Shown here: positions 1 to 64,000 of the stretch, one piece after another | How the letters are laid out: each line of letters starts with the position of its first letter | Numbering within the stretch: position 1 is the stretch's first letter | DNA from: Candidatus Magasanikiibacteriota bacterium | GTDB lineage: Bacteria; Patescibacteriota; Patescibacteriia; Magasanikbacterales; GWA2-37-8 | Direction of reading: 5' to 3' | Assembly: GCA_017991415.1 (NCBI GenBank) | Contig: JAGOQR010000001.1 | Location: 405,992 to 469,991, forward strand | DNA: 64,000 bases | Translations under genes and position numbers: made by a program | The notes under the pieces: model-generated | What the model was told of the DNA's origin: nothing | Seen by the model: the letters and a program-made list of their open reading frames with translations, nothing else | Database searches by the model: none

Positions 1-61
1 GGACCAGCAATAACAATTATTTTTGGTAATTTTTTCTCCATACAATCGACGGTTCTAACCA

Positions 62-88
62 AAAACATCCGCTCAGCGGATGTTTTTT
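62..88. terminator. Rho-independent terminator hairpin (catccgct-cagc-agcggatg flanked by A/T runs), bidirectional
   Basis: Perfect 8-bp inverted repeat with 4-nt loop, T-run on the plus strand and A-run (T-run on minus); lies downstream of the minus-strand small ORF 99..290. Confidence 0.6.
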
Positions 89-98
89 ATGTTAATTT

Positions 99-290
99 TT
101 AAGCTGCTTTTTCTGAACTGTCACTTAGATCCCCTTCCTCGAGCTCTACCCCTCTGAGTTCAAATGTTTTTGTTCCACCAGATTTTGGTTTTACGGATTC
201 AGCACCAACGGGAGGTCTTACTGCTTCAGCCCTATAATCTCTTTGCCTTTTTATTTCTGCGGCTGATAAACGGGTTCTTCCTTCTCTCAT
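99..290 (-). CDS. hypothetical small basic protein (63 aa), downstream of thrS
   Basis: ATG-initiated ORF followed by a terminator hairpin; preceded by a near-consensus promoter (346..375). No SD; identity not recognised. It could instead be part of a ~280-nt ncRNA. Confidence 0.3.
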   Translation of the reverse strand: MREGRTRLSAAEIKRQRDYRAEAVRPPVGAESVKPKSGGTKTFELRGVELEEGDLSDSSEKAA

Positions 291-345
291 ATTGTTATGA
301 TTTTAATCTTAATATAACAGGAATTACATTAAGCTTAACAATATG

Positions 346-375
346 TATTGTACCATTTTTTAGCGATTTTGTCAA
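346..375 (-). promoter_or_regulatory. sigma70-like promoter on minus strand: TTGACA-17nt-TACAAT
   Basis: Reverse complement of 346..375 reads TTGACAaaatcgctaaaaaatggTACAAT: -35 at 375..370, -10 at 351..346. Confidence 0.5.
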
Positions 376-402
376 TGGTTTTTACCATTATTTTTGCTAA
401 TC

Positions 403-2154
403 TTAGGCATTTTTTTCTTTTATTTCTACTTGCACTTTTTGGACAAATTCGGCTTTTTCCATTTTGATCTGATCCTTTTGTCCTCTTACCCGTATCATCC
501 ACGGCTCACCGCCCAATTCTTTATCACCTACCACCACAATATAAGGAATTTTTTGCCCAGCAGCTTTTCGTACCTTATTACCAATTGTTTCATCAGCCTC
601 ATCTATTCCTACTCGAATACCAGCTTCTGAAAGTTCTTTTAACAAAATGCGGGCACCGTCTACATGCTTAGAAGAAACAGGCGCTAACTGTACTTGCACT
701 GGAGAAACCCATACCGGGAAAGCACCAGCATGATGCTCAATCAAAATCGACAAGAAACGCTCAATAGAACCCATGATTGCAGCATGCACCATTACAATTC
801 TCTCTTTTTCTCCCTGCTCGTTCGTACAAACCAAATCAAAACGCTCTGGCTGCATACGATCAATTTGGATAGTGGCCACCTGCCATTCACGGCCAATAGA
901 ATCTTTGGCCATAAAATCTATTTTTGGCCCATACATAGCTGCTTCTCCTAGGGCTTCAAAGGCTTCTACACCTCTTTCTTGCACCATCTCACGCAATTGT
1001 TTTTCTGTACGCTCCCACACCTCTTTGGTTCCTAAATATTTTTCAAAGTTTTTTGGATCATGTAACGATAATCGTACACGCAAATCACCAAAGCCAACTG
1101 CTTTATAAAACAATTCTATGATATCCCAAATTTTAAACATTTCTTCTTTTACCTGACTTTCACGACAAAATACATGGGCATCATCCTGAGCAAAACCACG
1201 AACACGCGAAAGACCGTGCAACTCACCACTTTGTTCATCACGATAACACATCGTGGTTTCCGCATACCGCTGCGGCAAATCGCGATAGCTGCGAGAAAGA
1301 TGGTTATATATCTGCGTATGGTGCGGACAATTCATTGGCTTCATGGCAAACTCATGACCTTCACGAGTAGTAATTTTAAATAAATCATCTTTAAATTTGT
1401 CCCAATGACCACTTGTTTCGTATAAATCTTTTTTAGTAATATGAGGAATAGAAACTTTCTCATAGCCTCGCTCTTTACGTAATTGCCACACAAAATCATC
1501 GAGAGTATTTCGTAACAAAGTGCCTTTTGGCGTCCACAAGGCTAATCCAGCACCTACCAAGTCAGAGAAGGTAAACAAGTCGAGTTCAGCACCTAACTTA
1601 CGATGATCTCTTTTCTTAGCCTCTTCTAATTTTTCTAAATAACCATCCAACTCCTCTTTGGTTTCAAATAACAAACCATAAATTCTGGTAAGCATTGGAT
1701 TTTTTTCACTACCGCGCCAATACGCACCAGCCACACGCTGCAACATAAGACCATCTAGAGGAATTTGATTGGTATTTTCTACGTGCCCGCCACGACACAG
1801 ATCTTTAAATGGACCGGATTCGTAAATAGTTAACTCTTTGCCTTCGCCTGCAAATTCCTTAATTAATTCCAATTTAAACGGCTGATCTTTTTCTTCGGCC
1901 TCAGCTTCGCTAGCTGTAACTTTTCTACCAACAAATTTATGATTGCCTTTAATGATATGCTTCATTTTTTTCTCAATATCTTTCAAATTGGCTTCGGAAA
2001 CCACCACACCTTCAGGAAACAAAAAATCATAATAGAAACCGTTTTCTACAGTTGGCCCAATACCAAGCTTAGTACCAGGATACAAATCCAAAATAGCAGC
2101 TGCGAGCATGTGAGCAGCGGAATGGCGAATATGGTCTAGCTGTTCATTTGTCAT
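403..2154 (-). CDS. thrS: threonine--tRNA ligase (ThrRS)
   Basis: 583 aa; N-terminal editing-domain motif HIRHSAAHMLAAAI, class II aaRS core; ATG start verified at 2152-2154. Confidence 0.95.
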   Translation of the reverse strand: MTNEQLDHIRHSAAHMLAAAILDLYPGTKLGIGPTVENGFYYDFLFPEGVVVSEANLKDIEKKMKHIIKGNHKFVGRKVTASEAEAEEKDQPFKLELIKEFAGEGKELTIYESGPFKDLCRGGHVENTNQIPLDGLMLQRVAGAYWRGSEKNPMLTRIYGLLFETKEELDGYLEKLEEAKKRDHRKLGAELDLFTFSDLVGAGLALWTPKGTLLRNTLDDFVWQLRKERGYEKVSIPHITKKDLYETSGHWDKFKDDLFKITTREGHEFAMKPMNCPHHTQIYNHLSRSYRDLPQRYAETTMCYRDEQSGELHGLSRVRGFAQDDAHVFCRESQVKEEMFKIWDIIELFYKAVGFGDLRVRLSLHDPKNFEKYLGTKEVWERTEKQLREMVQERGVEAFEALGEAAMYGPKIDFMAKDSIGREWQVATIQIDRMQPERFDLVCTNEQGEKERIVMVHAAIMGSIERFLSILIEHHAGAFPVWVSPVQVQLAPVSSKHVDGARILLKELSEAGIRVGIDEADETIGNKVRKAAGQKIPYIVVVGDKELGGEPWMIRVRGQKDQIKMEKAEFVQKVQVEIKEKNA

Positions 2155-2159
2155 AGATT

Positions 2160-2370
2160 AAAACTTAGTATTTAAATAAATTTAATTAAACAAAAACCCC
2201 GATATACAAAAATTGTATATCGGGGTCAAGATGTAATCATCAAGACGGTTCCACCCGAATGTTTCGCTTTTACCTGTTCACACTCCGAGAGTGGTACCAT
2301 GCTTTACAGCTGGGCTGGTTCTCGTACCAACGTGCACCAATTATACTAATCTAGCCGAACTACTTTGTCA
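2160..2370 (-). promoter_or_regulatory. T-box riboswitch leader of thrS
   Basis: On the minus strand: putative promoter TTGACA-17-TAGTAT. Stem I GGUAC...GUACC encloses the specifier GAACCA (Thr codon ACC + A). T-box sequence AACAUUCGGGUGGAACCGUC (plus 2245..2266) matches the consensus AGGGUGGNACCGCG. Terminator hairpin CCCCGAUAUACAA/UUGUAUAUCGGGG + U-run (2197..2225) lies immediately 5' of the thrS start. Confidence 0.55.
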
Positions 2371-2372
2371 AA

Positions 2373-3518
2373 CTATTCTACATTTTTTACTACTACCTGC
2401 ACCTTGTCTGGCACAGATGGAGCGCTTCTCATCCAAGAAGGAGAAAATTTTACATCGACTCCTACCACATGACCCAAGCCAAACACATACCTTTCGATTT
2501 CATCTTTCTTTTTTCCAAAGAAATTATTAACAGATAATTTTTCACCATTAACATCTAATGTAACTAAAACATCTTGATACACAGAGAGTGTTGCTTTTTG
2601 TTTATCTACATCGTATGTACCCAGAGTAACTTGTGGCTCTTTGTTAAGAGATAAAACCTTCTCTACCGTATCGTCAACATGATTTGAAATTTCTTTGGCT
2701 AAAATATTTTTTAATTCTTCTTTGTTATAATAGACCACTACAGCGGTACTGGTGCCTGATAAATTAAATTCTGAAACTTCTTGGCCCACTTCTTTATCTA
2801 CTGAAATATTATTATCTGGAACAAAAATTAATTTTTGAGAAAAATCCTCATCCTCTCCTAAACTATTTTCTATGCTTTGTTTTACCTTATTTGCAAAATC
2901 TAATTTTGCAGCTTTTACATCTTCGGCACTTAAAACTCCAATAGTTCTTACACCACCTACCATAGCCGCACTACTCGAAGCATAAATAACTTTTTGCTTA
3001 TCTTCACTTAAACCTGGGATAGTAAAAGTACTTGGCGCAATATTACCACTGGCTCCAGCCTGGTCGGCATATACCGCGGCTGTTGTTTGACCTCCTGCAG
3101 GCACAAGTACCCGATCGGAAAGACGAAACAAGACACCGCCTGGAGTAAGTAGTCTGGTAGTTTTAACAAGGGTCTGAGGGGCACTGGTTTGATTGAATAG
3201 AACAACCTCTCCTACAGCCAAACCATCGGTAGTTTTGTTGCCCGTTGGAAAATACTTTTGCACCCAACTAAACTGAGTCGTTGTTACCAAACCAACCAAA
3301 GAAAGTTCACTGTTTTTTTGTTTGGCAACATTTAATTCTAAATTAATATTTTTATTATCTGTTTTAGCTACAATAACAATTGTTGCTTTTTTAGCAGTAA
3401 AAAATATTATCACTCCCAAGAGTATTAAAGTTACAATTAAAAAAGTAACGGCAATGGTACGATAAAAACGTACTGGCGGTTCTGGTGCCAGCTTAGTTGT
3501 AACTCGGTGAGTAATCAT
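2373..3518 (-). CDS. hypothetical membrane-anchored protein (N-terminal TM, 381 aa)
   Basis: Long ORF, ATG verified; single N-terminal hydrophobic helix, no recognisable catalytic motifs. Confidence 0.55.
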   Translation of the reverse strand: MITHRVTTKLAPEPPVRFYRTIAVTFLIVTLILLGVIIFFTAKKATIVIVAKTDNKNINLELNVAKQKNSELSLVGLVTTTQFSWVQKYFPTGNKTTDGLAVGEVVLFNQTSAPQTLVKTTRLLTPGGVLFRLSDRVLVPAGGQTTAAVYADQAGASGNIAPSTFTIPGLSEDKQKVIYASSSAAMVGGVRTIGVLSAEDVKAAKLDFANKVKQSIENSLGEDEDFSQKLIFVPDNNISVDKEVGQEVSEFNLSGTSTAVVVYYNKEELKNILAKEISNHVDDTVEKVLSLNKEPQVTLGTYDVDKQKATLSVYQDVLVTLDVNGEKLSVNNFFGKKKDEIERYVFGLGHVVGVDVKFSPSWMRSAPSVPDKVQVVVKNVE

Positions 3519-3611
3519 AGAAAATCTAAAATATTAGTTTAATTAGCCATATTATACCACAAAAGACACAGGGTACCTAGCTGTGTATAACTTATACGAA
3601 GGTTTAAATTG

Positions 3612-3683
3612 TGTCCTCGTTAGGAGTCGAACCTAAATTTCCGGCTTCGCAGGCCAGTGTCCTATCCATTGAACGACGAGGAC
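3612..3683 (-). tRNA. tRNA-Arg (anticodon read as GCG)
   Basis: Cloverleaf by hand: acceptor GTCCTCG/CGAGGAC, D-loop AATGGATAG, anticodon stem CTGGC/GCCGG with loop CUGCGAA, T-loop TTCGACT; no encoded CCA. Confidence 0.65.
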
Positions 3684-3700
3684 TTAAACGTTTCTCTTAC

Positions 3701-4207
3701 CTAATGCAACTTGAACACCCTGCTCAACCTGTCGCTTAACGGCTCTTCTTCTTTATCCACGTCTTCTAGCAGAAACTGATTAAGAAAGTCTCTGATTGGG
3801 AGCGGATCGTTATCTAAGAGGTTTACCTGTAAACGATGTTTTAGGACGTTCTTTGTTGTAAAATAGATCGTTTTTACTTCGGGCGGATTGTAGACTATCC
3901 AATAGCTGGTAATTTCTTTGAACGGATAGTACAACTCCCCAACTATAATTCCTGCCTCTGTAATGGCAAAGAAAACATCCATAGGCGGCTGAGTATCCTG
4001 AAGGAACAGAATAATGCCAAACAGCACCACTACCAGCGTAAATAGATAATTACCAGAAATAAGGGAATAAAGCAAGAGCAACCCACCAATAATACCAGAT
4101 GTTAAGTACCAACGACCGCTGCGCTCATGCTGCTGATATTCACTCACATCCCAACTAAAAACAACTTCACCGGTATTAGCTTGCTCTCTATTTAAATTAA
4201 CTGGCAT
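3701..4207 (-). CDS. hypothetical membrane protein (168 aa, two TM helices)
   Basis: ATG verified; central hydrophobic hairpin GIIGGLLLLYSLISGNYLFTLVVVLFGIILF. Confidence 0.5.
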   Translation of the reverse strand: MPVNLNREQANTGEVVFSWDVSEYQQHERSGRWYLTSGIIGGLLLLYSLISGNYLFTLVVVLFGIILFLQDTQPPMDVFFAITEAGIIVGELYYPFKEITSYWIVYNPPEVKTIYFTTKNVLKHRLQVNLLDNDPLPIRDFLNQFLLEDVDKEEEPLSDRLSRVFKLH

Positions 4208-4367
4208 ATACTTTATATAAAACTAACCATCACATTCATAATCACTACTAAAGTGTACACAAAAAATAGGTAAAAATCAAGCGACTATAAAAATTGCCTT
4301 TGACCAAACTCTATGTTAAAATTAATAATCTACAAATTATTTTTGGAGTAGAATACATACTACCTCT

Positions 4368-5840
4368 ATGATTGATAACGAACCAATTAATCTGCTCAAA
4401 CCGCAAGGCCTACCACTCACCCCTCCTCCTCAAAAGAAAAACAGATGGGTGATATTTTTTATTTTAGCAGCTGCTATTCTGGGAATTATCTTCTTTAAAA
4501 ATTACTTGGCAGCTCAATCGGCCATGCAGTACGATGCCGACATCCTTAAACCTAAAAAAATTGGATTTTTACAGAGTGTGAAAAATTTTATTTTCCATTC
4601 TGACAATGTTATGATCGGCCAAACAGACGACAGAATAAATATTTTACTCCTTGGAATTGGCGGCTCTGGCCATGACGGACCATATTTGAGCGATACTAAC
4701 ATAATTTTAAGCATCAAGCCGAGCACCAAAGAAGTGGCCATGATTTCGATTCCTCGAGACTTAGCAGTTAAGATAAATAAATATGGTGTAAGAAAAATAA
4801 ATAATGCCAATGCATTTGGCGAGCTAGAACAGCCTGGCAACGGTGCCGATTACGCTCGAAAAATTTTTGAAGAAACATTTAATATAAGCATCCCTTACTA
4901 CGCACGCGTGGACTTTGAAGCATTCAAAGAAATCATAGACAATGTCGGTGGTATTACTATAAACGTAGAACGCTCCTTCACAGACTTGTCCTATCCAGGA
5001 CCAAACGATTCATACCAAACTGTTTCTTTTCAAGCTGGAGAACAAGAGATGAACGGCGAACGAGCCCTCATCTTTTCTCGCTCTCGTCACGGTTCAGGCG
5101 GAGAAGGGTCGGACTTTGCCAGAGCCAAACGACAACAACTTATGCTTTCGGCTTTTAAGAAAAAAATGCTTTCTAGCGAAACTTTTTTAAACCCACTTAC
5201 CGTACAAAAAATTATCTCTTCACTTTCCAAACATATTGTTACCAATATAGATTTTGGCGAAATCATGTTTTTAGCTGGACTAGCCAAAGATATTGATAAT
5301 GAAAATATAAAAAACTTAGTCTTAAGCGATGGGCCTAATGGTTTATTACGATCAACTATTGGCGAGGGGGGCGCTTACTTGCTTATTCCAAAAACTGGCA
5401 ATTTCTCGGAGATCCAGACAGCAATTAGTAATATTTTTATAGCCACAAGCACGCCAACAAGTACCTACTCCAGCCTTTCTACCGAAAAAACAGTTTCCCC
5501 AACCCCTTCTATTACCATTCCCCTTGCTAAAATTGAAATCCAAAACGGGACATGGCGAGCTGGACTGGCCGCATCTAAAAAACAGGAGCTCGAAAAACAA
5601 GGTTTTTTCATTTCTAGCATTTCAAACAGCGTTCGAAGGCCTGTTGCGCTCACTACTATATATATAGCCAATCAAAACACTCCACAAACCCTTATTAACG
5701 ACATATCCAAAAAACTCAACGCATCCTCGAGTACCAACTTGCCAGAATGGCTACAAGTAGCATATAATGAGGCAAATGCTTCCACTACCAAACCAGACAT
5801 TATTGTTATGTTAGGGGAAGATTCATTATCAAGCCTATAA
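4368..5840 (+). CDS. LytR-CpsA-Psr (LCP) family cell-envelope phosphotransferase
   Basis: N-terminal TM then LCP core LLLGIGGSGHDGPYLSDTNIILSI...AMISIPRDL; C-terminal Ser/Thr-rich tail. Confidence 0.8.
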   Translation: MIDNEPINLLKPQGLPLTPPPQKKNRWVIFFILAAAILGIIFFKNYLAAQSAMQYDADILKPKKIGFLQSVKNFIFHSDNVMIGQTDDRINILLLGIGGSGHDGPYLSDTNIILSIKPSTKEVAMISIPRDLAVKINKYGVRKINNANAFGELEQPGNGADYARKIFEETFNISIPYYARVDFEAFKEIIDNVGGITINVERSFTDLSYPGPNDSYQTVSFQAGEQEMNGERALIFSRSRHGSGGEGSDFARAKRQQLMLSAFKKKMLSSETFLNPLTVQKIISSLSKHIVTNIDFGEIMFLAGLAKDIDNENIKNLVLSDGPNGLLRSTIGEGGAYLLIPKTGNFSEIQTAISNIFIATSTPTSTYSSLSTEKTVSPTPSITIPLAKIEIQNGTWRAGLAASKKQELEKQGFFISSISNSVRRPVALTTIYIANQNTPQTLINDISKKLNASSSTNLPEWLQVAYNEANASTTKPDIIVMLGEDSLSSL

Positions 5841-5890
5841 AACCCTTCTACACACAAAAGGGGTTGGCGGGTTTTAAAGACTATATATAT

Positions 5891-7276
5891 ATGGCTACAC
5901 CTGCAAAAATTGTTGACCAAGATCTGCCTACCGTAGCTTTAGTGGGACGTGTTAATGTTGGAAAATCCACCATATTTAACCGTATGATGGAAGAGAATAA
6001 AGCCATGGTTTCTGACATTGCGGGCACTACCAGAACAAGAAATATTGGCCTAGTAAACTGGCGTGGTAAAAACTTCACTCTGGTTGATACTGGCGGTATC
6101 ACCTTCTCCGAAGGCATTGAACTTGAAGAAGAGATAATTAAACAAACCGAAATCGCTATCAAAGAAGCAGATTTGATTGTTTTTGTAGTTGATGTTCAAA
6201 CAGGGCTACTCCCTCAAGAAAGAGAATTATCAAAACGTCTAATCAAAGAAAAAAATAGAATTATTTTTGTTGCTAACAAAGCTGATAACGAAAAAATGCG
6301 CCTCGATGTGCACGAAGGAGAATGGTTAAAACTGGGCTTTGGCGCACCATTTGCTATATCAGCCGCAAATGGCTCTAATGTAGGTAATTTACTTGATGAG
6401 GTTTTCAAACGATTGAGCAAGACTAAGAAAAAACCAAAAAAGATAAAAGAAGAAAATCCAATTAAAGTGGCCCTGATCGGTAAACCTAACGTAGGAAAAT
6501 CTTCCCTCTTTAACGACCTAATCGGCAAAGAAGAAGTGATTGTAAGCGATATACCACATACAACAAGAGAGCCGCACGACACACTCGTAGAGGTAGACGG
6601 ACAGCCAATCATATTTGTGGATACTGCTGGTATTCGCCGCAAAGCGAGGGTTTCTGGAGAACTAGAGCGAGCAGGTATTGGTAAAAGTCTCGGCATGATT
6701 AAAAAAGCAGATATTGTCTTGCTTGTATTAGATGCGAGCGAGCCAATTACTACTCAGGATCAGCAGCTGGCAGGTTTGTTGCGAGAAAACACTCGCAGCA
6801 CTATTATCGTAGTAAACAAATGGGACCTAGCCGAAGAAAATACTGATGAATTTAGAAATACTATAAAAGAAAAAATATACGCCGACTTCCCTCACTTAGA
6901 TTTTGCCCCTATTGTTTTTGTAAGTGCTAAAACAAAATATAAAATCCACCAAATATTCCCCCTTATCACTCGTGCTTGGCAAGAACGACATGCTATTATT
7001 CCCGAGGATGAATTGCAAGAATTTTTTAAAGCCGCTACCAAAGATCACCGACCTTCTCGAGGCAAAGGCACACGCCATCCACAAATCTTGGCCTTTCACC
7101 AACTACACAACAACCCTCCTCTTTTTGAGATGATGATTAAATACCAAACTTCTGTTCACTTTTCCTACGTTCGCTATATAGAAAATCGTCTACGAGAAAA
7201 ATTTGGTTTTTTTGCAACACCGATTGTCATCAAACTCACCAAGTTACGACGTAACACCCCGATCTCTCGATTATAA
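5891..7276 (+). CDS. der: ribosome-biogenesis GTPase Der (EngA), tandem GTPase domains
   Basis: Two G1 P-loops (GRVNVGKST, GKPNVGKSS) with DTGG/DTAG and NKxD motifs; the track start 5864 is TTG, the in-frame ATG is at 5891. Confidence 0.9.
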   Translation: MATPAKIVDQDLPTVALVGRVNVGKSTIFNRMMEENKAMVSDIAGTTRTRNIGLVNWRGKNFTLVDTGGITFSEGIELEEEIIKQTEIAIKEADLIVFVVDVQTGLLPQERELSKRLIKEKNRIIFVANKADNEKMRLDVHEGEWLKLGFGAPFAISAANGSNVGNLLDEVFKRLSKTKKKPKKIKEENPIKVALIGKPNVGKSSLFNDLIGKEEVIVSDIPHTTREPHDTLVEVDGQPIIFVDTAGIRRKARVSGELERAGIGKSLGMIKKADIVLLVLDASEPITTQDQQLAGLLRENTRSTIIVVNKWDLAEENTDEFRNTIKEKIYADFPHLDFAPIVFVSAKTKYKIHQIFPLITRAWQERHAIIPEDELQEFFKAATKDHRPSRGKGTRHPQILAFHQLHNNPPLFEMMIKYQTSVHFSYVRYIENRLREKFGFFATPIVIKLTKLRRNTPISRL

Positions 7277-7350
7277 TTTTATCTAAAATTAATCTCATCG
7301 GATCTATAATTAACTTAACCAACGGATTAAATCTTTTGCTCACTTCGAGT

Positions 7351-7887
7351 ATGAAAATAATAGTTGGTCTCGGCAATCCAGAAACAAGATACGAAAATAC
7401 GCGGCATAATGCTGGATTTTTAATTATCGACAAACTAGCTTCTCGATTTGAGTTTCCGAGTGCAATCTTTGATAAAAAGACTAACTCTCAAATTATTAAA
7501 GGTGAAATTAATAACAAGCGAGTAATCCTCGCCAAACCCCAAACATACATGAACAGCTCTGGTCTGGCTACACAGGCACTACTTGCTTTTTACAAACTTA
7601 AACCGGGGGACTTAATTGTTATCCACGATGATAAAGATATTCCTCTTGGCGAAACGCGAGTACAAACAAACCGAGGACCAGCTGGCCACAATGGCATCAA
7701 GTCCATCATCGAACAGCTTGGCACGCAAAACTTTATGCGCATTCGCGTAGGCGTTGCTCCTGCCACCCAAGAAAGCATTACCGACACCGCAAGCTTTGTA
7801 CTAGGAAAATTTACTGCAGAAGAAAAAAAGATTTTAAACAAAACAACAGACCATATTATCCAAGAACTATCAGGACTAATCACCTAA
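7351..7887 (+). CDS. pth: peptidyl-tRNA hydrolase
   Basis: MKIIVGLGNPETRYENTRHNAGF signature; the track start 7336 is TTG, ATG at 7351. Confidence 0.9.
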   Translation: MKIIVGLGNPETRYENTRHNAGFLIIDKLASRFEFPSAIFDKKTNSQIIKGEINNKRVILAKPQTYMNSSGLATQALLAFYKLKPGDLIVIHDDKDIPLGETRVQTNRGPAGHNGIKSIIEQLGTQNFMRIRVGVAPATQESITDTASFVLGKFTAEEKKILNKTTDHIIQELSGLIT

Positions 7888-7905
7888 CCGAATACCACGC
7901 AAATC

Positions 7906-8985
7906 ATGAGATATCATGCCGCTCTCGCTCACTTCCCTAAAATCACACCCTCTCGCTACCAAAAACTGGCAACATACTTTTCCGATTTACAGAATCTATG
8001 GGAAGCAGAAATAAACGATCTTGTTTCTGCTGGTTTAGAAATAGGCATCGCTCAAGAATTTTTATCATGGCGAGATAAAAATTCAATTGAAAAAATAGTC
8101 GAACGATTAGAAAAAGAACATATTAATACTGTCTCAATAAACGAACCCGACTACCCCCAACTCCTCAAAGAAATAAATGACCCTCCCCACACTTTATTTT
8201 TTAGAGGCAATCTCCCCGATGACCGAAAACCAACTTTAGGAGTAGTTGGCACCAGAAAAATTACCAGTTACGGAAAATTGGCCTGCCAAGATATTGTCGG
8301 CCCTTTAGCAAGCCAGGGCATCATAATTATCAGCGGACTTGCGCTTGGAATAGACGGTGTTGCACATCAAACAACCCTAGAAAAAAACGGAACCACCATT
8401 GCAGTGCTTGGCACTGGTGTAAACAAAAGCAATGTGTACCCAACACCCCATCAATCTCTTGCAGAAAAAATAATTGAAAATGGTGGAGCTATTGTTTCTG
8501 AATACCCTCCGGGCTTTTCTCCCACCAGCTATTCATTCCCCGCGCGCAACCGTATTATTGCAGGACTCAGTCTTGGCACTCTTGTTATCGAAGCTCCCGA
8601 AACTTCAGGGGCACTTATTACTGCCCGCTGCGCCCTCGATTACAACCGAGAAGTTTTTGCAGTGCCGCATGCTATCACCTCTCCTACCGCTGCTGGACCA
8701 AACAATTTAATTAAAATGGGAGCAAAACTTGTTGCCAGCGCCCAAGATATACTGGATAATTTAAGTATCCAAAGCTTGGGAGAAATAATAAATAGTCGAC
8801 AAAGCCTACCTGCCAACCCAACCGAAACTCAAATTCTTGAATTTTTATCTAAAGAACCAACTCATATAGATGTGCTCAAGAAAGCTACAAACCTAGAGAG
8901 CTCAGCTCTAAACAGCGCCTTAATTTTAATGGAAATAAAGGGTAGAATACGAAATGTAGGTGGCATGAATTATATCCGGCAGTAA
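7906..8985 (+). CDS. dprA: DNA-processing protein DprA (Smf)
   Basis: Rossmann-like core GVVGTRKITSYG...ISGLALGIDGVAHQ; dprA-topA synteny. Confidence 0.85.
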   Translation: MRYHAALAHFPKITPSRYQKLATYFSDLQNLWEAEINDLVSAGLEIGIAQEFLSWRDKNSIEKIVERLEKEHINTVSINEPDYPQLLKEINDPPHTLFFRGNLPDDRKPTLGVVGTRKITSYGKLACQDIVGPLASQGIIIISGLALGIDGVAHQTTLEKNGTTIAVLGTGVNKSNVYPTPHQSLAEKIIENGGAIVSEYPPGFSPTSYSFPARNRIIAGLSLGTLVIEAPETSGALITARCALDYNREVFAVPHAITSPTAAGPNNLIKMGAKLVASAQDILDNLSIQSLGEIINSRQSLPANPTETQILEFLSKEPTHIDVLKKATNLESSALNSALILMEIKGRIRNVGGMNYIRQ

Positions 8986-9083
8986 TACAACTCATAAACC
9001 TTGTATTGTTGACACTTCAAATTATTTATATTATCCTTAATTTTTAACAAACTACCTATTTAACACCTCTAATATTTTCTTTC

Positions 9084-17982: not shown

Positions 17983-19227
17983 TTATTTTTTATATGTTTG
18001 GCTGGGCCAAATTACCTCAACTGAGCCAAAAATACCATCATACCCTGGGGTAATTTTTACATTACCGACGCGCATATTAGCAATCGCTTTTGATATATTT
18101 TTATCACTTACATTTTTTTCTATCTCTTCTACTTTTGCATAGAGTAAAATAAAAAATTCACTCCCTAAATTTTTTATCATTGATTCGTACTCTCTCGAAA
18201 CTTTTTTACTAGCTACCCCAACACCAAAAACCTTGGCAATTACTTCTTTGAGCGGAACAATATACACATGAGGAATAAATTTTCCAGTTGGAATATTTTT
18301 TTCTTCCCGATCAGCTAAATCTTCTACACGATGCAGCACGCCTACCGTTACTGGCTTCTTGCATGTTGGGCATAAAAACTTTTTCCTCTTTGTTTCTTGA
18401 GGAGACAAAGACACCTTGCATATCGCATGACCATCAAAATGATACTTACCTTCTTCGGGGTAAAATTCTATAGTAGATACAATTTTTTTTCTATCTCCCG
18501 ATTTAATAGCATCTATAATCTCGGTATACGTATACGCATCACTTAGGCGCAGCACATTAGCTTCTCTTCCTAAATTATTAAGGCTGTGAGCATCCGAGTT
18601 GGAAACAAGGGTAATGTTGTCCAAAGCACTTAGCCGATGATTCATCGTCGGATCGCTCGATAATCCAGTTTCAACTGCTTTAATGTGCGGAGTTAATTCT
18701 TCAAAACATTCTTCCAGAGAATCATACCCAGATTTTGAACCAAAGACAGCAAACCATGGCGTCCAAATATGGGCTGGGATTAGCATAAATCCAGGGTCAA
18801 TATCAAGAATAATTTGCAAAATAGTTTTGGCCGAGAGACCAATAATAGGCCGACCGTCGGAACGAATATTTACCCCTTTCTCTTCTAGAATAGCATTAAA
18901 CTTTTCTACTACCGCTATACTCGGAGCAAGGATAAGTAGATGCACCCGACGAGTTACATCTTTATGTTTGTAGATACAAGAAATTTCCGTACCTAAAATA
19001 AATCTGGTAACACTTGTACTGTCTTTGAGCTTATAAACACCCTGATTTTCTTCTACCAAATTTTCTTTAATATGTTTTATCCAAGCAGGATGGGTAAAAT
19101 CTCCAGTTACGACAATATCTATGCCTTTTTTCTCACAAGCTAAGGCGATATTTGGTAAATTCAAACTTGCAGAGCAAGCCCGAGAATAGCGAGAATGGAT
19201 ATGCAAATCAACAATTTTTTCAGGCAT
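17983..19227 (-). CDS. PHP-domain nuclease, endonuclease Q (EndoQ/TIGR00375)-like, with C-terminal zinc ribbon
   Basis: N-terminal PHP motif VDLHIHSRYSRACS, ~415 aa, CPTCKKPVTVGVLHRVEDLA Zn-finger; start set at the verified ATG (MPEKIVDLHIHS). Confidence 0.6.
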   Translation of the reverse strand: MPEKIVDLHIHSRYSRACSASLNLPNIALACEKKGIDIVVTGDFTHPAWIKHIKENLVEENQGVYKLKDSTSVTRFILGTEISCIYKHKDVTRRVHLLILAPSIAVVEKFNAILEEKGVNIRSDGRPIIGLSAKTILQIILDIDPGFMLIPAHIWTPWFAVFGSKSGYDSLEECFEELTPHIKAVETGLSSDPTMNHRLSALDNITLVSNSDAHSLNNLGREANVLRLSDAYTYTEIIDAIKSGDRKKIVSTIEFYPEEGKYHFDGHAICKVSLSPQETKRKKFLCPTCKKPVTVGVLHRVEDLADREEKNIPTGKFIPHVYIVPLKEVIAKVFGVGVASKKVSREYESMIKNLGSEFFILLYAKVEEIEKNVSDKNISKAIANMRVGNVKITPGYDGIFGSVEVIWPSQTYKK

Positions 19228-19888
19228 AATACTGTGTCCATTGGGGCGGAATAGCAACCTCTACCACTTTTCGCCCTTCTCCTGTAGCTAAGTCAAAGCT
19301 AAGAGAAGTTGCCGCCAAAGTAATAGCATGATCTGGCAAAATCTCTGGAGCGCCATATTTAATATCTCCAACCAAAGGGCACCCAACAAAAGAAAGCTGA
19401 GCACGAATTTGATGAGACCTGCCAGTACCAAGTATTATTTTAAGTAAAGAATATTTTTTATTTGATTTTACTACCTCATACGATAGCTGTGCTTCCTGGG
19501 CATCACCTATTTTTTGATTATACACCGTAGTTCGATTTGTATTTTCATCTTTTTTTAACCAGTGCACGAGCGTCTCTTTATTTTTTACAGGTTTACCTAA
19601 TACTACCGCATGATATATTTTTTCTACGGTATGCTGACGAAATTGTTCGGACAACCTGCTTGCACCTTTGCTTGTCTTGGCAAACAGCACCACCCCTTCA
19701 ACATTTCTGTCTAATCTGTGTACCAGTCCTAAAAAAACATTGCCAGGCTTTTTGTACGTATCTTTTAAATATTTTTTTACATCGTCCATTAGACTTGAGT
19801 CACCACTTTTATCCCCCTGCACCAAAACTCCAAGTGGTTTATAGACCGCAATCAGGTGATTATCTTCATACAAAACTTGAACTTCCAT
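19220..19888 (-). CDS. RluA-family 23S rRNA/tRNA pseudouridine synthase
   Basis: Catalytic motif GLVHRLDRNVEGVVLFAKT with a conserved Asp, 222 aa. Confidence 0.85.
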   Translation of the reverse strand: MEVQVLYEDNHLIAVYKPLGVLVQGDKSGDSSLMDDVKKYLKDTYKKPGNVFLGLVHRLDRNVEGVVLFAKTSKGASRLSEQFRQHTVEKIYHAVVLGKPVKNKETLVHWLKKDENTNRTTVYNQKIGDAQEAQLSYEVVKSNKKYSLLKIILGTGRSHQIRAQLSFVGCPLVGDIKYGAPEILPDHAITLAATSLSFDLATGEGRKVVEVAIPPQWTQYYA

Positions 19889-19905
19889 ATCAATTTTTCA
19901 ATTAA

Positions 19906-20787
19906 CTAAACAGAACTCCATCGCGCAAAGATACCAGCTGGTAATAATCGCTCACTATTTTTTTCTGCAATAGTAAGCTCACCGATCTCAATTTGACCAC
20001 CAAAACTCTTCATTAGATCTCCTAAGCTGTTTTGATATGCGACCGCTGAATAACCAGAGGCATAACCATTAATAATAAAAAATAGAGGCTCTTCACTTAA
20101 AATTTGTTTACATGATTCTAAGAGCGGTAATAAATCTTCTTCAATTTTCCATACTTCACCTTCGGCACCATGCCCAAAAGCAGGCGGATCCATAATAATA
20201 CCATCGTATTTTTTGCCTCGCTTAATTTCTCGAGCCACAAATTTTTGCGCATCGTCCAAAATCCAACGAACTGGTTTTTCTGCCAAACCAGATAAAGCAG
20301 CATTATCACGCGCCCAGCCAATAGCACTTTTGGAACCATCAACATGAACCACTTCTGCACCAGCCTGAGCGGCGGCCAAACTAGCGCCGCCAGTATAACC
20401 AAAAAGATTTAAAACTTTAACTGGTTCCATTCTTTTTTCTTTACCAATTTTTTCTCTAATCCAATTCCAATTTCCAACTTGTTCAGGAAAAATACCTGTA
20501 TGCTTAAATGCCGACAGCTTAATCCAAAATTTAAGGCCCGCCAATTCTACTGGCCAGCGTTCGGGTAAATCGCGTCGCAAACTCCAATTAGCGTCAAAGC
20601 TTGCCCGTTTAAAATAGGCATCTGCTTCTTCCCATTCTGATTCGGATAAATTTTTATTCCATAAGGATTGTGGATCTGGTCGGGCTACCACCACCTCACC
20701 ATAACGCTCTAATTTTTCTCCTTCACCACTATCAAGGAGTTCGTAGCCTTCCCCAACTAGTGTTGTTAAAATTTTATATTCCGACAT
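19906..20787 (-). CDS. class I SAM-dependent (rRNA) methyltransferase, RlmI/YccW-like
   Basis: SAM-binding region LNLFGYTGGASLAAAQAGA...VVHVDGSK and the DPPAFG motif. Confidence 0.7.
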   Translation of the reverse strand: MSEYKILTTLVGEGYELLDSGEGEKLERYGEVVVARPDPQSLWNKNLSESEWEEADAYFKRASFDANWSLRRDLPERWPVELAGLKFWIKLSAFKHTGIFPEQVGNWNWIREKIGKEKRMEPVKVLNLFGYTGGASLAAAQAGAEVVHVDGSKSAIGWARDNAALSGLAEKPVRWILDDAQKFVAREIKRGKKYDGIIMDPPAFGHGAEGEVWKIEEDLLPLLESCKQILSEEPLFFIINGYASGYSAVAYQNSLGDLMKSFGGQIEIGELTIAEKNSERLLPAGIFARWSSV

Positions 20788-20796
20788 AATAATTGT

Positions 20797-21132
20797 TTAT
20801 ATTAAATCCATTCTAAATTCCACCCCATAATTTTTAAAGCCAAACTTTTCATACCAGACACATACAACCTCTCGATGATGCCTGGTAGTGGCAATCAACT
20901 TATAACATCCTATTTTTTTGGCTTCATCTATTGCAGCCTGTACCAGTGTAGTGCCAGTGCCTTTACCGCGCTGATTTTCATCAACAAATACATCCTCCAA
21001 CAAGCCATATGGCTCAACATGCAAATCATTATATATTATATAAAGCCATGCTCTGCCGCACTCTTGCCCGTTCTCCGAAGCAACAATCCTTACCGCATAG
21101 CCTTCTTTTTTAATTTCTTTGCTAATATTCAT
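20797..21132 (-). CDS. GNAT family N-acetyltransferase
   Basis: Acetyl-CoA-binding motif QRGKGTGTTLVQAAIDEAKKIG. Confidence 0.75.
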   Translation of the reverse strand: MNISKEIKKEGYAVRIVASENGQECGRAWLYIIYNDLHVEPYGLLEDVFVDENQRGKGTGTTLVQAAIDEAKKIGCYKLIATTRHHREVVCVWYEKFGFKNYGVEFRMDLI

Positions 21133-21135
21133 ACC

Positions 21136-22086
21136 TTATATAATTTGTGGGATAACCTTTGCTAATTTAATGGCGCTCACACCACCTTCGGGGGCCTCCA
21201 AATCAAACGTTTTTATTTTTTTATGCGTTAAATTTTCTTTATCAAAGGTAAAAACTCCCCATTTTTTTTGTTGATAAAATACTTTCTGCTGTGCATTTAA
21301 CGCATGCTTATTATACACTACCAAATCTATCGGACGAGGTAGATATTTTTCAAGCTGCCCTATCATTTCACTGACTTTTTCTGGTCCTGTTTCTCCATCC
21401 AAACGATAGGCATTACCCACAACAAAAACCAGTTTTGCTTTTGAGGTGCCAATACTTTTAGCAATACCAGCCGGAAGCAATGTGGCGATCAAACTAGTAT
21501 ACAGACTACCAGGGCTAAGCAAAATAACTTCTGCTTCTTTTATTACCTGAACTGCTTTCGCATACGCTTTACTTGTTGGTTCGAGCCATACTTTTTTTAT
21601 TTTCCATCCTCTATTATAGACTGGATTATCAATAAATTTTTCTGTTCTAATTATTTTGCCATTTTCTAACTCGGCAACTAAATCCGTATTTGCGAGCGTC
21701 ACCGGATATACCTTCCCTTGCGCCTCCACACTTTGAGAAAGAGCATCTAACGCATATAAAAAATTACCTGAGAACTGGCTAACCAGAGTTAGAAATAAAT
21801 TACCTAAATTATGACTATTTAATTTGCCGACATTTTTAAATCGAGGCTGATAAAAAATCTTTTTTAGCGACTGGTAATCATATTTTGAAAGAGACAATAT
21901 TGCTCGCATAATATCTCCTGGAGGCAGTGTATTAAATTCTTTACGCAATTTACCCGATGACCCTCCCGAATCACTCATGGAGATAACAGCCGCAATATCC
22001 AAACTATCTGCGTATTTCTTTAACGCTTCCAAACAAACCGCGGAACCATTACCACCACCGATAACTACTACCTTTTTTTTAGTCAT
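21136..22086 (-). CDS. YvcK/CofD-like (UPF0052, gluconeogenesis factor family) protein
   Basis: VVVIGGGNGSAV N-terminus, SDSGGSSGKLR and LPPGDIMRAI motifs; the track start is TTG, ATG at 22086. Confidence 0.8.
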   Translation of the reverse strand: MTKKKVVVIGGGNGSAVCLEALKKYADSLDIAAVISMSDSGGSSGKLRKEFNTLPPGDIMRAILSLSKYDYQSLKKIFYQPRFKNVGKLNSHNLGNLFLTLVSQFSGNFLYALDALSQSVEAQGKVYPVTLANTDLVAELENGKIIRTEKFIDNPVYNRGWKIKKVWLEPTSKAYAKAVQVIKEAEVILLSPGSLYTSLIATLLPAGIAKSIGTSKAKLVFVVGNAYRLDGETGPEKVSEMIGQLEKYLPRPIDLVVYNKHALNAQQKVFYQQKKWGVFTFDKENLTHKKIKTFDLEAPEGGVSAIKLAKVIPQII

Positions 22087-22087
22087 A

Positions 22088-23914
22088 TTACTCAACAGTT
22101 ACAGACTTGGCTAAATTTCTTGGTCTATCAACATCCCGGCCTAAAGCTAGGGCTGTATGATACGCAAAAAGCTGGAGAGGAATTGTGTTAAGCAAGGGTT
22201 CTAAAACTTCCATTGTAGGCGGAACGTACACCACATCTTGTGCGAGGTCGGCTGCCCCAACATCTCCTTCGGTAGCTATAAGAATTATTGGTGCTTTTCG
22301 CGCCTTAACCTCTTCGATATTGCTACGCATCTTATCGTACAGTTGATTTTTAGTCATTATAGCTAATACAGGAAAATTTGGTGATAACAGTGCAATAGGT
22401 CCATGTTTCATTTCTCCCCCCGGTATTGCTTCGCTATGTATATAACTAATCTCTTTTAATTTTAAGGACCCTTCCAAAGCAACTGGAAAGTTAATACCTC
22501 GACCCAAGAAAAAAAAGTCGCGAGAAGAAGAATACTTAATTGCCAAATCTTTTATTTTTTCATTTTGATCCAAAATCAATTTCATCTTTGCTGGAATTTC
22601 TGCCAAGGCAGTTAAAATTCTTTGACCAGTAGCGATACTAAGCTTGTTAAGACGACCAAACTGCAAAGCATACAATAACAAAACTGCCGTCATATTAGTA
22701 AAGGCTTTTGTAGAAGCAACTGCTAATTCTGGACCAGCGTGAATATAGGTACCGCCATCAGTTTCTCGGGCAATGGTTGAGCCAACTACATTTACAATAC
22801 CGCGCACATACGCGCCTTTTCTTTTCGCTTCTTTTAGGGCAGCTAGCGTATCTGCAGTTTCTCCAGATTGAGAAATACCAAAAACTAATGTTTGGCTATC
22901 TATAATAGGATCTCGATATCGAAACTCACTCGCGACATCTATCTCTACCGAAATACCTGCCAATCGTTCAAATAAATATTTACCAACAAGTGCTGCATAG
23001 GATGCTGTCCCACAGGCAATAAGAATAATTTTTTTTATGCCCCGCATCTCAACGTCTGTCATATTTAATCCACTAAGATGCGCTGCACCTTCTTCGATTT
23101 TATACCGACCACGGATTGCATCTTGCAGTACGGTAGGCTGATCAAAAATTTCTTTGATCATAAAATGAGGAAATCCTTGCTTCTGTGCGCTTTCTTCATT
23201 CCACTCTATTTGTTGAGTCTGTTTAATAATATGCTGATCTTTTAAATTTACGATATGTATACTATCACGCCTTATTTCGGCAACTTCTCCATCTTCTAGA
23301 AAGATAACTTTTTTAGTATACGCAAGCATTGGCGTAGCATCGCTGGCTACAAAATATTCGTTCTCTCCCAAACCAATAACGAGCGGACTACCCATTCGGG
23401 CTGATACTAAAACTTCTGGGTGGTCCACATGCATTACTACGAGACCATATGTTCCACGCACATAAGAGAGCGCTTCCAAAACAGCTTTACGCAAATCACC
23501 TGTATATTTTGTCTCGATAAGATGAGCCAAAACTTCCGAATCGGTTTCGGATTTGTAAATATGGTTTTTTCCTAAAGTTTCCTTGAGCTCTCGATAGTTT
23601 TCTATAATACCGTTGTGGGCCAGCACAATTTTGCCTGTACAATCGGCATGTGGATGCGCGTTATCTTCGGTAACGCTACCGTGCGTAGCCCATCTGGTAT
23701 GGGCAATACCGAAAGTACTATCAAAATTTGTACCCTGTAACTTATTTGATAAATTATCAATCTTACCAACTGCTTTGACACAACTCATACTCGCATCTTG
23801 GTTTATCAAAGAAATACCAGCGCTATCGTAGCCACGATACTCTAAACGACGCAGACCGTTTATTAAAATCGGTAACGCTTGTTTTGAGCCAATATACGCA
23901 ACGATACCACACAT
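22088..23914 (-). CDS. glmS: glutamine--fructose-6-phosphate aminotransferase
   Basis: MCGIVAYIG N-terminal nucleophile start (ATG verified at 23914) and two SIS domains; the track ORF carries a spurious 29-aa N-terminal extension. Confidence 0.9.
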   Translation of the reverse strand: MCGIVAYIGSKQALPILINGLRRLEYRGYDSAGISLINQDASMSCVKAVGKIDNLSNKLQGTNFDSTFGIAHTRWATHGSVTEDNAHPHADCTGKIVLAHNGIIENYRELKETLGKNHIYKSETDSEVLAHLIETKYTGDLRKAVLEALSYVRGTYGLVVMHVDHPEVLVSARMGSPLVIGLGENEYFVASDATPMLAYTKKVIFLEDGEVAEIRRDSIHIVNLKDQHIIKQTQQIEWNEESAQKQGFPHFMIKEIFDQPTVLQDAIRGRYKIEEGAAHLSGLNMTDVEMRGIKKIILIACGTASYAALVGKYLFERLAGISVEIDVASEFRYRDPIIDSQTLVFGISQSGETADTLAALKEAKRKGAYVRGIVNVVGSTIARETDGGTYIHAGPELAVASTKAFTNMTAVLLLYALQFGRLNKLSIATGQRILTALAEIPAKMKLILDQNEKIKDLAIKYSSSRDFFFLGRGINFPVALEGSLKLKEISYIHSEAIPGGEMKHGPIALLSPNFPVLAIMTKNQLYDKMRSNIEEVKARKAPIILIATEGDVGAADLAQDVVYVPPTMEVLEPLLNTIPLQLFAYHTALALGRDVDRPRNLAKSVTVE

Positions 23915-23921
23915 ACAATTA

Positions 23922-24710
23922 TTATATAGCTTGAGCAATATCAAGATGCTCTTTGGTATTAATACCAACTGCTTCTTTCGGGTCAATTTGCACGGTACCA
24001 ATTTTCACACCCTGCGCACGACCAATTTTAATTAGATCAACGAGATAAAATTCTTTTTGAGCATTTTCATTTTTAACAGCTTTTAAATTGCGCCACAACC
24101 AATCTGCATCAAAGCAAAAATAAGAAGTGTTCACTTCTGTAATTGCCAGCTGCTGCGGCGTGGCATCTTTTTTTTCTACAATACTTAAAATATTACCTTC
24201 TTCATCTCGCTCTATCCTGCCAAAATCTGCAAACTGAGCTTTCCAACCATCAAAATCTGGCACAGTTACGGTCATCAGTGTTATTGCACTTTTTTCTCTA
24301 CGGTATGTCTCTACTAAATATTGGAGGGAAGCTGGTTTAATAAAAGGCATATCACCGTATAAAACTACGACACATTCTGCCTTGTCTTTTAGGACTGGTT
24401 CGGCACAGCCCACGGCATGAGCGGTTCCAAGCTGTTCGTTTTGTACTACATAGGTAGCCCTCTCTTGCAGGTAATCCTGGACCAAACTGTGGCTTGGATT
24501 AACAATAACAACTGGCTTAACGCCAAAACTAGCACCCTCTACACTGCGTACTACATGCGCTACCAAAGGCTCCTCCCGTAAGAGATTCATTACTTTTGGA
24601 ACACTACTTTTCATGCGTTTGCCATCACCGGCAGCTAAGATGACAACGCCTACCTGAGCATTATCAGAAGCCGCACTAAGATAAGTATTATTTACATTGC
24701 TGTTCAACAT
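23922..24710 (-). CDS. sugar-phosphate nucleotidyltransferase, GlmU N-terminal-domain-like (no LbH acetyltransferase domain)
   Basis: VVILAAGDGKRMKSSVPKV motif; 262 aa only, immediately upstream of glmS. Confidence 0.65.
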   Translation of the reverse strand: MLNSNVNNTYLSAASDNAQVGVVILAAGDGKRMKSSVPKVMNLLREEPLVAHVVRSVEGASFGVKPVVIVNPSHSLVQDYLQERATYVVQNEQLGTAHAVGCAEPVLKDKAECVVVLYGDMPFIKPASLQYLVETYRREKSAITLMTVTVPDFDGWKAQFADFGRIERDEEGNILSIVEKKDATPQQLAITEVNTSYFCFDADWLWRNLKAVKNENAQKEFYLVDLIKIGRAQGVKIGTVQIDPKEAVGINTKEHLDIAQAI

Positions 24711-25326
24711 ACTGTTTAATTTGAGTTAAGGTTGAAAAATAAGGCACATCAATTTTTTTCGCATCATCTTCACTATAACGCGCTGCGTTAAGCCTGGTTA
24801 TTACTGTAACTAGTGGAGCTGCTGTTTTAACCATTAAGTTTTCTCGAAGATTGTCATTTACAAAAAAAATCTTGTTTTGCTCTCCATATTTAATTACTTG
24901 TTTCTCTTTTTCGCCTTCTACAATCTTTATATCATCAAAATACGAAACAATGGTGCTATTTTTAATTTTACTCATCTGAAAATTTAGATCGCCAGCAGAT
25001 AGTAAAATAACATGGCTCGAAACTGTTTTTAAAAAGTTTAAAAACAATATTGCGTCTGTAAAAAGATAATCTTTTAAAAATAAGGTATTTAACTCTGACT
25101 CTGTAGAATCAGGAATAGCATAACCAAGATCACGTAAAAACTGTATATGCTCGGTAAAGCTATAATCGTATTTATAGGGAGAAAATGTGCATAATGACTT
25201 TTTAAAAGTTGTTCGCACATCTTCGGCTGAAACATTATGTTGAGCAAATACCGAAAAAATATCTGCCTCAAACGCCATGGTGTCATATATAGTATTGTCC
25301 CAGTCTACAAAAGAATATTCAAACAT
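24688..25326 (-). CDS. HAD-superfamily hydrolase (putative)
   Basis: N-terminal DxDxT motif (VDWDNTIYDT), 212 aa. Confidence 0.45.
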   Translation of the reverse strand: MFEYSFVDWDNTIYDTMAFEADIFSVFAQHNVSAEDVRTTFKKSLCTFSPYKYDYSFTEHIQFLRDLGYAIPDSTESELNTLFLKDYLFTDAILFLNFLKTVSSHVILLSAGDLNFQMSKIKNSTIVSYFDDIKIVEGEKEKQVIKYGEQNKIFFVNDNLRENLMVKTAAPLVTVITRLNAARYSEDDAKKIDVPYFSTLTQIKQYVEQQCK

Positions 25327-25330
25327 ACCG

Positions 25331-26338
<1,008 letters not shown>

Positions 26339-26420
26339 TCAATCTTAATTATACTTAAGATTAACATACAAAAAAATGAGCGTCAAACCTAAATTTCACG
26401 AAATTAAAAAAAGACCATTG

Positions 26421-26527
<107 letters not shown>

Positions 26528-26624
26528 AAAATGGTCTTTTTATTTTAGAAAATTCATTGATCCAACAATAACAGGGTCTCTATAGAAATCAGACGAAGGA
26601 TTTCTATAGTCAAAGCACATCTTA

Positions 26625-29880
<3,256 letters not shown>

Positions 29881-30404
29881 GTGCTTCTCCATATGCGGAC
29901 TTCCTATTAAGAATCCGCGGGATTCATCGCGTTTGTGTAGTTTGTTACCCAACTAGCGAACCGTAGCCCTACTAGATTGGGTACCTCAACTTATATTGAG
30001 GCCTACATACCCTATTATTGTTGAATTGACCAATGAATTGTCAACGTACACGTGGTTCATCCGATACTACCATTTCAACCCAAGTGAAAAATTTATTTTA
30101 AATTTCTCGCTTCGTTTGAAATGCTTTTTAAAACACAACGACCGCCTTCAAGCGGTCTCTCAATGTGAGATATATCCACCTGGCCTAGCTGAGTAAAATT
30201 TTAGTCTTGTTTATCATGGTTAGGATAATCCCGATTAAACGGGGAAAAACTTAGATTTACCCAGAGGTCCATAGTGGACGTGGCTCTCGAATGAATCGAG
30301 ACTTGTTTATGTACAGACGATTATAGCTAAAACGAAAACTTCTGTCAACCCCTTATTACCTGCTCTTTATTAACAATCTGTGGATAAATAATCTTACCTT
30401 GTAT

Positions 30405-30722
30405 TTACCCCTCCAAAATGACCAAACATCTACCCCCAGCACTCTCTAAAACTGCTTCTTTCCAGGCTTTTACCAACCTATTATTTTGATTTTTTTCTTG
30501 CATATTCTTGTCCAAAAACTCCTGTACTTTTTCCCTTAAAATTCCTATACCACCTCTACCATAAATAATCTGAACTTTAAAATTACCATTATTAATTTGT
30601 TTTAATAAAAAATTAGAAACTTTATTTTCTATTTCCTCTGGCCTAACTTGATGCACATCAAGACTAACTAAATACTTATCGTATTCTAAAGTAATGAACA
30701 CCGTGTCAAGTGATGTTTCCAT
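30405..30722 (-). CDS. Smr-domain protein (putative)
   Basis: LDVHQVRPEE...VQIIYGRGGIGILREKVQEFL...GGRCLVIL resembles the Smr LDLHG...HGKG...L...GG signature; ATG at 30722. Confidence 0.45.
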   Translation of the reverse strand: METSLDTVFITLEYDKYLVSLDVHQVRPEEIENKVSNFLLKQINNGNFKVQIIYGRGGIGILREKVQEFLDKNMQEKNQNNRLVKAWKEAVLESAGGRCLVILEG

Positions 30723-30729
30723 AAACAAT

Positions 30730-31242
30730 TTAAGACTCTTCTAAGCCCCAAACCAACGGCTTCATTTCCCCATTAATAATTTTAAGCATGATTTCTATCT
30801 GCTCACTGAACATCCTATGTTCATTACCGTTTAACGTGCGCACCTTATCATCTAAGAAATCATACCTAATATCATTAAAATCTTTCACATAAAAACTACC
30901 AGCATTAAATTCTATCCAATACTCCTTATTTTTTAAAACAACATTTTTAATTCCAAAGTTAGTTCGTGCCTTCTTAATTTCAATACCTATTTTATCTAAA
31001 TTATGTCCCAAACCTCTTAGCTTTTGATCTAAAATATTTAAACTTTCAAAATCAGTATTTATTATATAAATTGCCTTTAAGAATAATTCTGTATAAAAAG
31101 AAAGTAAAATATAAATATTTCTAATCCATAGAATATCCGGTGTTTCATGCCTTGCTAAATAATCGCTTTTAATAAAATAAAGGCCTGTCGAAGCCCTCAT
31201 CCAAAGTCGTTGTAAAATCTTCTTTTTTTCACTGTCCGTCAT
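30730..31242 (-). CDS. hypothetical protein (170 aa)
   Basis: The track ORF extends to 31338 only by reading through the tRNA-Leu gene; the verified ATG (MTDSEKKK) is at 31242. Confidence 0.5.
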   Translation of the reverse strand: MTDSEKKKILQRLWMRASTGLYFIKSDYLARHETPDILWIRNIYILLSFYTELFLKAIYIINTDFESLNILDQKLRGLGHNLDKIGIEIKKARTNFGIKNVVLKNKEYWIEFNAGSFYVKDFNDIRYDFLDDKVRTLNGNEHRMFSEQIEIMLKIINGEMKPLVWGLEES

Positions 31243-31245
31243 ATG

Positions 31246-31329
31246 TGCCGCGGGAGAGACTCGAACTCTCATTCCCTTGCGAGAACCAGCTCCTAAGGCT
31301 GGCGTGTCTACCAATTTCACCACCGCGGC
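31246..31329 (-). tRNA. tRNA-Leu (anticodon UAG), long variable arm
   Basis: GCCGCGG acceptor, D-loop AAATTGGTAGA, anticodon loop CUUAGGA, long variable arm, T-loop TTCGAGT. Confidence 0.85.
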
Positions 31330-31401
31330 AATGGGCATATTTAACCACGTAATAAATAAAAAAACAACCCCTTGGACAGGAGTTGTTTTTTTATTTTATT
31401 T

Positions 31402-33615
31402 TTATCTACTTCTACCGCCACCATGGCCACCGCGATTTCCACCTGGACCATTACTACGAGGTGGTCTTTCAAAACGAGGCTGCTCAACATATCCTTCTGG
31501 TTTAGGCGATAGCTGCTTGATACTTAAATTGATTCTTCCCATACTATCTATTTCTTTCACTACTACTTTTACCACATCACCAATATGCAACACATCACTT
31601 GGGCTGTTAGTTCTTGTCCAGGCAATTTCACTTACATGCACCAAACCATCTTGACCTGGCAGCACCTGTACAAAAGCACCAAAATCTTCTAAGCGCACCA
31701 CCGTACCATCGTATACTTCACCAGCAGTAACTTCGTGAGTAAGTTCTTTTACCCACTTAACTGCTTTTTCCATACCAACGGAATCGGAGGAAGTAACAAA
31801 GACACGACCGTCATCTTCGATATCAATGGATACACCAGTTTCGGCAATAATTTTATTAATCATTTTTCCACCTGGACCAATAACATCACGAATTTTATCT
31901 GGATTAATGTTAATTGTCACAATACGAGGAGCGTATTTGGACATTTCAGCACGAGGAGCAGCAATAATATTACTCATAAAGCCTAAAATTTTCATTCGAG
32001 CTTCTTTGGATTGAGTAAAAGTTTGCTCAACAATATCCCAACTTAGACCTTCTGTTTTGGTATCCATTTGCATAGCAGTTACACCATCAACTGTACCAGC
32101 AATTTTGAAATCCATACCACCTGGACCATCTTCTACATCCTGCAAATCAGTAATAACTTTCCAATTACCACTCTTATCACTGGCTAGACCCATCGCAATA
32201 CCTGCTACTGGTTTTTTGATTGGCACACCCGCATCCATAAGAGCAAGAGTAGAACCACAAACCGAAGCCATTGAACTAGAGCCGTTTGATCCTAATACTT
32301 CAGAAACAACGCGCATAGCGTATGGGAATTCAGTCTCTGGAGGCAGCATTGGTTCGAGCGCGCGTTCGGCAAGTGCGCCATGACCAATCGCACGATTACC
32401 TGGTCCGCGAAGCGGGCCAGTTTCGCCATAGGTAGCTGGAGTATCACTATAATGATGCATGTAACGCTTTGTACCATCTTCTTCCATAGTATCTACAGTC
32501 TGCACATCACCAGGAGCTCCTAATGTAACAACGGACAACACCTGAGTATCGCCGCGCATAAACATACCTGTACCATGAGTACGAGGAAGCAATCCAACCT
32601 CAGCACTAAGGGCACGAACATCGGTGATAGCACGACCATCTAAACGCTGATTCTTTTTTAGAATTTGCTCGGTAATATATTTTTCAACATAAATCTTTAC
32701 TCTACCTAACACAATTTTCATTGTTGTTTCATCTGTTTCTTTTGCTACAAGCATTTCTTTGATAGCGTCGCTAAATTTATTAATCAAGGTAACGCGCTCT
32801 CTTCTATCTATTTTTGGAACGTCAAAAATCCAATCTTCTACATGACTAGCTACAAGCTCGTCTGCTTCTTTTTCGGCTTTTTGTAATGCAGCTTGTTTTT
32901 CACTATCAGCTTCTGCTGCAACATTTTTTGTCTGGCCAGCTTCGGCTTGAATTTTTTTAATAAAATCAATAAGTGGAGCCATTTCTTTGGCACCAAATTT
33001 CATAGCTTCAACAACATCTTTTTCTGCAGTTTCTTTACAACCTGCTTCTACCATAATTACTTTCTCAGGAGTACCTGCAACCACTATATCCACACTACTT
33101 AATGCTCTTTCGGCGATAGTTGGATTTATTTTCCATTGTCCATCAACAGACCCAATTCGCACGCCCCCAATAGGACCTTTCCAAGGAATTGAAGAGAGGG
33201 ATAATGCAATAGACGCAGCTACCATAGCCGGGATCTGAGAATCAACTTCTCCGTCAAAAGAAAGAGCTGTTAAAATTACTTGCACATCATTGCGCATATT
33301 CTCATCAAAGAGAGGACGAATAGCTCGATCAACTAATCGGCCAGACAAAATAGCATCATCACTTGGACGACCTTCTCGTTTGATAAAACGGCTGCCTTTT
33401 ATTTTTCCTGCGGCATACAACTTTTCCTCAAAATTTACCATTAATGGAAAAAAGTCGATACCATCACGAGTATTTTTACTCATGGTAGCGGTAGCTAAAA
33501 ATACAGTTTCGCCGTAGCTAACCATACAAGAAGCATTGGCTTGAAGCGCCAATTTACCTGTTTCCACAGAGAGGGTTCTTCCGCCCCACTGCATGGACCA
33601 ATTTTTTACTGCCAT
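31402..33615 (-). CDS. pnp: polyribonucleotide nucleotidyltransferase (PNPase) with C-terminal KH/S1 and an RGG tail
   Basis: 737 aa, two RNase PH domains, KH and S1; GGNRGGHGGGRSR tail. Confidence 0.95.
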   Translation of the reverse strand: MAVKNWSMQWGGRTLSVETGKLALQANASCMVSYGETVFLATATMSKNTRDGIDFFPLMVNFEEKLYAAGKIKGSRFIKREGRPSDDAILSGRLVDRAIRPLFDENMRNDVQVILTALSFDGEVDSQIPAMVAASIALSLSSIPWKGPIGGVRIGSVDGQWKINPTIAERALSSVDIVVAGTPEKVIMVEAGCKETAEKDVVEAMKFGAKEMAPLIDFIKKIQAEAGQTKNVAAEADSEKQAALQKAEKEADELVASHVEDWIFDVPKIDRRERVTLINKFSDAIKEMLVAKETDETTMKIVLGRVKIYVEKYITEQILKKNQRLDGRAITDVRALSAEVGLLPRTHGTGMFMRGDTQVLSVVTLGAPGDVQTVDTMEEDGTKRYMHHYSDTPATYGETGPLRGPGNRAIGHGALAERALEPMLPPETEFPYAMRVVSEVLGSNGSSSMASVCGSTLALMDAGVPIKKPVAGIAMGLASDKSGNWKVITDLQDVEDGPGGMDFKIAGTVDGVTAMQMDTKTEGLSWDIVEQTFTQSKEARMKILGFMSNIIAAPRAEMSKYAPRIVTININPDKIRDVIGPGGKMINKIIAETGVSIDIEDDGRVFVTSSDSVGMEKAVKWVKELTHEVTAGEVYDGTVVRLEDFGAFVQVLPGQDGLVHVSEIAWTRTNSPSDVLHIGDVVKVVVKEIDSMGRINLSIKQLSPKPEGYVEQPRFERPPRSNGPGGNRGGHGGGRSR

Positions 33616-33721
33616 ATATTTTTCCCAAAGGAGTATCCTTTGGACTTTCCGAAGATGATTTGAGAGCTACAGACCAAAAAGGTCTATGTGTCCTCAAACC
33701 AGCTTCAATAGTTTAATTAAA

Positions 33722-34333
33722 CTAACTTTGATTTTTATTTTTTACTTGCTGACTTACTGCACTTGGTTTTGGTGGATAGATTTTTTTAGCTGGGACAAAT
33801 CTTTTGTCTGCGATTAAAAATTTTGCCTTATCCTGACTTAAATCAATAAAATCATCGGCTTCTTCTATTAATTTACCAGAAGCAGTCCCACCAAACGACA
33901 TTACTTCTACCTGCTTTCCTTGACCTCTTAAATAGTCTACCAGTGGCACATAGTCACCATCTCCACTTACAAGAACCACTGCATCAAGGCTTGGAGAAAA
34001 TCTAATCGCATCTACTGCCAATCCAACGTCCCAATCGGCTTTTTTTTCACCGCCCAAAAAAATCTGAAGTGGTTTGTCTTTGGTTTCTATGCCTAAATTG
34101 TAGAGAGCATCAAAAAATGGCTGTTCTTCTTTGCTTTCGGTGCTTACGACATAAGCAATGGCACGAATAAGTTTGCGGCCAGCAGTAGCCTCTTTGACAA
34201 TATTACCAAAATTAACTTTAGCGCCAAATAAATTTTTAGCACTGTAGTACATATTTTGCACATCAATAAACACCCCTACTCTCTGGTCGGGGTGTTTAAG
34301 AGTGTTTCTTTTTTTGTTAGGAAGCGGATTCAT
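33722..34333 (-). CDS. NYN-domain (LabA/DUF88-like) putative RNase
   Basis: [10 protein letters not shown]-terminal Asp box and [13 protein letters not shown] motif; ATG at 34333 (the track start is TTG). Confidence 0.7.
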
Positions 34334-34682
34334 GGCTCTGTCCAATTATATCCACATCATCGCCTAGGTCTTCTTCTACCTCCACAGAAGCTCCGTCAGC
34401 TTTGGTAATGGCTCTAACTGGCTTTATTTTTAATTTTTTTATTAGCTCTTCGTAGCTTGCTGGATTTTCTTTCTTTAAATAACGCATCAAATTGCGACGG
34501 CTGCTTACCTTGCGGAGCAAACCACGGCGGGAAGAATGGTCTTTAGCATGAGTTTTTAAATGGCTTGCCAATTCTTCTATTTCGGCGGCCAAAATAGCAA
34601 TTTGAACCTCATTTGATCCAGTATCACCTTCGTGCAACTGAAACTTCTTGATTAACTGCTGTTTTTTCTTTTTATCTAACAT
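34317..34682 (-). CDS. rpsO: 30S ribosomal protein S15 with an acidic ~30-aa C-terminal extension
   Basis: S15 core ...[53 protein letters not shown]; 121 aa against the typical ~89. Confidence 0.85.
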
Positions 34683-34833
34683 ACGAATTTATGTAGTTAA
34701 CGAGCTGACGTGAGAGTATGTTTCTCGGCAGTCCGCCCCCAAGATTTGGGGATTTAAATTACCTCATAAGGGTATCCTAAAATAGGATAATTGTCAATAG
34801 CAGACTAGAAAATATAAGCTCAAAAAATAATTT

Positions 34834-35181
34834 TTATTTTGTAATCCTACTAAAAATAAAAGTGGCTATGCCATAAGCTGCAACCACCAAAATAAGGCCA
34901 ATTATAGCTGCAAACATTGCGTCCTTAGCTTTGGTAGCAAATTCCTCATTGCCACGAGCAGTCATCCAACGTAGACCTGCGTAAAACATAATGGCTAGAA
35001 ATATTATCCCTACAAAGGATAATATAATACTAATAAGACTGCCTATATAGGAGTAAATATCGGATTCACCATACTGAGCCTGACGGGCAGTTTCTTTTAG
35101 GCCAAATTGAGCTAAAACTGGAGCAGTCAGAATGAAACTAGATGCCACTAATGCTAGACAAAAAACAATCTTTTTTAACAT
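34834..35181 (-). CDS. VirB2/TrbC-like two-TM pilin-family small secreted membrane protein (outlier paralog)
   Basis: Signal peptide, then TM1-FYAGLRWMTARGNEE-loop-TM2 (IIGLILVVAAYGIATFIF): same architecture as the tandem array at 36.7-41.2 kb. Confidence 0.5.
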   Translation of the reverse strand: MLKKIVFCLALVASSFILTAPVLAQFGLKETARQAQYGESDIYSYIGSLISIILSFVGIIFLAIMFYAGLRWMTARGNEEFATKAKDAMFAAIIGLILVVAAYGIATFIFSRITK

Positions 35182-35386
35182 AGAAATAAAGCAAATTACA
35201 CTGAGGTATCGTGTCTAAACGTGCTCTAACTATACCACATCTTGATTTATCTGTAAAAATAAGATAGAATAGTTTTGCTTTTTACTGCCTTTTTTAATTT
35301 GGTGAAAAAAATAAGTATTTTCTACCAAACATACGGGTATAGGAAAAAAGAGAACTCTACATATAGCCAGCTCTATTAAATAAAAA

Positions 35387-35458
35387 GTTCCCATCGTTTA
35401 ATGGATAGGACACTAGCCTTCTAAGCTGGATGTGTAGGTTCGATTCCTACTGGGAACA
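35387..35458 (+). tRNA. tRNA-Arg (anticodon UCU)
   Basis: Acceptor GTTCCCA/TGGGAAC, D-loop AATGGATAG, anticodon stem CTAGC/GCTGG with loop CUUCUAA, T-loop TTCGATT. Confidence 0.8.
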
Positions 35459-35471
35459 CAGGGGCAACTAT

Positions 35472-35544
35472 GGTGGCCTTGGTATAACGGTTATTACGTG
35501 AGATTGTGGATCTCGCAACACGGGTTCAACTCCCGTAGGCCACC
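35472..35544 (+). tRNA. tRNA-His (anticodon GUG) with genomically encoded G-1
   Basis: G-1 at 35472 pairs with discriminator C; acceptor GTGGCCT/AGGCCAC; anticodon loop UUGUGGA; T-loop TTCAACT. Confidence 0.8.
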
Positions 35545-35601
35545 CAAATAAATTTTTAGTAAAAACCCGATTTCGAGACAAATCCTTAGAATAGCAAGAA
35601 T

Positions 35602-36672
35602 ATGCCACAAGCAAAAAAACTTCTTATTCTATCTTGCTCTACGGGTATGGGGCACTGGCGAGCAGGCGAAGCCTTGCGTCTTCATTGTGCCAATTTGTAC
35701 CCTGAGGTACAGGTTTCTCATATAGATATTGCAAAATACTTTAATATTTTTGCCTACCTCTATATCGTTTTTGGTTATAATTTTTTTTCAAAAATATTTC
35801 CTCTTGCCTACAAAATACTGTACTACCAGACAGATAATGCCTTTACAAAAAAATTCTTTGGACTAGTTGGACCAGCTCTTGCCCTAAGCTCTCGAAGACT
35901 TTTTGCATATATAAAAGAATACCAGCCGGACGTCATAATCTCTACTCATTTTTTACCGCATATTATTTTTCCTCGAGCTTTTTCTATCCCCCATTATACG
36001 GTTATAACCGACTACCATGCCCATGCAGTTTGGCAATCTCCTAAAACAAGCGGAACTTTTGTGGCCACAGAAGAAATAAAGAAGCATCTTCATAAAAATA
36101 ATATTGAGTCTATTGTAAGCGGCATCCCTATTGCCCCTGAATTTTTTGCAAAAAAAGATGTTGTTATAATAAAAAATAAGTTGGGAATTACAAATAATTG
36201 GCCAACAATTTTAATAATGCCTCTTTTTACTCGGTACAAAAAAATAGAAGATATTATAGCTCAAATACGATTGTTAAAAAAAGAAATAAATATTTTTGTA
36301 TTACCTGGTAAAAATACCAGCTTACTTAAACATATAGGCAAACTAGAAAAATATAATGTGCTCACCCCTACAGCCCATACCCCTATAGACGAACTGATGC
36401 GCTGTGCTGATATAATAATAAGCAAAGCTGGTGGACTAACTATCTCTGAAGTTATTTGCTTGCAAAAACCTTTAATCATAGCAGACTCTGTTCCTGGCCA
36501 AGAAGAGGATAATACAGTCTACCTTGAAAAAAATGGCTATGCACTTCACGCCACATCCGCTATAGACGTAACAAAAAAAATACAGATGATTCTTAACAAC
36601 CCCTCTTGTATACAAAAAAAATCTTACCCTGAATCTGGTAAGATAATTTTGGATAGTATATTCAAAAATTGA
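35602..36672 (+). CDS. MGDG-synthase/UgtP-like diacylglycerol glycosyltransferase (GT28 family)
   Basis: N-terminal LILSCSTGMGHWRAGEAL (G-G-G-H motif of the MGDG_synth N-domain), 356 aa. Confidence 0.6.
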   Translation: MPQAKKLLILSCSTGMGHWRAGEALRLHCANLYPEVQVSHIDIAKYFNIFAYLYIVFGYNFFSKIFPLAYKILYYQTDNAFTKKFFGLVGPALALSSRRLFAYIKEYQPDVIISTHFLPHIIFPRAFSIPHYTVITDYHAHAVWQSPKTSGTFVATEEIKKHLHKNNIESIVSGIPIAPEFFAKKDVVIIKNKLGITNNWPTILIMPLFTRYKKIEDIIAQIRLLKKEINIFVLPGKNTSLLKHIGKLEKYNVLTPTAHTPIDELMRCADIIISKAGGLTISEVICLQKPLIIADSVPGQEEDNTVYLEKNGYALHATSAIDVTKKIQMILNNPSCIQKKSYPESGKIILDSIFKN

Positions 36673-36677
36673 ACTAA

Positions 36678-37133
36678 CTACTGAAGACAACGCTCGACAT
36701 CTAAAGGATTTTGAATACAATATTCGCCTTCTGAACTACTCGTATCCTGCAGCACCACTTTCGAAACAAAATACGTTATTGAATATGCAGACAAAATAAC
36801 TGCTAAGCCTATTGCGCCATCATACAGCAATTTTTTTGCTTTACTTATTTGTTCATCATTCCCCGCTGCAGTCATCCATAAAAAACCAGCATATACGGTG
36901 AGCACTAAAAATATTGTTCCGACCACTCCCAAAATAGTTCGGATTATTTTTGCTGCAATCGTCCGAGGATCAGTAGCATCTCCCAAATTTGCCCCGCTTG
37001 CGCCCGCAGCCGCCCCCAACTGGCCAAATGCATCTTGGCGAAGAGAAGAGGTCGCTGCCCCAACTGTATCTACAAAAACAGCAGAGAGAAAAGCTGCCGC
37101 TACGAAATATAAAACTAGAATAATCTTACTCAT
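36678..37133 (-). CDS. VirB2/TrbC-like pilin paralog 1 (151 aa)
   Basis: Signal peptide; TM1 ...VYAGFLWMTAAGNDEQISKAK...; TM2 IGLAVILSAYSITYFV; short Cys-containing C-terminus. Confidence 0.55.
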   Translation of the reverse strand: MSKIILVLYFVAAAFLSAVFVDTVGAATSSLRQDAFGQLGAAAGASGANLGDATDPRTIAAKIIRTILGVVGTIFLVLTVYAGFLWMTAAGNDEQISKAKKLLYDGAIGLAVILSAYSITYFVSKVVLQDTSSSEGEYCIQNPLDVERCLQ

Positions 37134-37135
37134 AT

Positions 37136-37504
37136 TTAGGTCGTGACTTTAAAGATACTATCTAAGACAAAATACGTAATACTATAAGAAGCCAAAATAA
37201 TAACCAACCCAATTACAGCGGTCTTTAAGATTCCAAGAGCCTTCTCTACTTGCTCACTATTCCCTGCGGCAGTCATCCATAAAAAACCAGCATATACAGT
37301 AAGGCATAGAAAAACTGTACCCAAAAGACCGAGCACTATTCTTATAATTTTCCCCACAGTTTCTGATAAGGTAGAACTATCAACTTGACCATACCCACTT
37401 TTAGCAGCTATATCTTGAGAGAGGTCCGTTTGAGCTAAAGCAACTTTTGCTGGAACGAACAACAGATTAAGTCCTAGCAAAAAAATTAAAAAGTGTTTTT
37501 TCAT
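37136..37504 (-). CDS. VirB2/TrbC-like pilin paralog 2
   Basis: ATG at 37504 (MKKHFLIF signal peptide); VYAGFLWMTAAGNSEQVEKA; IGLVIILASYSITYFV. Confidence 0.55.
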   Translation of the reverse strand: MKKHFLIFLLGLNLLFVPAKVALAQTDLSQDIAAKSGYGQVDSSTLSETVGKIIRIVLGLLGTVFLCLTVYAGFLWMTAAGNSEQVEKALGILKTAVIGLVIILASYSITYFVLDSIFKVTT

Positions 37505-37512
37505 AAAAATAA

Positions 37513-38031
37513 TTAAGGACAATTTGAGGAACAAGATCCTGCCTCCCATAATGTATCCCCTGATAAATTACAATCAGCCTGCACCGTATTTGCCGCACAA
37601 ACACTAAAATCTGATTTAAAACAACAGCCAACTTGGGTAGAATTTTGATTAGGAGATCCTGTAGCTGTAGTCAGCTTGCTAGTAACAAAGTATGTAATCG
37701 CATAAGCAGACATTACGATTACGAGCCCTATTACTGTTGACTTAATCATGTTTAAGGCTTTATCTACCTGTTCACTATTTCCTCCTGCTGTCATCCATAA
37801 AATACCTGCGTAAATTGTCAGAACTAAAAATACCGTACCAACCAACGCCAAAATTGTTTTTATAACTGTAGCGATACTACTTGAAAGATCAGAAGAAACA
37901 CCGATTCTTTCTCCATTTTCTCCACCTATACCTTTTAATATTTTCCCAGCATCTTTTAAACCTTGAGCTGAAGCGGTCACCGCAAACACCATGGAACAAA
38001 CGGTTAGGGCAACTAAAAATATTTTTTTCAT
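37513..38031 (-). CDS. VirB2/TrbC-like pilin paralog 3 with a Cys-rich C-terminal tail
   Basis: ATG at 38031; IYAGILWMTAGGNSEQVDKA; tail ...STQVGCCFKSDFSVCAANTVQADCNLSGDTLWEAGSCSSNCP. Confidence 0.55.
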   Translation of the reverse strand: MKKIFLVALTVCSMVFAVTASAQGLKDAGKILKGIGGENGERIGVSSDLSSSIATVIKTILALVGTVFLVLTIYAGILWMTAGGNSEQVDKALNMIKSTVIGLVIVMSAYAITYFVTSKLTTATGSPNQNSTQVGCCFKSDFSVCAANTVQADCNLSGDTLWEAGSCSSNCP

Positions 38032-38077
38032 ATACAAAGGAGTAAGAGAGAAATTAAACTTTTTAATTCAAATAATA

Positions 38078-38698
38078 TTACGGACATGATCCAGCCACCC
38101 AGGTTCTTGTGGGGCCAGAACAAGCCTCTTCAAAGGTTGCTACGCTATTTCCAGTTGCAGAATTAGAGCAGCAGCCAAGCCCAGTTGTCGGACACGATCC
38201 AACCACCCATGTTCTTGTCTGACCAGAACAGTTTGCTTGAAGCGTTTGCACGCGATTTCCCGTCTCATAATTAGAACAGCAACCCATGTTTTCTGAAGAA
38301 TTACTACTTTGCGAACTGCTGATACTTGCTAGTCTACTAAAAACAAAAGTTGATATTGCATAGGCTGCCAAAACTATCACCAGCCCAATAGCCGCATGCT
38401 CTACTATACTTTTGGCTGAATCTACTCGCTCACTATTACCGAACGCGATCATCCACAAAAGGCCTGCGTACAAGATTAATATGAAAAATATTACCCCTAC
38501 AAAAGACAATACTATTGCAATTACCTTACCTATTAGCTCTGGCAATGCTGTACTTGAATCTACCGTAGAAGCACTACCAATTAATTGAGTACCACCTGCA
38601 GCATCTTGTAGACCAAAATTATCTGCAAACACAAAAGCAGGTGTTATCACGGTTAGAATTGCTATAAGGGACAAAATTACTTTTTTAAAAACTGTCAT
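38078..38698 (-). CDS. VirB2/TrbC-like pilin paralog 4 with a tandemly duplicated Cys-rich C-terminal module
   Basis: LYAGLLWMIAFGNSERVDSAK; C-terminus has two ~33-aa repeats GCCSN..TGN.V.T....CSG.TRTWV.GSCP (DNA repeat ~38100-38300). Confidence 0.55.
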   Translation of the reverse strand: MTVFKKVILSLIAILTVITPAFVFADNFGLQDAAGGTQLIGSASTVDSSTALPELIGKVIAIVLSFVGVIFFILILYAGLLWMIAFGNSERVDSAKSIVEHAAIGLVIVLAAYAISTFVFSRLASISSSQSSNSSENMGCCSNYETGNRVQTLQANCSGQTRTWVVGSCPTTGLGCCSNSATGNSVATFEEACSGPTRTWVAGSCP

Positions 38699-38894
38699 AA
38701 TTTTATATGATGCAAATTAATTTTGCCGTTCTAAATTAAATATAAAATCTTTTTTCTATTTAGATTCTGTATTTAATTTAAAAAAACAAACTATACCCTT
38801 TAGGTTACAGAGCAGGCGCGCTTGACTCTCATGAGATAAAGTAGGCCAAGCGCGCCAGGTACGAATATAATTCGGACAATTCTCTGCAAAATAA

Positions 38895-39275
38895 TTACGG
38901 TCCGGTTGTAGCTGAAACTAGACTGTTGATAACGTAGGTAGCTAAAGCGTAAGCGGATAAAATAATAGCTAAACCAATAATACCAGAGAAAATCCATTGT
39001 TTTGCTTCTCCAGTTTGTTCGTCATTTCCTCCTGCTGTCATCCATTTAAAACCACCGATAAGGATAATTACTACGGCAACGATACCAAGTAATCCCATGG
39101 CTGTTCTAATAATTCTAGCTATAGTTGTGCGAACATCTTGTCTTCCGAGACCAGTAGCATCACCATATTGGATACCAAGATCTTGAGAAGTTACCTGTTG
39201 AGCACCTGCCATTGCAGGAACTAGCAACACAGAAAGAACTCCCACTGTTGCTAAGATTTTTTTCAATTTCATCAT
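38895..39275 (-). CDS. VirB2/TrbC-like pilin paralog 5
   Basis: MMKLKK signal peptide; ILIGGFKWMTAGGNDEQTGEAK; IGLAIILSAYALATYV. Confidence 0.55.
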   Translation of the reverse strand: MMKLKKILATVGVLSVLLVPAMAGAQQVTSQDLGIQYGDATGLGRQDVRTTIARIIRTAMGLLGIVAVVIILIGGFKWMTAGGNDEQTGEAKQWIFSGIIGLAIILSAYALATYVINSLVSATTGP

Positions 39276-39382
39276 ATTGTCACCCCCTTTCTATAAAGAA
39301 AATAGATCATAATACGCGTACATAACTTACTTAGTATATCACACTGTTGTGCCAAATCCCAACAATTTATTCCCAGTTGCCC

Positions 39383-39829
39383 TTAGGTTAAAAAACCTAA
39401 GAAAGTAGACAAAAGCACATAGCTGGCAAGCACTAAAACAACCCCGATTACTGCCCAAACCATTGTCTGAGTACCTGCTTCTACCTTTTCTGGATTCCCC
39501 GCTGAAGTTAGCCATTGGAAACCACCCCATACAAACATAACGAGGGTGAGCGCTCCAATTACCCCTAACGCAGCTCGAATTATTGTATTAATAAGATCAG
39601 AAACTTCGGTAGTTCCTGTCTGGCCTACTCCAATTGGATTTTCCAAATAACAAATTTCTTGACCCTGACTATTTGGCCTACAATTTGATCGGGACTCGTC
39701 TGAGGCAGATTGTCCAGTTACGCTATCTGTAAAAACATCAAATATGCCCGCATGAGCATATAGAGGTGTACTAAATAACCCCCACATAAACACCAAGCTT
39801 GTAATGCTAATTGTAAATACCTTTTTCAT
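39383..39829 (-). CDS. VirB2/TrbC-like pilin paralog 6
   Basis: FVWGGFQWLTSAGNPEKVEAG; VIGVVLVLASYVLLSTFL; Cys pairs in the N-terminal ectodomain. Confidence 0.5.
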   Translation of the reverse strand: MKKVFTISITSLVFMWGLFSTPLYAHAGIFDVFTDSVTGQSASDESRSNCRPNSQGQEICYLENPIGVGQTGTTEVSDLINTIIRAALGVIGALTLVMFVWGGFQWLTSAGNPEKVEAGTQTMVWAVIGVVLVLASYVLLSTFLGFLT

Positions 39830-39830
39830 C

Positions 39831-40790
39831 TTAAGTTGGGATAGAGTTAAATAAAAAGCTTACTAAGATATAGCTAAACAACATAACGGCTACACCCAAT
39901 GTGGTCCATACTAAAATCTTTTTAGCCTTATCTACTTGCTCGCTTGCACCACGTGCTGTCATCCACAACAAACCAGCAACGACATATAACACTAGAGTAA
40001 TCGAACCAATAAAAGCCATTAAACCGTTAATAGCTTTTTTAATAAACTGAGTAGGAGTATTAATTCCTGCTGGATTTAGATTTTCTGAAGCCATAAGTAG
40101 CAATTCGTTGGCAGAACGACCACGATTAATAGTTTCATCTTGCTCCGAAGAGGCGCATGGACCACGGAAAATGTCTACCTTGCTCGCTTCATTCAAATTT
40201 TTAGCACATAAATTTCTGGCCTGAGCAATCGCATCTGCTTCATTTCCACTCTGGAATTCTCGACAGTCCCCCGCATTATACTTATGTGACGGATCAGTTC
40301 CTGGATCACTAATCACCACACAACGATACGTGGAGCAAGCACCCGCGGCAGAACAATCCCCAGTATATGTAGGGCACAAGCTACGCAACAACTCCCCTTC
40401 ACAACCTGAATCATTGTAGTCATCAACAAAAATATTTTTGCACTGTGTGGCCTGCTTACATCCATATCTTTTTAAATTGGTGCAGGATTTATTAAACAAA
40501 TTGCCATCACACAAAAAAACAGCTTGAAAATATCCAGCGACACTCACATCTTTGCATTCATCATTTTTAACACAACCATATAATTCACAAGGGTCATGGC
40601 TAAAGTCTCCACTTCTTGCAGCACACTGTGCTTGCGCAGAGATTACATAATCTGTTTCGATATTTTCACAACCAGTGTCAAACGAGCAACCATACTTTGA
40701 TGCCACTACATTTTGGTTTGGAAACAAAAATAAACCAAAAACAAACATGATAATAATCGGTTTAATATTTTTCTTTTTTAGAAAAAACAT
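39831..40790 (-). CDS. VirB2/TrbC-like pilin paralog 7 fused to a ~230-aa Cys-rich N-terminal ectodomain (319 aa)
   Basis: Signal peptide, an ectodomain with >25 Cys (CxxC/CK/CD repeats), then VVAGLLWMTARGASEQVDKAKK and LGVAVMLFSYILVSFLF. Confidence 0.55.
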   Translation of the reverse strand: MFFLKKKNIKPIIIMFVFGLFLFPNQNVVASKYGCSFDTGCENIETDYVISAQAQCAARSGDFSHDPCELYGCVKNDECKDVSVAGYFQAVFLCDGNLFNKSCTNLKRYGCKQATQCKNIFVDDYNDSGCEGELLRSLCPTYTGDCSAAGACSTYRCVVISDPGTDPSHKYNAGDCREFQSGNEADAIAQARNLCAKNLNEASKVDIFRGPCASSEQDETINRGRSANELLLMASENLNPAGINTPTQFIKKAINGLMAFIGSITLVLYVVAGLLWMTARGASEQVDKAKKILVWTTLGVAVMLFSYILVSFLFNSIPT

Positions 40791-40795
40791 ACTAT

Positions 40796-41221
40796 TTAAT
40801 TTGCCTTAAGCTCATAAACACTCTTGAGCCCTACGGTAGTCCCTAAGAATCTCACTAACATATAGGCTCCAAAAACAACAATAAGACCAATAATGGCCGC
40901 CGAAATAATTTCTATACCTTTTTTTGTTTGTTCAGAATTACCACGAGATAAAATCATGGTAAACCCTCCATAAATAAAGAAAAGTAGCGCCAAAGCTCCA
41001 ACAATACCAAATAGATAATTAACAACATTAAAAAGTAAGATAATATAGATACTTACACTACGGCACTCTCCTTCGTCTGCAGGATCACCAGTAGGAGGGT
41101 TCAGAACACAATCAGGAATAAATTTACTGGTAGCAGTACTTTGAGCGAGCGCCTGCCCAACATTAACAAAGGCCGAAATGGATAGCAGAAAAATAAATAA
41201 TAATTTTGTTACTCTAGACAT
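40796..41221 (-). CDS. VirB2/TrbC-like pilin paralog 8
   Basis: ATG at 41221 (MSRVTKLLFIF); IYGGFTMILSRGNSEQTKKG; IIGLIVVFGAYMLVRFL. Confidence 0.5.
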   Translation of the reverse strand: MSRVTKLLFIFLLSISAFVNVGQALAQSTATSKFIPDCVLNPPTGDPADEGECRSVSIYIILLFNVVNYLFGIVGALALLFFIYGGFTMILSRGNSEQTKKGIEIISAAIIGLIVVFGAYMLVRFLGTTVGLKSVYELKAN

Positions 41222-41248
41222 AGTTATATCTTTAGGCCGCACAAAAAA

Positions 41249-42625
41249 CTACAGCGTTTGGTTTATTTTTGAGGCAGCCCGATTTAGAACTTCTTTTTTC
41301 CATTGCATTTCTTGTCCAACTTGCGGTGGTTCTAAAAGCCATTCATGAACCATATCTCCCATAGCTTTTACGGTGGTGTCGTAATCTTTTCCTTTATACC
41401 AACTATCTGCAATTAAAACCTGGGAGACAAATGGATAGAGCTCAGTATTATCTAATTGACCTGCAATATAGGCACGCAACGCTGATGGTCGAGCTGACTG
41501 ATCAAGATACTCTTTGGTCGCTTTGGAGTGAGCCAAAAAATTGAGTAGGCCCCATGCTTCGTTTTTATGTTTTGATTTATCAGTAACCGTTTGTACCCAA
41601 TAATTAGCAACATTAATTGGCTGCTCGGGATTAAGTTGTAGCATCGGTAAAACTGAAACATTAAGCTGCGGAGCACGAGCTTTAATTACTGGGTAGTGAT
41701 AGCTATACCCGAAAAAGAACGCAAGTGACCCGCTAATAAATTTATCAAGAGCAACACCTGCTTCTTCATTCCAAGCATAAGTATCACGAGCAGAATTGGC
41801 AAAATCCGTATAAAAATTCATTACAGATATAGCTGGGTTGATCGTTTCGTTATTATCTGAACCAAAACTAACTGCACCATTTTTATTTATAAAATTAACA
41901 CCGCTTTGCTTAAACAAAATATATAAAATATCTTCAAAACCAGCCACATTATTGCCTGTCCCCAAAGCTGTTCCTGATTGCAAAATCTTACCAGAGTTTT
42001 TTTCAAATTTGGTTAATTTTTTTACATGGGCAGAAAAATCATCCCAATTTTTTGGGGGTTCCGCAATGCCTGCTCTATCGAGCAAGTCCTTGTTATAAAA
42101 AAGAGCCATGTTTTCCAGAGAGAGAGGAAGACCATAAATTTTATCGTCAATAATGACATCATTTTTTACAGCTTGCACGTATTCTTTTTCAACTTGAGCT
42201 ACTGTTGGTAAATTTTGATTAGACCCTGTTACAATAGTTTTTGATCCGAGTGTCGTTTTCTCAGTACGCACCGTTGTATCAGAGACACTTGCTGGCATAG
42301 CAGACAATTTTGGCTTGTAGAAATTCATCCAACGATTGCGCACCGAGATAATATCTGGGCCACGGTCTTCGGCAAGAGCCTCTAGAAGTCGAGGGTATAT
42401 TTCATCTGCTCGAAGCTGTTTTAAATTAATGGTTAAATATGGCCTCTCAGATTTATATTTATCTATCTGCACTTGCAGCGCGTCGACATCATCAAAGACA
42501 GTCCAGAATTCTAAAGTCACTGGCTGAGTGGCTGTTACTTCTTCTTTTGACAAACCTTTACAACCTAAACCAGTTAGCGGTAGCAGAACCACTAACAAAA
42601 ATAAAATAAAAAAACTTTTTTTCAT
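41249..42625 (-). CDS. extracellular solute-binding lipoprotein (ABC-transporter SBP family 1), orphan
   Basis: Lipoprotein signal MKKSFFILFLLVVLLPLTGLGC; SBP_bac_1-like length and composition; no permease or ATPase adjacent. Confidence 0.65.
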   Translation of the reverse strand: MKKSFFILFLLVVLLPLTGLGCKGLSKEEVTATQPVTLEFWTVFDDVDALQVQIDKYKSERPYLTINLKQLRADEIYPRLLEALAEDRGPDIISVRNRWMNFYKPKLSAMPASVSDTTVRTEKTTLGSKTIVTGSNQNLPTVAQVEKEYVQAVKNDVIIDDKIYGLPLSLENMALFYNKDLLDRAGIAEPPKNWDDFSAHVKKLTKFEKNSGKILQSGTALGTGNNVAGFEDILYILFKQSGVNFINKNGAVSFGSDNNETINPAISVMNFYTDFANSARDTYAWNEEAGVALDKFISGSLAFFFGYSYHYPVIKARAPQLNVSVLPMLQLNPEQPINVANYWVQTVTDKSKHKNEAWGLLNFLAHSKATKEYLDQSARPSALRAYIAGQLDNTELYPFVSQVLIADSWYKGKDYDTTVKAMGDMVHEWLLEPPQVGQEMQWKKEVLNRAASKINQTL

Positions 42626-42671
42626 ATTTTTACCCCATTATCTATCTTCAGATTACTCTACTCAAAAATAA

Positions 42672-43538
42672 TTATACCACACTCTTTAAATAATCTCTAA
42701 AATCTTTGGATAAATTTTTATCACGCAGGGCAAAATCTACATTGGCTTTTAAGTACCCAAGTTTAGAACCAGTATCATAATAAGTACCATCAACTAAACA
42801 GGCGTAATATGGACGTTTTTTTAATACTTTGGTATGAGCATCGGCAAGCCATAGCTCTCCATCTTTGCCTAACTTTGTTTTTTCCAACGCTTCAAAAATA
42901 TCTGGAGTCAAAATAAAACCACCTAACATCGCCAAGGTAGAGGGCGCTTTTTCTGGACCTGGTTTTTCGACAATATTTTTTATTTGATATACATTTTTTT
43001 CTACTCCAACTGCATCAAGAATGCCATATTTTTTTGTATCTTCTTTGCTTACATTGCAGGCTGTTACTACAGGATCGCCATATTTTTCGTAGACTTCAAT
43101 TAGCTGCTGCAGTTGTGGTTTTTTAGGAGTATAAAAAAACTCATCTCCCCACATTACCGCAAAGGGTTCGTCGCCAACAATACTTTTGGCGCATAAAACT
43201 GGCGTGCCATTTCCGTAAGGGCCTTTTTGGCGAATGAAAACAAAATTTGCCATATCGGCAATCTTTTTAACCTCTTCGGCAATATCTTCTTTACCCTGCT
43301 TTTTAAGCATGTTAACAAGTTCGTAGTTGGGGCTAAAATGATCCTCAACAGCTCGCTTACTAGGACCCGTAACTAAAATAATATCCGTAATACCAGATTT
43401 TACTGCATCCTCGACAACATACTGAATAATCGGCTTATCTACCACAGGAAGCATTTCTTTAGGCTGAGCTTTTGTAGCAGGCAAAAACCGAGTACCAAGA
43501 CCAGCGACCGGTATCACTAATTTACGAATTTTGGACAT
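42672..43538 (-). CDS. galU: UTP--glucose-1-phosphate uridylyltransferase
   Basis: KLVIPVAGLGTRFLPATKAQPKEMLPVVDKPIIQYVVEDA signature; ATG at 43538 (the track start is TTG). Confidence 0.85.
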   Translation of the reverse strand: MSKIRKLVIPVAGLGTRFLPATKAQPKEMLPVVDKPIIQYVVEDAVKSGITDIILVTGPSKRAVEDHFSPNYELVNMLKKQGKEDIAEEVKKIADMANFVFIRQKGPYGNGTPVLCAKSIVGDEPFAVMWGDEFFYTPKKPQLQQLIEVYEKYGDPVVTACNVSKEDTKKYGILDAVGVEKNVYQIKNIVEKPGPEKAPSTLAMLGGFILTPDIFEALEKTKLGKDGELWLADAHTKVLKKRPYYACLVDGTYYDTGSKLGYLKANVDFALRDKNLSKDFRDYLKSVV

Positions 43539-43610
43539 ACACAATAACAATTAATTACAATGACTATATATATAAATTATAACAAGCCTATATTGTATTT
43601 GCAATTCTCG

Positions 43611-45035
43611 CTATTTTACTACCTCCCAACTTAACAAGTTGTACTCTGACCCAACAGGAAAGCCAGGTGGCGGACCATAGGTAAGATTATTGTCATAAGT
43701 ATACGATTGGGTTGGATAACCTGATACCACTGTACTTCCTGACAACCACGAAACACCCCCGACTTTATATAAAATTCTTGAACCATACACATTGAGAGTT
43801 GTTTTTACAGGCCCACCAAATGACGAGTAATTATACCTTTTAAATGTTCCGTTCTGAGAAAGTAACGCCGCATCTATATTTAAAGTATTAGGACTACTAT
43901 ACGGAAGAAAAATATTTTGATCAGCAATAAGCCCTAAGGTATTAGTACCATCTTTAGCTAAATATGTTAAATCACCGTGAATCACCATGAATTTTCCAGC
44001 TCCTCCCCCTACTGTCACCCTACCTTTTAAAATACCATAAACCCACACATTATCTTCAACAAAAACATAGCTGCTGGTAGGAATGGGGTACGTTGTAACC
44101 GCACCGAAGGTTGCCGCATCAAGACAAGGTGCTGGACTAACCGTAAAAGCTACGCCAGTATCAGGGTTCACATCTCTTGCTGAGCGAGTAGTGCAAGTTA
44201 AAACTTTAGAAACTCTAACAGTCCCATCATTTACAAATTGCAGCCGCCACCCCAAATTACCTGACGATGATAAATAAGGCCAATTTCCACCCCCTTCAGC
44301 TAATGCTGAAGATCTTATCTCAGCCAATTTTGCAGTTACAGCGGTAAAATCTTTGGCGGGCACTGGATATTGCCAGTACCCAACAGGACCACCCCCACCC
44401 CAAACGCCCTGCTTATTAGGAATAGAGCTCCCACAATGAATAGTAGGGCATGTATAGGTGGCCATAGCACTCATAATAGGCGCATTCGCTGTACCTTCAA
44501 ATCTGATACCGCCATTTGCTTGAACTTTCCCAGTTGAAGGTCCTGTAAGATACAAGTTTGCGTTTTGCAAAACTGCAAAGTCTGCGAGTGACGGAAATCC
44601 TACTCGCGCTTTAATAACACGCGTACTATTTGGCTGATTATTAAGCGAGCCAGTTGACTCAATCGTAACAACCGTTGAGCCCGTAGAAGGTGGTGTTATA
44701 ACTAAAGAAAACTGCCCAATGACATTTCCATCTTTATTTTTATATTCATGTACATACGGCCCAGGCGTACTCGTACCATTGCCGTCGTAATAATCTGTTT
44801 TGTCGTGTGCTAAATGCCAACGATAATAATTTATACCAGCGTCTGCAATTTGCAAGGCCATTTCAGTATTGTGTTTTTTATTAGAAGCAGAATTTTCTGA
44901 GACTGCATAGCCTGTTAGGGCTGTAACAATTACAGTGAAACTAATCGTACCAAAAATCATAACAACCAAAAGAATATTCCCATGTCTATTTTGAAAAAAT
45001 AATTTAGTCAAACTTTTAATACGATCTAACAACAT
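43611..45035 (-). CDS. PilX-N-domain-like pilus-associated protein (474 aa)
   Basis: N-terminal TM ...GNILLVVMIFGTISFTVIVTAL... then TEMALQIADAGINYY (PilX_N-like); a G/T/S-rich beta-rich remainder. Confidence 0.45.
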   Translation of the reverse strand: MLLDRIKSLTKLFFQNRHGNILLVVMIFGTISFTVIVTALTGYAVSENSASNKKHNTEMALQIADAGINYYRWHLAHDKTDYYDGNGTSTPGPYVHEYKNKDGNVIGQFSLVITPPSTGSTVVTIESTGSLNNQPNSTRVIKARVGFPSLADFAVLQNANLYLTGPSTGKVQANGGIRFEGTANAPIMSAMATYTCPTIHCGSSIPNKQGVWGGGGPVGYWQYPVPAKDFTAVTAKLAEIRSSALAEGGGNWPYLSSSGNLGWRLQFVNDGTVRVSKVLTCTTRSARDVNPDTGVAFTVSPAPCLDAATFGAVTTYPIPTSSYVFVEDNVWVYGILKGRVTVGGGAGKFMVIHGDLTYLAKDGTNTLGLIADQNIFLPYSSPNTLNIDAALLSQNGTFKRYNYSSFGGPVKTTLNVYGSRILYKVGGVSWLSGSTVVSGYPTQSYTYDNNLTYGPPPGFPVGSEYNLLSWEVVK

Positions 45036-45083
45036 ACTTTTAAAGTGGGTTAAATGCTGGACACAGAACCATTTTTTAAAAAA

Positions 45084-45701
45084 TTAATTATCCTTAAGAT
45101 TTCGCAACATAACCTTTGATTCAATATAAAATGGTACTGGCGAAGCATTTGGATCCTCCTCTAAAACCAACGAAACACCAACTACTCTAATCTGGGTCAC
45201 AGTAACTGGACTAGAAAGCGGAGACTCAGCTCCCGTATAAGTACTATCGTAATAAAGAAACGGAGGGGTGGAAGTGATCAGGTCGTGAGCTACGTCAACC
45301 ACTACCTCGTTAGCTGAGCTATACACAAGTGGATTACCCGTTGGTTTTATTACTCCTTTTTTTAAAGTTCTGCCTGATAAAAAATACCGCACCCTCTCTA
45401 CTAAATTATCTGTATCAAGATTGCTATAAAAAACTATTGCCGTACTTGAAGCCGATTCAATTGGATAAGCACCAATACTAGAAATCGAAGCAATTCGGAG
45501 TTCGTTTACAAAATCTCTAGTGACCTTACGTCCTTCATTTTGAGTTTTTAATTGTTCCCAAACTATTTTATTATATTTCCAACTGGTCAAAAAAAGAGAG
45601 GTTATTCCTACTACCAAAAAAGAAAATATACCTATAGATACAAGAACTTCTACCAGAGTAATGCCGTGATTATTATTTTTTAAGTCTTTCAAAAAAAACA
45701 T
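45084..45701 (-). CDS. type IV pilin-like protein (prepilin-type N-terminal cleavage/methylation domain)
   Basis: NHGITLVEVLVSIGIFSFLVVG class III signal with E+5; ATG at 45701. Confidence 0.6.
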   Translation of the reverse strand: MFFLKDLKNNNHGITLVEVLVSIGIFSFLVVGITSLFLTSWKYNKIVWEQLKTQNEGRKVTRDFVNELRIASISSIGAYPIESASSTAIVFYSNLDTDNLVERVRYFLSGRTLKKGVIKPTGNPLVYSSANEVVVDVAHDLITSTPPFLYYDSTYTGAESPLSSPVTVTQIRVVGVSLVLEEDPNASPVPFYIESKVMLRNLKDN

Positions 45702-45709
45702 ATTCAAAT

Positions 45710-47500
45710 TTATGGAGACATTTCAACTACAACTTCTCCTCTACCAGCTACATCTACCACTTCACTACTAGCAGTATACCCGGAATGAGAAACATTTAAA
45801 GTATATGTTGTAGCCGACAAACCAGTAAATAATTCTTGCCCGGGCGGGATGCAACTCGTAATATACGTAAAGGCGATTTCAGAAAGAGTGGGTGTAAAAG
45901 AAGTGTCGTCGGTATTTAAATATGCTTTATATCTCAAATACCTTTTCCCATTATGCCCGCTCCAAATAAGGGTACTAGTGGAGGTGTAATAGGTGCTGGA
46001 AGCACCATCTGGCCCATAAAAGTCCCACTGGCTAGGGGTGCTAGAATTGCTTGAAGCTAACTGAAACATGATAGGATTGACACCAGCCTCTGGCGGCTGC
46101 GAAAGAGGAGAGAAAATAATATTATTAAAGTTTGCTTCTACCCCCAAATCTATGGTCGAAGACTCTAGCCAACCACTATTTAAATACGTACTACCAATTT
46201 TTCTTAACTTAAAATCTCCGTCTGGTGAATTATTTTCAACATTACCATTATCATTAAAATATTTTGTAGTATTAGAATACTCAACTTGACCGCCGCCACC
46301 ACTCCAATCTGTCTGGCGCACAAAACCATAACCGGTTATCCTAGTTTCATCATAACCGCTGGCTGTAAGACTCACTGTAGCGTCAGAAAGAGGTAGTCCA
46401 GTGCCAGCATCTTTAACTTTAACTAACAACGAATGAGCTGAATAAGGAGCTAATATAACAGAAACGTCTTGCGTTAAACCGGGTGTTAAATCTATCGGCA
46501 ACATCGGCGTTGAACCACCAACAAGATAAGTGGTACCGGAAACAGAAATATGATACTTATCCCATTCAAAATTCGCAAAAGTATAATTGCCACTACTGTT
46601 AGCGTTTAAATTTCTATTATACTTATAGACATCTGGGCTTATGCCGATCTTTTTTTCACCGTAAATATTAAAGGGCGTATTCGCGACAGCAGAGCAAGCA
46701 GGGGTAAGAAAATGCAGATCCATATTACTTAACCGATCAATAGAAAAACTAATATCGGTTACAGTTTGGCTGGTTACATTAGCGGGCGGTTTTACTGGGG
46801 TAGATACCTCAGCCCCTACAGGCACTGTGTAATCTGCAGAGTATCCAGCCTTACTCACATTAATACTATAACTAAGAGTACCCGTAGGGGTATCTATAAT
46901 CCGTAAATAACCGTCATTATCCGTGACATCATTTATGACCAAAGCTGGTGTTTGTGCAGTACTGGTAATTGAAATATTTGCGCCTGAAACTGGCAGGCCA
47001 TTGGAATCAAAAACTTGAATAAAAAGCGCCCCGTTTTGAGTAGCACCTTCTAGCTGTTTTGGAGACACAATAGTACTTAGGGTTATTGGTTTTTGTTGAG
47101 AACACTGGTTACAAATAACAGACATCTCTACTAATTTAAAATCGGCAGGAGAAGTATCGTTGGGAGTACCGCCGAGAGTGCCGTCAAAAGGATCGTCTAT
47201 ATTTCTTATCGTAGTAATAATAATAAAAGTTTGGCCATTGCGCACTGTCGTGGTGGAATAAGGTAAAATTCCACTCGGAATACCATTCACAATCCCAACA
47301 CTATCATAAGGCAAATTACGTACTACCTCCAAACGCTCAGCTAAAAGAGCTGTTTGCAAAATAGACATACGTGATTGATATACCACCTTGAAAATTAAGT
47401 TAATACCACTATAAACCCCCAAGGCAAATAATAAAAAAATGGCGCTGGCTATCAAAATTTCCAGGAGTGAAAAACCTTTTTGGTTTAATTTGGATTTCAT
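45710..47500 (-). CDS. large type IV pilin-like protein (596 aa) with Ig/CarboxypepD_reg-like beta domains
   Basis: QKGFSLLEILIASAIFLLFALGVY prepilin motif; repeated beta-sandwich-like segments. Confidence 0.6.
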   Translation of the reverse strand: MKSKLNQKGFSLLEILIASAIFLLFALGVYSGINLIFKVVYQSRMSILQTALLAERLEVVRNLPYDSVGIVNGIPSGILPYSTTTVRNGQTFIIITTIRNIDDPFDGTLGGTPNDTSPADFKLVEMSVICNQCSQQKPITLSTIVSPKQLEGATQNGALFIQVFDSNGLPVSGANISITSTAQTPALVINDVTDNDGYLRIIDTPTGTLSYSINVSKAGYSADYTVPVGAEVSTPVKPPANVTSQTVTDISFSIDRLSNMDLHFLTPACSAVANTPFNIYGEKKIGISPDVYKYNRNLNANSSGNYTFANFEWDKYHISVSGTTYLVGGSTPMLPIDLTPGLTQDVSVILAPYSAHSLLVKVKDAGTGLPLSDATVSLTASGYDETRITGYGFVRQTDWSGGGGQVEYSNTTKYFNDNGNVENNSPDGDFKLRKIGSTYLNSGWLESSTIDLGVEANFNNIIFSPLSQPPEAGVNPIMFQLASSNSSTPSQWDFYGPDGASSTYYTSTSTLIWSGHNGKRYLRYKAYLNTDDTSFTPTLSEIAFTYITSCIPPGQELFTGLSATTYTLNVSHSGYTASSEVVDVAGRGEVVVEMSP

Positions 47501-47566
47501 TTTTATATTATAGCATAAATGTATAATAAAAAATAATCCAAATTTAATTTGGATTATTTTAAATAT

Positions 47567-47650
47567 GGTGCCCTAGGCGGGAATCGAACCCGCATGCCTT
47601 TCGGCGAGGGATTTTAAGTCCCTTGTGTCTACCAATTTCACCACCAGGGC
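47567..47650 (-). tRNA. tRNA-Leu (anticodon UAA), CCA encoded
   Basis: GCCCTGG acceptor, AAATTGGTAGA D-loop, anticodon loop CUUAAAA, long variable arm, T-loop TTCGATT, 3' ACCA. Confidence 0.85.
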
Positions 47651-47770
47651 ATTAGCAAACAACCTTTTCCCTTACTTCATTACAATTACAAAAAAATATT
47701 ACCACTATTAAAATAAATAATCAACCCCATACCACCTGCCTTGCCAAACCGTTCAAACAGTGGACGAAAT

Positions 47771-48325
47771 TTAAACTATGATTTCTTCTGCCCCATCTTG
47801 AGCATTAATATACCGAGCTGCCGCAAATAAAAAGTCGCTGAGACGATTGAGATATACAGTTAATTCAGAACGAACGGGAACGGTAGTAGCAAAACCAACT
47901 AACTGCCTCTCTACCCTACGACATACTGTCCGAGCTCTATGAAGTTCTGCTCCAGACAAACTACCCCCTGGTAAAATAAAATTTCGTAATTCTGGCAACG
48001 ATGCCCAAAAAGCATCAATAAAAACTTCCATTTCTTGTACCCTACTACCATCTATCTTTTGAACACTCCCTTCAAGAGGCCCTTGCAAAGCCGCCAGCTC
48101 CGCACCTACCTTAAAAAGGTCCCGTTGAATATGCTGAATAAATTCTAAAAAAGATTTCGTATCATTTTTAGAATTTTGCCTAAGCGTTGCCACTACAACA
48201 CCAAGCGCAGCGTTGAGCTCGTCTACCTCTCCTATCACCTGCATCTCTACACAACTTTTGCTTACTCGTTTACCACCAAGCAAAGAAGTTTCTCCTGCAT
48301 CTCCCGTTTTTGTATATATTTTCAT
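47771..48325 (-). CDS. PduO-type ATP:cob(I)alamin adenosyltransferase
   Basis: MKIYTKTGDAGETSLLGG N-terminus characteristic of PduO/MMAB-type ATR. Confidence 0.8.
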   Translation of the reverse strand: MKIYTKTGDAGETSLLGGKRVSKSCVEMQVIGEVDELNAALGVVVATLRQNSKNDTKSFLEFIQHIQRDLFKVGAELAALQGPLEGSVQKIDGSRVQEMEVFIDAFWASLPELRNFILPGGSLSGAELHRARTVCRRVERQLVGFATTVPVRSELTVYLNRLSDFLFAAARYINAQDGAEEIIV

Positions 48326-48410
48326 ACAAATTATTATAAAATATTTACTATTTGCATCTAAATTTTACTGATTACAGATTATATTTTATCATAATTAATA
48401 AATTGCCAAA

Positions 48411-48455
48411 AATACAACTCGCCCCGACGGGCATGGGGGGCGAGTTGTATTTAAA
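48411..48455. terminator. strong rho-independent terminator downstream of nrdJ (aaaatacaactcgcccc-gacgggcat-ggggggcgagttgtattt)
   Basis: ~17-bp GC-rich stem with flanking A/T runs. Confidence 0.75.
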
Positions 48456-48475
48456 TCGATAGTGTAGCTAGCTTC

Positions 48476-51400
48476 TTAAGAACAACCGGTAGTACTACCA
48501 CAGTTCAAACATTTATAGCAGGCACCGTTGCGAATAGTGATATGACCACAAGTGCCGCATGGCGGTGCATCTCCCATCATTCCAGATAATTGCTTTCCTA
48601 TAGCATCAACACTCGCATCTTGGCTAACTTCTTCTTTTGGCATACTTGGCAATGTTGCTTGAGCAACAAAACTGTTCTCTACTTTTTTTTCTACAAGAGG
48701 CATAGCATGTTGCCCGCTTAATTTTTCTGCAATCTGCTCCATCTGTTGAGCTTTATTTTTTTGGATTCCCGTTGGTTTGACTTGAACAAAATCGGTACGA
48801 CCTAAGTATTCCATACCAAGCACTCGGAAAACAAAGTCAATAATTGAAGTGCAGAACTTTATATTTGGATGATCGGTAATACCACTTGGTTCAAAGCGGG
48901 TAAAGGTAAACTTGTCTACATATTCTTCGAGTGGCACACCGTACTGCAAACCAGTTGAGATAGAAATAGCAAATAAATTGAGCATACTGCGGAAGGCTGC
49001 TCCTTCTTTGTGCATATCAATGAATATTTCACCCAATCTTCCATCTGGATATTCGCCCGTGCGTAAGAATAATGACTGTCCAGCAATTTTGGTTTTAATG
49101 GTTATACCTGTTCGTTTATACGGCATTTTTCTTTGTTCACCATGCACATAAATACGATTGCCTTGAATACTGCCATCGTGGTTATACTTAATAAGCGCTT
49201 GTGCATCTGCCACCATCTGGTTGATGACTGACTCATTCTGGCTTGAGAGGCTATATGTTTTGCGCACTTCTTCTTTGACAGAAATTTTTACTTCTTCTAC
49301 AGATTCGGCAGAGATTTTTGTATCTTCTACGACCACTGTTTTGCTTTCGGTTGTTTCTTCAGTTTTTTTCTTATCAGATTTTGCAGACAATGGTTGAGAC
49401 ATTTTGGAACCATCGCGATAGAGAGCCATGGCCTTTAGGCCCAATTTCCAAGAAGCAACATAAGCTGTCTTTACATCATCAAGAGTTGCTTCGTGCGGCA
49501 TGTTTATAGTCTTGGAAATAGCGCCAGACAAGAATGGCTGTACTGCGGCCATCATACGAATGTGGCCCAAGAAATGAATATAACGCTGGCCTTTTTTACC
49601 ATTTTTATTGGCTGTATCAAAGACAGCATAATGCTCTTTACGTAAATGTGGAGCACCTTCTATAGTCATCGCACCACAAACAAATTCGTTGGCTGTAGCA
49701 ACCTGTTCGGCTGTAAATCCAAGAGCAGACAACACATTAAAGTTTGGATCATTGTATTGTTCGCTAGAAAAGCCTAAACGTTTTAAGCAATCTTCTCCCA
49801 AAGTCCAAACATTAAAAGCGAAAGCTAGTTCAAATACTCCAAGTAAAGATTTTTCTATTTTTTCCAACTCGATTGCAGTGAGCCCCTTTTCTTTTAAGGT
49901 TACATGATTAATATGTGGAGCATTTTTGAGTGTAGCATGACCACGTAAATAATTAATAATGTCATTTACCTGATTCTCCGAATAGCCCAAAACATGCAAG
50001 GCAACAGGGACAGATTCATTAACTATTTTAAAGTATCCACCACCAGCTAATTTTTTAAATTTTACCAAGGCAAAATCTGGCTCAACACCAGTGGTAGCAC
50101 AGTCCATCAATAAACCGATAGTTCCTGTAGGCGCTAACAATGTTGTTTGCGCATTTCTATATCCATACTTTTCACCCATTTCTATAGCTTTGTTCCAACT
50201 CTCACGAGCGGCAACAAGCAAATAAGCAGGTACGTGCTCTGGATTAATTCCCATAGGTTTGATTGCCAAACTTTCATATTCTTCATGAGGAGCATCAAAC
50301 GCAGCTCGTCTATGGTTGCGCATAACACGCAACATATCTTCTCGGTTTATATCAAACCCTGTAAAAGTTCCCAAAAATTTGGCCATTTCTGCAGAGGTAG
50401 CATACGATTCGGCAGTCAAAATCGCAGTAATGGAAGCAGCAAAAGCCATTGCCTCTGGTGAATCGTAAGGGATACCAGCTGTCATAAGGACACTACCAAT
50501 ATTGGCATAACCCAAACCTAGAGTACGGAAGTAATAGCTATTTTGCGCAATTTCTTTGCTTGGAAATTGAGCCATCAAAATACTAATTTCTAAAACTACA
50601 GTCCAAATTCTTGTCGTATAGGCAAAGGCATCGATATCAAAACTAAAGGTATCAGTATTGTAATAATGAGCAAGATTAATAGAAGCTAAATTACAAGCAG
50701 TGTCGTCTAAGAACATGTACTCACTGCAAGGATTAGAAGCATTGATACGTCCAGATTTTGGACTAGTGTGCCAATCGTTAATAGTAGTATCAAATTGAAG
50801 ACCCGGATCTGCACAAGCCCAAGCAGCACTAGCAATTTTGTCCCACAGCTGACGAGCTGGCACAGTCTTGATTATTTTTTTATTAATACGACCAAGTAAA
50901 TTCCAATCAGCTTCATTTTCTAAAGCTTCCAAAAATTCCTGGGTAACACGTACGGAGTTGTTGGAATTTTGTCCAGAGACTGTCTGATAAGCTTCTCCCT
51001 CGTATGCAGCGTCGTATCCGCCTGCAATAAGAGCTGCTACTTTTCTTTCTTCTTTTACTTTCCAATCTATAAATTCTTCTATATCTGGATGATCAATGTT
51101 GAGCACTACCATTTTGGCTGCTCTACGAGTGGTACCACCAGATTTGATTGCACCGGCAGCTCTGTCACCAATTTTTAGAAAACTCATTAAGCCAGAAGAA
51201 CTACCGCCACCAGAAAGTTTTTCTCCACTTCCACGTAAATTAGAAAAGTTAGTGCCAGTTCCACTGCCATATTTAAATAATCTAGCCTCACGAATCCACA
51301 AATCCATAATACCGCCTTCATTTACCAAGTCATCTTTTACAGCTTGAATAAAACAAGCATGTGGCTGAGGATGGGTATAAGAATCAGTAGAGGCCGTAAG

Positions 51401-51967
51401 TACACCACTATCTGGATCAACATAATAATGACCTTGGGCTGGACCATTGATACCATAAGCCCAATACAAACCGGTATTAAACCATTGTGGAGAGTTTGGA
51501 GCCACACGCTGAGAAATAAGCATGAAAACGAGTTCGTCATAAAACACGGCTGCGTCTTGTGGTGTAGCAAAATAGCCATATTTTTCCCCCCAATAACGCC
51601 AAGTGCCCGCCAAACGATGAGCTACCTGCTTCATGCTGTGCTCTGGACCAAGCACAGGCTTTCCTGCGGCGTCCATCATTGCCTTACCTTGAGCATCGTA
51701 TTGTGGCACACCAGCTTTACGGAAATATTTCTGAGCCAAAATATCGGTAGCTACCTGAGTCCAAGTATTTGGCACCTCTACTTCATTCATTTCAAACACC
51801 ATCTTGCCATTTGGTTCTCGGATAACAGAAGAGCGTAGTTCGTAGGTGAACATGTCATATGGACTAACGCCATCTTTGGTAAAAAGACGAGGAAAACGCA
51901 GACCTTCTGGAGAATATTTAAAATCATTATCCAAGACAAATGTTTTAGTCGCCAAGGCGTTTTGCAT
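48476..51967 (-). CDS. nrdJ: adenosylcobalamin-dependent (class II) ribonucleotide reductase, long form with C-terminal Zn ribbon
   Basis: Active-site motif NPCSEYMFLDDTACNLASINL, a glycine-rich loop SGGGSSSGLMSF, 1163 aa, C-terminal CGTCGH...CYKCLNCG. Confidence 0.85.
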   Translation of the reverse strand: MQNALATKTFVLDNDFKYSPEGLRFPRLFTKDGVSPYDMFTYELRSSVIREPNGKMVFEMNEVEVPNTWTQVATDILAQKYFRKAGVPQYDAQGKAMMDAAGKPVLGPEHSMKQVAHRLAGTWRYWGEKYGYFATPQDAAVFYDELVFMLISQRVAPNSPQWFNTGLYWAYGINGPAQGHYYVDPDSGVLTASTDSYTHPQPHACFIQAVKDDLVNEGGIMDLWIREARLFKYGSGTGTNFSNLRGSGEKLSGGGSSSGLMSFLKIGDRAAGAIKSGGTTRRAAKMVVLNIDHPDIEEFIDWKVKEERKVAALIAGGYDAAYEGEAYQTVSGQNSNNSVRVTQEFLEALENEADWNLLGRINKKIIKTVPARQLWDKIASAAWACADPGLQFDTTINDWHTSPKSGRINASNPCSEYMFLDDTACNLASINLAHYYNTDTFSFDIDAFAYTTRIWTVVLEISILMAQFPSKEIAQNSYYFRTLGLGYANIGSVLMTAGIPYDSPEAMAFAASITAILTAESYATSAEMAKFLGTFTGFDINREDMLRVMRNHRRAAFDAPHEEYESLAIKPMGINPEHVPAYLLVAARESWNKAIEMGEKYGYRNAQTTLLAPTGTIGLLMDCATTGVEPDFALVKFKKLAGGGYFKIVNESVPVALHVLGYSENQVNDIINYLRGHATLKNAPHINHVTLKEKGLTAIELEKIEKSLLGVFELAFAFNVWTLGEDCLKRLGFSSEQYNDPNFNVLSALGFTAEQVATANEFVCGAMTIEGAPHLRKEHYAVFDTANKNGKKGQRYIHFLGHIRMMAAVQPFLSGAISKTINMPHEATLDDVKTAYVASWKLGLKAMALYRDGSKMSQPLSAKSDKKKTEETTESKTVVVEDTKISAESVEEVKISVKEEVRKTYSLSSQNESVINQMVADAQALIKYNHDGSIQGNRIYVHGEQRKMPYKRTGITIKTKIAGQSLFLRTGEYPDGRLGEIFIDMHKEGAAFRSMLNLFAISISTGLQYGVPLEEYVDKFTFTRFEPSGITDHPNIKFCTSIIDFVFRVLGMEYLGRTDFVQVKPTGIQKNKAQQMEQIAEKLSGQHAMPLVEKKVENSFVAQATLPSMPKEEVSQDASVDAIGKQLSGMMGDAPPCGTCGHITIRNGACYKCLNCGSTTGCS

Positions 51968-52029
51968 ACAAAATTGATTATATTTGGTTTAAGTCCCTTT
52001 ACTACTTATTGTAGTACAAATTATTTCTG

Positions 52030-52043
52030 ACCACAATATATAG
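52030..52043. promoter_or_regulatory. NrdR-box-like palindrome CCACAATATATAGT upstream of nrdJ
   Basis: 10/12 palindromic match to the NrdR operator consensus acaCwAtATaTwGtgt, ~65 bp upstream of the nrdJ start; a second palindrome TACTACttattGTAGTA lies at 51999..52016. Confidence 0.3.
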
Positions 52044-52280
52044 TAAAAAAGAGGGCAAAAGACATTATACCATTTCTAAAAAAAATGTGCCAAATGGGCA
52101 AGATTGGCCTTAAATAAGAGCAAAGAAAAGAAAAGAAAACTTATACCCGTAATTATCCACAGGGTCATAAATTAAAAACGAGCTCTTAAAAATATTTTAA
52201 AAAATAAACTAGGGTAGACTTAGCAATTCTTTTAAGATATAATTTAAAATGTTCTAACTACTAGTTATACCAAACCACTT

Positions 52281-53315
52281 ATGGAGGATTTTACCCTAGA
52301 AGAACAACCCAGACTTACCACTCCCGAAGCCGACACCGAAGAAGTGACGCTCGATATTACTTTGCGTCCACAAAAACTAGAAGATTTTATTGGCCAAGCA
52401 CAGATTAAGCAAAACTTGGGTATTTCTATGCAAGCTGCCAACAAACGTGGCGAAATGCTCGAGCACATCTTGCTCTATGGCAATCCAGGACTTGGCAAAA
52501 CTACTCTAGCCAATATTATTGCCCGAGAAATGAATAGTAATATCAAGATTACTTCGGGACCAACTCTAGAAAAAGTAGGTGATTTAGCTGCCATCTTATC
52601 CAATTTACAAAACGGAGAGATTCTTTTCATTGACGAAATTCATCGACTAAACAAAACTATTGAAGAAGTCCTCTATCCAGCTCTAGAAGATTACTCGCTA
52701 GATATAATTATCGGCAAAGGCCCTGCCGCTCGCACTATACGTATGCCGCTCGCCAAATTTACTCTTATTGGTGCGACCACCAAAATCGGTATGATTTCTG
52801 CCCCACTACGCGACCGTTTTGGGCATACATTTCATTTAGATTTTTATAACCACGAAGATATCGAAACAATTCTCGCACGTAACGCTAAAATTTTAACAAT
52901 GGACATAGAATCAGAAGCCGGTGCGCTCATTGCAAAACGGTCTCGTCGCACGCCGCGCATTGCCAACCGCCTCTTAAAAAGAGTGCGTGATTTTGCAGAA
53001 GTAAAACATAACGGTACTGTAAATAAAAAAATTGCAGACGAAGCTTTGAATATGCTGGCCATAGACGAACTAGGACTCGACGAAACGGATCGAAGGCTAC
53101 TCGAAACATTAATAGAAAAATTTAATGGTGGCCCTGCTGGCCTTAATACACTCGCCGCTGCCATCAGCGAAGAGATGGATACTATCGAATCAATTTACGA
53201 GCCATTTCTATTACAAACAGGGTTTTTGGAACGAACTCCCCGTGGACGCAAGGCTACCCCTGCAGCCTATCGACACTTAGGATACGATATACCAAAAAAC
53301 CAAACCCTACTCTAA
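52281..53315 (+). CDS. ruvB: Holliday junction branch-migration ATPase RuvB
   Basis: [12 protein letters not shown], Walker [12 protein letters not shown]; 344 aa. Confidence 0.95.
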
Positions 53316-53353
53316 ATTAAAATAGGGCGCGCTATACGCCCAACCACGTTATT

Positions 53354-53632
53354 ATGATTATAATACCCCTCTATTTCCTTTTTATACTCTACGGTATTTT
53401 CTTACTTGTATTTTTTACATTTTTTTTCATAAATTTTTTTCATATCATTTTAACTGGCACTGCCACTTTTAAAAGCTTTCTTGTTACGTGCATTGTTATA
53501 GCTGCATCTGCCTTAACCTTCTACGGAACCTGGTATTATTTACAGGACATCAACTGGACGGAAACATTATTCACCTTAAACCTCGGATCAATTACTAATT
53601 TATTCCAATCAGGAAATGGAGAATATTTTTAA
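53354..53632 (+). CDS. hypothetical small membrane protein (92 aa)
   Basis: Two hydrophobic helices; ATG verified; weak evidence. Confidence 0.35.
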   Translation: MIIIPLYFLFILYGIFLLVFFTFFFINFFHIILTGTATFKSFLVTCIVIAASALTFYGTWYYLQDINWTETLFTLNLGSITNLFQSGNGEYF

Positions 53633-53641
53633 TGTACCAAT

Positions 53642-54184
53642 ATGCCTCTTAACAATCTTATCCATCAAAAATCATACGAAAAAATAGTTCTCACCTGTCG
53701 AAGACACCCGATAACTTTTTTGCCATACATACTTTTTTCTCTTCTCCTTCTCACTGCCCCTGTTGGCGTTTACTGGCTTTTAGCCAACTCTTCTCTTAAT
53801 GCACTTTTACAGACACCGAATGGATATATTATCGCGATCCTAAGTGCCAGTGTTTATTATTTATTTAGTTATTTATTTTTTTATACTAATTTTGTCACGT
53901 TTCATCTGGATCTATGGATTGTTACTAATGACAGACTTCTTGATATGGAACAGAAAAGCCTCTTCCATCGCACAATTTCTGAAGTTGATTTATACCAAAT
54001 TCAAGACGCCACCTCTGAAGTACATGGACTATTCCCTTCTATTTTTAACTACGGAAATATTATTTTGCAAACTGCTGGCCCTGTCCCAAAATTTTATTTT
54101 AGAAATGTGGCAAATCCAAATGAATTGCGAGAAAAAATATTACATCTGGCTTCTGAGGATAAAAAATTCCACGAAAAGCACTAA
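53642..54184 (+). CDS. hypothetical membrane protein (180 aa)
   Basis: Two N-terminal TM helices, PH-like C-terminal region; ATG verified. Confidence 0.45.
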   Translation: MPLNNLIHQKSYEKIVLTCRRHPITFLPYILFSLLLLTAPVGVYWLLANSSLNALLQTPNGYIIAILSASVYYLFSYLFFYTNFVTFHLDLWIVTNDRLLDMEQKSLFHRTISEVDLYQIQDATSEVHGLFPSIFNYGNIILQTAGPVPKFYFRNVANPNELREKILHLASEDKKFHEKH

Positions 54185-54189
54185 AATAT

Positions 54190-54222
54190 AAAAACCCTAC
54201 TATACTGTAGGGTTTTTTAAAA
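54190..54222. terminator. bidirectional terminator (aaaaccctac-tatactg-tagggtttttt)
   Basis: Perfect inverted repeat with flanking A/T runs between convergent genes. Confidence 0.65.
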
Positions 54223-55260
54223 AATCTTTTCTACCGTAGTACCAGAGTAATAATACTCTAAAATTTGTTGATAATTCCAATCATCTTTTGCAGCATGCTG
54301 CTGCGCATCACTATTACTCATACCAATACCATGTCCTAGCATTTTTTTTCCTTTATCATACGTTGCTACTACGCTTTTGAGCCACGGTCTATCTTTTCCA
54401 CCATTCTTAGTATTGCCACTAGAACGACTAAAATAAAAAGTGATAACAGGGTTGTTATTATATGTTACAAGTTCTCCAGAAGTAGCCAGGGCTGCACTTA
54501 CAAATTTAGGCATAAATAATTCCGAATTATACCCCAAATATAATTGATCGGCGGTCGTAGCATAGACATCAAACATTCTTTTTTCTGTAGGTGGTTTTTT
54601 ACTTATTAAGGCATAGGCATACGAACGAGCTGCAACAGCTAAAGCCTTACTGTATTCAATCGGCGCATCATCGTGCGTTTCGGCTATGCCTTTTACATAC
54701 AAATCCAAAGGAAGCTCATTTATAATATACGGCAGCTTACTTTTGGGTGAGTATCTATACTCAAGCGTACCGCGATATACATTAAAATTAATCTTTTTTC
54801 TTCCTGCAACTAATCGAGTATAATTTGTAAGACTAAAAAAATTTGCACTATCTTCTGGAACCAATCTAAAATAATCTGCTGAGCCAAACTCAAGATTGGG
54901 GCTTTTTAAGAAATAACTTCCTTTTTTATACGATAACTGCACTGCCTCTGCTGGCAAAATAACTCCTCGTAGTACGCCTCCGCTCCAAACCGTATAAGAA
55001 AATTCTGATGTAAAGGTAATAGGTTCGCTTGTTTTGTAGAGACCAACCCTAATTACTGGCTCGTCGATACGACTTGGCTCTTTTACCCCAACCTCTTCGG
55101 ACTGCAGAACTGTTACCCCTGAATCTGCAACAACAGAAGAATACACAGAAGTAGCGTCGGGAAAATAGTCTGTATCTACAGCAGCTAGCACTGGACTAAC
55201 ACCGACTACAAAAATACTTGCTCCAATCAATAAATTTTTCAAAGATAAGGGTATGTTCAT
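54217..55260 (-). CDS. SpoIID/LytB-family protein (peptidoglycan lytic transglycosylase/amidase enhancer)
   Basis: YFSRSSGNTKNGG and GHGIGMSNSDAQQHA motifs; signal peptide from the verified ATG at 55260 (the track start is GTG). Confidence 0.75.
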   Translation of the reverse strand: MNIPLSLKNLLIGASIFVVGVSPVLAAVDTDYFPDATSVYSSVVADSGVTVLQSEEVGVKEPSRIDEPVIRVGLYKTSEPITFTSEFSYTVWSGGVLRGVILPAEAVQLSYKKGSYFLKSPNLEFGSADYFRLVPEDSANFFSLTNYTRLVAGRKKINFNVYRGTLEYRYSPKSKLPYIINELPLDLYVKGIAETHDDAPIEYSKALAVAARSYAYALISKKPPTEKRMFDVYATTADQLYLGYNSELFMPKFVSAALATSGELVTYNNNPVITFYFSRSSGNTKNGGKDRPWLKSVVATYDKGKKMLGHGIGMSNSDAQQHAAKDDWNYQQILEYYYSGTTVEKIF

Positions 55261-55324
55261 AACTATATGATTATACCATAAAAATAAATACACACCCAGA
55301 TACGGTGTGTATTTATTTAGTTTT

Positions 55325-57067
55325 TTATTTTAATCCTTTTTCTATTTGACCCACTTCTTTATTAATGAACTTTTCAGCCGCATTGAGCTGGTTTTTGAGC
55401 TGAGACAAAATTTTAGCCTCTTCTTTTGTTAGCTCTCTTTTTAACCGTACCCTTTCTAGGGTTGAAACTTGTTTACGAGTACTTTCTCGTAACTCATCAA
55501 AGGCCGTATGCACATTTTTTTCTACGACCTCCACCTCTGTCCTGACTTTATTTTTTAACATTCTAAACTTGTGCCAAATATAAAGAACTAGTACTAGTAA
55601 CAAAATAACCAAGCCTAACAAAGCAATAACGAGGGTCGCGTACCCTATTACCAAAGAACCTATTCTAAACAGTGCTCTTTGTGTGCTCGTAATAATAATT
55701 TTTTCACTCGGATTACTCTTTGCTCCTTTTTCATTTTGCGCTCGAGCCCAAACGGAATATTCTCCTTCTGCCAATCGTTTTTCAAAGATAAATTTAAAAT
55801 TTCCATTTTCGTCCGACTTCACAGACTGAGATACGGCTTCAGCGCCATCTTTTTGAAGATAAAAAGTAATAGTAACATCAGGGTAACTGTTACCTAATAC
55901 AACTAAATTCTGACCAACAAACAGCTCTTGGGGATACTCTACAAGATTAGGAGAATCTATTGGATTTACGGTAAGCTCAAGTGAAGAAGTAAGATAGTTA
56001 CCAGCTTTATCGATAGCTTTGGCAACAACCGTATGCATACCTGGATCCAAAGGTTCTGTTCTAAAAATATGACCCCCTTCATCAAACCAAATCGTAGGCA
56101 ACCCATTGTCTATTACAATTTCGTATTTACCTATTTCCGAACCGCCATCCCGAGCTTTCATATACAGCTGCGCAACAGGGTCAAGAGAGTTTATTGGCTC
56201 TGACAAAGACATGTCAAAAAAATCTGGCTTTTGCGTATCTATCTGAAATTGATAGTGCGTAACTGGACCCCAACCAGAAGAGTTTCTTACACGAATATGA
56301 AAATACCAGCTTCCCTCTTCTACATCTGAATACGTGTACGAACTCATAACCCCGTCAGATTTAGTTCCAGGGTTAGTGTTGGGGTTATGGTCTCCCAAAA
56401 TACTTACCCCCGTAGTGCCTGGTGGTAAAATCCAGGAAAATTTTGGGTCATTACCTGCACACCAGCCGTCTGGTGGCGGACAATTTATTGAGCTAACTTT
56501 AGGAGCATTTGGAATAGTGTTTACTTCTGGCGGTGATACCACATCGTCATTTATAGATCCTGGATCTGTAAGAACAAAATTAGCCGATCCTAACCCTTTT
56601 AAAATATTAGTGCCATTTCCATCGTTGGCCAAAACCGAACCAGAAGACAATCTAATTGTTGCTTGACCTGCCGCTTTAGCCTTTAGCGTGACAGTGATTA
56701 TTTTTCCTGCCGAACCAGTGTACCCAGGATTTAAGACAACACCTTCAAAGTTAACACTGCCCGCACTAAAAGAAGGCTCCTGCGCCCATAAAGAAAAAAT
56801 TGACCCAGATTTTGAAACAGACACCACCTCCAATTTATCAGTAGGAATATCAAGCTCTCCCGATGCAGCGTTCATAGACTGGTCTGAAGCAGAAACAAAA
56901 ATTGATATAGAAAAATTTTTACCAACCTGCTTGGTGCCAGAATCTGGCGAAAAATAAAGAGTAGCTGCTCGCGTATGTGATCCAATAAAAAAAAGTACAA
57001 AAAAAGACAAAAAATATATTGTCTTTTTTACAAATCCTAAAATTATTTTTTTATTTTTCTCTTCCAT
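55325..57067 (-). CDS. cohesin-like-domain surface protein with a C-terminal TM anchor and coiled-coil tail
   Basis: ATG at 57067 preceded by GGAGG; signal peptide; ...SGELDIPTDKLEVVSV...GKIITVTLKAKAAGQATIRL beta-sandwich (cohesin-like, inference); TM IGYATLVIALLGLVILLLVLVLYIW. Confidence 0.45.
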   Translation of the reverse strand: MEEKNKKIILGFVKKTIYFLSFFVLFFIGSHTRAATLYFSPDSGTKQVGKNFSISIFVSASDQSMNAASGELDIPTDKLEVVSVSKSGSIFSLWAQEPSFSAGSVNFEGVVLNPGYTGSAGKIITVTLKAKAAGQATIRLSSGSVLANDGNGTNILKGLGSANFVLTDPGSINDDVVSPPEVNTIPNAPKVSSINCPPPDGWCAGNDPKFSWILPPGTTGVSILGDHNPNTNPGTKSDGVMSSYTYSDVEEGSWYFHIRVRNSSGWGPVTHYQFQIDTQKPDFFDMSLSEPINSLDPVAQLYMKARDGGSEIGKYEIVIDNGLPTIWFDEGGHIFRTEPLDPGMHTVVAKAIDKAGNYLTSSLELTVNPIDSPNLVEYPQELFVGQNLVVLGNSYPDVTITFYLQKDGAEAVSQSVKSDENGNFKFIFEKRLAEGEYSVWARAQNEKGAKSNPSEKIIITSTQRALFRIGSLVIGYATLVIALLGLVILLLVLVLYIWHKFRMLKNKVRTEVEVVEKNVHTAFDELRESTRKQVSTLERVRLKRELTKEEAKILSQLKNQLNAAEKFINKEVGQIEKGLK

Positions 57068-57954
57068 AGGAAGCCTCCTAAACACAGAAGTAATAATACG
57101 ATTATTATACACCAAAACCAAATATTTTGATACAGTTTTTGCTGAGAAAGAGGTGACACAATAGAAATAATTTCATTACCAGCTTTATCTATAGCTTTAA
57201 TATATACAAAACTGCGTCGATCTTGATCCAAAAGAACTTCTGGATTTTGTGCAGCACGCCACTGTAGTTTTGTATAATCAGATATTTGCTGCCCCGCTTG
57301 TTCGGCTATTTCATAGTGGCTTATGCCTGATTTTTTATCCTGGGTATAAAAAACAGCTACCCATTTATTTTTATCTAGACTTTCATTTTTTATAACCTCA
57401 ACAAATAATGGCTCTGGTTTTTCTGTATCGAACAGAGCAGGCAAAGGAGGTATCGAAACGCCACGCAAAACTACAATAGTAGCGGGTGTAAAAGTTGTCT
57501 CAGCTTTAGTGCCCTGACCATCACTTATTAGAGCCGCCAAACTATCACTCACCCTAATAACTCCCTCCCCTTCTTTTGTTGCAGAAAACACCAAAGAAAA
57601 AATCTTTCCTTGCTCACCTTGACTATTATAGCCACCAGGGGTAATGCCAGCAAAATCTACTACCCCGGCAGTATTTCCTTGTGCTGGATTTTTAACCCAC
57701 AAGGCCACAACCGAATCTGCACTCCTAATTTCTTTTAAAGAAAAAATAGTGCTATCAAATACAACCGAGCCCTCGATAGCATTTATATTTTCCATTTTTG
57801 TATCGAGGAGAAAATCTACTTGAAATTCTTGACCTGGACCAACCTTGGCTGGAGAATCAAAAGAAAAATTAGCTGCAAAAACAGGATTGGCTAAAAATCC
57901 AAAACTAATTACTGTAGAGACAAAAAATATACTTATTACTGTTATTATTTTCAT
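57043..57954 (-). CDS. cohesin-like-domain surface protein with a C-terminal TM
   Basis: Signal peptide; QEFQVDFLLDTKMENINAIEGSVVFD...GKIFSLVFSATKEGEGVIRV; C-terminal TM WFWCIIIVLLLLCLGGFLW. Confidence 0.45.
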   Translation of the reverse strand: MKIITVISIFFVSTVISFGFLANPVFAANFSFDSPAKVGPGQEFQVDFLLDTKMENINAIEGSVVFDSTIFSLKEIRSADSVVALWVKNPAQGNTAGVVDFAGITPGGYNSQGEQGKIFSLVFSATKEGEGVIRVSDSLAALISDGQGTKAETTFTPATIVVLRGVSIPPLPALFDTEKPEPLFVEVIKNESLDKNKWVAVFYTQDKKSGISHYEIAEQAGQQISDYTKLQWRAAQNPEVLLDQDRRSFVYIKAIDKAGNEIISIVSPLSQQKLYQNIWFWCIIIVLLLLCLGGFLWKRKIKK

Positions 57955-57986
57955 AACTAATTATCTATAGTACACACTTTTTCCAA

Positions 57987-59297
57987 CTAACCTGTCCAAT
58001 AATATGCAATGATACTCATATCCACCAGATCAACCTTACCATCGCCATTTAGCCTTTCTACTTCAATTGATTTAAATGATTCGCTGATAGAACGCTTATA
58101 CCAATAGGCAGCAATGGAAAAGTCGATTAAATTTACCTTACCATCTTTATTCAAATCCCCTTTTAAAAATTTTGTTTCTGTTTTTGTTATATTTTTATCA
58201 CCCACACTAAAACCTACAACTTTACCAAAACTACTAATCTCGTTACTTACCGCTGCTTTGGATTTAGTAGAGTGTTCACCAAGCTCAAGCACAGTTGTAT
58301 CAAAATTATACAAATAAGCGCCACCTGTATCACTTTTAGTTTTTGCAAAAATTTCATTTTCTGAATTTACCACAATGGTAACATCGGCGTTAGGACTACT
58401 TTGACCAAAAATAGCAATATTATCGCCTTTTTTTACCTGACTCTTATCCACATTAATAGTTGGCGCTATAAAAATACCACTCACATTTGTGGTTGCTCCA
58501 GCGGTTACCCCAACCGGAAAACTGAGGAGACTAGAACGATTACTTTGACTATCTTCACTATATAAAGAAAAGATATAATTACCCCCAGATAATCCAGATA
58601 ATGTTATCTGAAAGTTGGCATCTGCCCCAGCTACAGTAGTGGCTGCCACTTGTGCATCTTTGAGGAGCGTAATAGTACTCCTTGGATATGCACGACCAGA
58701 AAAAATTACTGTTGTTTGTGGAACAGAAGGAACTCCGCCAACCCCTCCTCCACCTGCACCCCCACCTGTTTCAGCTGGAGCTGTAGGGAGCGCCGAAACT
58801 TGACTAGAAGTAACAACTGCATCTCCAAAAAAATCTAAGGCTCTTACCACAAAATAATAGGTAGTGCCATTGGCAAGCCCAGAAGCGGTATTTGCCAAAA
58901 CAGCACCCACATTTGTAAAAGTGTAAGGTCCGCCAGAGACGGTAGAGCGACCAACAGAATACCCGCTAATCGTAAACCCTAAAGAACCTACGGCAGATGT
59001 CCAACCAAGAGAAACTTGCGCATTTCCAGCTGTAGCCGAGATAATGGGCGTAGTTACAGAAGGAAAATAAAAAAAACCAGCCCGACTGATAAAGGCGCTG
59101 CTGGAATTTTCTCCGATAATAATTTGTCCTGAACCACTAAACAATTGAAAGTTGGTGGAGGTCGATTTTGCTCCACTCACACTTACAACCGGATTGGAAT
59201 CCACAAAATTAGTCGAACTGAATTCTTGAGCTAAAACAACGGTCGCTATAAACGAGCAGAGTAAAATTAAAAATGTGACTAGTTTTCTTGTAGCCAT
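57987..59297 (-). CDS. secreted FN3-like/Gly-rich protein with a C-terminal type I dockerin
   Basis: Two calcium-binding repeats DLNKDGKVNLIDFSIAA and RLNGDGKVDLVDMSIIA; signal peptide. Confidence 0.6.
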   Translation of the reverse strand: MATRKLVTFLILLCSFIATVVLAQEFSSTNFVDSNPVVSVSGAKSTSTNFQLFSGSGQIIIGENSSSAFISRAGFFYFPSVTTPIISATAGNAQVSLGWTSAVGSLGFTISGYSVGRSTVSGGPYTFTNVGAVLANTASGLANGTTYYFVVRALDFFGDAVVTSSQVSALPTAPAETGGGAGGGGVGGVPSVPQTTVIFSGRAYPRSTITLLKDAQVAATTVAGADANFQITLSGLSGGNYIFSLYSEDSQSNRSSLLSFPVGVTAGATTNVSGIFIAPTINVDKSQVKKGDNIAIFGQSSPNADVTIVVNSENEIFAKTKSDTGGAYLYNFDTTVLELGEHSTKSKAAVSNEISSFGKVVGFSVGDKNITKTETKFLKGDLNKDGKVNLIDFSIAAYWYKRSISESFKSIEVERLNGDGKVDLVDMSIIAYYWTG

Positions 59298-59329
59298 AAT
59301 TTTTCCTACAGCTTACCGACCGAAACTAA

Positions 59330-59731
59330 CTACTGCTCTGTTGGAGTTGGGGTAGGTGCTGGAGTTGGACTACCGATTACCAAAGGAGCTATTTCAATAA
59401 TTTTATTCTCAGTTGGGCGATACATAATAGCTTTTAGGGCTGTGGTGTAGATTAACACTTTATCCCCAGTGGCAGCTTTGGCAAAAAATGTTTGTTCTGC
59501 TTTGAGCTTGTCTGGATCGGTAACCGTGGCGATAGTCGGCGCCTCTCCTTCAGGAAGGAGAACTAATTTTCCAACTGCATCAATTATTTTTTGATTTTCT
59601 TCTTGCGCGACTTCTTGCGGACTAACTTTTAACTTTCGATTTTGACTATAAAACATAAAGCTGGTACCGGCGAGTATAAGAACCAAAACTCCTAATACCA
59701 CAGAAACTAGTTTTAAATTATTTGTTGGCAT
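59330..59731 (-). CDS. hypothetical membrane-anchored protein with a Pro/Thr-rich tail
   Basis: N-terminal TM, C-terminal PTPAPTPTPT. Confidence 0.4.
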   Translation of the reverse strand: MPTNNLKLVSVVLGVLVLILAGTSFMFYSQNRKLKVSPQEVAQEENQKIIDAVGKLVLLPEGEAPTIATVTDPDKLKAEQTFFAKAATGDKVLIYTTALKAIMYRPTENKIIEIAPLVIGSPTPAPTPTPTEQ

Positions 59732-59871
59732 ATATTAATAAATATAATAAATGTAATGTTACTTATTAGATGAAAGCAATTACTTTCTTTTTGCGACCTT
59801 TAATTTAAAAAGATAAAACTTTTGCTAAATTATACCACATTCTTTATTTAAGAGTAAATAAGATTGCCAAT

Positions 59872-62800
59872 TTATGGACTTGGGATAATTTCTGTAGTTG
59901 AAGAGCTGGGTTCGGGCGCACTACTTTCAGGGGCGAGTTCGACCGAAGGCGGCTCAACAACCTCTTCTGTTTCAGGCGTGATCGTAGGGGCAAGCGGCTC
60001 ACTTTCTGGTGTTGAAGTTTCTATAATAACTGGCTCCGGAACACTCTCTTCCTGGGGCTCAATTGCTGCAGGCGCTTCGGGCTCATCAGCATTAGGCGAA
60101 CTTGGATTTTGGATAAATAATTTTGGATTTTTTATAGCAAGAGCAAGCCAATCAAACCTAACGTCAAACGGTGCTGGCTTATTTAACATAATAGTAAATC
60201 CTTTTGCAGTAACTCGAGAAACCAAATACCTAATATCTGCACTAAACACAGCGTCTGCTTGAGCCTGAGTAAATTCTAAATCTTGTACAATTGTAGTTGT
60301 TGTATATGTAATAGTAGTTGTTCCCACAATAGTCGTAGTAGTTATTTCTATAGAGCTAGTAACATCTTCAAAAGACATAGTTACTTGTACCACTGGCTTA
60401 TTTATATATTCACGATCAAAAGTAATTACGACTTCTCTAGTACCAGAAGCTACTACAGCATAACCACCGGAATCAGAGTTTAGATATGGTCTGCCAAAGA
60501 AAATCGTGTCACTCATCATGGTAGTAGTGCCGGAAACAGAACCAATTACATCTGTTTGCAGGCCTGCTTTAAACAAAACTGCATACTCGAATTGTAAGCC
60601 ACTACCTTGTGTAAACACACTCATATCAAGTGCTGTGGCAGAACTTGTGGCAGTGCTAGTAGCGGTGAGAGAGCTTAATAATAATTCATTAGCAGAAACA
60701 CGCGTACTGAGATCTGCGATTGTGGAACTGACACTACTTAAACCTTCTACTAATATTCCTAAACTAGAAGTTATAGAACTAATTAATGGACTTTCGATGT
60801 CAACTACTGAAAGTTTTAATAATTGTAAGTTTCCACTAATTGAAACATCACCGGCAAACGTGCTGGAACCAATCGCCATTAGACCGCTTAGGAATGTAGC
60901 AGTACTACTTACCTGCAAAGAACCTACTTCCATTCCGGCTATAGAAAGGTACGAAGGTGTCGAAGACGCATCGTTTAATTCACTTACAGCATCTGCGAGC
61001 ATTGATAATTTATTTGTAAGGATATTTAATCCGATAATTTCATTGGCAGTTATTGAATTTGCAGTTAAGCTACCAGCAAAGAAACCGTTGCCAAGGCTAT
61101 CAAAGGTAATTACCGGAGTGGAAGATGCAGATGAAATAGTACTAGAAGTGGTGGTGACACCAAAAATACTAAACAGCTCTCCGTCTGCCAATGAAAGCCC
61201 TAAACCTTCTCCAGAGAAAGACTCTATCGTGTCTGCAATTAAGCGCTGAGCAATAACTTGCGGAGTAATTACTTCTAATCCAGCCATTACTCTATCAGTA
61301 AATATTTCTGATGTAGTGCTACTGGCTACAAAACTTTCCTTATCCGCTATCATTTTAGTAAGAATAATACGACTCAAATCAAATCCTTCCGGAATTACCG
61401 ACATATCCAAGCCTTTATCTTCCAGGATTCTTTGCATTGCCATACCGTTGAAATACGCACTGCTTACCAACACTAAAACCTTACAAACCTGACCAGTTTC
61501 ACATGTAGCGTCTTGTAGCGCTGTTCCAATGATTCTTCCACTTTTTATAGCGCGCATTGCTACACCAGGAATAGAAGAAATTGCTAGAGAATCGCCAGCT
61601 TTAACTAACCCATTTTCATCGGACACATTTACTGGCACGCGCCCAGCCAAAGCAATTGGTTTAGCATTTGTACTTGCACCAAGCAAATCTCCACCCATTA
61701 CTTCAAATGGCATGGTAGATACGATACCAACTATACTACTACCTGGTTTTGCCTTTTCTAAAATTGATGTTTTTTCTAAACCTAAATTAAACGAGTTGTA
61801 TTCTAACATGTCTACTCCCACCGACACTATATCACCAGGCACAACATCGGTTTTTGTTTCATACCATTCGGCAAGGTCACCACCGCTTGCAACATAAGAA
61901 GTTACTACTACAGCTCCAACAGCTCCATTCCCAGCAGCAGCCGGAGTAGCGGTGCTACTATCTTCTTCTCTATTTCCACCACCACCCGATCCCCAGTTTG
62001 TACCATTCGGACCAACGACCGCACCATTGGCAACATCTTGCGCACCAACACTACCAGGGCCCCAATAACTTGCTCCACCTCTACCACCTTGAGCTAATTC
62101 TGCTGCACAAATACCATTTGCACCTTCACCTCCAGGTATGTTTATATCACCACCGGTTGCAGCACCACCAGAACCACCCGAACCACCATCTGCAGCCACA
62201 GTACAAGCATTACCATTTGCTTGACCCCTTCCAGGCAAACCTGGCGAGGAAGTCATAAACCCACCAAAAGTGGATGTATTACCAATACTTCCAAGACCAA
62301 CAGAAGTAGCACCGGCACCACCAGCTCCGATAGTAAAGGATGCTGTGCTACCTAAACTAATCCCGTCAAATAATTTTATAGCAGTTCCACCACCACCACC
62401 GCCGCCGCCCGCATGTTCTGAGGTAGTGTCTGCACCAGCGCCCGCCGCTGCACCACCACCACCGCCGCCACCGGTAACAATTACTTGAGCAAAGTCTATT
62501 CCAGCCGGTTTTGTCCAGGTACCACTTCCTGCGGAACTAGATACAAAAATATCAAAACTATCTACCCCACCACCACAACCAATACAACTACCTACTGTAA
62601 GAGTAGTAATATTAGCATGGGTGATTGTAGAACTAGAAATTGTAGTGGTATTAAAGGAAGTTGTAGAAGTAAAAGAAATTGAACCGTTTACCATTGCCAT
62701 TAGCGAAGTACCCGTTACCGAAGTAGTGGTATGATAAAAAGCAAAGTAATTAGCTGTGGAAGTGTTTACACCTCCTGCAGCTCCACCGCTTGTAGCAATA

Positions 62801-64000: not shown

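Follow-up and report, generated by a model that had tools for sequence, protein, structure and literature searches.

We found that the window (the whole 64-kb stretch of DNA analyzed here) contains exactly nine pilin paralogs, eight of them consecutive at 36678..41242 on the minus strand and a ninth at 34834..35181 on the same strand. Judged from their sequence profiles, the nine genes are members of the VirB2-like "T4SS pilin" family and make up one more Patescibacteria pilin array. The array is a conserved, fixed-order gene set, not a hypervariable repertoire. The open reading frames, an alignment and a core HMM confirmed the coordinates and architecture proposed in a sequence-only reading of this DNA, and the lengths that it gave (126-319 aa) hold when the longest ORFs are taken. 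That reading had also supposed a small genome; the organism is indeed a small-genome Patescibacterium, and the array proteins include MBP6859432/34 from a Ca. Magasanikbacteria MAG (831,086-bp contig). Table S1 of PMC12102498 places this group in class ABY1 of the Patescibacteria. The features are as follows.

34834..35181, minus strand: p9, the detached ninth paralog (115 aa; PF18895 34.3 bits, core HMM 93.5 bits)
36120..41042, no strand: block of ~4.9 kb covering p1-p7, identical (0-4 mismatches) between lineages A and B
36678..37133, minus strand: p1 (151 aa; PF18895 33.8 bits)
37136..37504, minus strand: p2 (122 aa from a probable ATG, MKKHF; longest ORF to 37549; PF18895 39.3 bits)
37513..38031, minus strand: p3 (~172 aa from a probable ATG at 38031, MKKIF; PF18895 38.3 bits)
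38078..38698, minus strand: p4 (206 aa; PF18895 29.6 bits)
38815..38856, minus strand: GC-rich stem-loop with a 12-bp stem, ~40 nt past the p5 stop codon, with a T-run after it
38895..39275, minus strand: p5 (126 aa, no Cys; PF18895 46.7 bits, PF04956 26.2 bits)
39383..39829, minus strand: p6 (148 aa; PF18895 52.9 bits; NF045849 40.1 bits against a cut-off of 40)
39831..40790, minus strand: p7 (319 aa; PF18895 21.6 bits, short of the gathering score; core HMM 94 bits)
40796..41221, minus strand: p8, the first array gene (141 aa from a probable ATG; GTG ORF to 41242; PF18895 43.2 bits)
41249..42625, minus strand: solute-binding protein gene (PF13416/PF01547), directly upstream of the array and co-directional with it

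The 122-aa start of p2 is the choice made by gene callers on identical contigs. The p3 start is uncertain, the alternatives being a TTG at 38037 (longest ORF 37513..38037) and gene-caller starts that give 159 aa. An opposite-strand glycosyltransferase gene and two tRNA genes lie between p9 and the rest of the array.

All nine proteins have a signal-peptide-like N-terminus, an outside segment, a first transmembrane segment (TM1), a short WMTAxGNxEQ loop and a second transmembrane segment (TM2). Hydropathy analysis of each paralog gave a signal-like N-terminal segment with an AxA-type site and then two TM segments. A MAFFT alignment defined a shared hairpin core of ~66 residues, with 29-64% identity among paralogs; the outside segments are unrelated between paralogs. 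When an HMM of the nine cores was run against the six-frame translation, it recovered just these nine ORFs, at 87-105 bits. The runner-up scored only 6.7 bits, so the set is far beyond chance. The loop motif proposed earlier was approximately right, although [YV]AG takes the place of GG in most copies, and both p7 and p8 (MILSRGNSEQ in p8) depart from it.

The earlier assignment to VirB2/TrbC-like proteins held up. In a Pfam scan, PF18895 (T4SS_pilin) matched all nine paralogs, eight of them above the gathering score, and it is also present in orthologs of p7. TrbC (PF04956) matched p5, p6 and p9 with E-values from about 1e-5 to 1e-3 (9.5e-6, 5.4e-4 and 1.6e-3), all just below threshold. With hhalign, the whole hairpin aligned in register with six authentic MPF_T VirB2/TrbC proteins (E 1.7e-4, probability 49%). 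A sequence search of the PDB gave no match to the paralogs. A fold search with the hairpin gave a best E-value of 0.7, and 3.6 for an archaeal conjugation pilin, but helical hairpins are indistinguishable by this search. The array proteins resemble MPF_T VirB2/TrbC (A. tumefaciens VirB2, PF04956) in signal peptide, two-helix hairpin, short loop, size and profile-level similarity over the entire hairpin. They differ in that MPF_T systems have one pilin gene between virB1 and virB3 (six plasmid loci), whereas here there are nine genes in a monoderm-type organism, with no T4SS neighbors, with extra disulfide-rich outside modules in several proteins and with scores below the PF04956 threshold.

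The top NCBIfam match for all nine was NF045849, the Mycoplasma ICE pilin-like family (Mbov_0395 / MMCAP2_0565), with E-values from 2e-10 to 0.03; p6 reached the cut-off and the other eight fell below it. Its hosts are wall-less monoderms whose ICEs carry a T4SS of the MPF_FATA class, the class described as the source of the patescibacterial T4SS. Unlike the nine-gene chromosomal array described here, NF045849 is a named ICE conjugal-transfer component; we found nothing in the literature on the function of this family.

Small two-TM proteins with leader peptides might instead be secreted or membrane-active peptides of the bacteriocin, holin or immunity type, with a pilin resemblance due just to hydrophobic composition, and there were weak, chance-level matches to holin or colicin V families. 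We consider this very improbable. The profile matches are specific and well above noise, the loop motif is common to >80,000 family representatives, adjacent processing, export or immunity genes are absent, and the set is deeply conserved amid chromosomal housekeeping genes.

The array had been treated as new, but tandem pilin arrays are an already described hallmark of ultrasmall Patescibacteria (PMC12102498, PMC10633639, PMC12857230). Quiñonero-Coronel et al. (2025, Microb Genom, PMC12102498) reported 441 VirB2 arrays, each with 2-11 genes, from 383 assemblies of Patescibacteria. A pilin series in the T4SS cluster of Southlakia epibionticum ML1 was reported to be essential (Wang et al. 2023, Cell, PMC10633639; PMC12857230), and a 'Sec secreted array' of Nanosynbacter lyticus TM7x is cited in the array papers. 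Our array is like those published in phylum, in its PF18895 and PF04956 matches, in its tandem order (with one non-pilin interruption here), in low paralog identity (published mean 25% and maximum 54%, compared to 29-64% for cores only here) and in the absence of a relaxase or coupling protein nearby. Related loci in our set have up to 12 tandem genes, as compared to the published maximum of 11. In the portions of PMC12102498 and PMC10633639 available to us, we found no description of fixed order and positional orthology, paralog-specific Cys modules or block exchange between lineages. What is added here is p5 as a candidate major subunit, the identical p1-p7 block, and the fusions, along with giant proteins whose N-terminus is pilin-like.

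As the sequence-only reading had noted, there is no VirB4, VirB6-like or VirD4 protein in the 64 kb, as assessed by a Pfam scan of ORFs >=110 aa and a hydropathy screen of unannotated ORFs. The array is separated from the nearest T4SS gene by 22 kb or more, unlike the Southlakia series, which lies inside a T4SS cluster. This absence is no anomaly: five relatives that carry the array are listed as VirB4-positive, their virB4 lying at another place in the genome (Table S1, PMC12102498), and a pilin gene is near virB4 in only 1135/1948 assemblies (PMC12102498). In one related MAG, a single pilin lies 2.5 kb from an 851-aa TrwB/VirD4-type ATPase. Relatives and literature together suggest that the array is tied to a T4SS encoded elsewhere.

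We found that the order p8-p7-p6-p5-p4-p3-p2-p1…p9 recurs across species of Magasanikbacteria and Uhrbacteria. It is shared by related loci L007-L012 and L093, is exact in six species representatives and, with local duplications, forms the backbone of most of 80 loci. Every paralog, including p8 and the detached p9, is matched by an ortholog at the corresponding position in related species, in unchanged order, and paralog-specific features, including the Cys-rich outside modules, are conserved in orthologs. For lineages with unsaturated dS, dN/dS was 0.03-0.12 for the nine paralogs, all of which are intact. The outside parts, which the earlier reading had proposed comparing with the core, stayed at 0.04-0.20, with no elevated signal. 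The fastest-evolving paralog was p4 (0.116 overall, 0.196 in its tail). At just 60-74%, the DNA similarity between paralogs gives no indication of recent gene conversion, and no conversion tracts between paralogs were found. The divergence of the paralogs is ancient rather than ongoing.

These results bear on the earlier view of a hyper-diversified repertoire for surface variation or host range, in which interchangeable pilins would be expressed singly or exchanged for one another, so as to escape recognition or suit different hosts. PMC12102498 also suggests such a role, by analogy with the tandem VirB2 proteins of Bartonella and Anaplasma phagocytophilum, which likewise comprise several divergent copies in a host-dependent bacterium. 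The divergence of the cores and outside segments is consistent with it, as are a protein-level evolution 3-6 times faster than that of PNPase for most paralogs, an array copy number that ranges from 5 to 12 across species through local duplication, and a p4 tail module that differs between relatives. So is the movement of a whole-array block: over 36120..41042, lineage A, to which this window belongs, is identical at the nucleotide level (0-4 mismatches) to lineage B, represented by contigs of other samples, whereas the two flanks are only 80-93% identical, and identity over the block is 79-96% for L093, a third lineage. Nevertheless, we regard a repertoire as decidedly unlikely. In contrast to the antigenic-variation model, the array has one-to-one orthologs in fixed order with conserved individual features; purifying selection on it is strong, and gene conversion is absent. 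All copies have their own start codons, with no pseudogene or silent-cassette structure, and the reported essentiality of the predicted Southlakia pilin subunits (PMC10633639) would be surprising for fully redundant copies.

Outside the signal peptide and TM1, cysteines occur exclusively in N- or C-terminal segments, in an even number every time, and by VirB2 topology these segments would face outward. There are two conserved Cys in the C-terminal tail of p1 (YCxxNPLDxxxC; tail kept in L007/L008) and two in the N-terminal outside segments of p6 (CxPNSQGQEIC) and of p8. The C-terminus of p3 has a 6-Cys module (GCC…C…C…W.AGSC), and that of p4 has two 4-Cys modules (38084..38173 and 38192..38281), which are replaced by another 4-Cys module in the L007/L008 orthologs. 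The outside domain of p7 (~200 residues, 18 Cys) has four 4-Cys modules (YGC-x5-C-x12-14-C-x8-11-C) and one extra Cys pair. An AF2 model of p7 has repeating units of beta-hairpin and helix (pLDDT 83-88 for residues 31-100), and the modeled domain has no fold match in the PDB.

In contrast to these, p5 has no Cys; of the nine paralogs it is the best conserved and the one most like TrbC, with orthologs 62-93% identical across many MAGs and a dN of 0.053, compared to 0.078 for PNPase. Its AF2 model is a confident hairpin (H48-80/H85-123), with mean pLDDT of 95-97 per 10-residue block over residues 61-110. The gene is flanked by intergenic spacers of 107 nt and 196 nt. Conservation and gene spacing are the two properties that make p5 a candidate major subunit. 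The RNA of 38780..38900(-) folds at -37.4 kcal/mol (z = -3.7), and the stem-loop after p5 is possibly a terminator or an mRNA-stabilizing hairpin that would set p5 apart as its own unit. Inverted repeats follow p5 in relatives too, but they do not align, and there was no covariation support.

The explanation that we favor, with moderate confidence, is an array of nine pilins contributing to a T4SS-assembled surface filament or conduit. Once exported through Sec and cleaved from their signal peptides, the hairpins would reside in the membrane, both ends facing outward. A T4SS encoded in another part of the genome would then pull them out and polymerize them into a filament or conduit that may be used for host-cell contact. 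In this scheme p5 would be the main building block and the remaining paralogs specialized minor or adaptor subunits, with p1, p3, p4, p6 and p8 displaying small disulfide-bonded modules on the filament surface and p7 a larger repeat domain. So far no Patescibacterium has been seen to bear a pilus, which a review still terms a possibility (PMC12857230).

The hairpins could alternatively be membrane-resident scaffolds, two-TM anchors that oligomerize and present outside domains, small or large, on the surface of the cell with or without a T4SS. We consider this unlikely, given the homology to true pilins, the pilin series inside a T4SS cluster in Saccharimonadia (PMC10633639) and the lack of direct evidence for a membrane oligomer. 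Some observations do fit it. The array was unlinked to T4SS genes here and in 79/80 related loci. The array is also located behind the solute-binding protein gene, 6 nt from the longest p8 ORF and 27 nt from the preferred p8 ATG (41221). This neighbor is conserved at the equivalent position in L001-L012 and L093 and is probably co-transcribed with the array. Giant family proteins of 1,878-4,158 aa begin with a complete p5-like pilin (first ~130 residues), followed by extracellular domains, and natural single chains fuse 4-14 hairpins through short linkers with no internal signal peptides. Both are awkward for a classical pilus of extracted subunits, and a membrane-resident role fits them equally well. 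The fusions are also compatible with the filament that we favor, because both termini of a hairpin face outward in such a lattice, and they hint that the paralogs co-assemble.

We found the eight back-to-back open reading frames described in the sequence-only reading on the minus strand at 36678..41242 (p1 to p8, with p8 the first gene of the array), and the detached ninth copy (p9) at 34834..35181. All nine encode a hydrophobic leader with an AxA-type end followed by two more hydrophobic segments, as assessed by hydropathy. Alignment defined a core of ~66 residues common to all nine, consisting of TM1, a loop with the residues W-M-T-A-x-G-N-x-E-Q, and TM2 with IGLxxxLxAY. The nine cores are 29-64% identical to each other, and the segments outside them are not alignable between paralogs. 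An HMM made from the nine cores, searched against a six-frame translation of the window, recovered exactly these nine ORFs (87-105 bits); the next best match had 6.7 bits. The loop motif reported earlier was roughly correct, except that AG takes the place of GG in most copies and that p7 and p8 deviate from it. With their probable true start codons, p2 (37504), p3 (38031), and p8 (41221) become shorter, in partial agreement with the gene calls on identical contigs. By exact-sequence look-up, array proteins are recorded as MBP6859432/34 (locus tags KBC69_02330/02340) of a Candidatus Magasanikbacteria MAG and annotated as 'hypothetical protein'.

We conclude that all nine proteins belong to PF18895 and are probably remote homologs of VirB2/TrbC. 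All nine matched PF18895 (T4SS_pilin), eight of them (29.6-52.9 bits) above its gathering score of 26.6 bits, and the proposed family assignment stands. The exception, p7, scored 21.6 bits, below the gathering score, but it reached 94 bits with the HMM of the paralog cores, and PF18895 is found in its orthologs. None of the nine reached the gathering score of PF04956 (TrbC/VirB2; 27.9 bits). The best was p5 (26.2 bits, E 9.5e-6), followed by p6 (20.5 bits) and p9 (19.1 bits), and the remaining paralogs had 13 bits or no match. The matches of p5, p6, and p9 are significant (E 1e-5 to 1e-3) though just under the threshold. The best NCBIfam match for all nine was NF045849, a 'pilin-like conjugal transfer protein' of a mycoplasma ICE (Mbov_0395), for which p6 was at the cut-off of 40 bits (40.1) and the other paralogs scored 13.8-36.8. 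Gram-positive-type T4SS classes are described as having no virB2 homologues (PMC12102498), and the NF045849 match is a hint that the MPF_FATA lineage may already possess a hairpin of the pilin type. A literature search on the type proteins of NF045849 gave nothing useful.

We compared the array profile (A1) by hhalign with six authentic VirB2/TrbC genes of MPF_T plasmids, each located between virB1 and virB3. The alignment (probability 49%, E 1.7e-4, 63 columns) covers the whole hairpin in register. AlphaFold2 models p5 as a hairpin of two helices (48-80 and 85-123), with mean pLDDT of 95-97 in 10-residue blocks over residues 61-110. Foldseek against the PDB returned generic helical hairpins only (best E 0.7; the conjugation pilin of A. 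pernix, 8dfu, E 3.6) and was uninformative because the hairpin fold is so simple. No PDB sequence matched the family profile at E up to 10, and a tblastn search with p5 of 72,556 plasmids found no match, indicating that there is no close plasmid-borne relative. We consider it very improbable that the nine are unrelated small membrane peptides. The PF18895-type family is very large, since 82,619 cluster representatives matched at E ≤ 1e-3 in a full-library profile search.

Arrays of this kind have been described. Quiñonero-Coronel et al. 2025 (PMC12102498), who applied these two Pfam profiles to 3,035 Patescibacteria genomes, reported 441 VirB2 arrays of 2-11 genes in 383 assemblies. An array was defined there as at least two PF18895/PF04956 genes, in tandem or one non-pilin gene apart, in a Patescibacteria genome. 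The array in the window falls within this definition with its eight genes in tandem; p9 lies past one protein-coding gene and two tRNA genes. The high divergence of the published arrays is also seen here, with core identities of 29-64% compared to a published mean of 25% and maximum of 54% between members. Magasanikbacteria are placed in GTDB class ABY1 in Table S1 of that paper, and this genome (KBC69, MBP6859…) was not found in its supplements. The array is thus a genuine example of the published class, not a new class of system, and its novelty is limited to lineage-specific details: the fixed order, the cysteine modules, and the block exchange.

As had been noted from the sequence, the 64 kb contain no VirB4, VirD4, or VirB6. 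No other T4SS part is present either, and none of the unannotated ORFs of the window is polytopic. The placement beside virB3/virB4 that is expected of TrbC/VirB2 genes is not found here, and a T4SS-type ATPase lies within 10 kb in only one of 80 related loci. Five array-bearing relatives (L022, L040, L054, L056, L063) are listed with 'Presence of VirB4: Yes' in Table S1 of PMC12102498, and there is no T4SS-type ATPase within 10 kb of their arrays. A detached array is therefore normal in this lineage and is no argument against a role in a T4SS. The same paper reports a pilin gene near virB4 in only 1135 of 1948 VirB4-positive, pilin-bearing assemblies. Apart from the large array, a pilin gene linked to a T4SS-type ATPase is present at 4800..10342 of L067, a locus from a related Magasanikbacteria MAG. 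There, an 851-aa ATPase matching TrwB_AAD_bind, T4SS-DNA_transf, and DUF87 is followed by dnaX and a Peptidase_C39_2 protein; beside this C39-like peptidase, 2.5 kb from the ATPase, lies a single pilin of the p5 type. We judge it unlikely, if worth keeping in view, that the paralogs form a membrane-resident hairpin scaffold.

The gene order is conserved between species. In a related species (PNPase 88% identical), the order is the same as in the window: the gene for the solute-binding protein (SBP; 41249..42625, minus strand, in the window), p8-p7-p6-p5-p4-p3-p2-p1, a glycosyltransferase gene on the opposite strand, p9, S15, NYN, and PNPase. When each species was represented by a single genome, a scan yielded 80 loci, most of them from Magasanikbacteria and Uhrbacteria MAGs. 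Within the fetched stretches, 72 of the 80 had at least five pilin genes and 50 had at least eight; the longest tandem run was 12. When every gene was assigned to its best-matching window paralog, the order p8-p7-p6-p5-p4-p3-p2-p1-p9 was exact in six species, and most other loci had the same backbone plus local duplications (e.g., p5-p5 and p3-p3). Array content and order are identical in the lineage of the window (A), two others represented by retrieved contigs (B and C), and more distant species.

Several paralogs carry cysteine modules outside the core that are kept between species: a C-terminal tail with two cysteines in p1, a C-terminal module GCC…W.AGSC in p3, an N-terminal cysteine pair in each of p6 and p8, and an N-terminal domain of 18 cysteines made from four 4-Cys repeats in p7. 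There are no outside cysteines in p2, p5, and p9. Cysteines beyond the leader and TM1 are even in number and all lie within predicted extracytoplasmic segments, which fits the VirB2 topology with both termini outward. With the p7 model as query, Foldseek against the PDB found nothing meaningful for the cysteine-rich domain. The cysteine tail of p4 recovered a single near-identical protein in a word-indexed homolog search. A weak Pfam match to CVNH (E 0.13) was treated as noise.

We compared lineages A and C (contig L093; dS 0.16-0.83) to determine the selection acting on these genes. All nine are intact, with omega of 0.03-0.12, compared to 0.017-0.04 for the flanking housekeeping genes. For p1-p7, omega was 0.04-0.20 in the outside parts and 0.00-0.065 in the TM cores. 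There was no gene conversion between paralogs, and the DNA repeats between them are only 60-74% identical. The sequence-only reading had described the variable parts as a hyper-diversified repertoire; the synteny, the conserved paralog-specific features, the low omega, and the absence of gene conversion speak against this. Together these results suggest a fixed, ordered, multi-subunit array under purifying selection in the Magasanikbacteria/Uhrbacteria branch, which argues against the current analogy to antigenic variation. Gene conversion, positive selection on exposed parts, and copy content that is unstable between close strains, by which antigenic-variation families of the Bartonella/Anaplasma VirB2 type would be recognized, were not observed. 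An interchangeable variation repertoire is quite improbable in our estimation.

The array has probably moved as a block. Over ~36,120..41,042 (~4.9 kb), which takes in p1-p7 together with the 3' parts of p8 and the glycosyltransferase gene, there are 0-4 mismatches between the window and the lineage B contigs, which come from at least four other samples. On both sides, the lineage B flanks are only 80-93% identical to the window (dS 0.36 for PNPase and 0.70 for SBP). Lineage C is 79-96% identical to the window over the same block. The near-identical block between diverged flanks points to homologous recombination that recently carried the array between lineages A and B. Assembly chimera was rejected as the main explanation, since both configurations recur in independent samples (L003/L004 and L001/L002/L005/L006). 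These contigs were selected by an exact match to p7 and so give no measure of how common the shared block is.

The genes within p8-p7-p6 and within p3-p2-p1 are separated by gaps of 1-8 nt, and p4 and p3 by 40 nt. SBP and p8 are 6 nt apart if p8 is taken as its longest ORF, and 27 nt apart if it starts at the preferred ATG (41221). Spacers of 107 and 196 nt isolate p5, which has a strong Shine-Dalgarno sequence (GGGGGTG) and is followed closely by this element:

38815..38856, minus strand: stable GC-rich stem-loop (-37.4 kcal/mol, z = -3.7) and then a T-run

Inverted repeats also follow p5 in relatives; these are not alignable, and RNAalifold, applied to this downstream region from six genomes, therefore found no consensus. 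Terminator-like sites are enriched (16 vs 6.4 expected), yet mostly inside genes, and a scan for sigma-70 promoters (28 sites vs 26.7 expected) carries no information. Also, p5 is the slowest paralog. It has no amino acid change between lineages A and C, in the outside part or the TM core, and is 93% identical to its counterpart in a more distant species (dN 0.053 vs 0.078 for PNPase), to which the other paralogs are 52-74% identical. From the spacers, Shine-Dalgarno sequence, stem-loop, and conservation, we infer that p5 is the best candidate for the abundant subunit. The dS of p5 between lineages A and C, 0.16, is well below the 0.5-0.8 of its neighbors, which could be due to a recombination event of its own or to high expression constraining its codon usage.

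Two unusual types of protein were among the top matches to the family. In the first (P0168-P0173, P0176, P0180, P0184, P0191, P0192, P0199, P0226, P0308), a single chain contains 4-14 pilin hairpins joined by short linkers, with no internal leaders. For example, P0168 (820 aa) has 8 hairpin units, linkers of 20-50 aa, and no internal signal peptides. These fusions suggest that different hairpins may work side by side. In the second (P0278, P0281, P0288, P0293, P0295, P0301, P0303, P0315, P0316; 1,878-4,158 aa), the chain opens with ~130 residues that form an entire pilin of the p5 type, with leader, TM1, WMTAGGNDE loop, and TM2. In the one examined, P0278, the hairpin is followed by a cysteine-rich extracellular mass. 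Judged by their sequences, these giant proteins use the hairpin as an anchor or display module at the N-terminus.

The explanation that we favor, with a little better than even confidence, is that the hairpin subunits would be exported by Sec and then built by a distant T4SS into a filament or conduit on the cell surface that makes contact with the host, with p5 as the core subunit and the remaining paralogs as specialized, module-bearing subunits. A predicted pilin series in the T4SS cluster of Southlakia epibionticum is reported to be essential (Wang et al. 2023, PMC10633639). Besides type IV pili, T4SS genes and their pilin series are the only surface machinery of Patescibacteria for which a requirement in epibiotic growth has been demonstrated, namely in Southlakia. 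More tentatively, and with appreciable doubt, the nine genes might be the parts list of one heteromeric filament, in which the conserved core pilin p5 would be joined by eight specialized subunits, each with its own disulfide-bonded module, and p1-p7 would be a 'specificity cassette' that homologous recombination could exchange in one piece between diverged lineages. Such a filament would be unlike single-pilin conjugative pili and unlike antigenic-variation families. It would amount to a host-recognition organelle of a monoderm that is modular and exchangeable and has VirB2 as its scaffold. For studies of structure and expression, the predictions are that p5 is the major subunit, that the cysteine modules are surface-exposed, and that the subunits hetero-assemble.

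The window is otherwise ordinary chromosome, with housekeeping genes for ThrRS, EngA, Pth, DprA, TopA, NusB, RNase III, GlmS, FBA, PNPase, S15, class II RNR, and RuvB, eight tRNAs, type IV pilin-like genes, and large surface proteins. Two further features are:

27564..27773, minus strand: group I intron (Rfam RF00028, 51.3 bits) in the 23S rRNA gene at 26636..29861
55325..63987, minus strand: large predicted surface proteins, co-directional with the rest of the region

A 5S gene adjoins the 23S rRNA gene, and there is no 16S gene within the window. The surface proteins have Big_13/Big_1 (598 aa), Big_6 and dockerin (436 aa), and LVIVD and glycine-rich (>1,371 aa, continuing past the window end) regions. 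At 43611..47500 (minus strand) are two type IV pilin-like genes with an N_methyl motif, encoding 207 and 596 aa, and next to them a gene for a single-TM protein of 474 aa. These are the most divergent genes between otherwise close lineages, with products 60-76% identical in amino acid sequence where PNPase is 99% identical. They are also the fastest-evolving surface genes in the window, evolving much faster than the VirB2-like array.

Follow-up and report, generated by a model that had tools for sequence, protein, structure and literature searches.

Cysteine-rich modules on paralogs of a VirB2/TrbC-like pilin array in a Magasanikbacteria-like bacterium

The window, a 64-kb stretch of DNA to whose positions all coordinates refer, comes from an ultrasmall, Magasanikbacteria-like bacterium of the CPR. 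Nine tandem open reading frames (34834–41242), all on the minus strand, encode VirB2/TrbC-like pilin paralogs, designated P0 to P8, of the family PF18895, which is typical of CPR/Patescibacteria. The genes and their parts are listed below.

34834–35181, minus strand: P0, the ninth paralog, undecorated (Pfam 34.3 bits)
36678–37133, minus strand: P1, pilin whose C-terminus has a short Cys loop (Pfam 33.8 bits)
37136–37504, minus strand: P2, undecorated VirB2-like pilin (Pfam 39.3 bits)
37513–38031, minus strand: P3, pilin bearing a 6-Cys B module (37516–37632) at its C-terminus
38078–38698, minus strand: P4, 206 aa, with signal peptide, helical hairpin (aa 48–132), Ser-rich linker and two C-terminal 4-Cys modules
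38081–38179, minus strand: P4 module A2, aa 174–206, a tandem copy of A1 (dN/dS 0.06)
38189–38287, minus strand: P4 module A1, aa 138–170, framework CC-x15-C-x11-C, three short strands predicted
38895–39275, minus strand: P5, Cys-free, undecorated VirB2-like pilin (PF18895 46.7 bits)
39383–39829, minus strand: P6, VirB2-like pilin with an N-terminal Cys pair, C50/C60, in the motif NCRPNSQGQEIC (Pfam 52.9 bits)
39831–40790, minus strand: P7, 319 aa, with signal peptide (1–30), 18-Cys ectodomain (31–215), linker (216–246) and pilin core (247–319)
40146–40364, minus strand: P7 membrane-proximal 6-Cys part, aa 143–215, module Y-x-C-V-V-I...GDC-R-E-F-x-S...A-R-N-L-C...G-P-C
40365–40697, minus strand: P7 repeats R1–R3, aa 32–69, 70–107 and 108–142, with 4 Cys each
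40796–41221, minus strand: P8, VirB2-like pilin with one N-terminal Cys pair (PF18895 43.2 bits)

The raw reading frames of three genes start too far upstream; comparison with orthologs places the likely ATG of P3 at 38031, of P2 at 37504 (orthologs have 121–123 aa) and of P8 at 41221. The array is syntenic in the related loci L001, L002, L004 and L005. P0 is separated from the other paralogs by an opposite-strand gene for an MGDG-synthase-like glycosyltransferase and by two tRNA genes, and its position is unchanged in L001, L002 and L005. Extracytoplasmic Cys pairs are present in six of the nine paralogs, and three of them (P3, P4 and P7) carry whole modules. The Cys pair of P8 (motif FIPDCVL...DEGECRS; C45/C60 in the numbering of the raw frame that reaches 41242) is kept in L004, L005 and L002, and the loop of P1 (C139/C149, motif YCIQNPLDVERC, 36687–36719) in all orthologs. 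The initial annotation passed over P1, P6 and P8 in its coordinates, each of them decorated with one conserved Cys pair. The P5 protein is 100% identical to its counterpart in L004 and 83–95% identical to the others, and its dS of 0.165 is the minimum of the array; its PF18895 score is among the best (that of P6 is higher, 52.9 bits) and its TrbC score is the best of the nine.

The Pfam cut-off for PF18895 is exceeded by eight of the nine paralogs (29.6–52.9 bits versus 26.6). P7 falls below it (21.6 versus 26.6 bits), and its core is 75–95% identical to orthologs with a precomputed PF18895 annotation. A signal peptide, two hydrophobic helices and a short basic loop are present; the paralog sequences directly show a hydrophobic leader at the N-terminus and WMTA.GN.EQVDKAK as the motif of the loop, and the AF2 models contain helical hairpins (H48–84/H89–132 in P4, H246–278/H282–315 in P7). 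The proteins had been annotated as pilins, which stands, but they are of the T4SS VirB2/TrbC type (PF18895, PF04956) and not type IV pilins. Judged from sequence, what lies here on the chromosome is a conserved array whose nine members are paralogous T4SS pilins of VirB2/TrbC-like type. Pfam detected no VirB4, VirB6, VirB8 or VirD4 among the long ORFs of the window outside 59330–59731, 59872–63987 and 34317–34682, so that the linkage of the array to a T4SS is putative.

The absence of T4SS core genes from the 64 kb would fit the possibility that the pilin-like hairpin is a mere membrane anchor and that the modules are membrane-tethered ectodomains (receptors, or cell-wall or S-layer contacts) that form no filament. 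The same possibility would accommodate the bulky ectodomain of P7, which fits a VirB2-type filament poorly, and the fact that filament polymerisation is undemonstrated in any Patescibacterial system, a T4SS pilus being mentioned only as a possibility (PMC12857230). The cores, however, are strongly conserved VirB2/TrbC-family hairpins, and the undecorated, highly conserved P5 suits a polymerising major subunit. Moreover, similar arrays lie near virB4 in 1135 of 1948 assemblies (PMC12102498), and Southlakia epibionticum cannot grow as an epibiont without its pilin array (Wang et al. 2023, PMC10633639; PMC12857230). We regard a purely anchoring role of the hairpin as rather unlikely.

P4 had been described as ending in two repeats of ~33 aa that were visible as a ~100-bp DNA duplication. 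The results showed that the repeats are 33-aa modules, MGCCSNYETGNRVQTLQANCSGQTRTWVVGSCP and LGCCSNSATGNSVATFEEACSGPTRTWVAGSCP, which are 67% identical, and that Tandem Repeats Finder locates the duplication at 38081–38281 (period 108 bp, 1.9 copies, 77% matches). The P4 modules were modeled by AF2 with a pLDDT of 84–91; module A1 has a dN/dS of 0.17 versus L004 and gave an HMM E-value of 1e-18. The tail of P3, VGCCFKSDFSVCAANTVQADCNLSGDTLWEAGSCSSNCP, is related, as had been proposed: it matches the P4 modules column for column, with one additional Cys past the second strand and an additional C-terminal xxxC. Its framework, CC-x7-C-x8-C-x12-C-x3-C, is conserved in L004, L001 and L002, with a tail dN/dS of 0.08. 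The B module is an A module plus two Cys, and these co-occur in 6/6 B-type and 0/19 A-type copies (alignment count). The A/B framework is conserved across 25 copies, with a Trp as the one conserved aromatic residue. In P4 and P3 the modules have the pattern ‘GCC...C...W..G.C’; if all Cys pair, each of them contains two or three disulfides. Depending on the lineage, the tail of P4 is of the A+A, the A+B or an unrelated 4-Cys type: in L002 a B module takes the slot of A2, and in L001 the unrelated tail does.

The A module lies at the C-terminus in P4/P3-type pilins, but in L010 and L008 the pilin of the P6 slot has it at the N-terminus (E = 5e-11 and 1e-9, respectively), which agrees with the initial view of the modules as grafted. 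It was found single, double or next to a B module, and also at the other end of another paralog. The P6 slot of other lineages also holds extra N-terminal modules of other kinds, with 8 Cys in L002 and a P7-type repeat in L014. Across related genomes the pilin cores keep an identity of about 75%, while modules are exchanged or change terminus. The module HMMs matched none of 3558 neighbouring non-pilin ORFs, and a database profile search for the A module revealed none outside pilins, the gain being just two short pilin fragments. The A-module proteins fit the idea of the modular pilin, a concept coined for type IV pilins in which a pilin part is joined to a module that has a fold of its own and recurs in other settings. 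The Cys spacing is conserved and AF2 predicts folded units, so that the modules are not the low-complexity, foldless sequences that would have spoken against the initial interpretation. The results thus support a set of distinct, conserved Cys-rich modules attached to a pilin scaffold.

P7 does have the N-terminal ectodomain claimed for it, in the form of ~215 aa that separate the signal peptide from the pilin core, but this has 18 Cys rather than more than 25, and the CxxC spacing ascribed to it is absent; its Cys are spaced as C-x5-C, C-x4-C or further apart. The repeats have the form Y-G/S/A-C-x5-C-x-N/D-I/V ... C ... C (repeat alignment of 9 homologs), and the unit is predicted to consist of a β-hairpin, a helix and a short strand (AF2 pLDDT 80–86 for R1–R2). 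The repeat HMM matched 17 pilins in 16 loci and none of the non-pilin ORFs. The membrane-proximal part is the sole region that P7 has in common with the distant relatives P0109–P0115, which were obtained from a full HMMER search of 1.84 billion representatives, and it is duplicated in P0112. All 18 Cys are retained in 7/7 full-length homologs, down to ~50% ectodomain identity, and an eighth, truncated homolog retains every Cys within its covered part. The ectodomain has a dN/dS of 0.03 versus the closest relative; against orthologs its identity drops to 14–25%, while that of the core stays at 75–95%. The AF2 model of the whole protein is of moderate confidence only (mean pLDDT 66.6, pTM 0.35).

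The resemblance to knottins, lectins or defensins suggested earlier was not borne out, since no known family or fold was matched in Pfam, PDB profiles or Foldseek. The isolated modules gave in Pfam at E ≤ 10 only CVNH at 14.2 bits (cut-off 24.5) and weak noise matches, and sequence-profile searches of the PDB gave nothing at E ≤ 0.001. Foldseek searches of PDB and BFVD with whole-protein models likewise gave nothing at E ≤ 0.001, a level that 33-aa domains rarely reach; a local match to ADAM17 (31 residues, E 1.3, rmsd 2.1) was not significant. Knottins, defensins, hevein/CBM1-type CBMs and CVNH lectins are similar to the modules in size (30–40 aa), in having 4–6 Cys, in being β-rich and tandem, and in a conserved aromatic residue (Trp in A/B), whereas their Cys frameworks differ from the CC-x15-C-x11-C and C-x5-C-x12-14-C-x8-11-C found here.

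The Cys content of the modules is ~9–12% and exceeds chance, the corresponding values being 0.9% for the long ORFs of the window and 0.70% for control ORFs from related loci. Among 621 pilin-core ORFs from 86 loci, Cys are confined to the parts that precede helix 1 or follow helix 2, and just 23 of the 621 cores have a single Cys. The Cys number is even in 90/91 unique C-tails and 97/108 N-regions, as against 182/455 (40%) of the control ORFs. Even numbers, the joint occurrence of the two extra Cys in B modules, and a location after the signal peptide or helix 2 are all as expected of disulfide-bonded extracytoplasmic domains. The nearly always even counts outside the membrane core, together with the paired Cys of the B module, thus indicate that disulfides probably form in the modules. 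No DsbA/DsbB/VKOR-like oxidoreductase was found in the 64-kb window. The density of Cys would also suit metal binding (zinc ribbon, Fe-S or metallothionein-like) instead of disulfides. Metal sites are argued against because CxxC is rare (15 among 1534 family Cys, with none in P3, P4 and P7) and His makes up 0.5% of the residues; the extracytoplasmic location, the even-number rule and the gain of B-module Cys in pairs also count against them. Metal binding is thus highly improbable.

In comparisons with the closest relative, the modules are under purifying selection (dN/dS 0.03–0.17). Selection of this strength among close relatives could also mean that the modules are structural and not ligand-binding, i.e. 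that their task is to stiffen or bundle the filament or the membrane pool or to shield it from proteases, or to cross-link subunits with one another or with the cell wall. The tiny single loops of P1, P6 and P8, conserved in all lineages, do look structural. A purely architectural part, however, would not be expected to give way to an unrelated whole module in the same position with the core left in place, and even Cys counts favour intramolecular over intersubunit bonds. A solely structural role is improbable.

RP4 TrbC and Ti VirB2 lose a C-terminal propeptide and are cyclised head to tail, with which retention of a terminal domain would be incompatible; thus, the C-terminal tails might not persist on the mature pilin. 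It is possible that these tails are propeptides, cleaved in maturation and freed as disulfide-rich peptides (toxin, signal or bacteriocin-like), since RP4 TrbC is an established case of C-terminal processing of a VirB2-family propilin. The Ser/Thr/Gly-rich linkers that join the tails would be in keeping with this, as would the likeness of the CC-C-C frameworks, and of the C-C-C-C-CC spacing of some relatives, to secreted toxins and defensins. Yet A modules and P7-type repeats are found N-terminally as well, between signal peptide and core, and to free them from there a further cleavage of an unrelated kind would be required; the linker, with an identity among orthologs of 0–62%, shows no conserved cleavage motif; and the window has no TraF-like peptidase or cyclase. 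Release of the tails as peptides is likewise improbable.

The reading that we prefer, to which we give a probability of about 0.5, is that disulfide-stabilised binding modules are exposed on minor VirB2-like pilin subunits. Each paralog would have a Sec signal peptide and then a membrane hairpin of two helices. The short basic loop of the hairpin (..WMTA.GN.EQVDKAK..) would point towards the cytoplasm or, in an assembled filament, towards the lumen, so that both termini would point outward. The outward termini of several paralogs would bear small disulfide-braced domains of previously undescribed families: (i) C-terminal modules with two or three disulfides each in P4 and P3, (ii) three 4-Cys ββαβ repeats and the 6-Cys membrane-proximal part at the N-terminus of P7, and (iii) a single disulfide loop each in P1, P6 and P8. 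P5, undecorated and most conserved, would be the main building block and is the candidate major subunit, and we infer that the decorated paralogs are incorporated as minor subunits, through which the modules would be exposed at the surface of the cell or filament. A 215-aa ectodomain would be sterically hard to place on every subunit of a VirB2-type filament, and P7 would therefore be sparse or terminal at most. The modules may act as oxidation-stabilised, protease-resistant binding heads that contact a host or partner cell; that they sit at a pilus tip and bind ligands, as first proposed, we likewise infer. Lineage-specific module exchange would retune the binding target. As dN/dS among close relatives points to purifying and not diversifying selection, the case for such retuning comes from the replacement of modules between more distant lineages.

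The array shares the two-helix hairpin and basic loop with the F-pilus/T-pilus pilins (TraA, VirB2 and TrbC). According to Costa et al. 2016 and to T-pilus structures solved since, both pilin termini lie on the outer surface of F and T pili, which would make the termini sites that tolerate additions. Classical F/T pilins are ~70–80 aa when mature and undecorated, unlike the decorated paralogs here. The modular type IV pilins of Streptococcus sanguinis (PMC8179133, PMC9934059), of which PilB bears a vWA and PilC a lectin module, share the concept that a binding module on a minor pilin subunit makes the filament an adhesin. Their scaffold is unrelated (an N-terminal methylated helix and a T4P machine, versus the VirB2 helical hairpin), and their modules belong to known families, whereas those of this array match nothing. 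Tandem-amplified, diversified T4SS major-pilin genes, read as a varying host-contact surface, are also known from host-adapted Proteobacteria, namely Bartonella Trw trwL and the Anaplasma/Ehrlichia virB2 families, as cited in PMC12102498. Amplification is common to both, but there the short pilins vary by point divergence, and those studied here by the addition or exchange, at either end, of discrete domains rich in disulfides.

Arrays of VirB2-like pilins have already been published for Patescibacteria: they comprise 2–11 genes and were proposed to be an adaptation to different hosts (Quinonero-Coronel et al. 2025, PMC12102498). The present one, with nine genes, agrees with those of PMC12102498 and PMC10633639 in its family, its divergent tandem paralogs, its chromosomal location and its CPR host. 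The published arrays consist of small, sequence-divergent pilins, whereas this array has Cys-pair and module decorations and no virB4 within 64 kb. PMC12102498 and PMC10633639 mention no added domains and do not use ‘cysteine’ in such a context, and we found no description of Cys-rich decorations in the literature. In a broader view, which we consider possible though doubtful, a CPR clade has turned the bare VirB2 pilin into a modular display scaffold, on which undescribed mini-domains, of at least three families in the window and many more in relatives, would be shuffled across paralogs and both termini, serving as host-recognition determinants that set the host range of the epibiont. If this is true, modules of an essential Patescibacterial T4SS/pilus would fill the role that VirB5/adhesins have elsewhere.

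Nine co-directional small genes form the pilin array of the window, and P0 is set apart from the other eight by two tRNA genes and an oppositely oriented gene for an MGDG-synthase-like glycosyltransferase.

34834–41242, minus strand: pilin array, in the order P8, P7, P6, P5, P4, P3, P2, P1, then P0

The family assignment showed that all nine paralogs match Pfam PF18895 (T4SS_pilin), a VirB2/TrbC-like pilin family characteristic of CPR/Patescibacteria, eight of them above the curated cut-off. P7 scored 21.6 bits, under the cut-off of 26.6, and its core is 75–95% identical to orthologs that bear the PF18895 annotation. [quoted passage not shown] The database matches that bear a name indicate Candidatus Magasanikbacteria. 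The raw open reading frames (ORFs) begin too far upstream in three genes, for which the ortholog-placed starts are 38031 (P3), 37504 (P2) and 41221 (P8). A search of the window for T4SS core genes found none. When the array was scanned for promoters and terminators, promoter-like sites were not above expectation, and one candidate upstream of P5 (39362–39333) was not significant.

The rest of the window is housekeeping DNA, among it type IV pilus-like pseudopilin genes and a 23S rRNA gene interrupted by a group I intron.

26421–26527, minus strand: 5S rRNA gene
26636–29861, minus strand: 23S rRNA gene, with the group I intron at 27564–27773
43611–47500, minus strand: type IV pilus-type genes
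48476–51967, minus strand: class II ribonucleotide reductase, 1163 aa
55325–63987, minus strand: consecutive genes for large predicted surface proteins that contain dockerin-type and bacterial Ig-like domains

There is no 16S gene beside the 23S and 5S genes (26421–29861), and the rRNA genes therefore appear unlinked. The type IV pilus-type cluster lies near the VirB2-like array, with only GalU-like and solute-binding-protein genes between; N-terminal methylation motifs are found in two of its genes (45084–45707 and 45710–47500), and it also encodes a protein of 474 aa that has a helix at its N-terminus. Since this neighbourhood is conserved in L002, L004 and L005 (related loci in other genomes), two kinds of pilin gene are conserved side by side. 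The Pfam barrel domain of the ribonucleotide reductase is matched in two stretches, perhaps owing to an inserted element such as an intein. A 1371-aa ORF in the surface-protein run extends to the end of the window.

P4 ends in two 33-aa modules (A modules) separated by the spacer TTG, each with four Cys in the arrangement CC-x15-C-x11-C, and the DNA duplication noticed in the initial annotation is a 108-bp tandem repeat at 38081–38281 (1.9 copies, 77% matches). The P3 tail had been described as related; it aligns with the P4 modules over their full length and has two more Cys (B module). The N-terminal ectodomain of P7 was also found, as a Cys-rich region of approximately 215 aa between a signal peptide and the pilin core, but it contains 18 Cys, not more than 25 as first counted, and no CxxC. 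This region is repetitive: three units of approximately 38 aa (aa 32–69, 70–107 and 108–142) of the form Y-G/S/A-C-x5-C-x-N/D-I/V...C...C are followed by a membrane-proximal part with 6 Cys (aa 143–215). One conserved Cys pair each is present in P1 (C-terminal) and in P6 and P8 (N-terminal). The Cys content of the modules is approximately 9–12%, as against 0.9% in the long ORFs of the window.

AlphaFold2 models were made from alignments of 9 sequences for P7 and 45 sequences for P4. Each P7 repeat unit was predicted as a beta-hairpin, a helix and a short strand, with pLDDT 80–86 in units 1 and 2, although the whole P7 model was only moderate (mean pLDDT 66.6). Each P4 tail module was predicted as three short strands (pLDDT 84–91) joined to a long helical hairpin. 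The predicted topologies are alike (beta-beta-alpha-beta in P7, beta-beta-beta in P4/P3) and the Cys patterns can be aligned by eye; hhalign gave P = 0.12–0.25 for homology among the P7 repeats, the P7 membrane-proximal module and the A/B modules of P4 and P3, and we make no such claim.

All 18 Cys of P7 are kept in seven full-length homologs, down to approximately 50% ectodomain identity, and the A/B framework is conserved across 25 module copies. Relative to L004, the closest relative (approximately 90% identical), dN/dS was 0.03 in the P7 ectodomain and 0.08 in the P3 tail; in P4 it was 0.17 in the first module and 0.06 in the second. These values are as low as those of the pilin cores. We saw no diversifying selection between the window and this relative, omega being 0.01–0.18 in every coding part except the 13-codon P4 linker (0.52). 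The modules might have proved to be low-complexity stretches lacking a fold or conserved Cys spacing; instead, the spacing is conserved and the modules are predicted to be folded. Judged from sequence conservation and structure prediction, the Cys-rich parts are real domains.

To the window we added 85 related loci, giving 621 ORFs with a pilin core (3–12 per locus); this sample was built around P4 relatives, and the fractions describe this clade, not all CPR. An even number of Cys was found in 90 of 91 unique C-terminal tails and in 97 of 108 unique N-terminal regions (delimited by a crude signal-peptide boundary), whereas only 182 of 455 non-pilin control ORFs had an even count. Cys made up 9.4% of the tails and 7.1% of the N-terminal regions, compared with 0.70% of the controls. 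Most of the longer extensions were Cys-rich (93 of 114 tails of at least 25 aa; 61 of 64 N-terminal regions of at least 60 aa), and 198 of the 621 pilins had at least one extracytoplasmic Cys pair. The Cys could in principle bind metal. This is the least likely explanation, since counts are even, the two B-specific Cys always occur together in the module alignment (6/6 B copies, 0/19 A copies), CxxC is rare in the decorations (15 among 1534 Cys), their His fraction is low (0.5%) and the hairpin itself is essentially Cys-free in the surveyed pilins. These comparisons are strong evidence that the modules would carry intramolecular disulfides rather than metal sites. As to the oxidoreductases that the initial annotation proposed to look for, neither DsbA/DsbB-like nor other Dsb, VKOR or thioredoxin genes were found in the window.

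The knottin-, lectin- or defensin-like folds suggested earlier were not borne out, as no known family or fold was matched in Pfam, PDB sequence profiles or Foldseek. With isolated modules, Pfam gave a sub-threshold CVNH match alone; lectin kinship of P7 on this basis was rejected, since the match scored 14 bits where 24.5 is the cut-off and the PDB sequence-profile searches returned no matches, CVNH included. Foldseek with the P4 and P7 models against PDB, and P7 against BFVD, gave nothing at E ≤ 0.001, these being whole-protein models and the search insensitive for 33-aa units. The A/B tail profile did not find the module outside pilins among 5.8 billion proteins, adding only two short pilin fragments. 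When the P7 ectodomain profile was run in full with HMMER against 1.84 billion representative proteins, it gave only 8 matches, all of them pilin fusions, the distant ones sharing the membrane-proximal module only.

Four more lineages have a syntenic array, in the order solute-binding protein, P8, P7, P6, P5, P4, P3, P2, P1, glycosyltransferase, P0, S15, NYN, PNPase, and each slot retains its own character across lineages.

Character of array slots in the window and related loci
P5: never contains Cys; much the most conserved slot, 100% identical to L004 and with the lowest dS (0.165)
P3: B module retained in L004, L001 and L002
P1, P8: single Cys loops retained
P4: tail A+A (window, L004, L005), A+B (L002) or an unrelated 4-Cys type (L001)
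P6: 6-Cys N-terminal extension gained in L002
P7: core still 75% identical; ectodomain down to 14–25% identity, with 12 or 18 Cys

The dS of P5 (38895–39275) compares with 0.4–1.2 in the other array genes; such low synonymous divergence suggests codon-usage or mRNA constraint, as in a very highly expressed major subunit. The L004 ortholog of P0 (12589–12744) is called as 51 aa comprising the C-terminal half only, which may point to a pseudogene or to faulty assembly or annotation.

An A/B module HMM detected 20 pilins in 14 loci and a P7 repeat HMM 17 pilins in 16 loci, and neither matched a non-pilin among 3558 neighbouring ORFs. In the window the A-type ‘GCC...W..G.C’ module occupies the C-terminus of P3 and P4, whereas it is N-terminal on the P6-slot pilin of L010 (ORF +1559, E 5e-11) and L008 (ORF +6762, E 1e-9); the P6-slot pilin of L014 (ORF +7345) has an N-terminal P7-type repeat. 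Thus, modules move between paralogs and between both termini, as would be expected were both termini exposed on one side, the outer one. Established pilus structures place both ends of a VirB2-type pilin outside the filament and, before assembly, at the membrane's outer face. The remaining pilin tails of related loci (for example L014, L018, L021, L016, L027, L019, L025) make up a large set of unrelated Cys-rich types with 4–22 Cys, among which the ending ‘GLCPGG.DN..CC’ recurs. Among the protein matches, P0050 and P0054 have the spacing C-x6-C-x5-C-x10-13-C-x7-CC, a beta-defensin-like framework.

Because both termini of a VirB2-type pilin face outward, the array can be read in four steps. P5 would be the single conserved, bare main subunit, alongside a set of minor subunits; these would show disulfide-braced modules on their outward ends; the displayed modules would act as binding heads for contact with a host or partner; and replacement of modules would retune the heads over evolutionary time. 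P7, being bulky, would be a sparse or terminal subunit, in a role proposed to be analogous to that of VirB5 but not of shared ancestry. That extracytoplasmic, disulfide-bonded, exchangeable modules sit on VirB2-like cores is well supported, and we infer filament incorporation, subunit roles and binding. An alternative is that the modules are purely membrane-tethered ectodomains and that no filament forms. By analogy with the processing of TrbC, tails may be cleaved and released as peptides, and the modules may be structural or cross-linking; both remain as rivals to the binding-head reading. The initial finding is real and reaches further than was first noticed, apart from errors of detail.

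Patescibacterial arrays of 2–11 VirB2-like genes have been described and likened to the amplified VirB2 paralogs in Bartonella and Anaplasma (PMC12102498); the pilin array of Southlakia is reported to be essential (PMC10633639, PMC12857230). These three papers make no mention of cysteine-rich or modular pilins, and among the papers searched none joins Patescibacteria, pili and cysteine-rich. Closest in concept is the ‘modular pilin’ known from type IV pili (PMC8179133, PMC9934059), whose scaffold is unrelated to VirB2-like pilins. Thus, VirB2-like pilin arrays are already known, whereas their modular disulfide-rich decoration is apparently undescribed.

It is still an open question how ultrasmall CPR/Patescibacteria recognize and attach to hosts. 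Among the few gene sets shown to be needed for epibiotic life is the T4SS pilin array, whose subunits have so far been seen as featureless small pilins. Conserved, exchangeable, disulfide-braced modules on approximately one-third of the pilins in the surveyed arrays provide concrete, expressible candidates for host-binding heads, and even Cys counts at the termini are a simple sequence signature for finding more decorated pilins. The findings also suggest that thiols must somehow be oxidized outside the cell in these bacteria, which are oxygen-sensitive and lack respiration, and they enlarge the catalogue of small disulfide-rich domains by several families that appear to be new.
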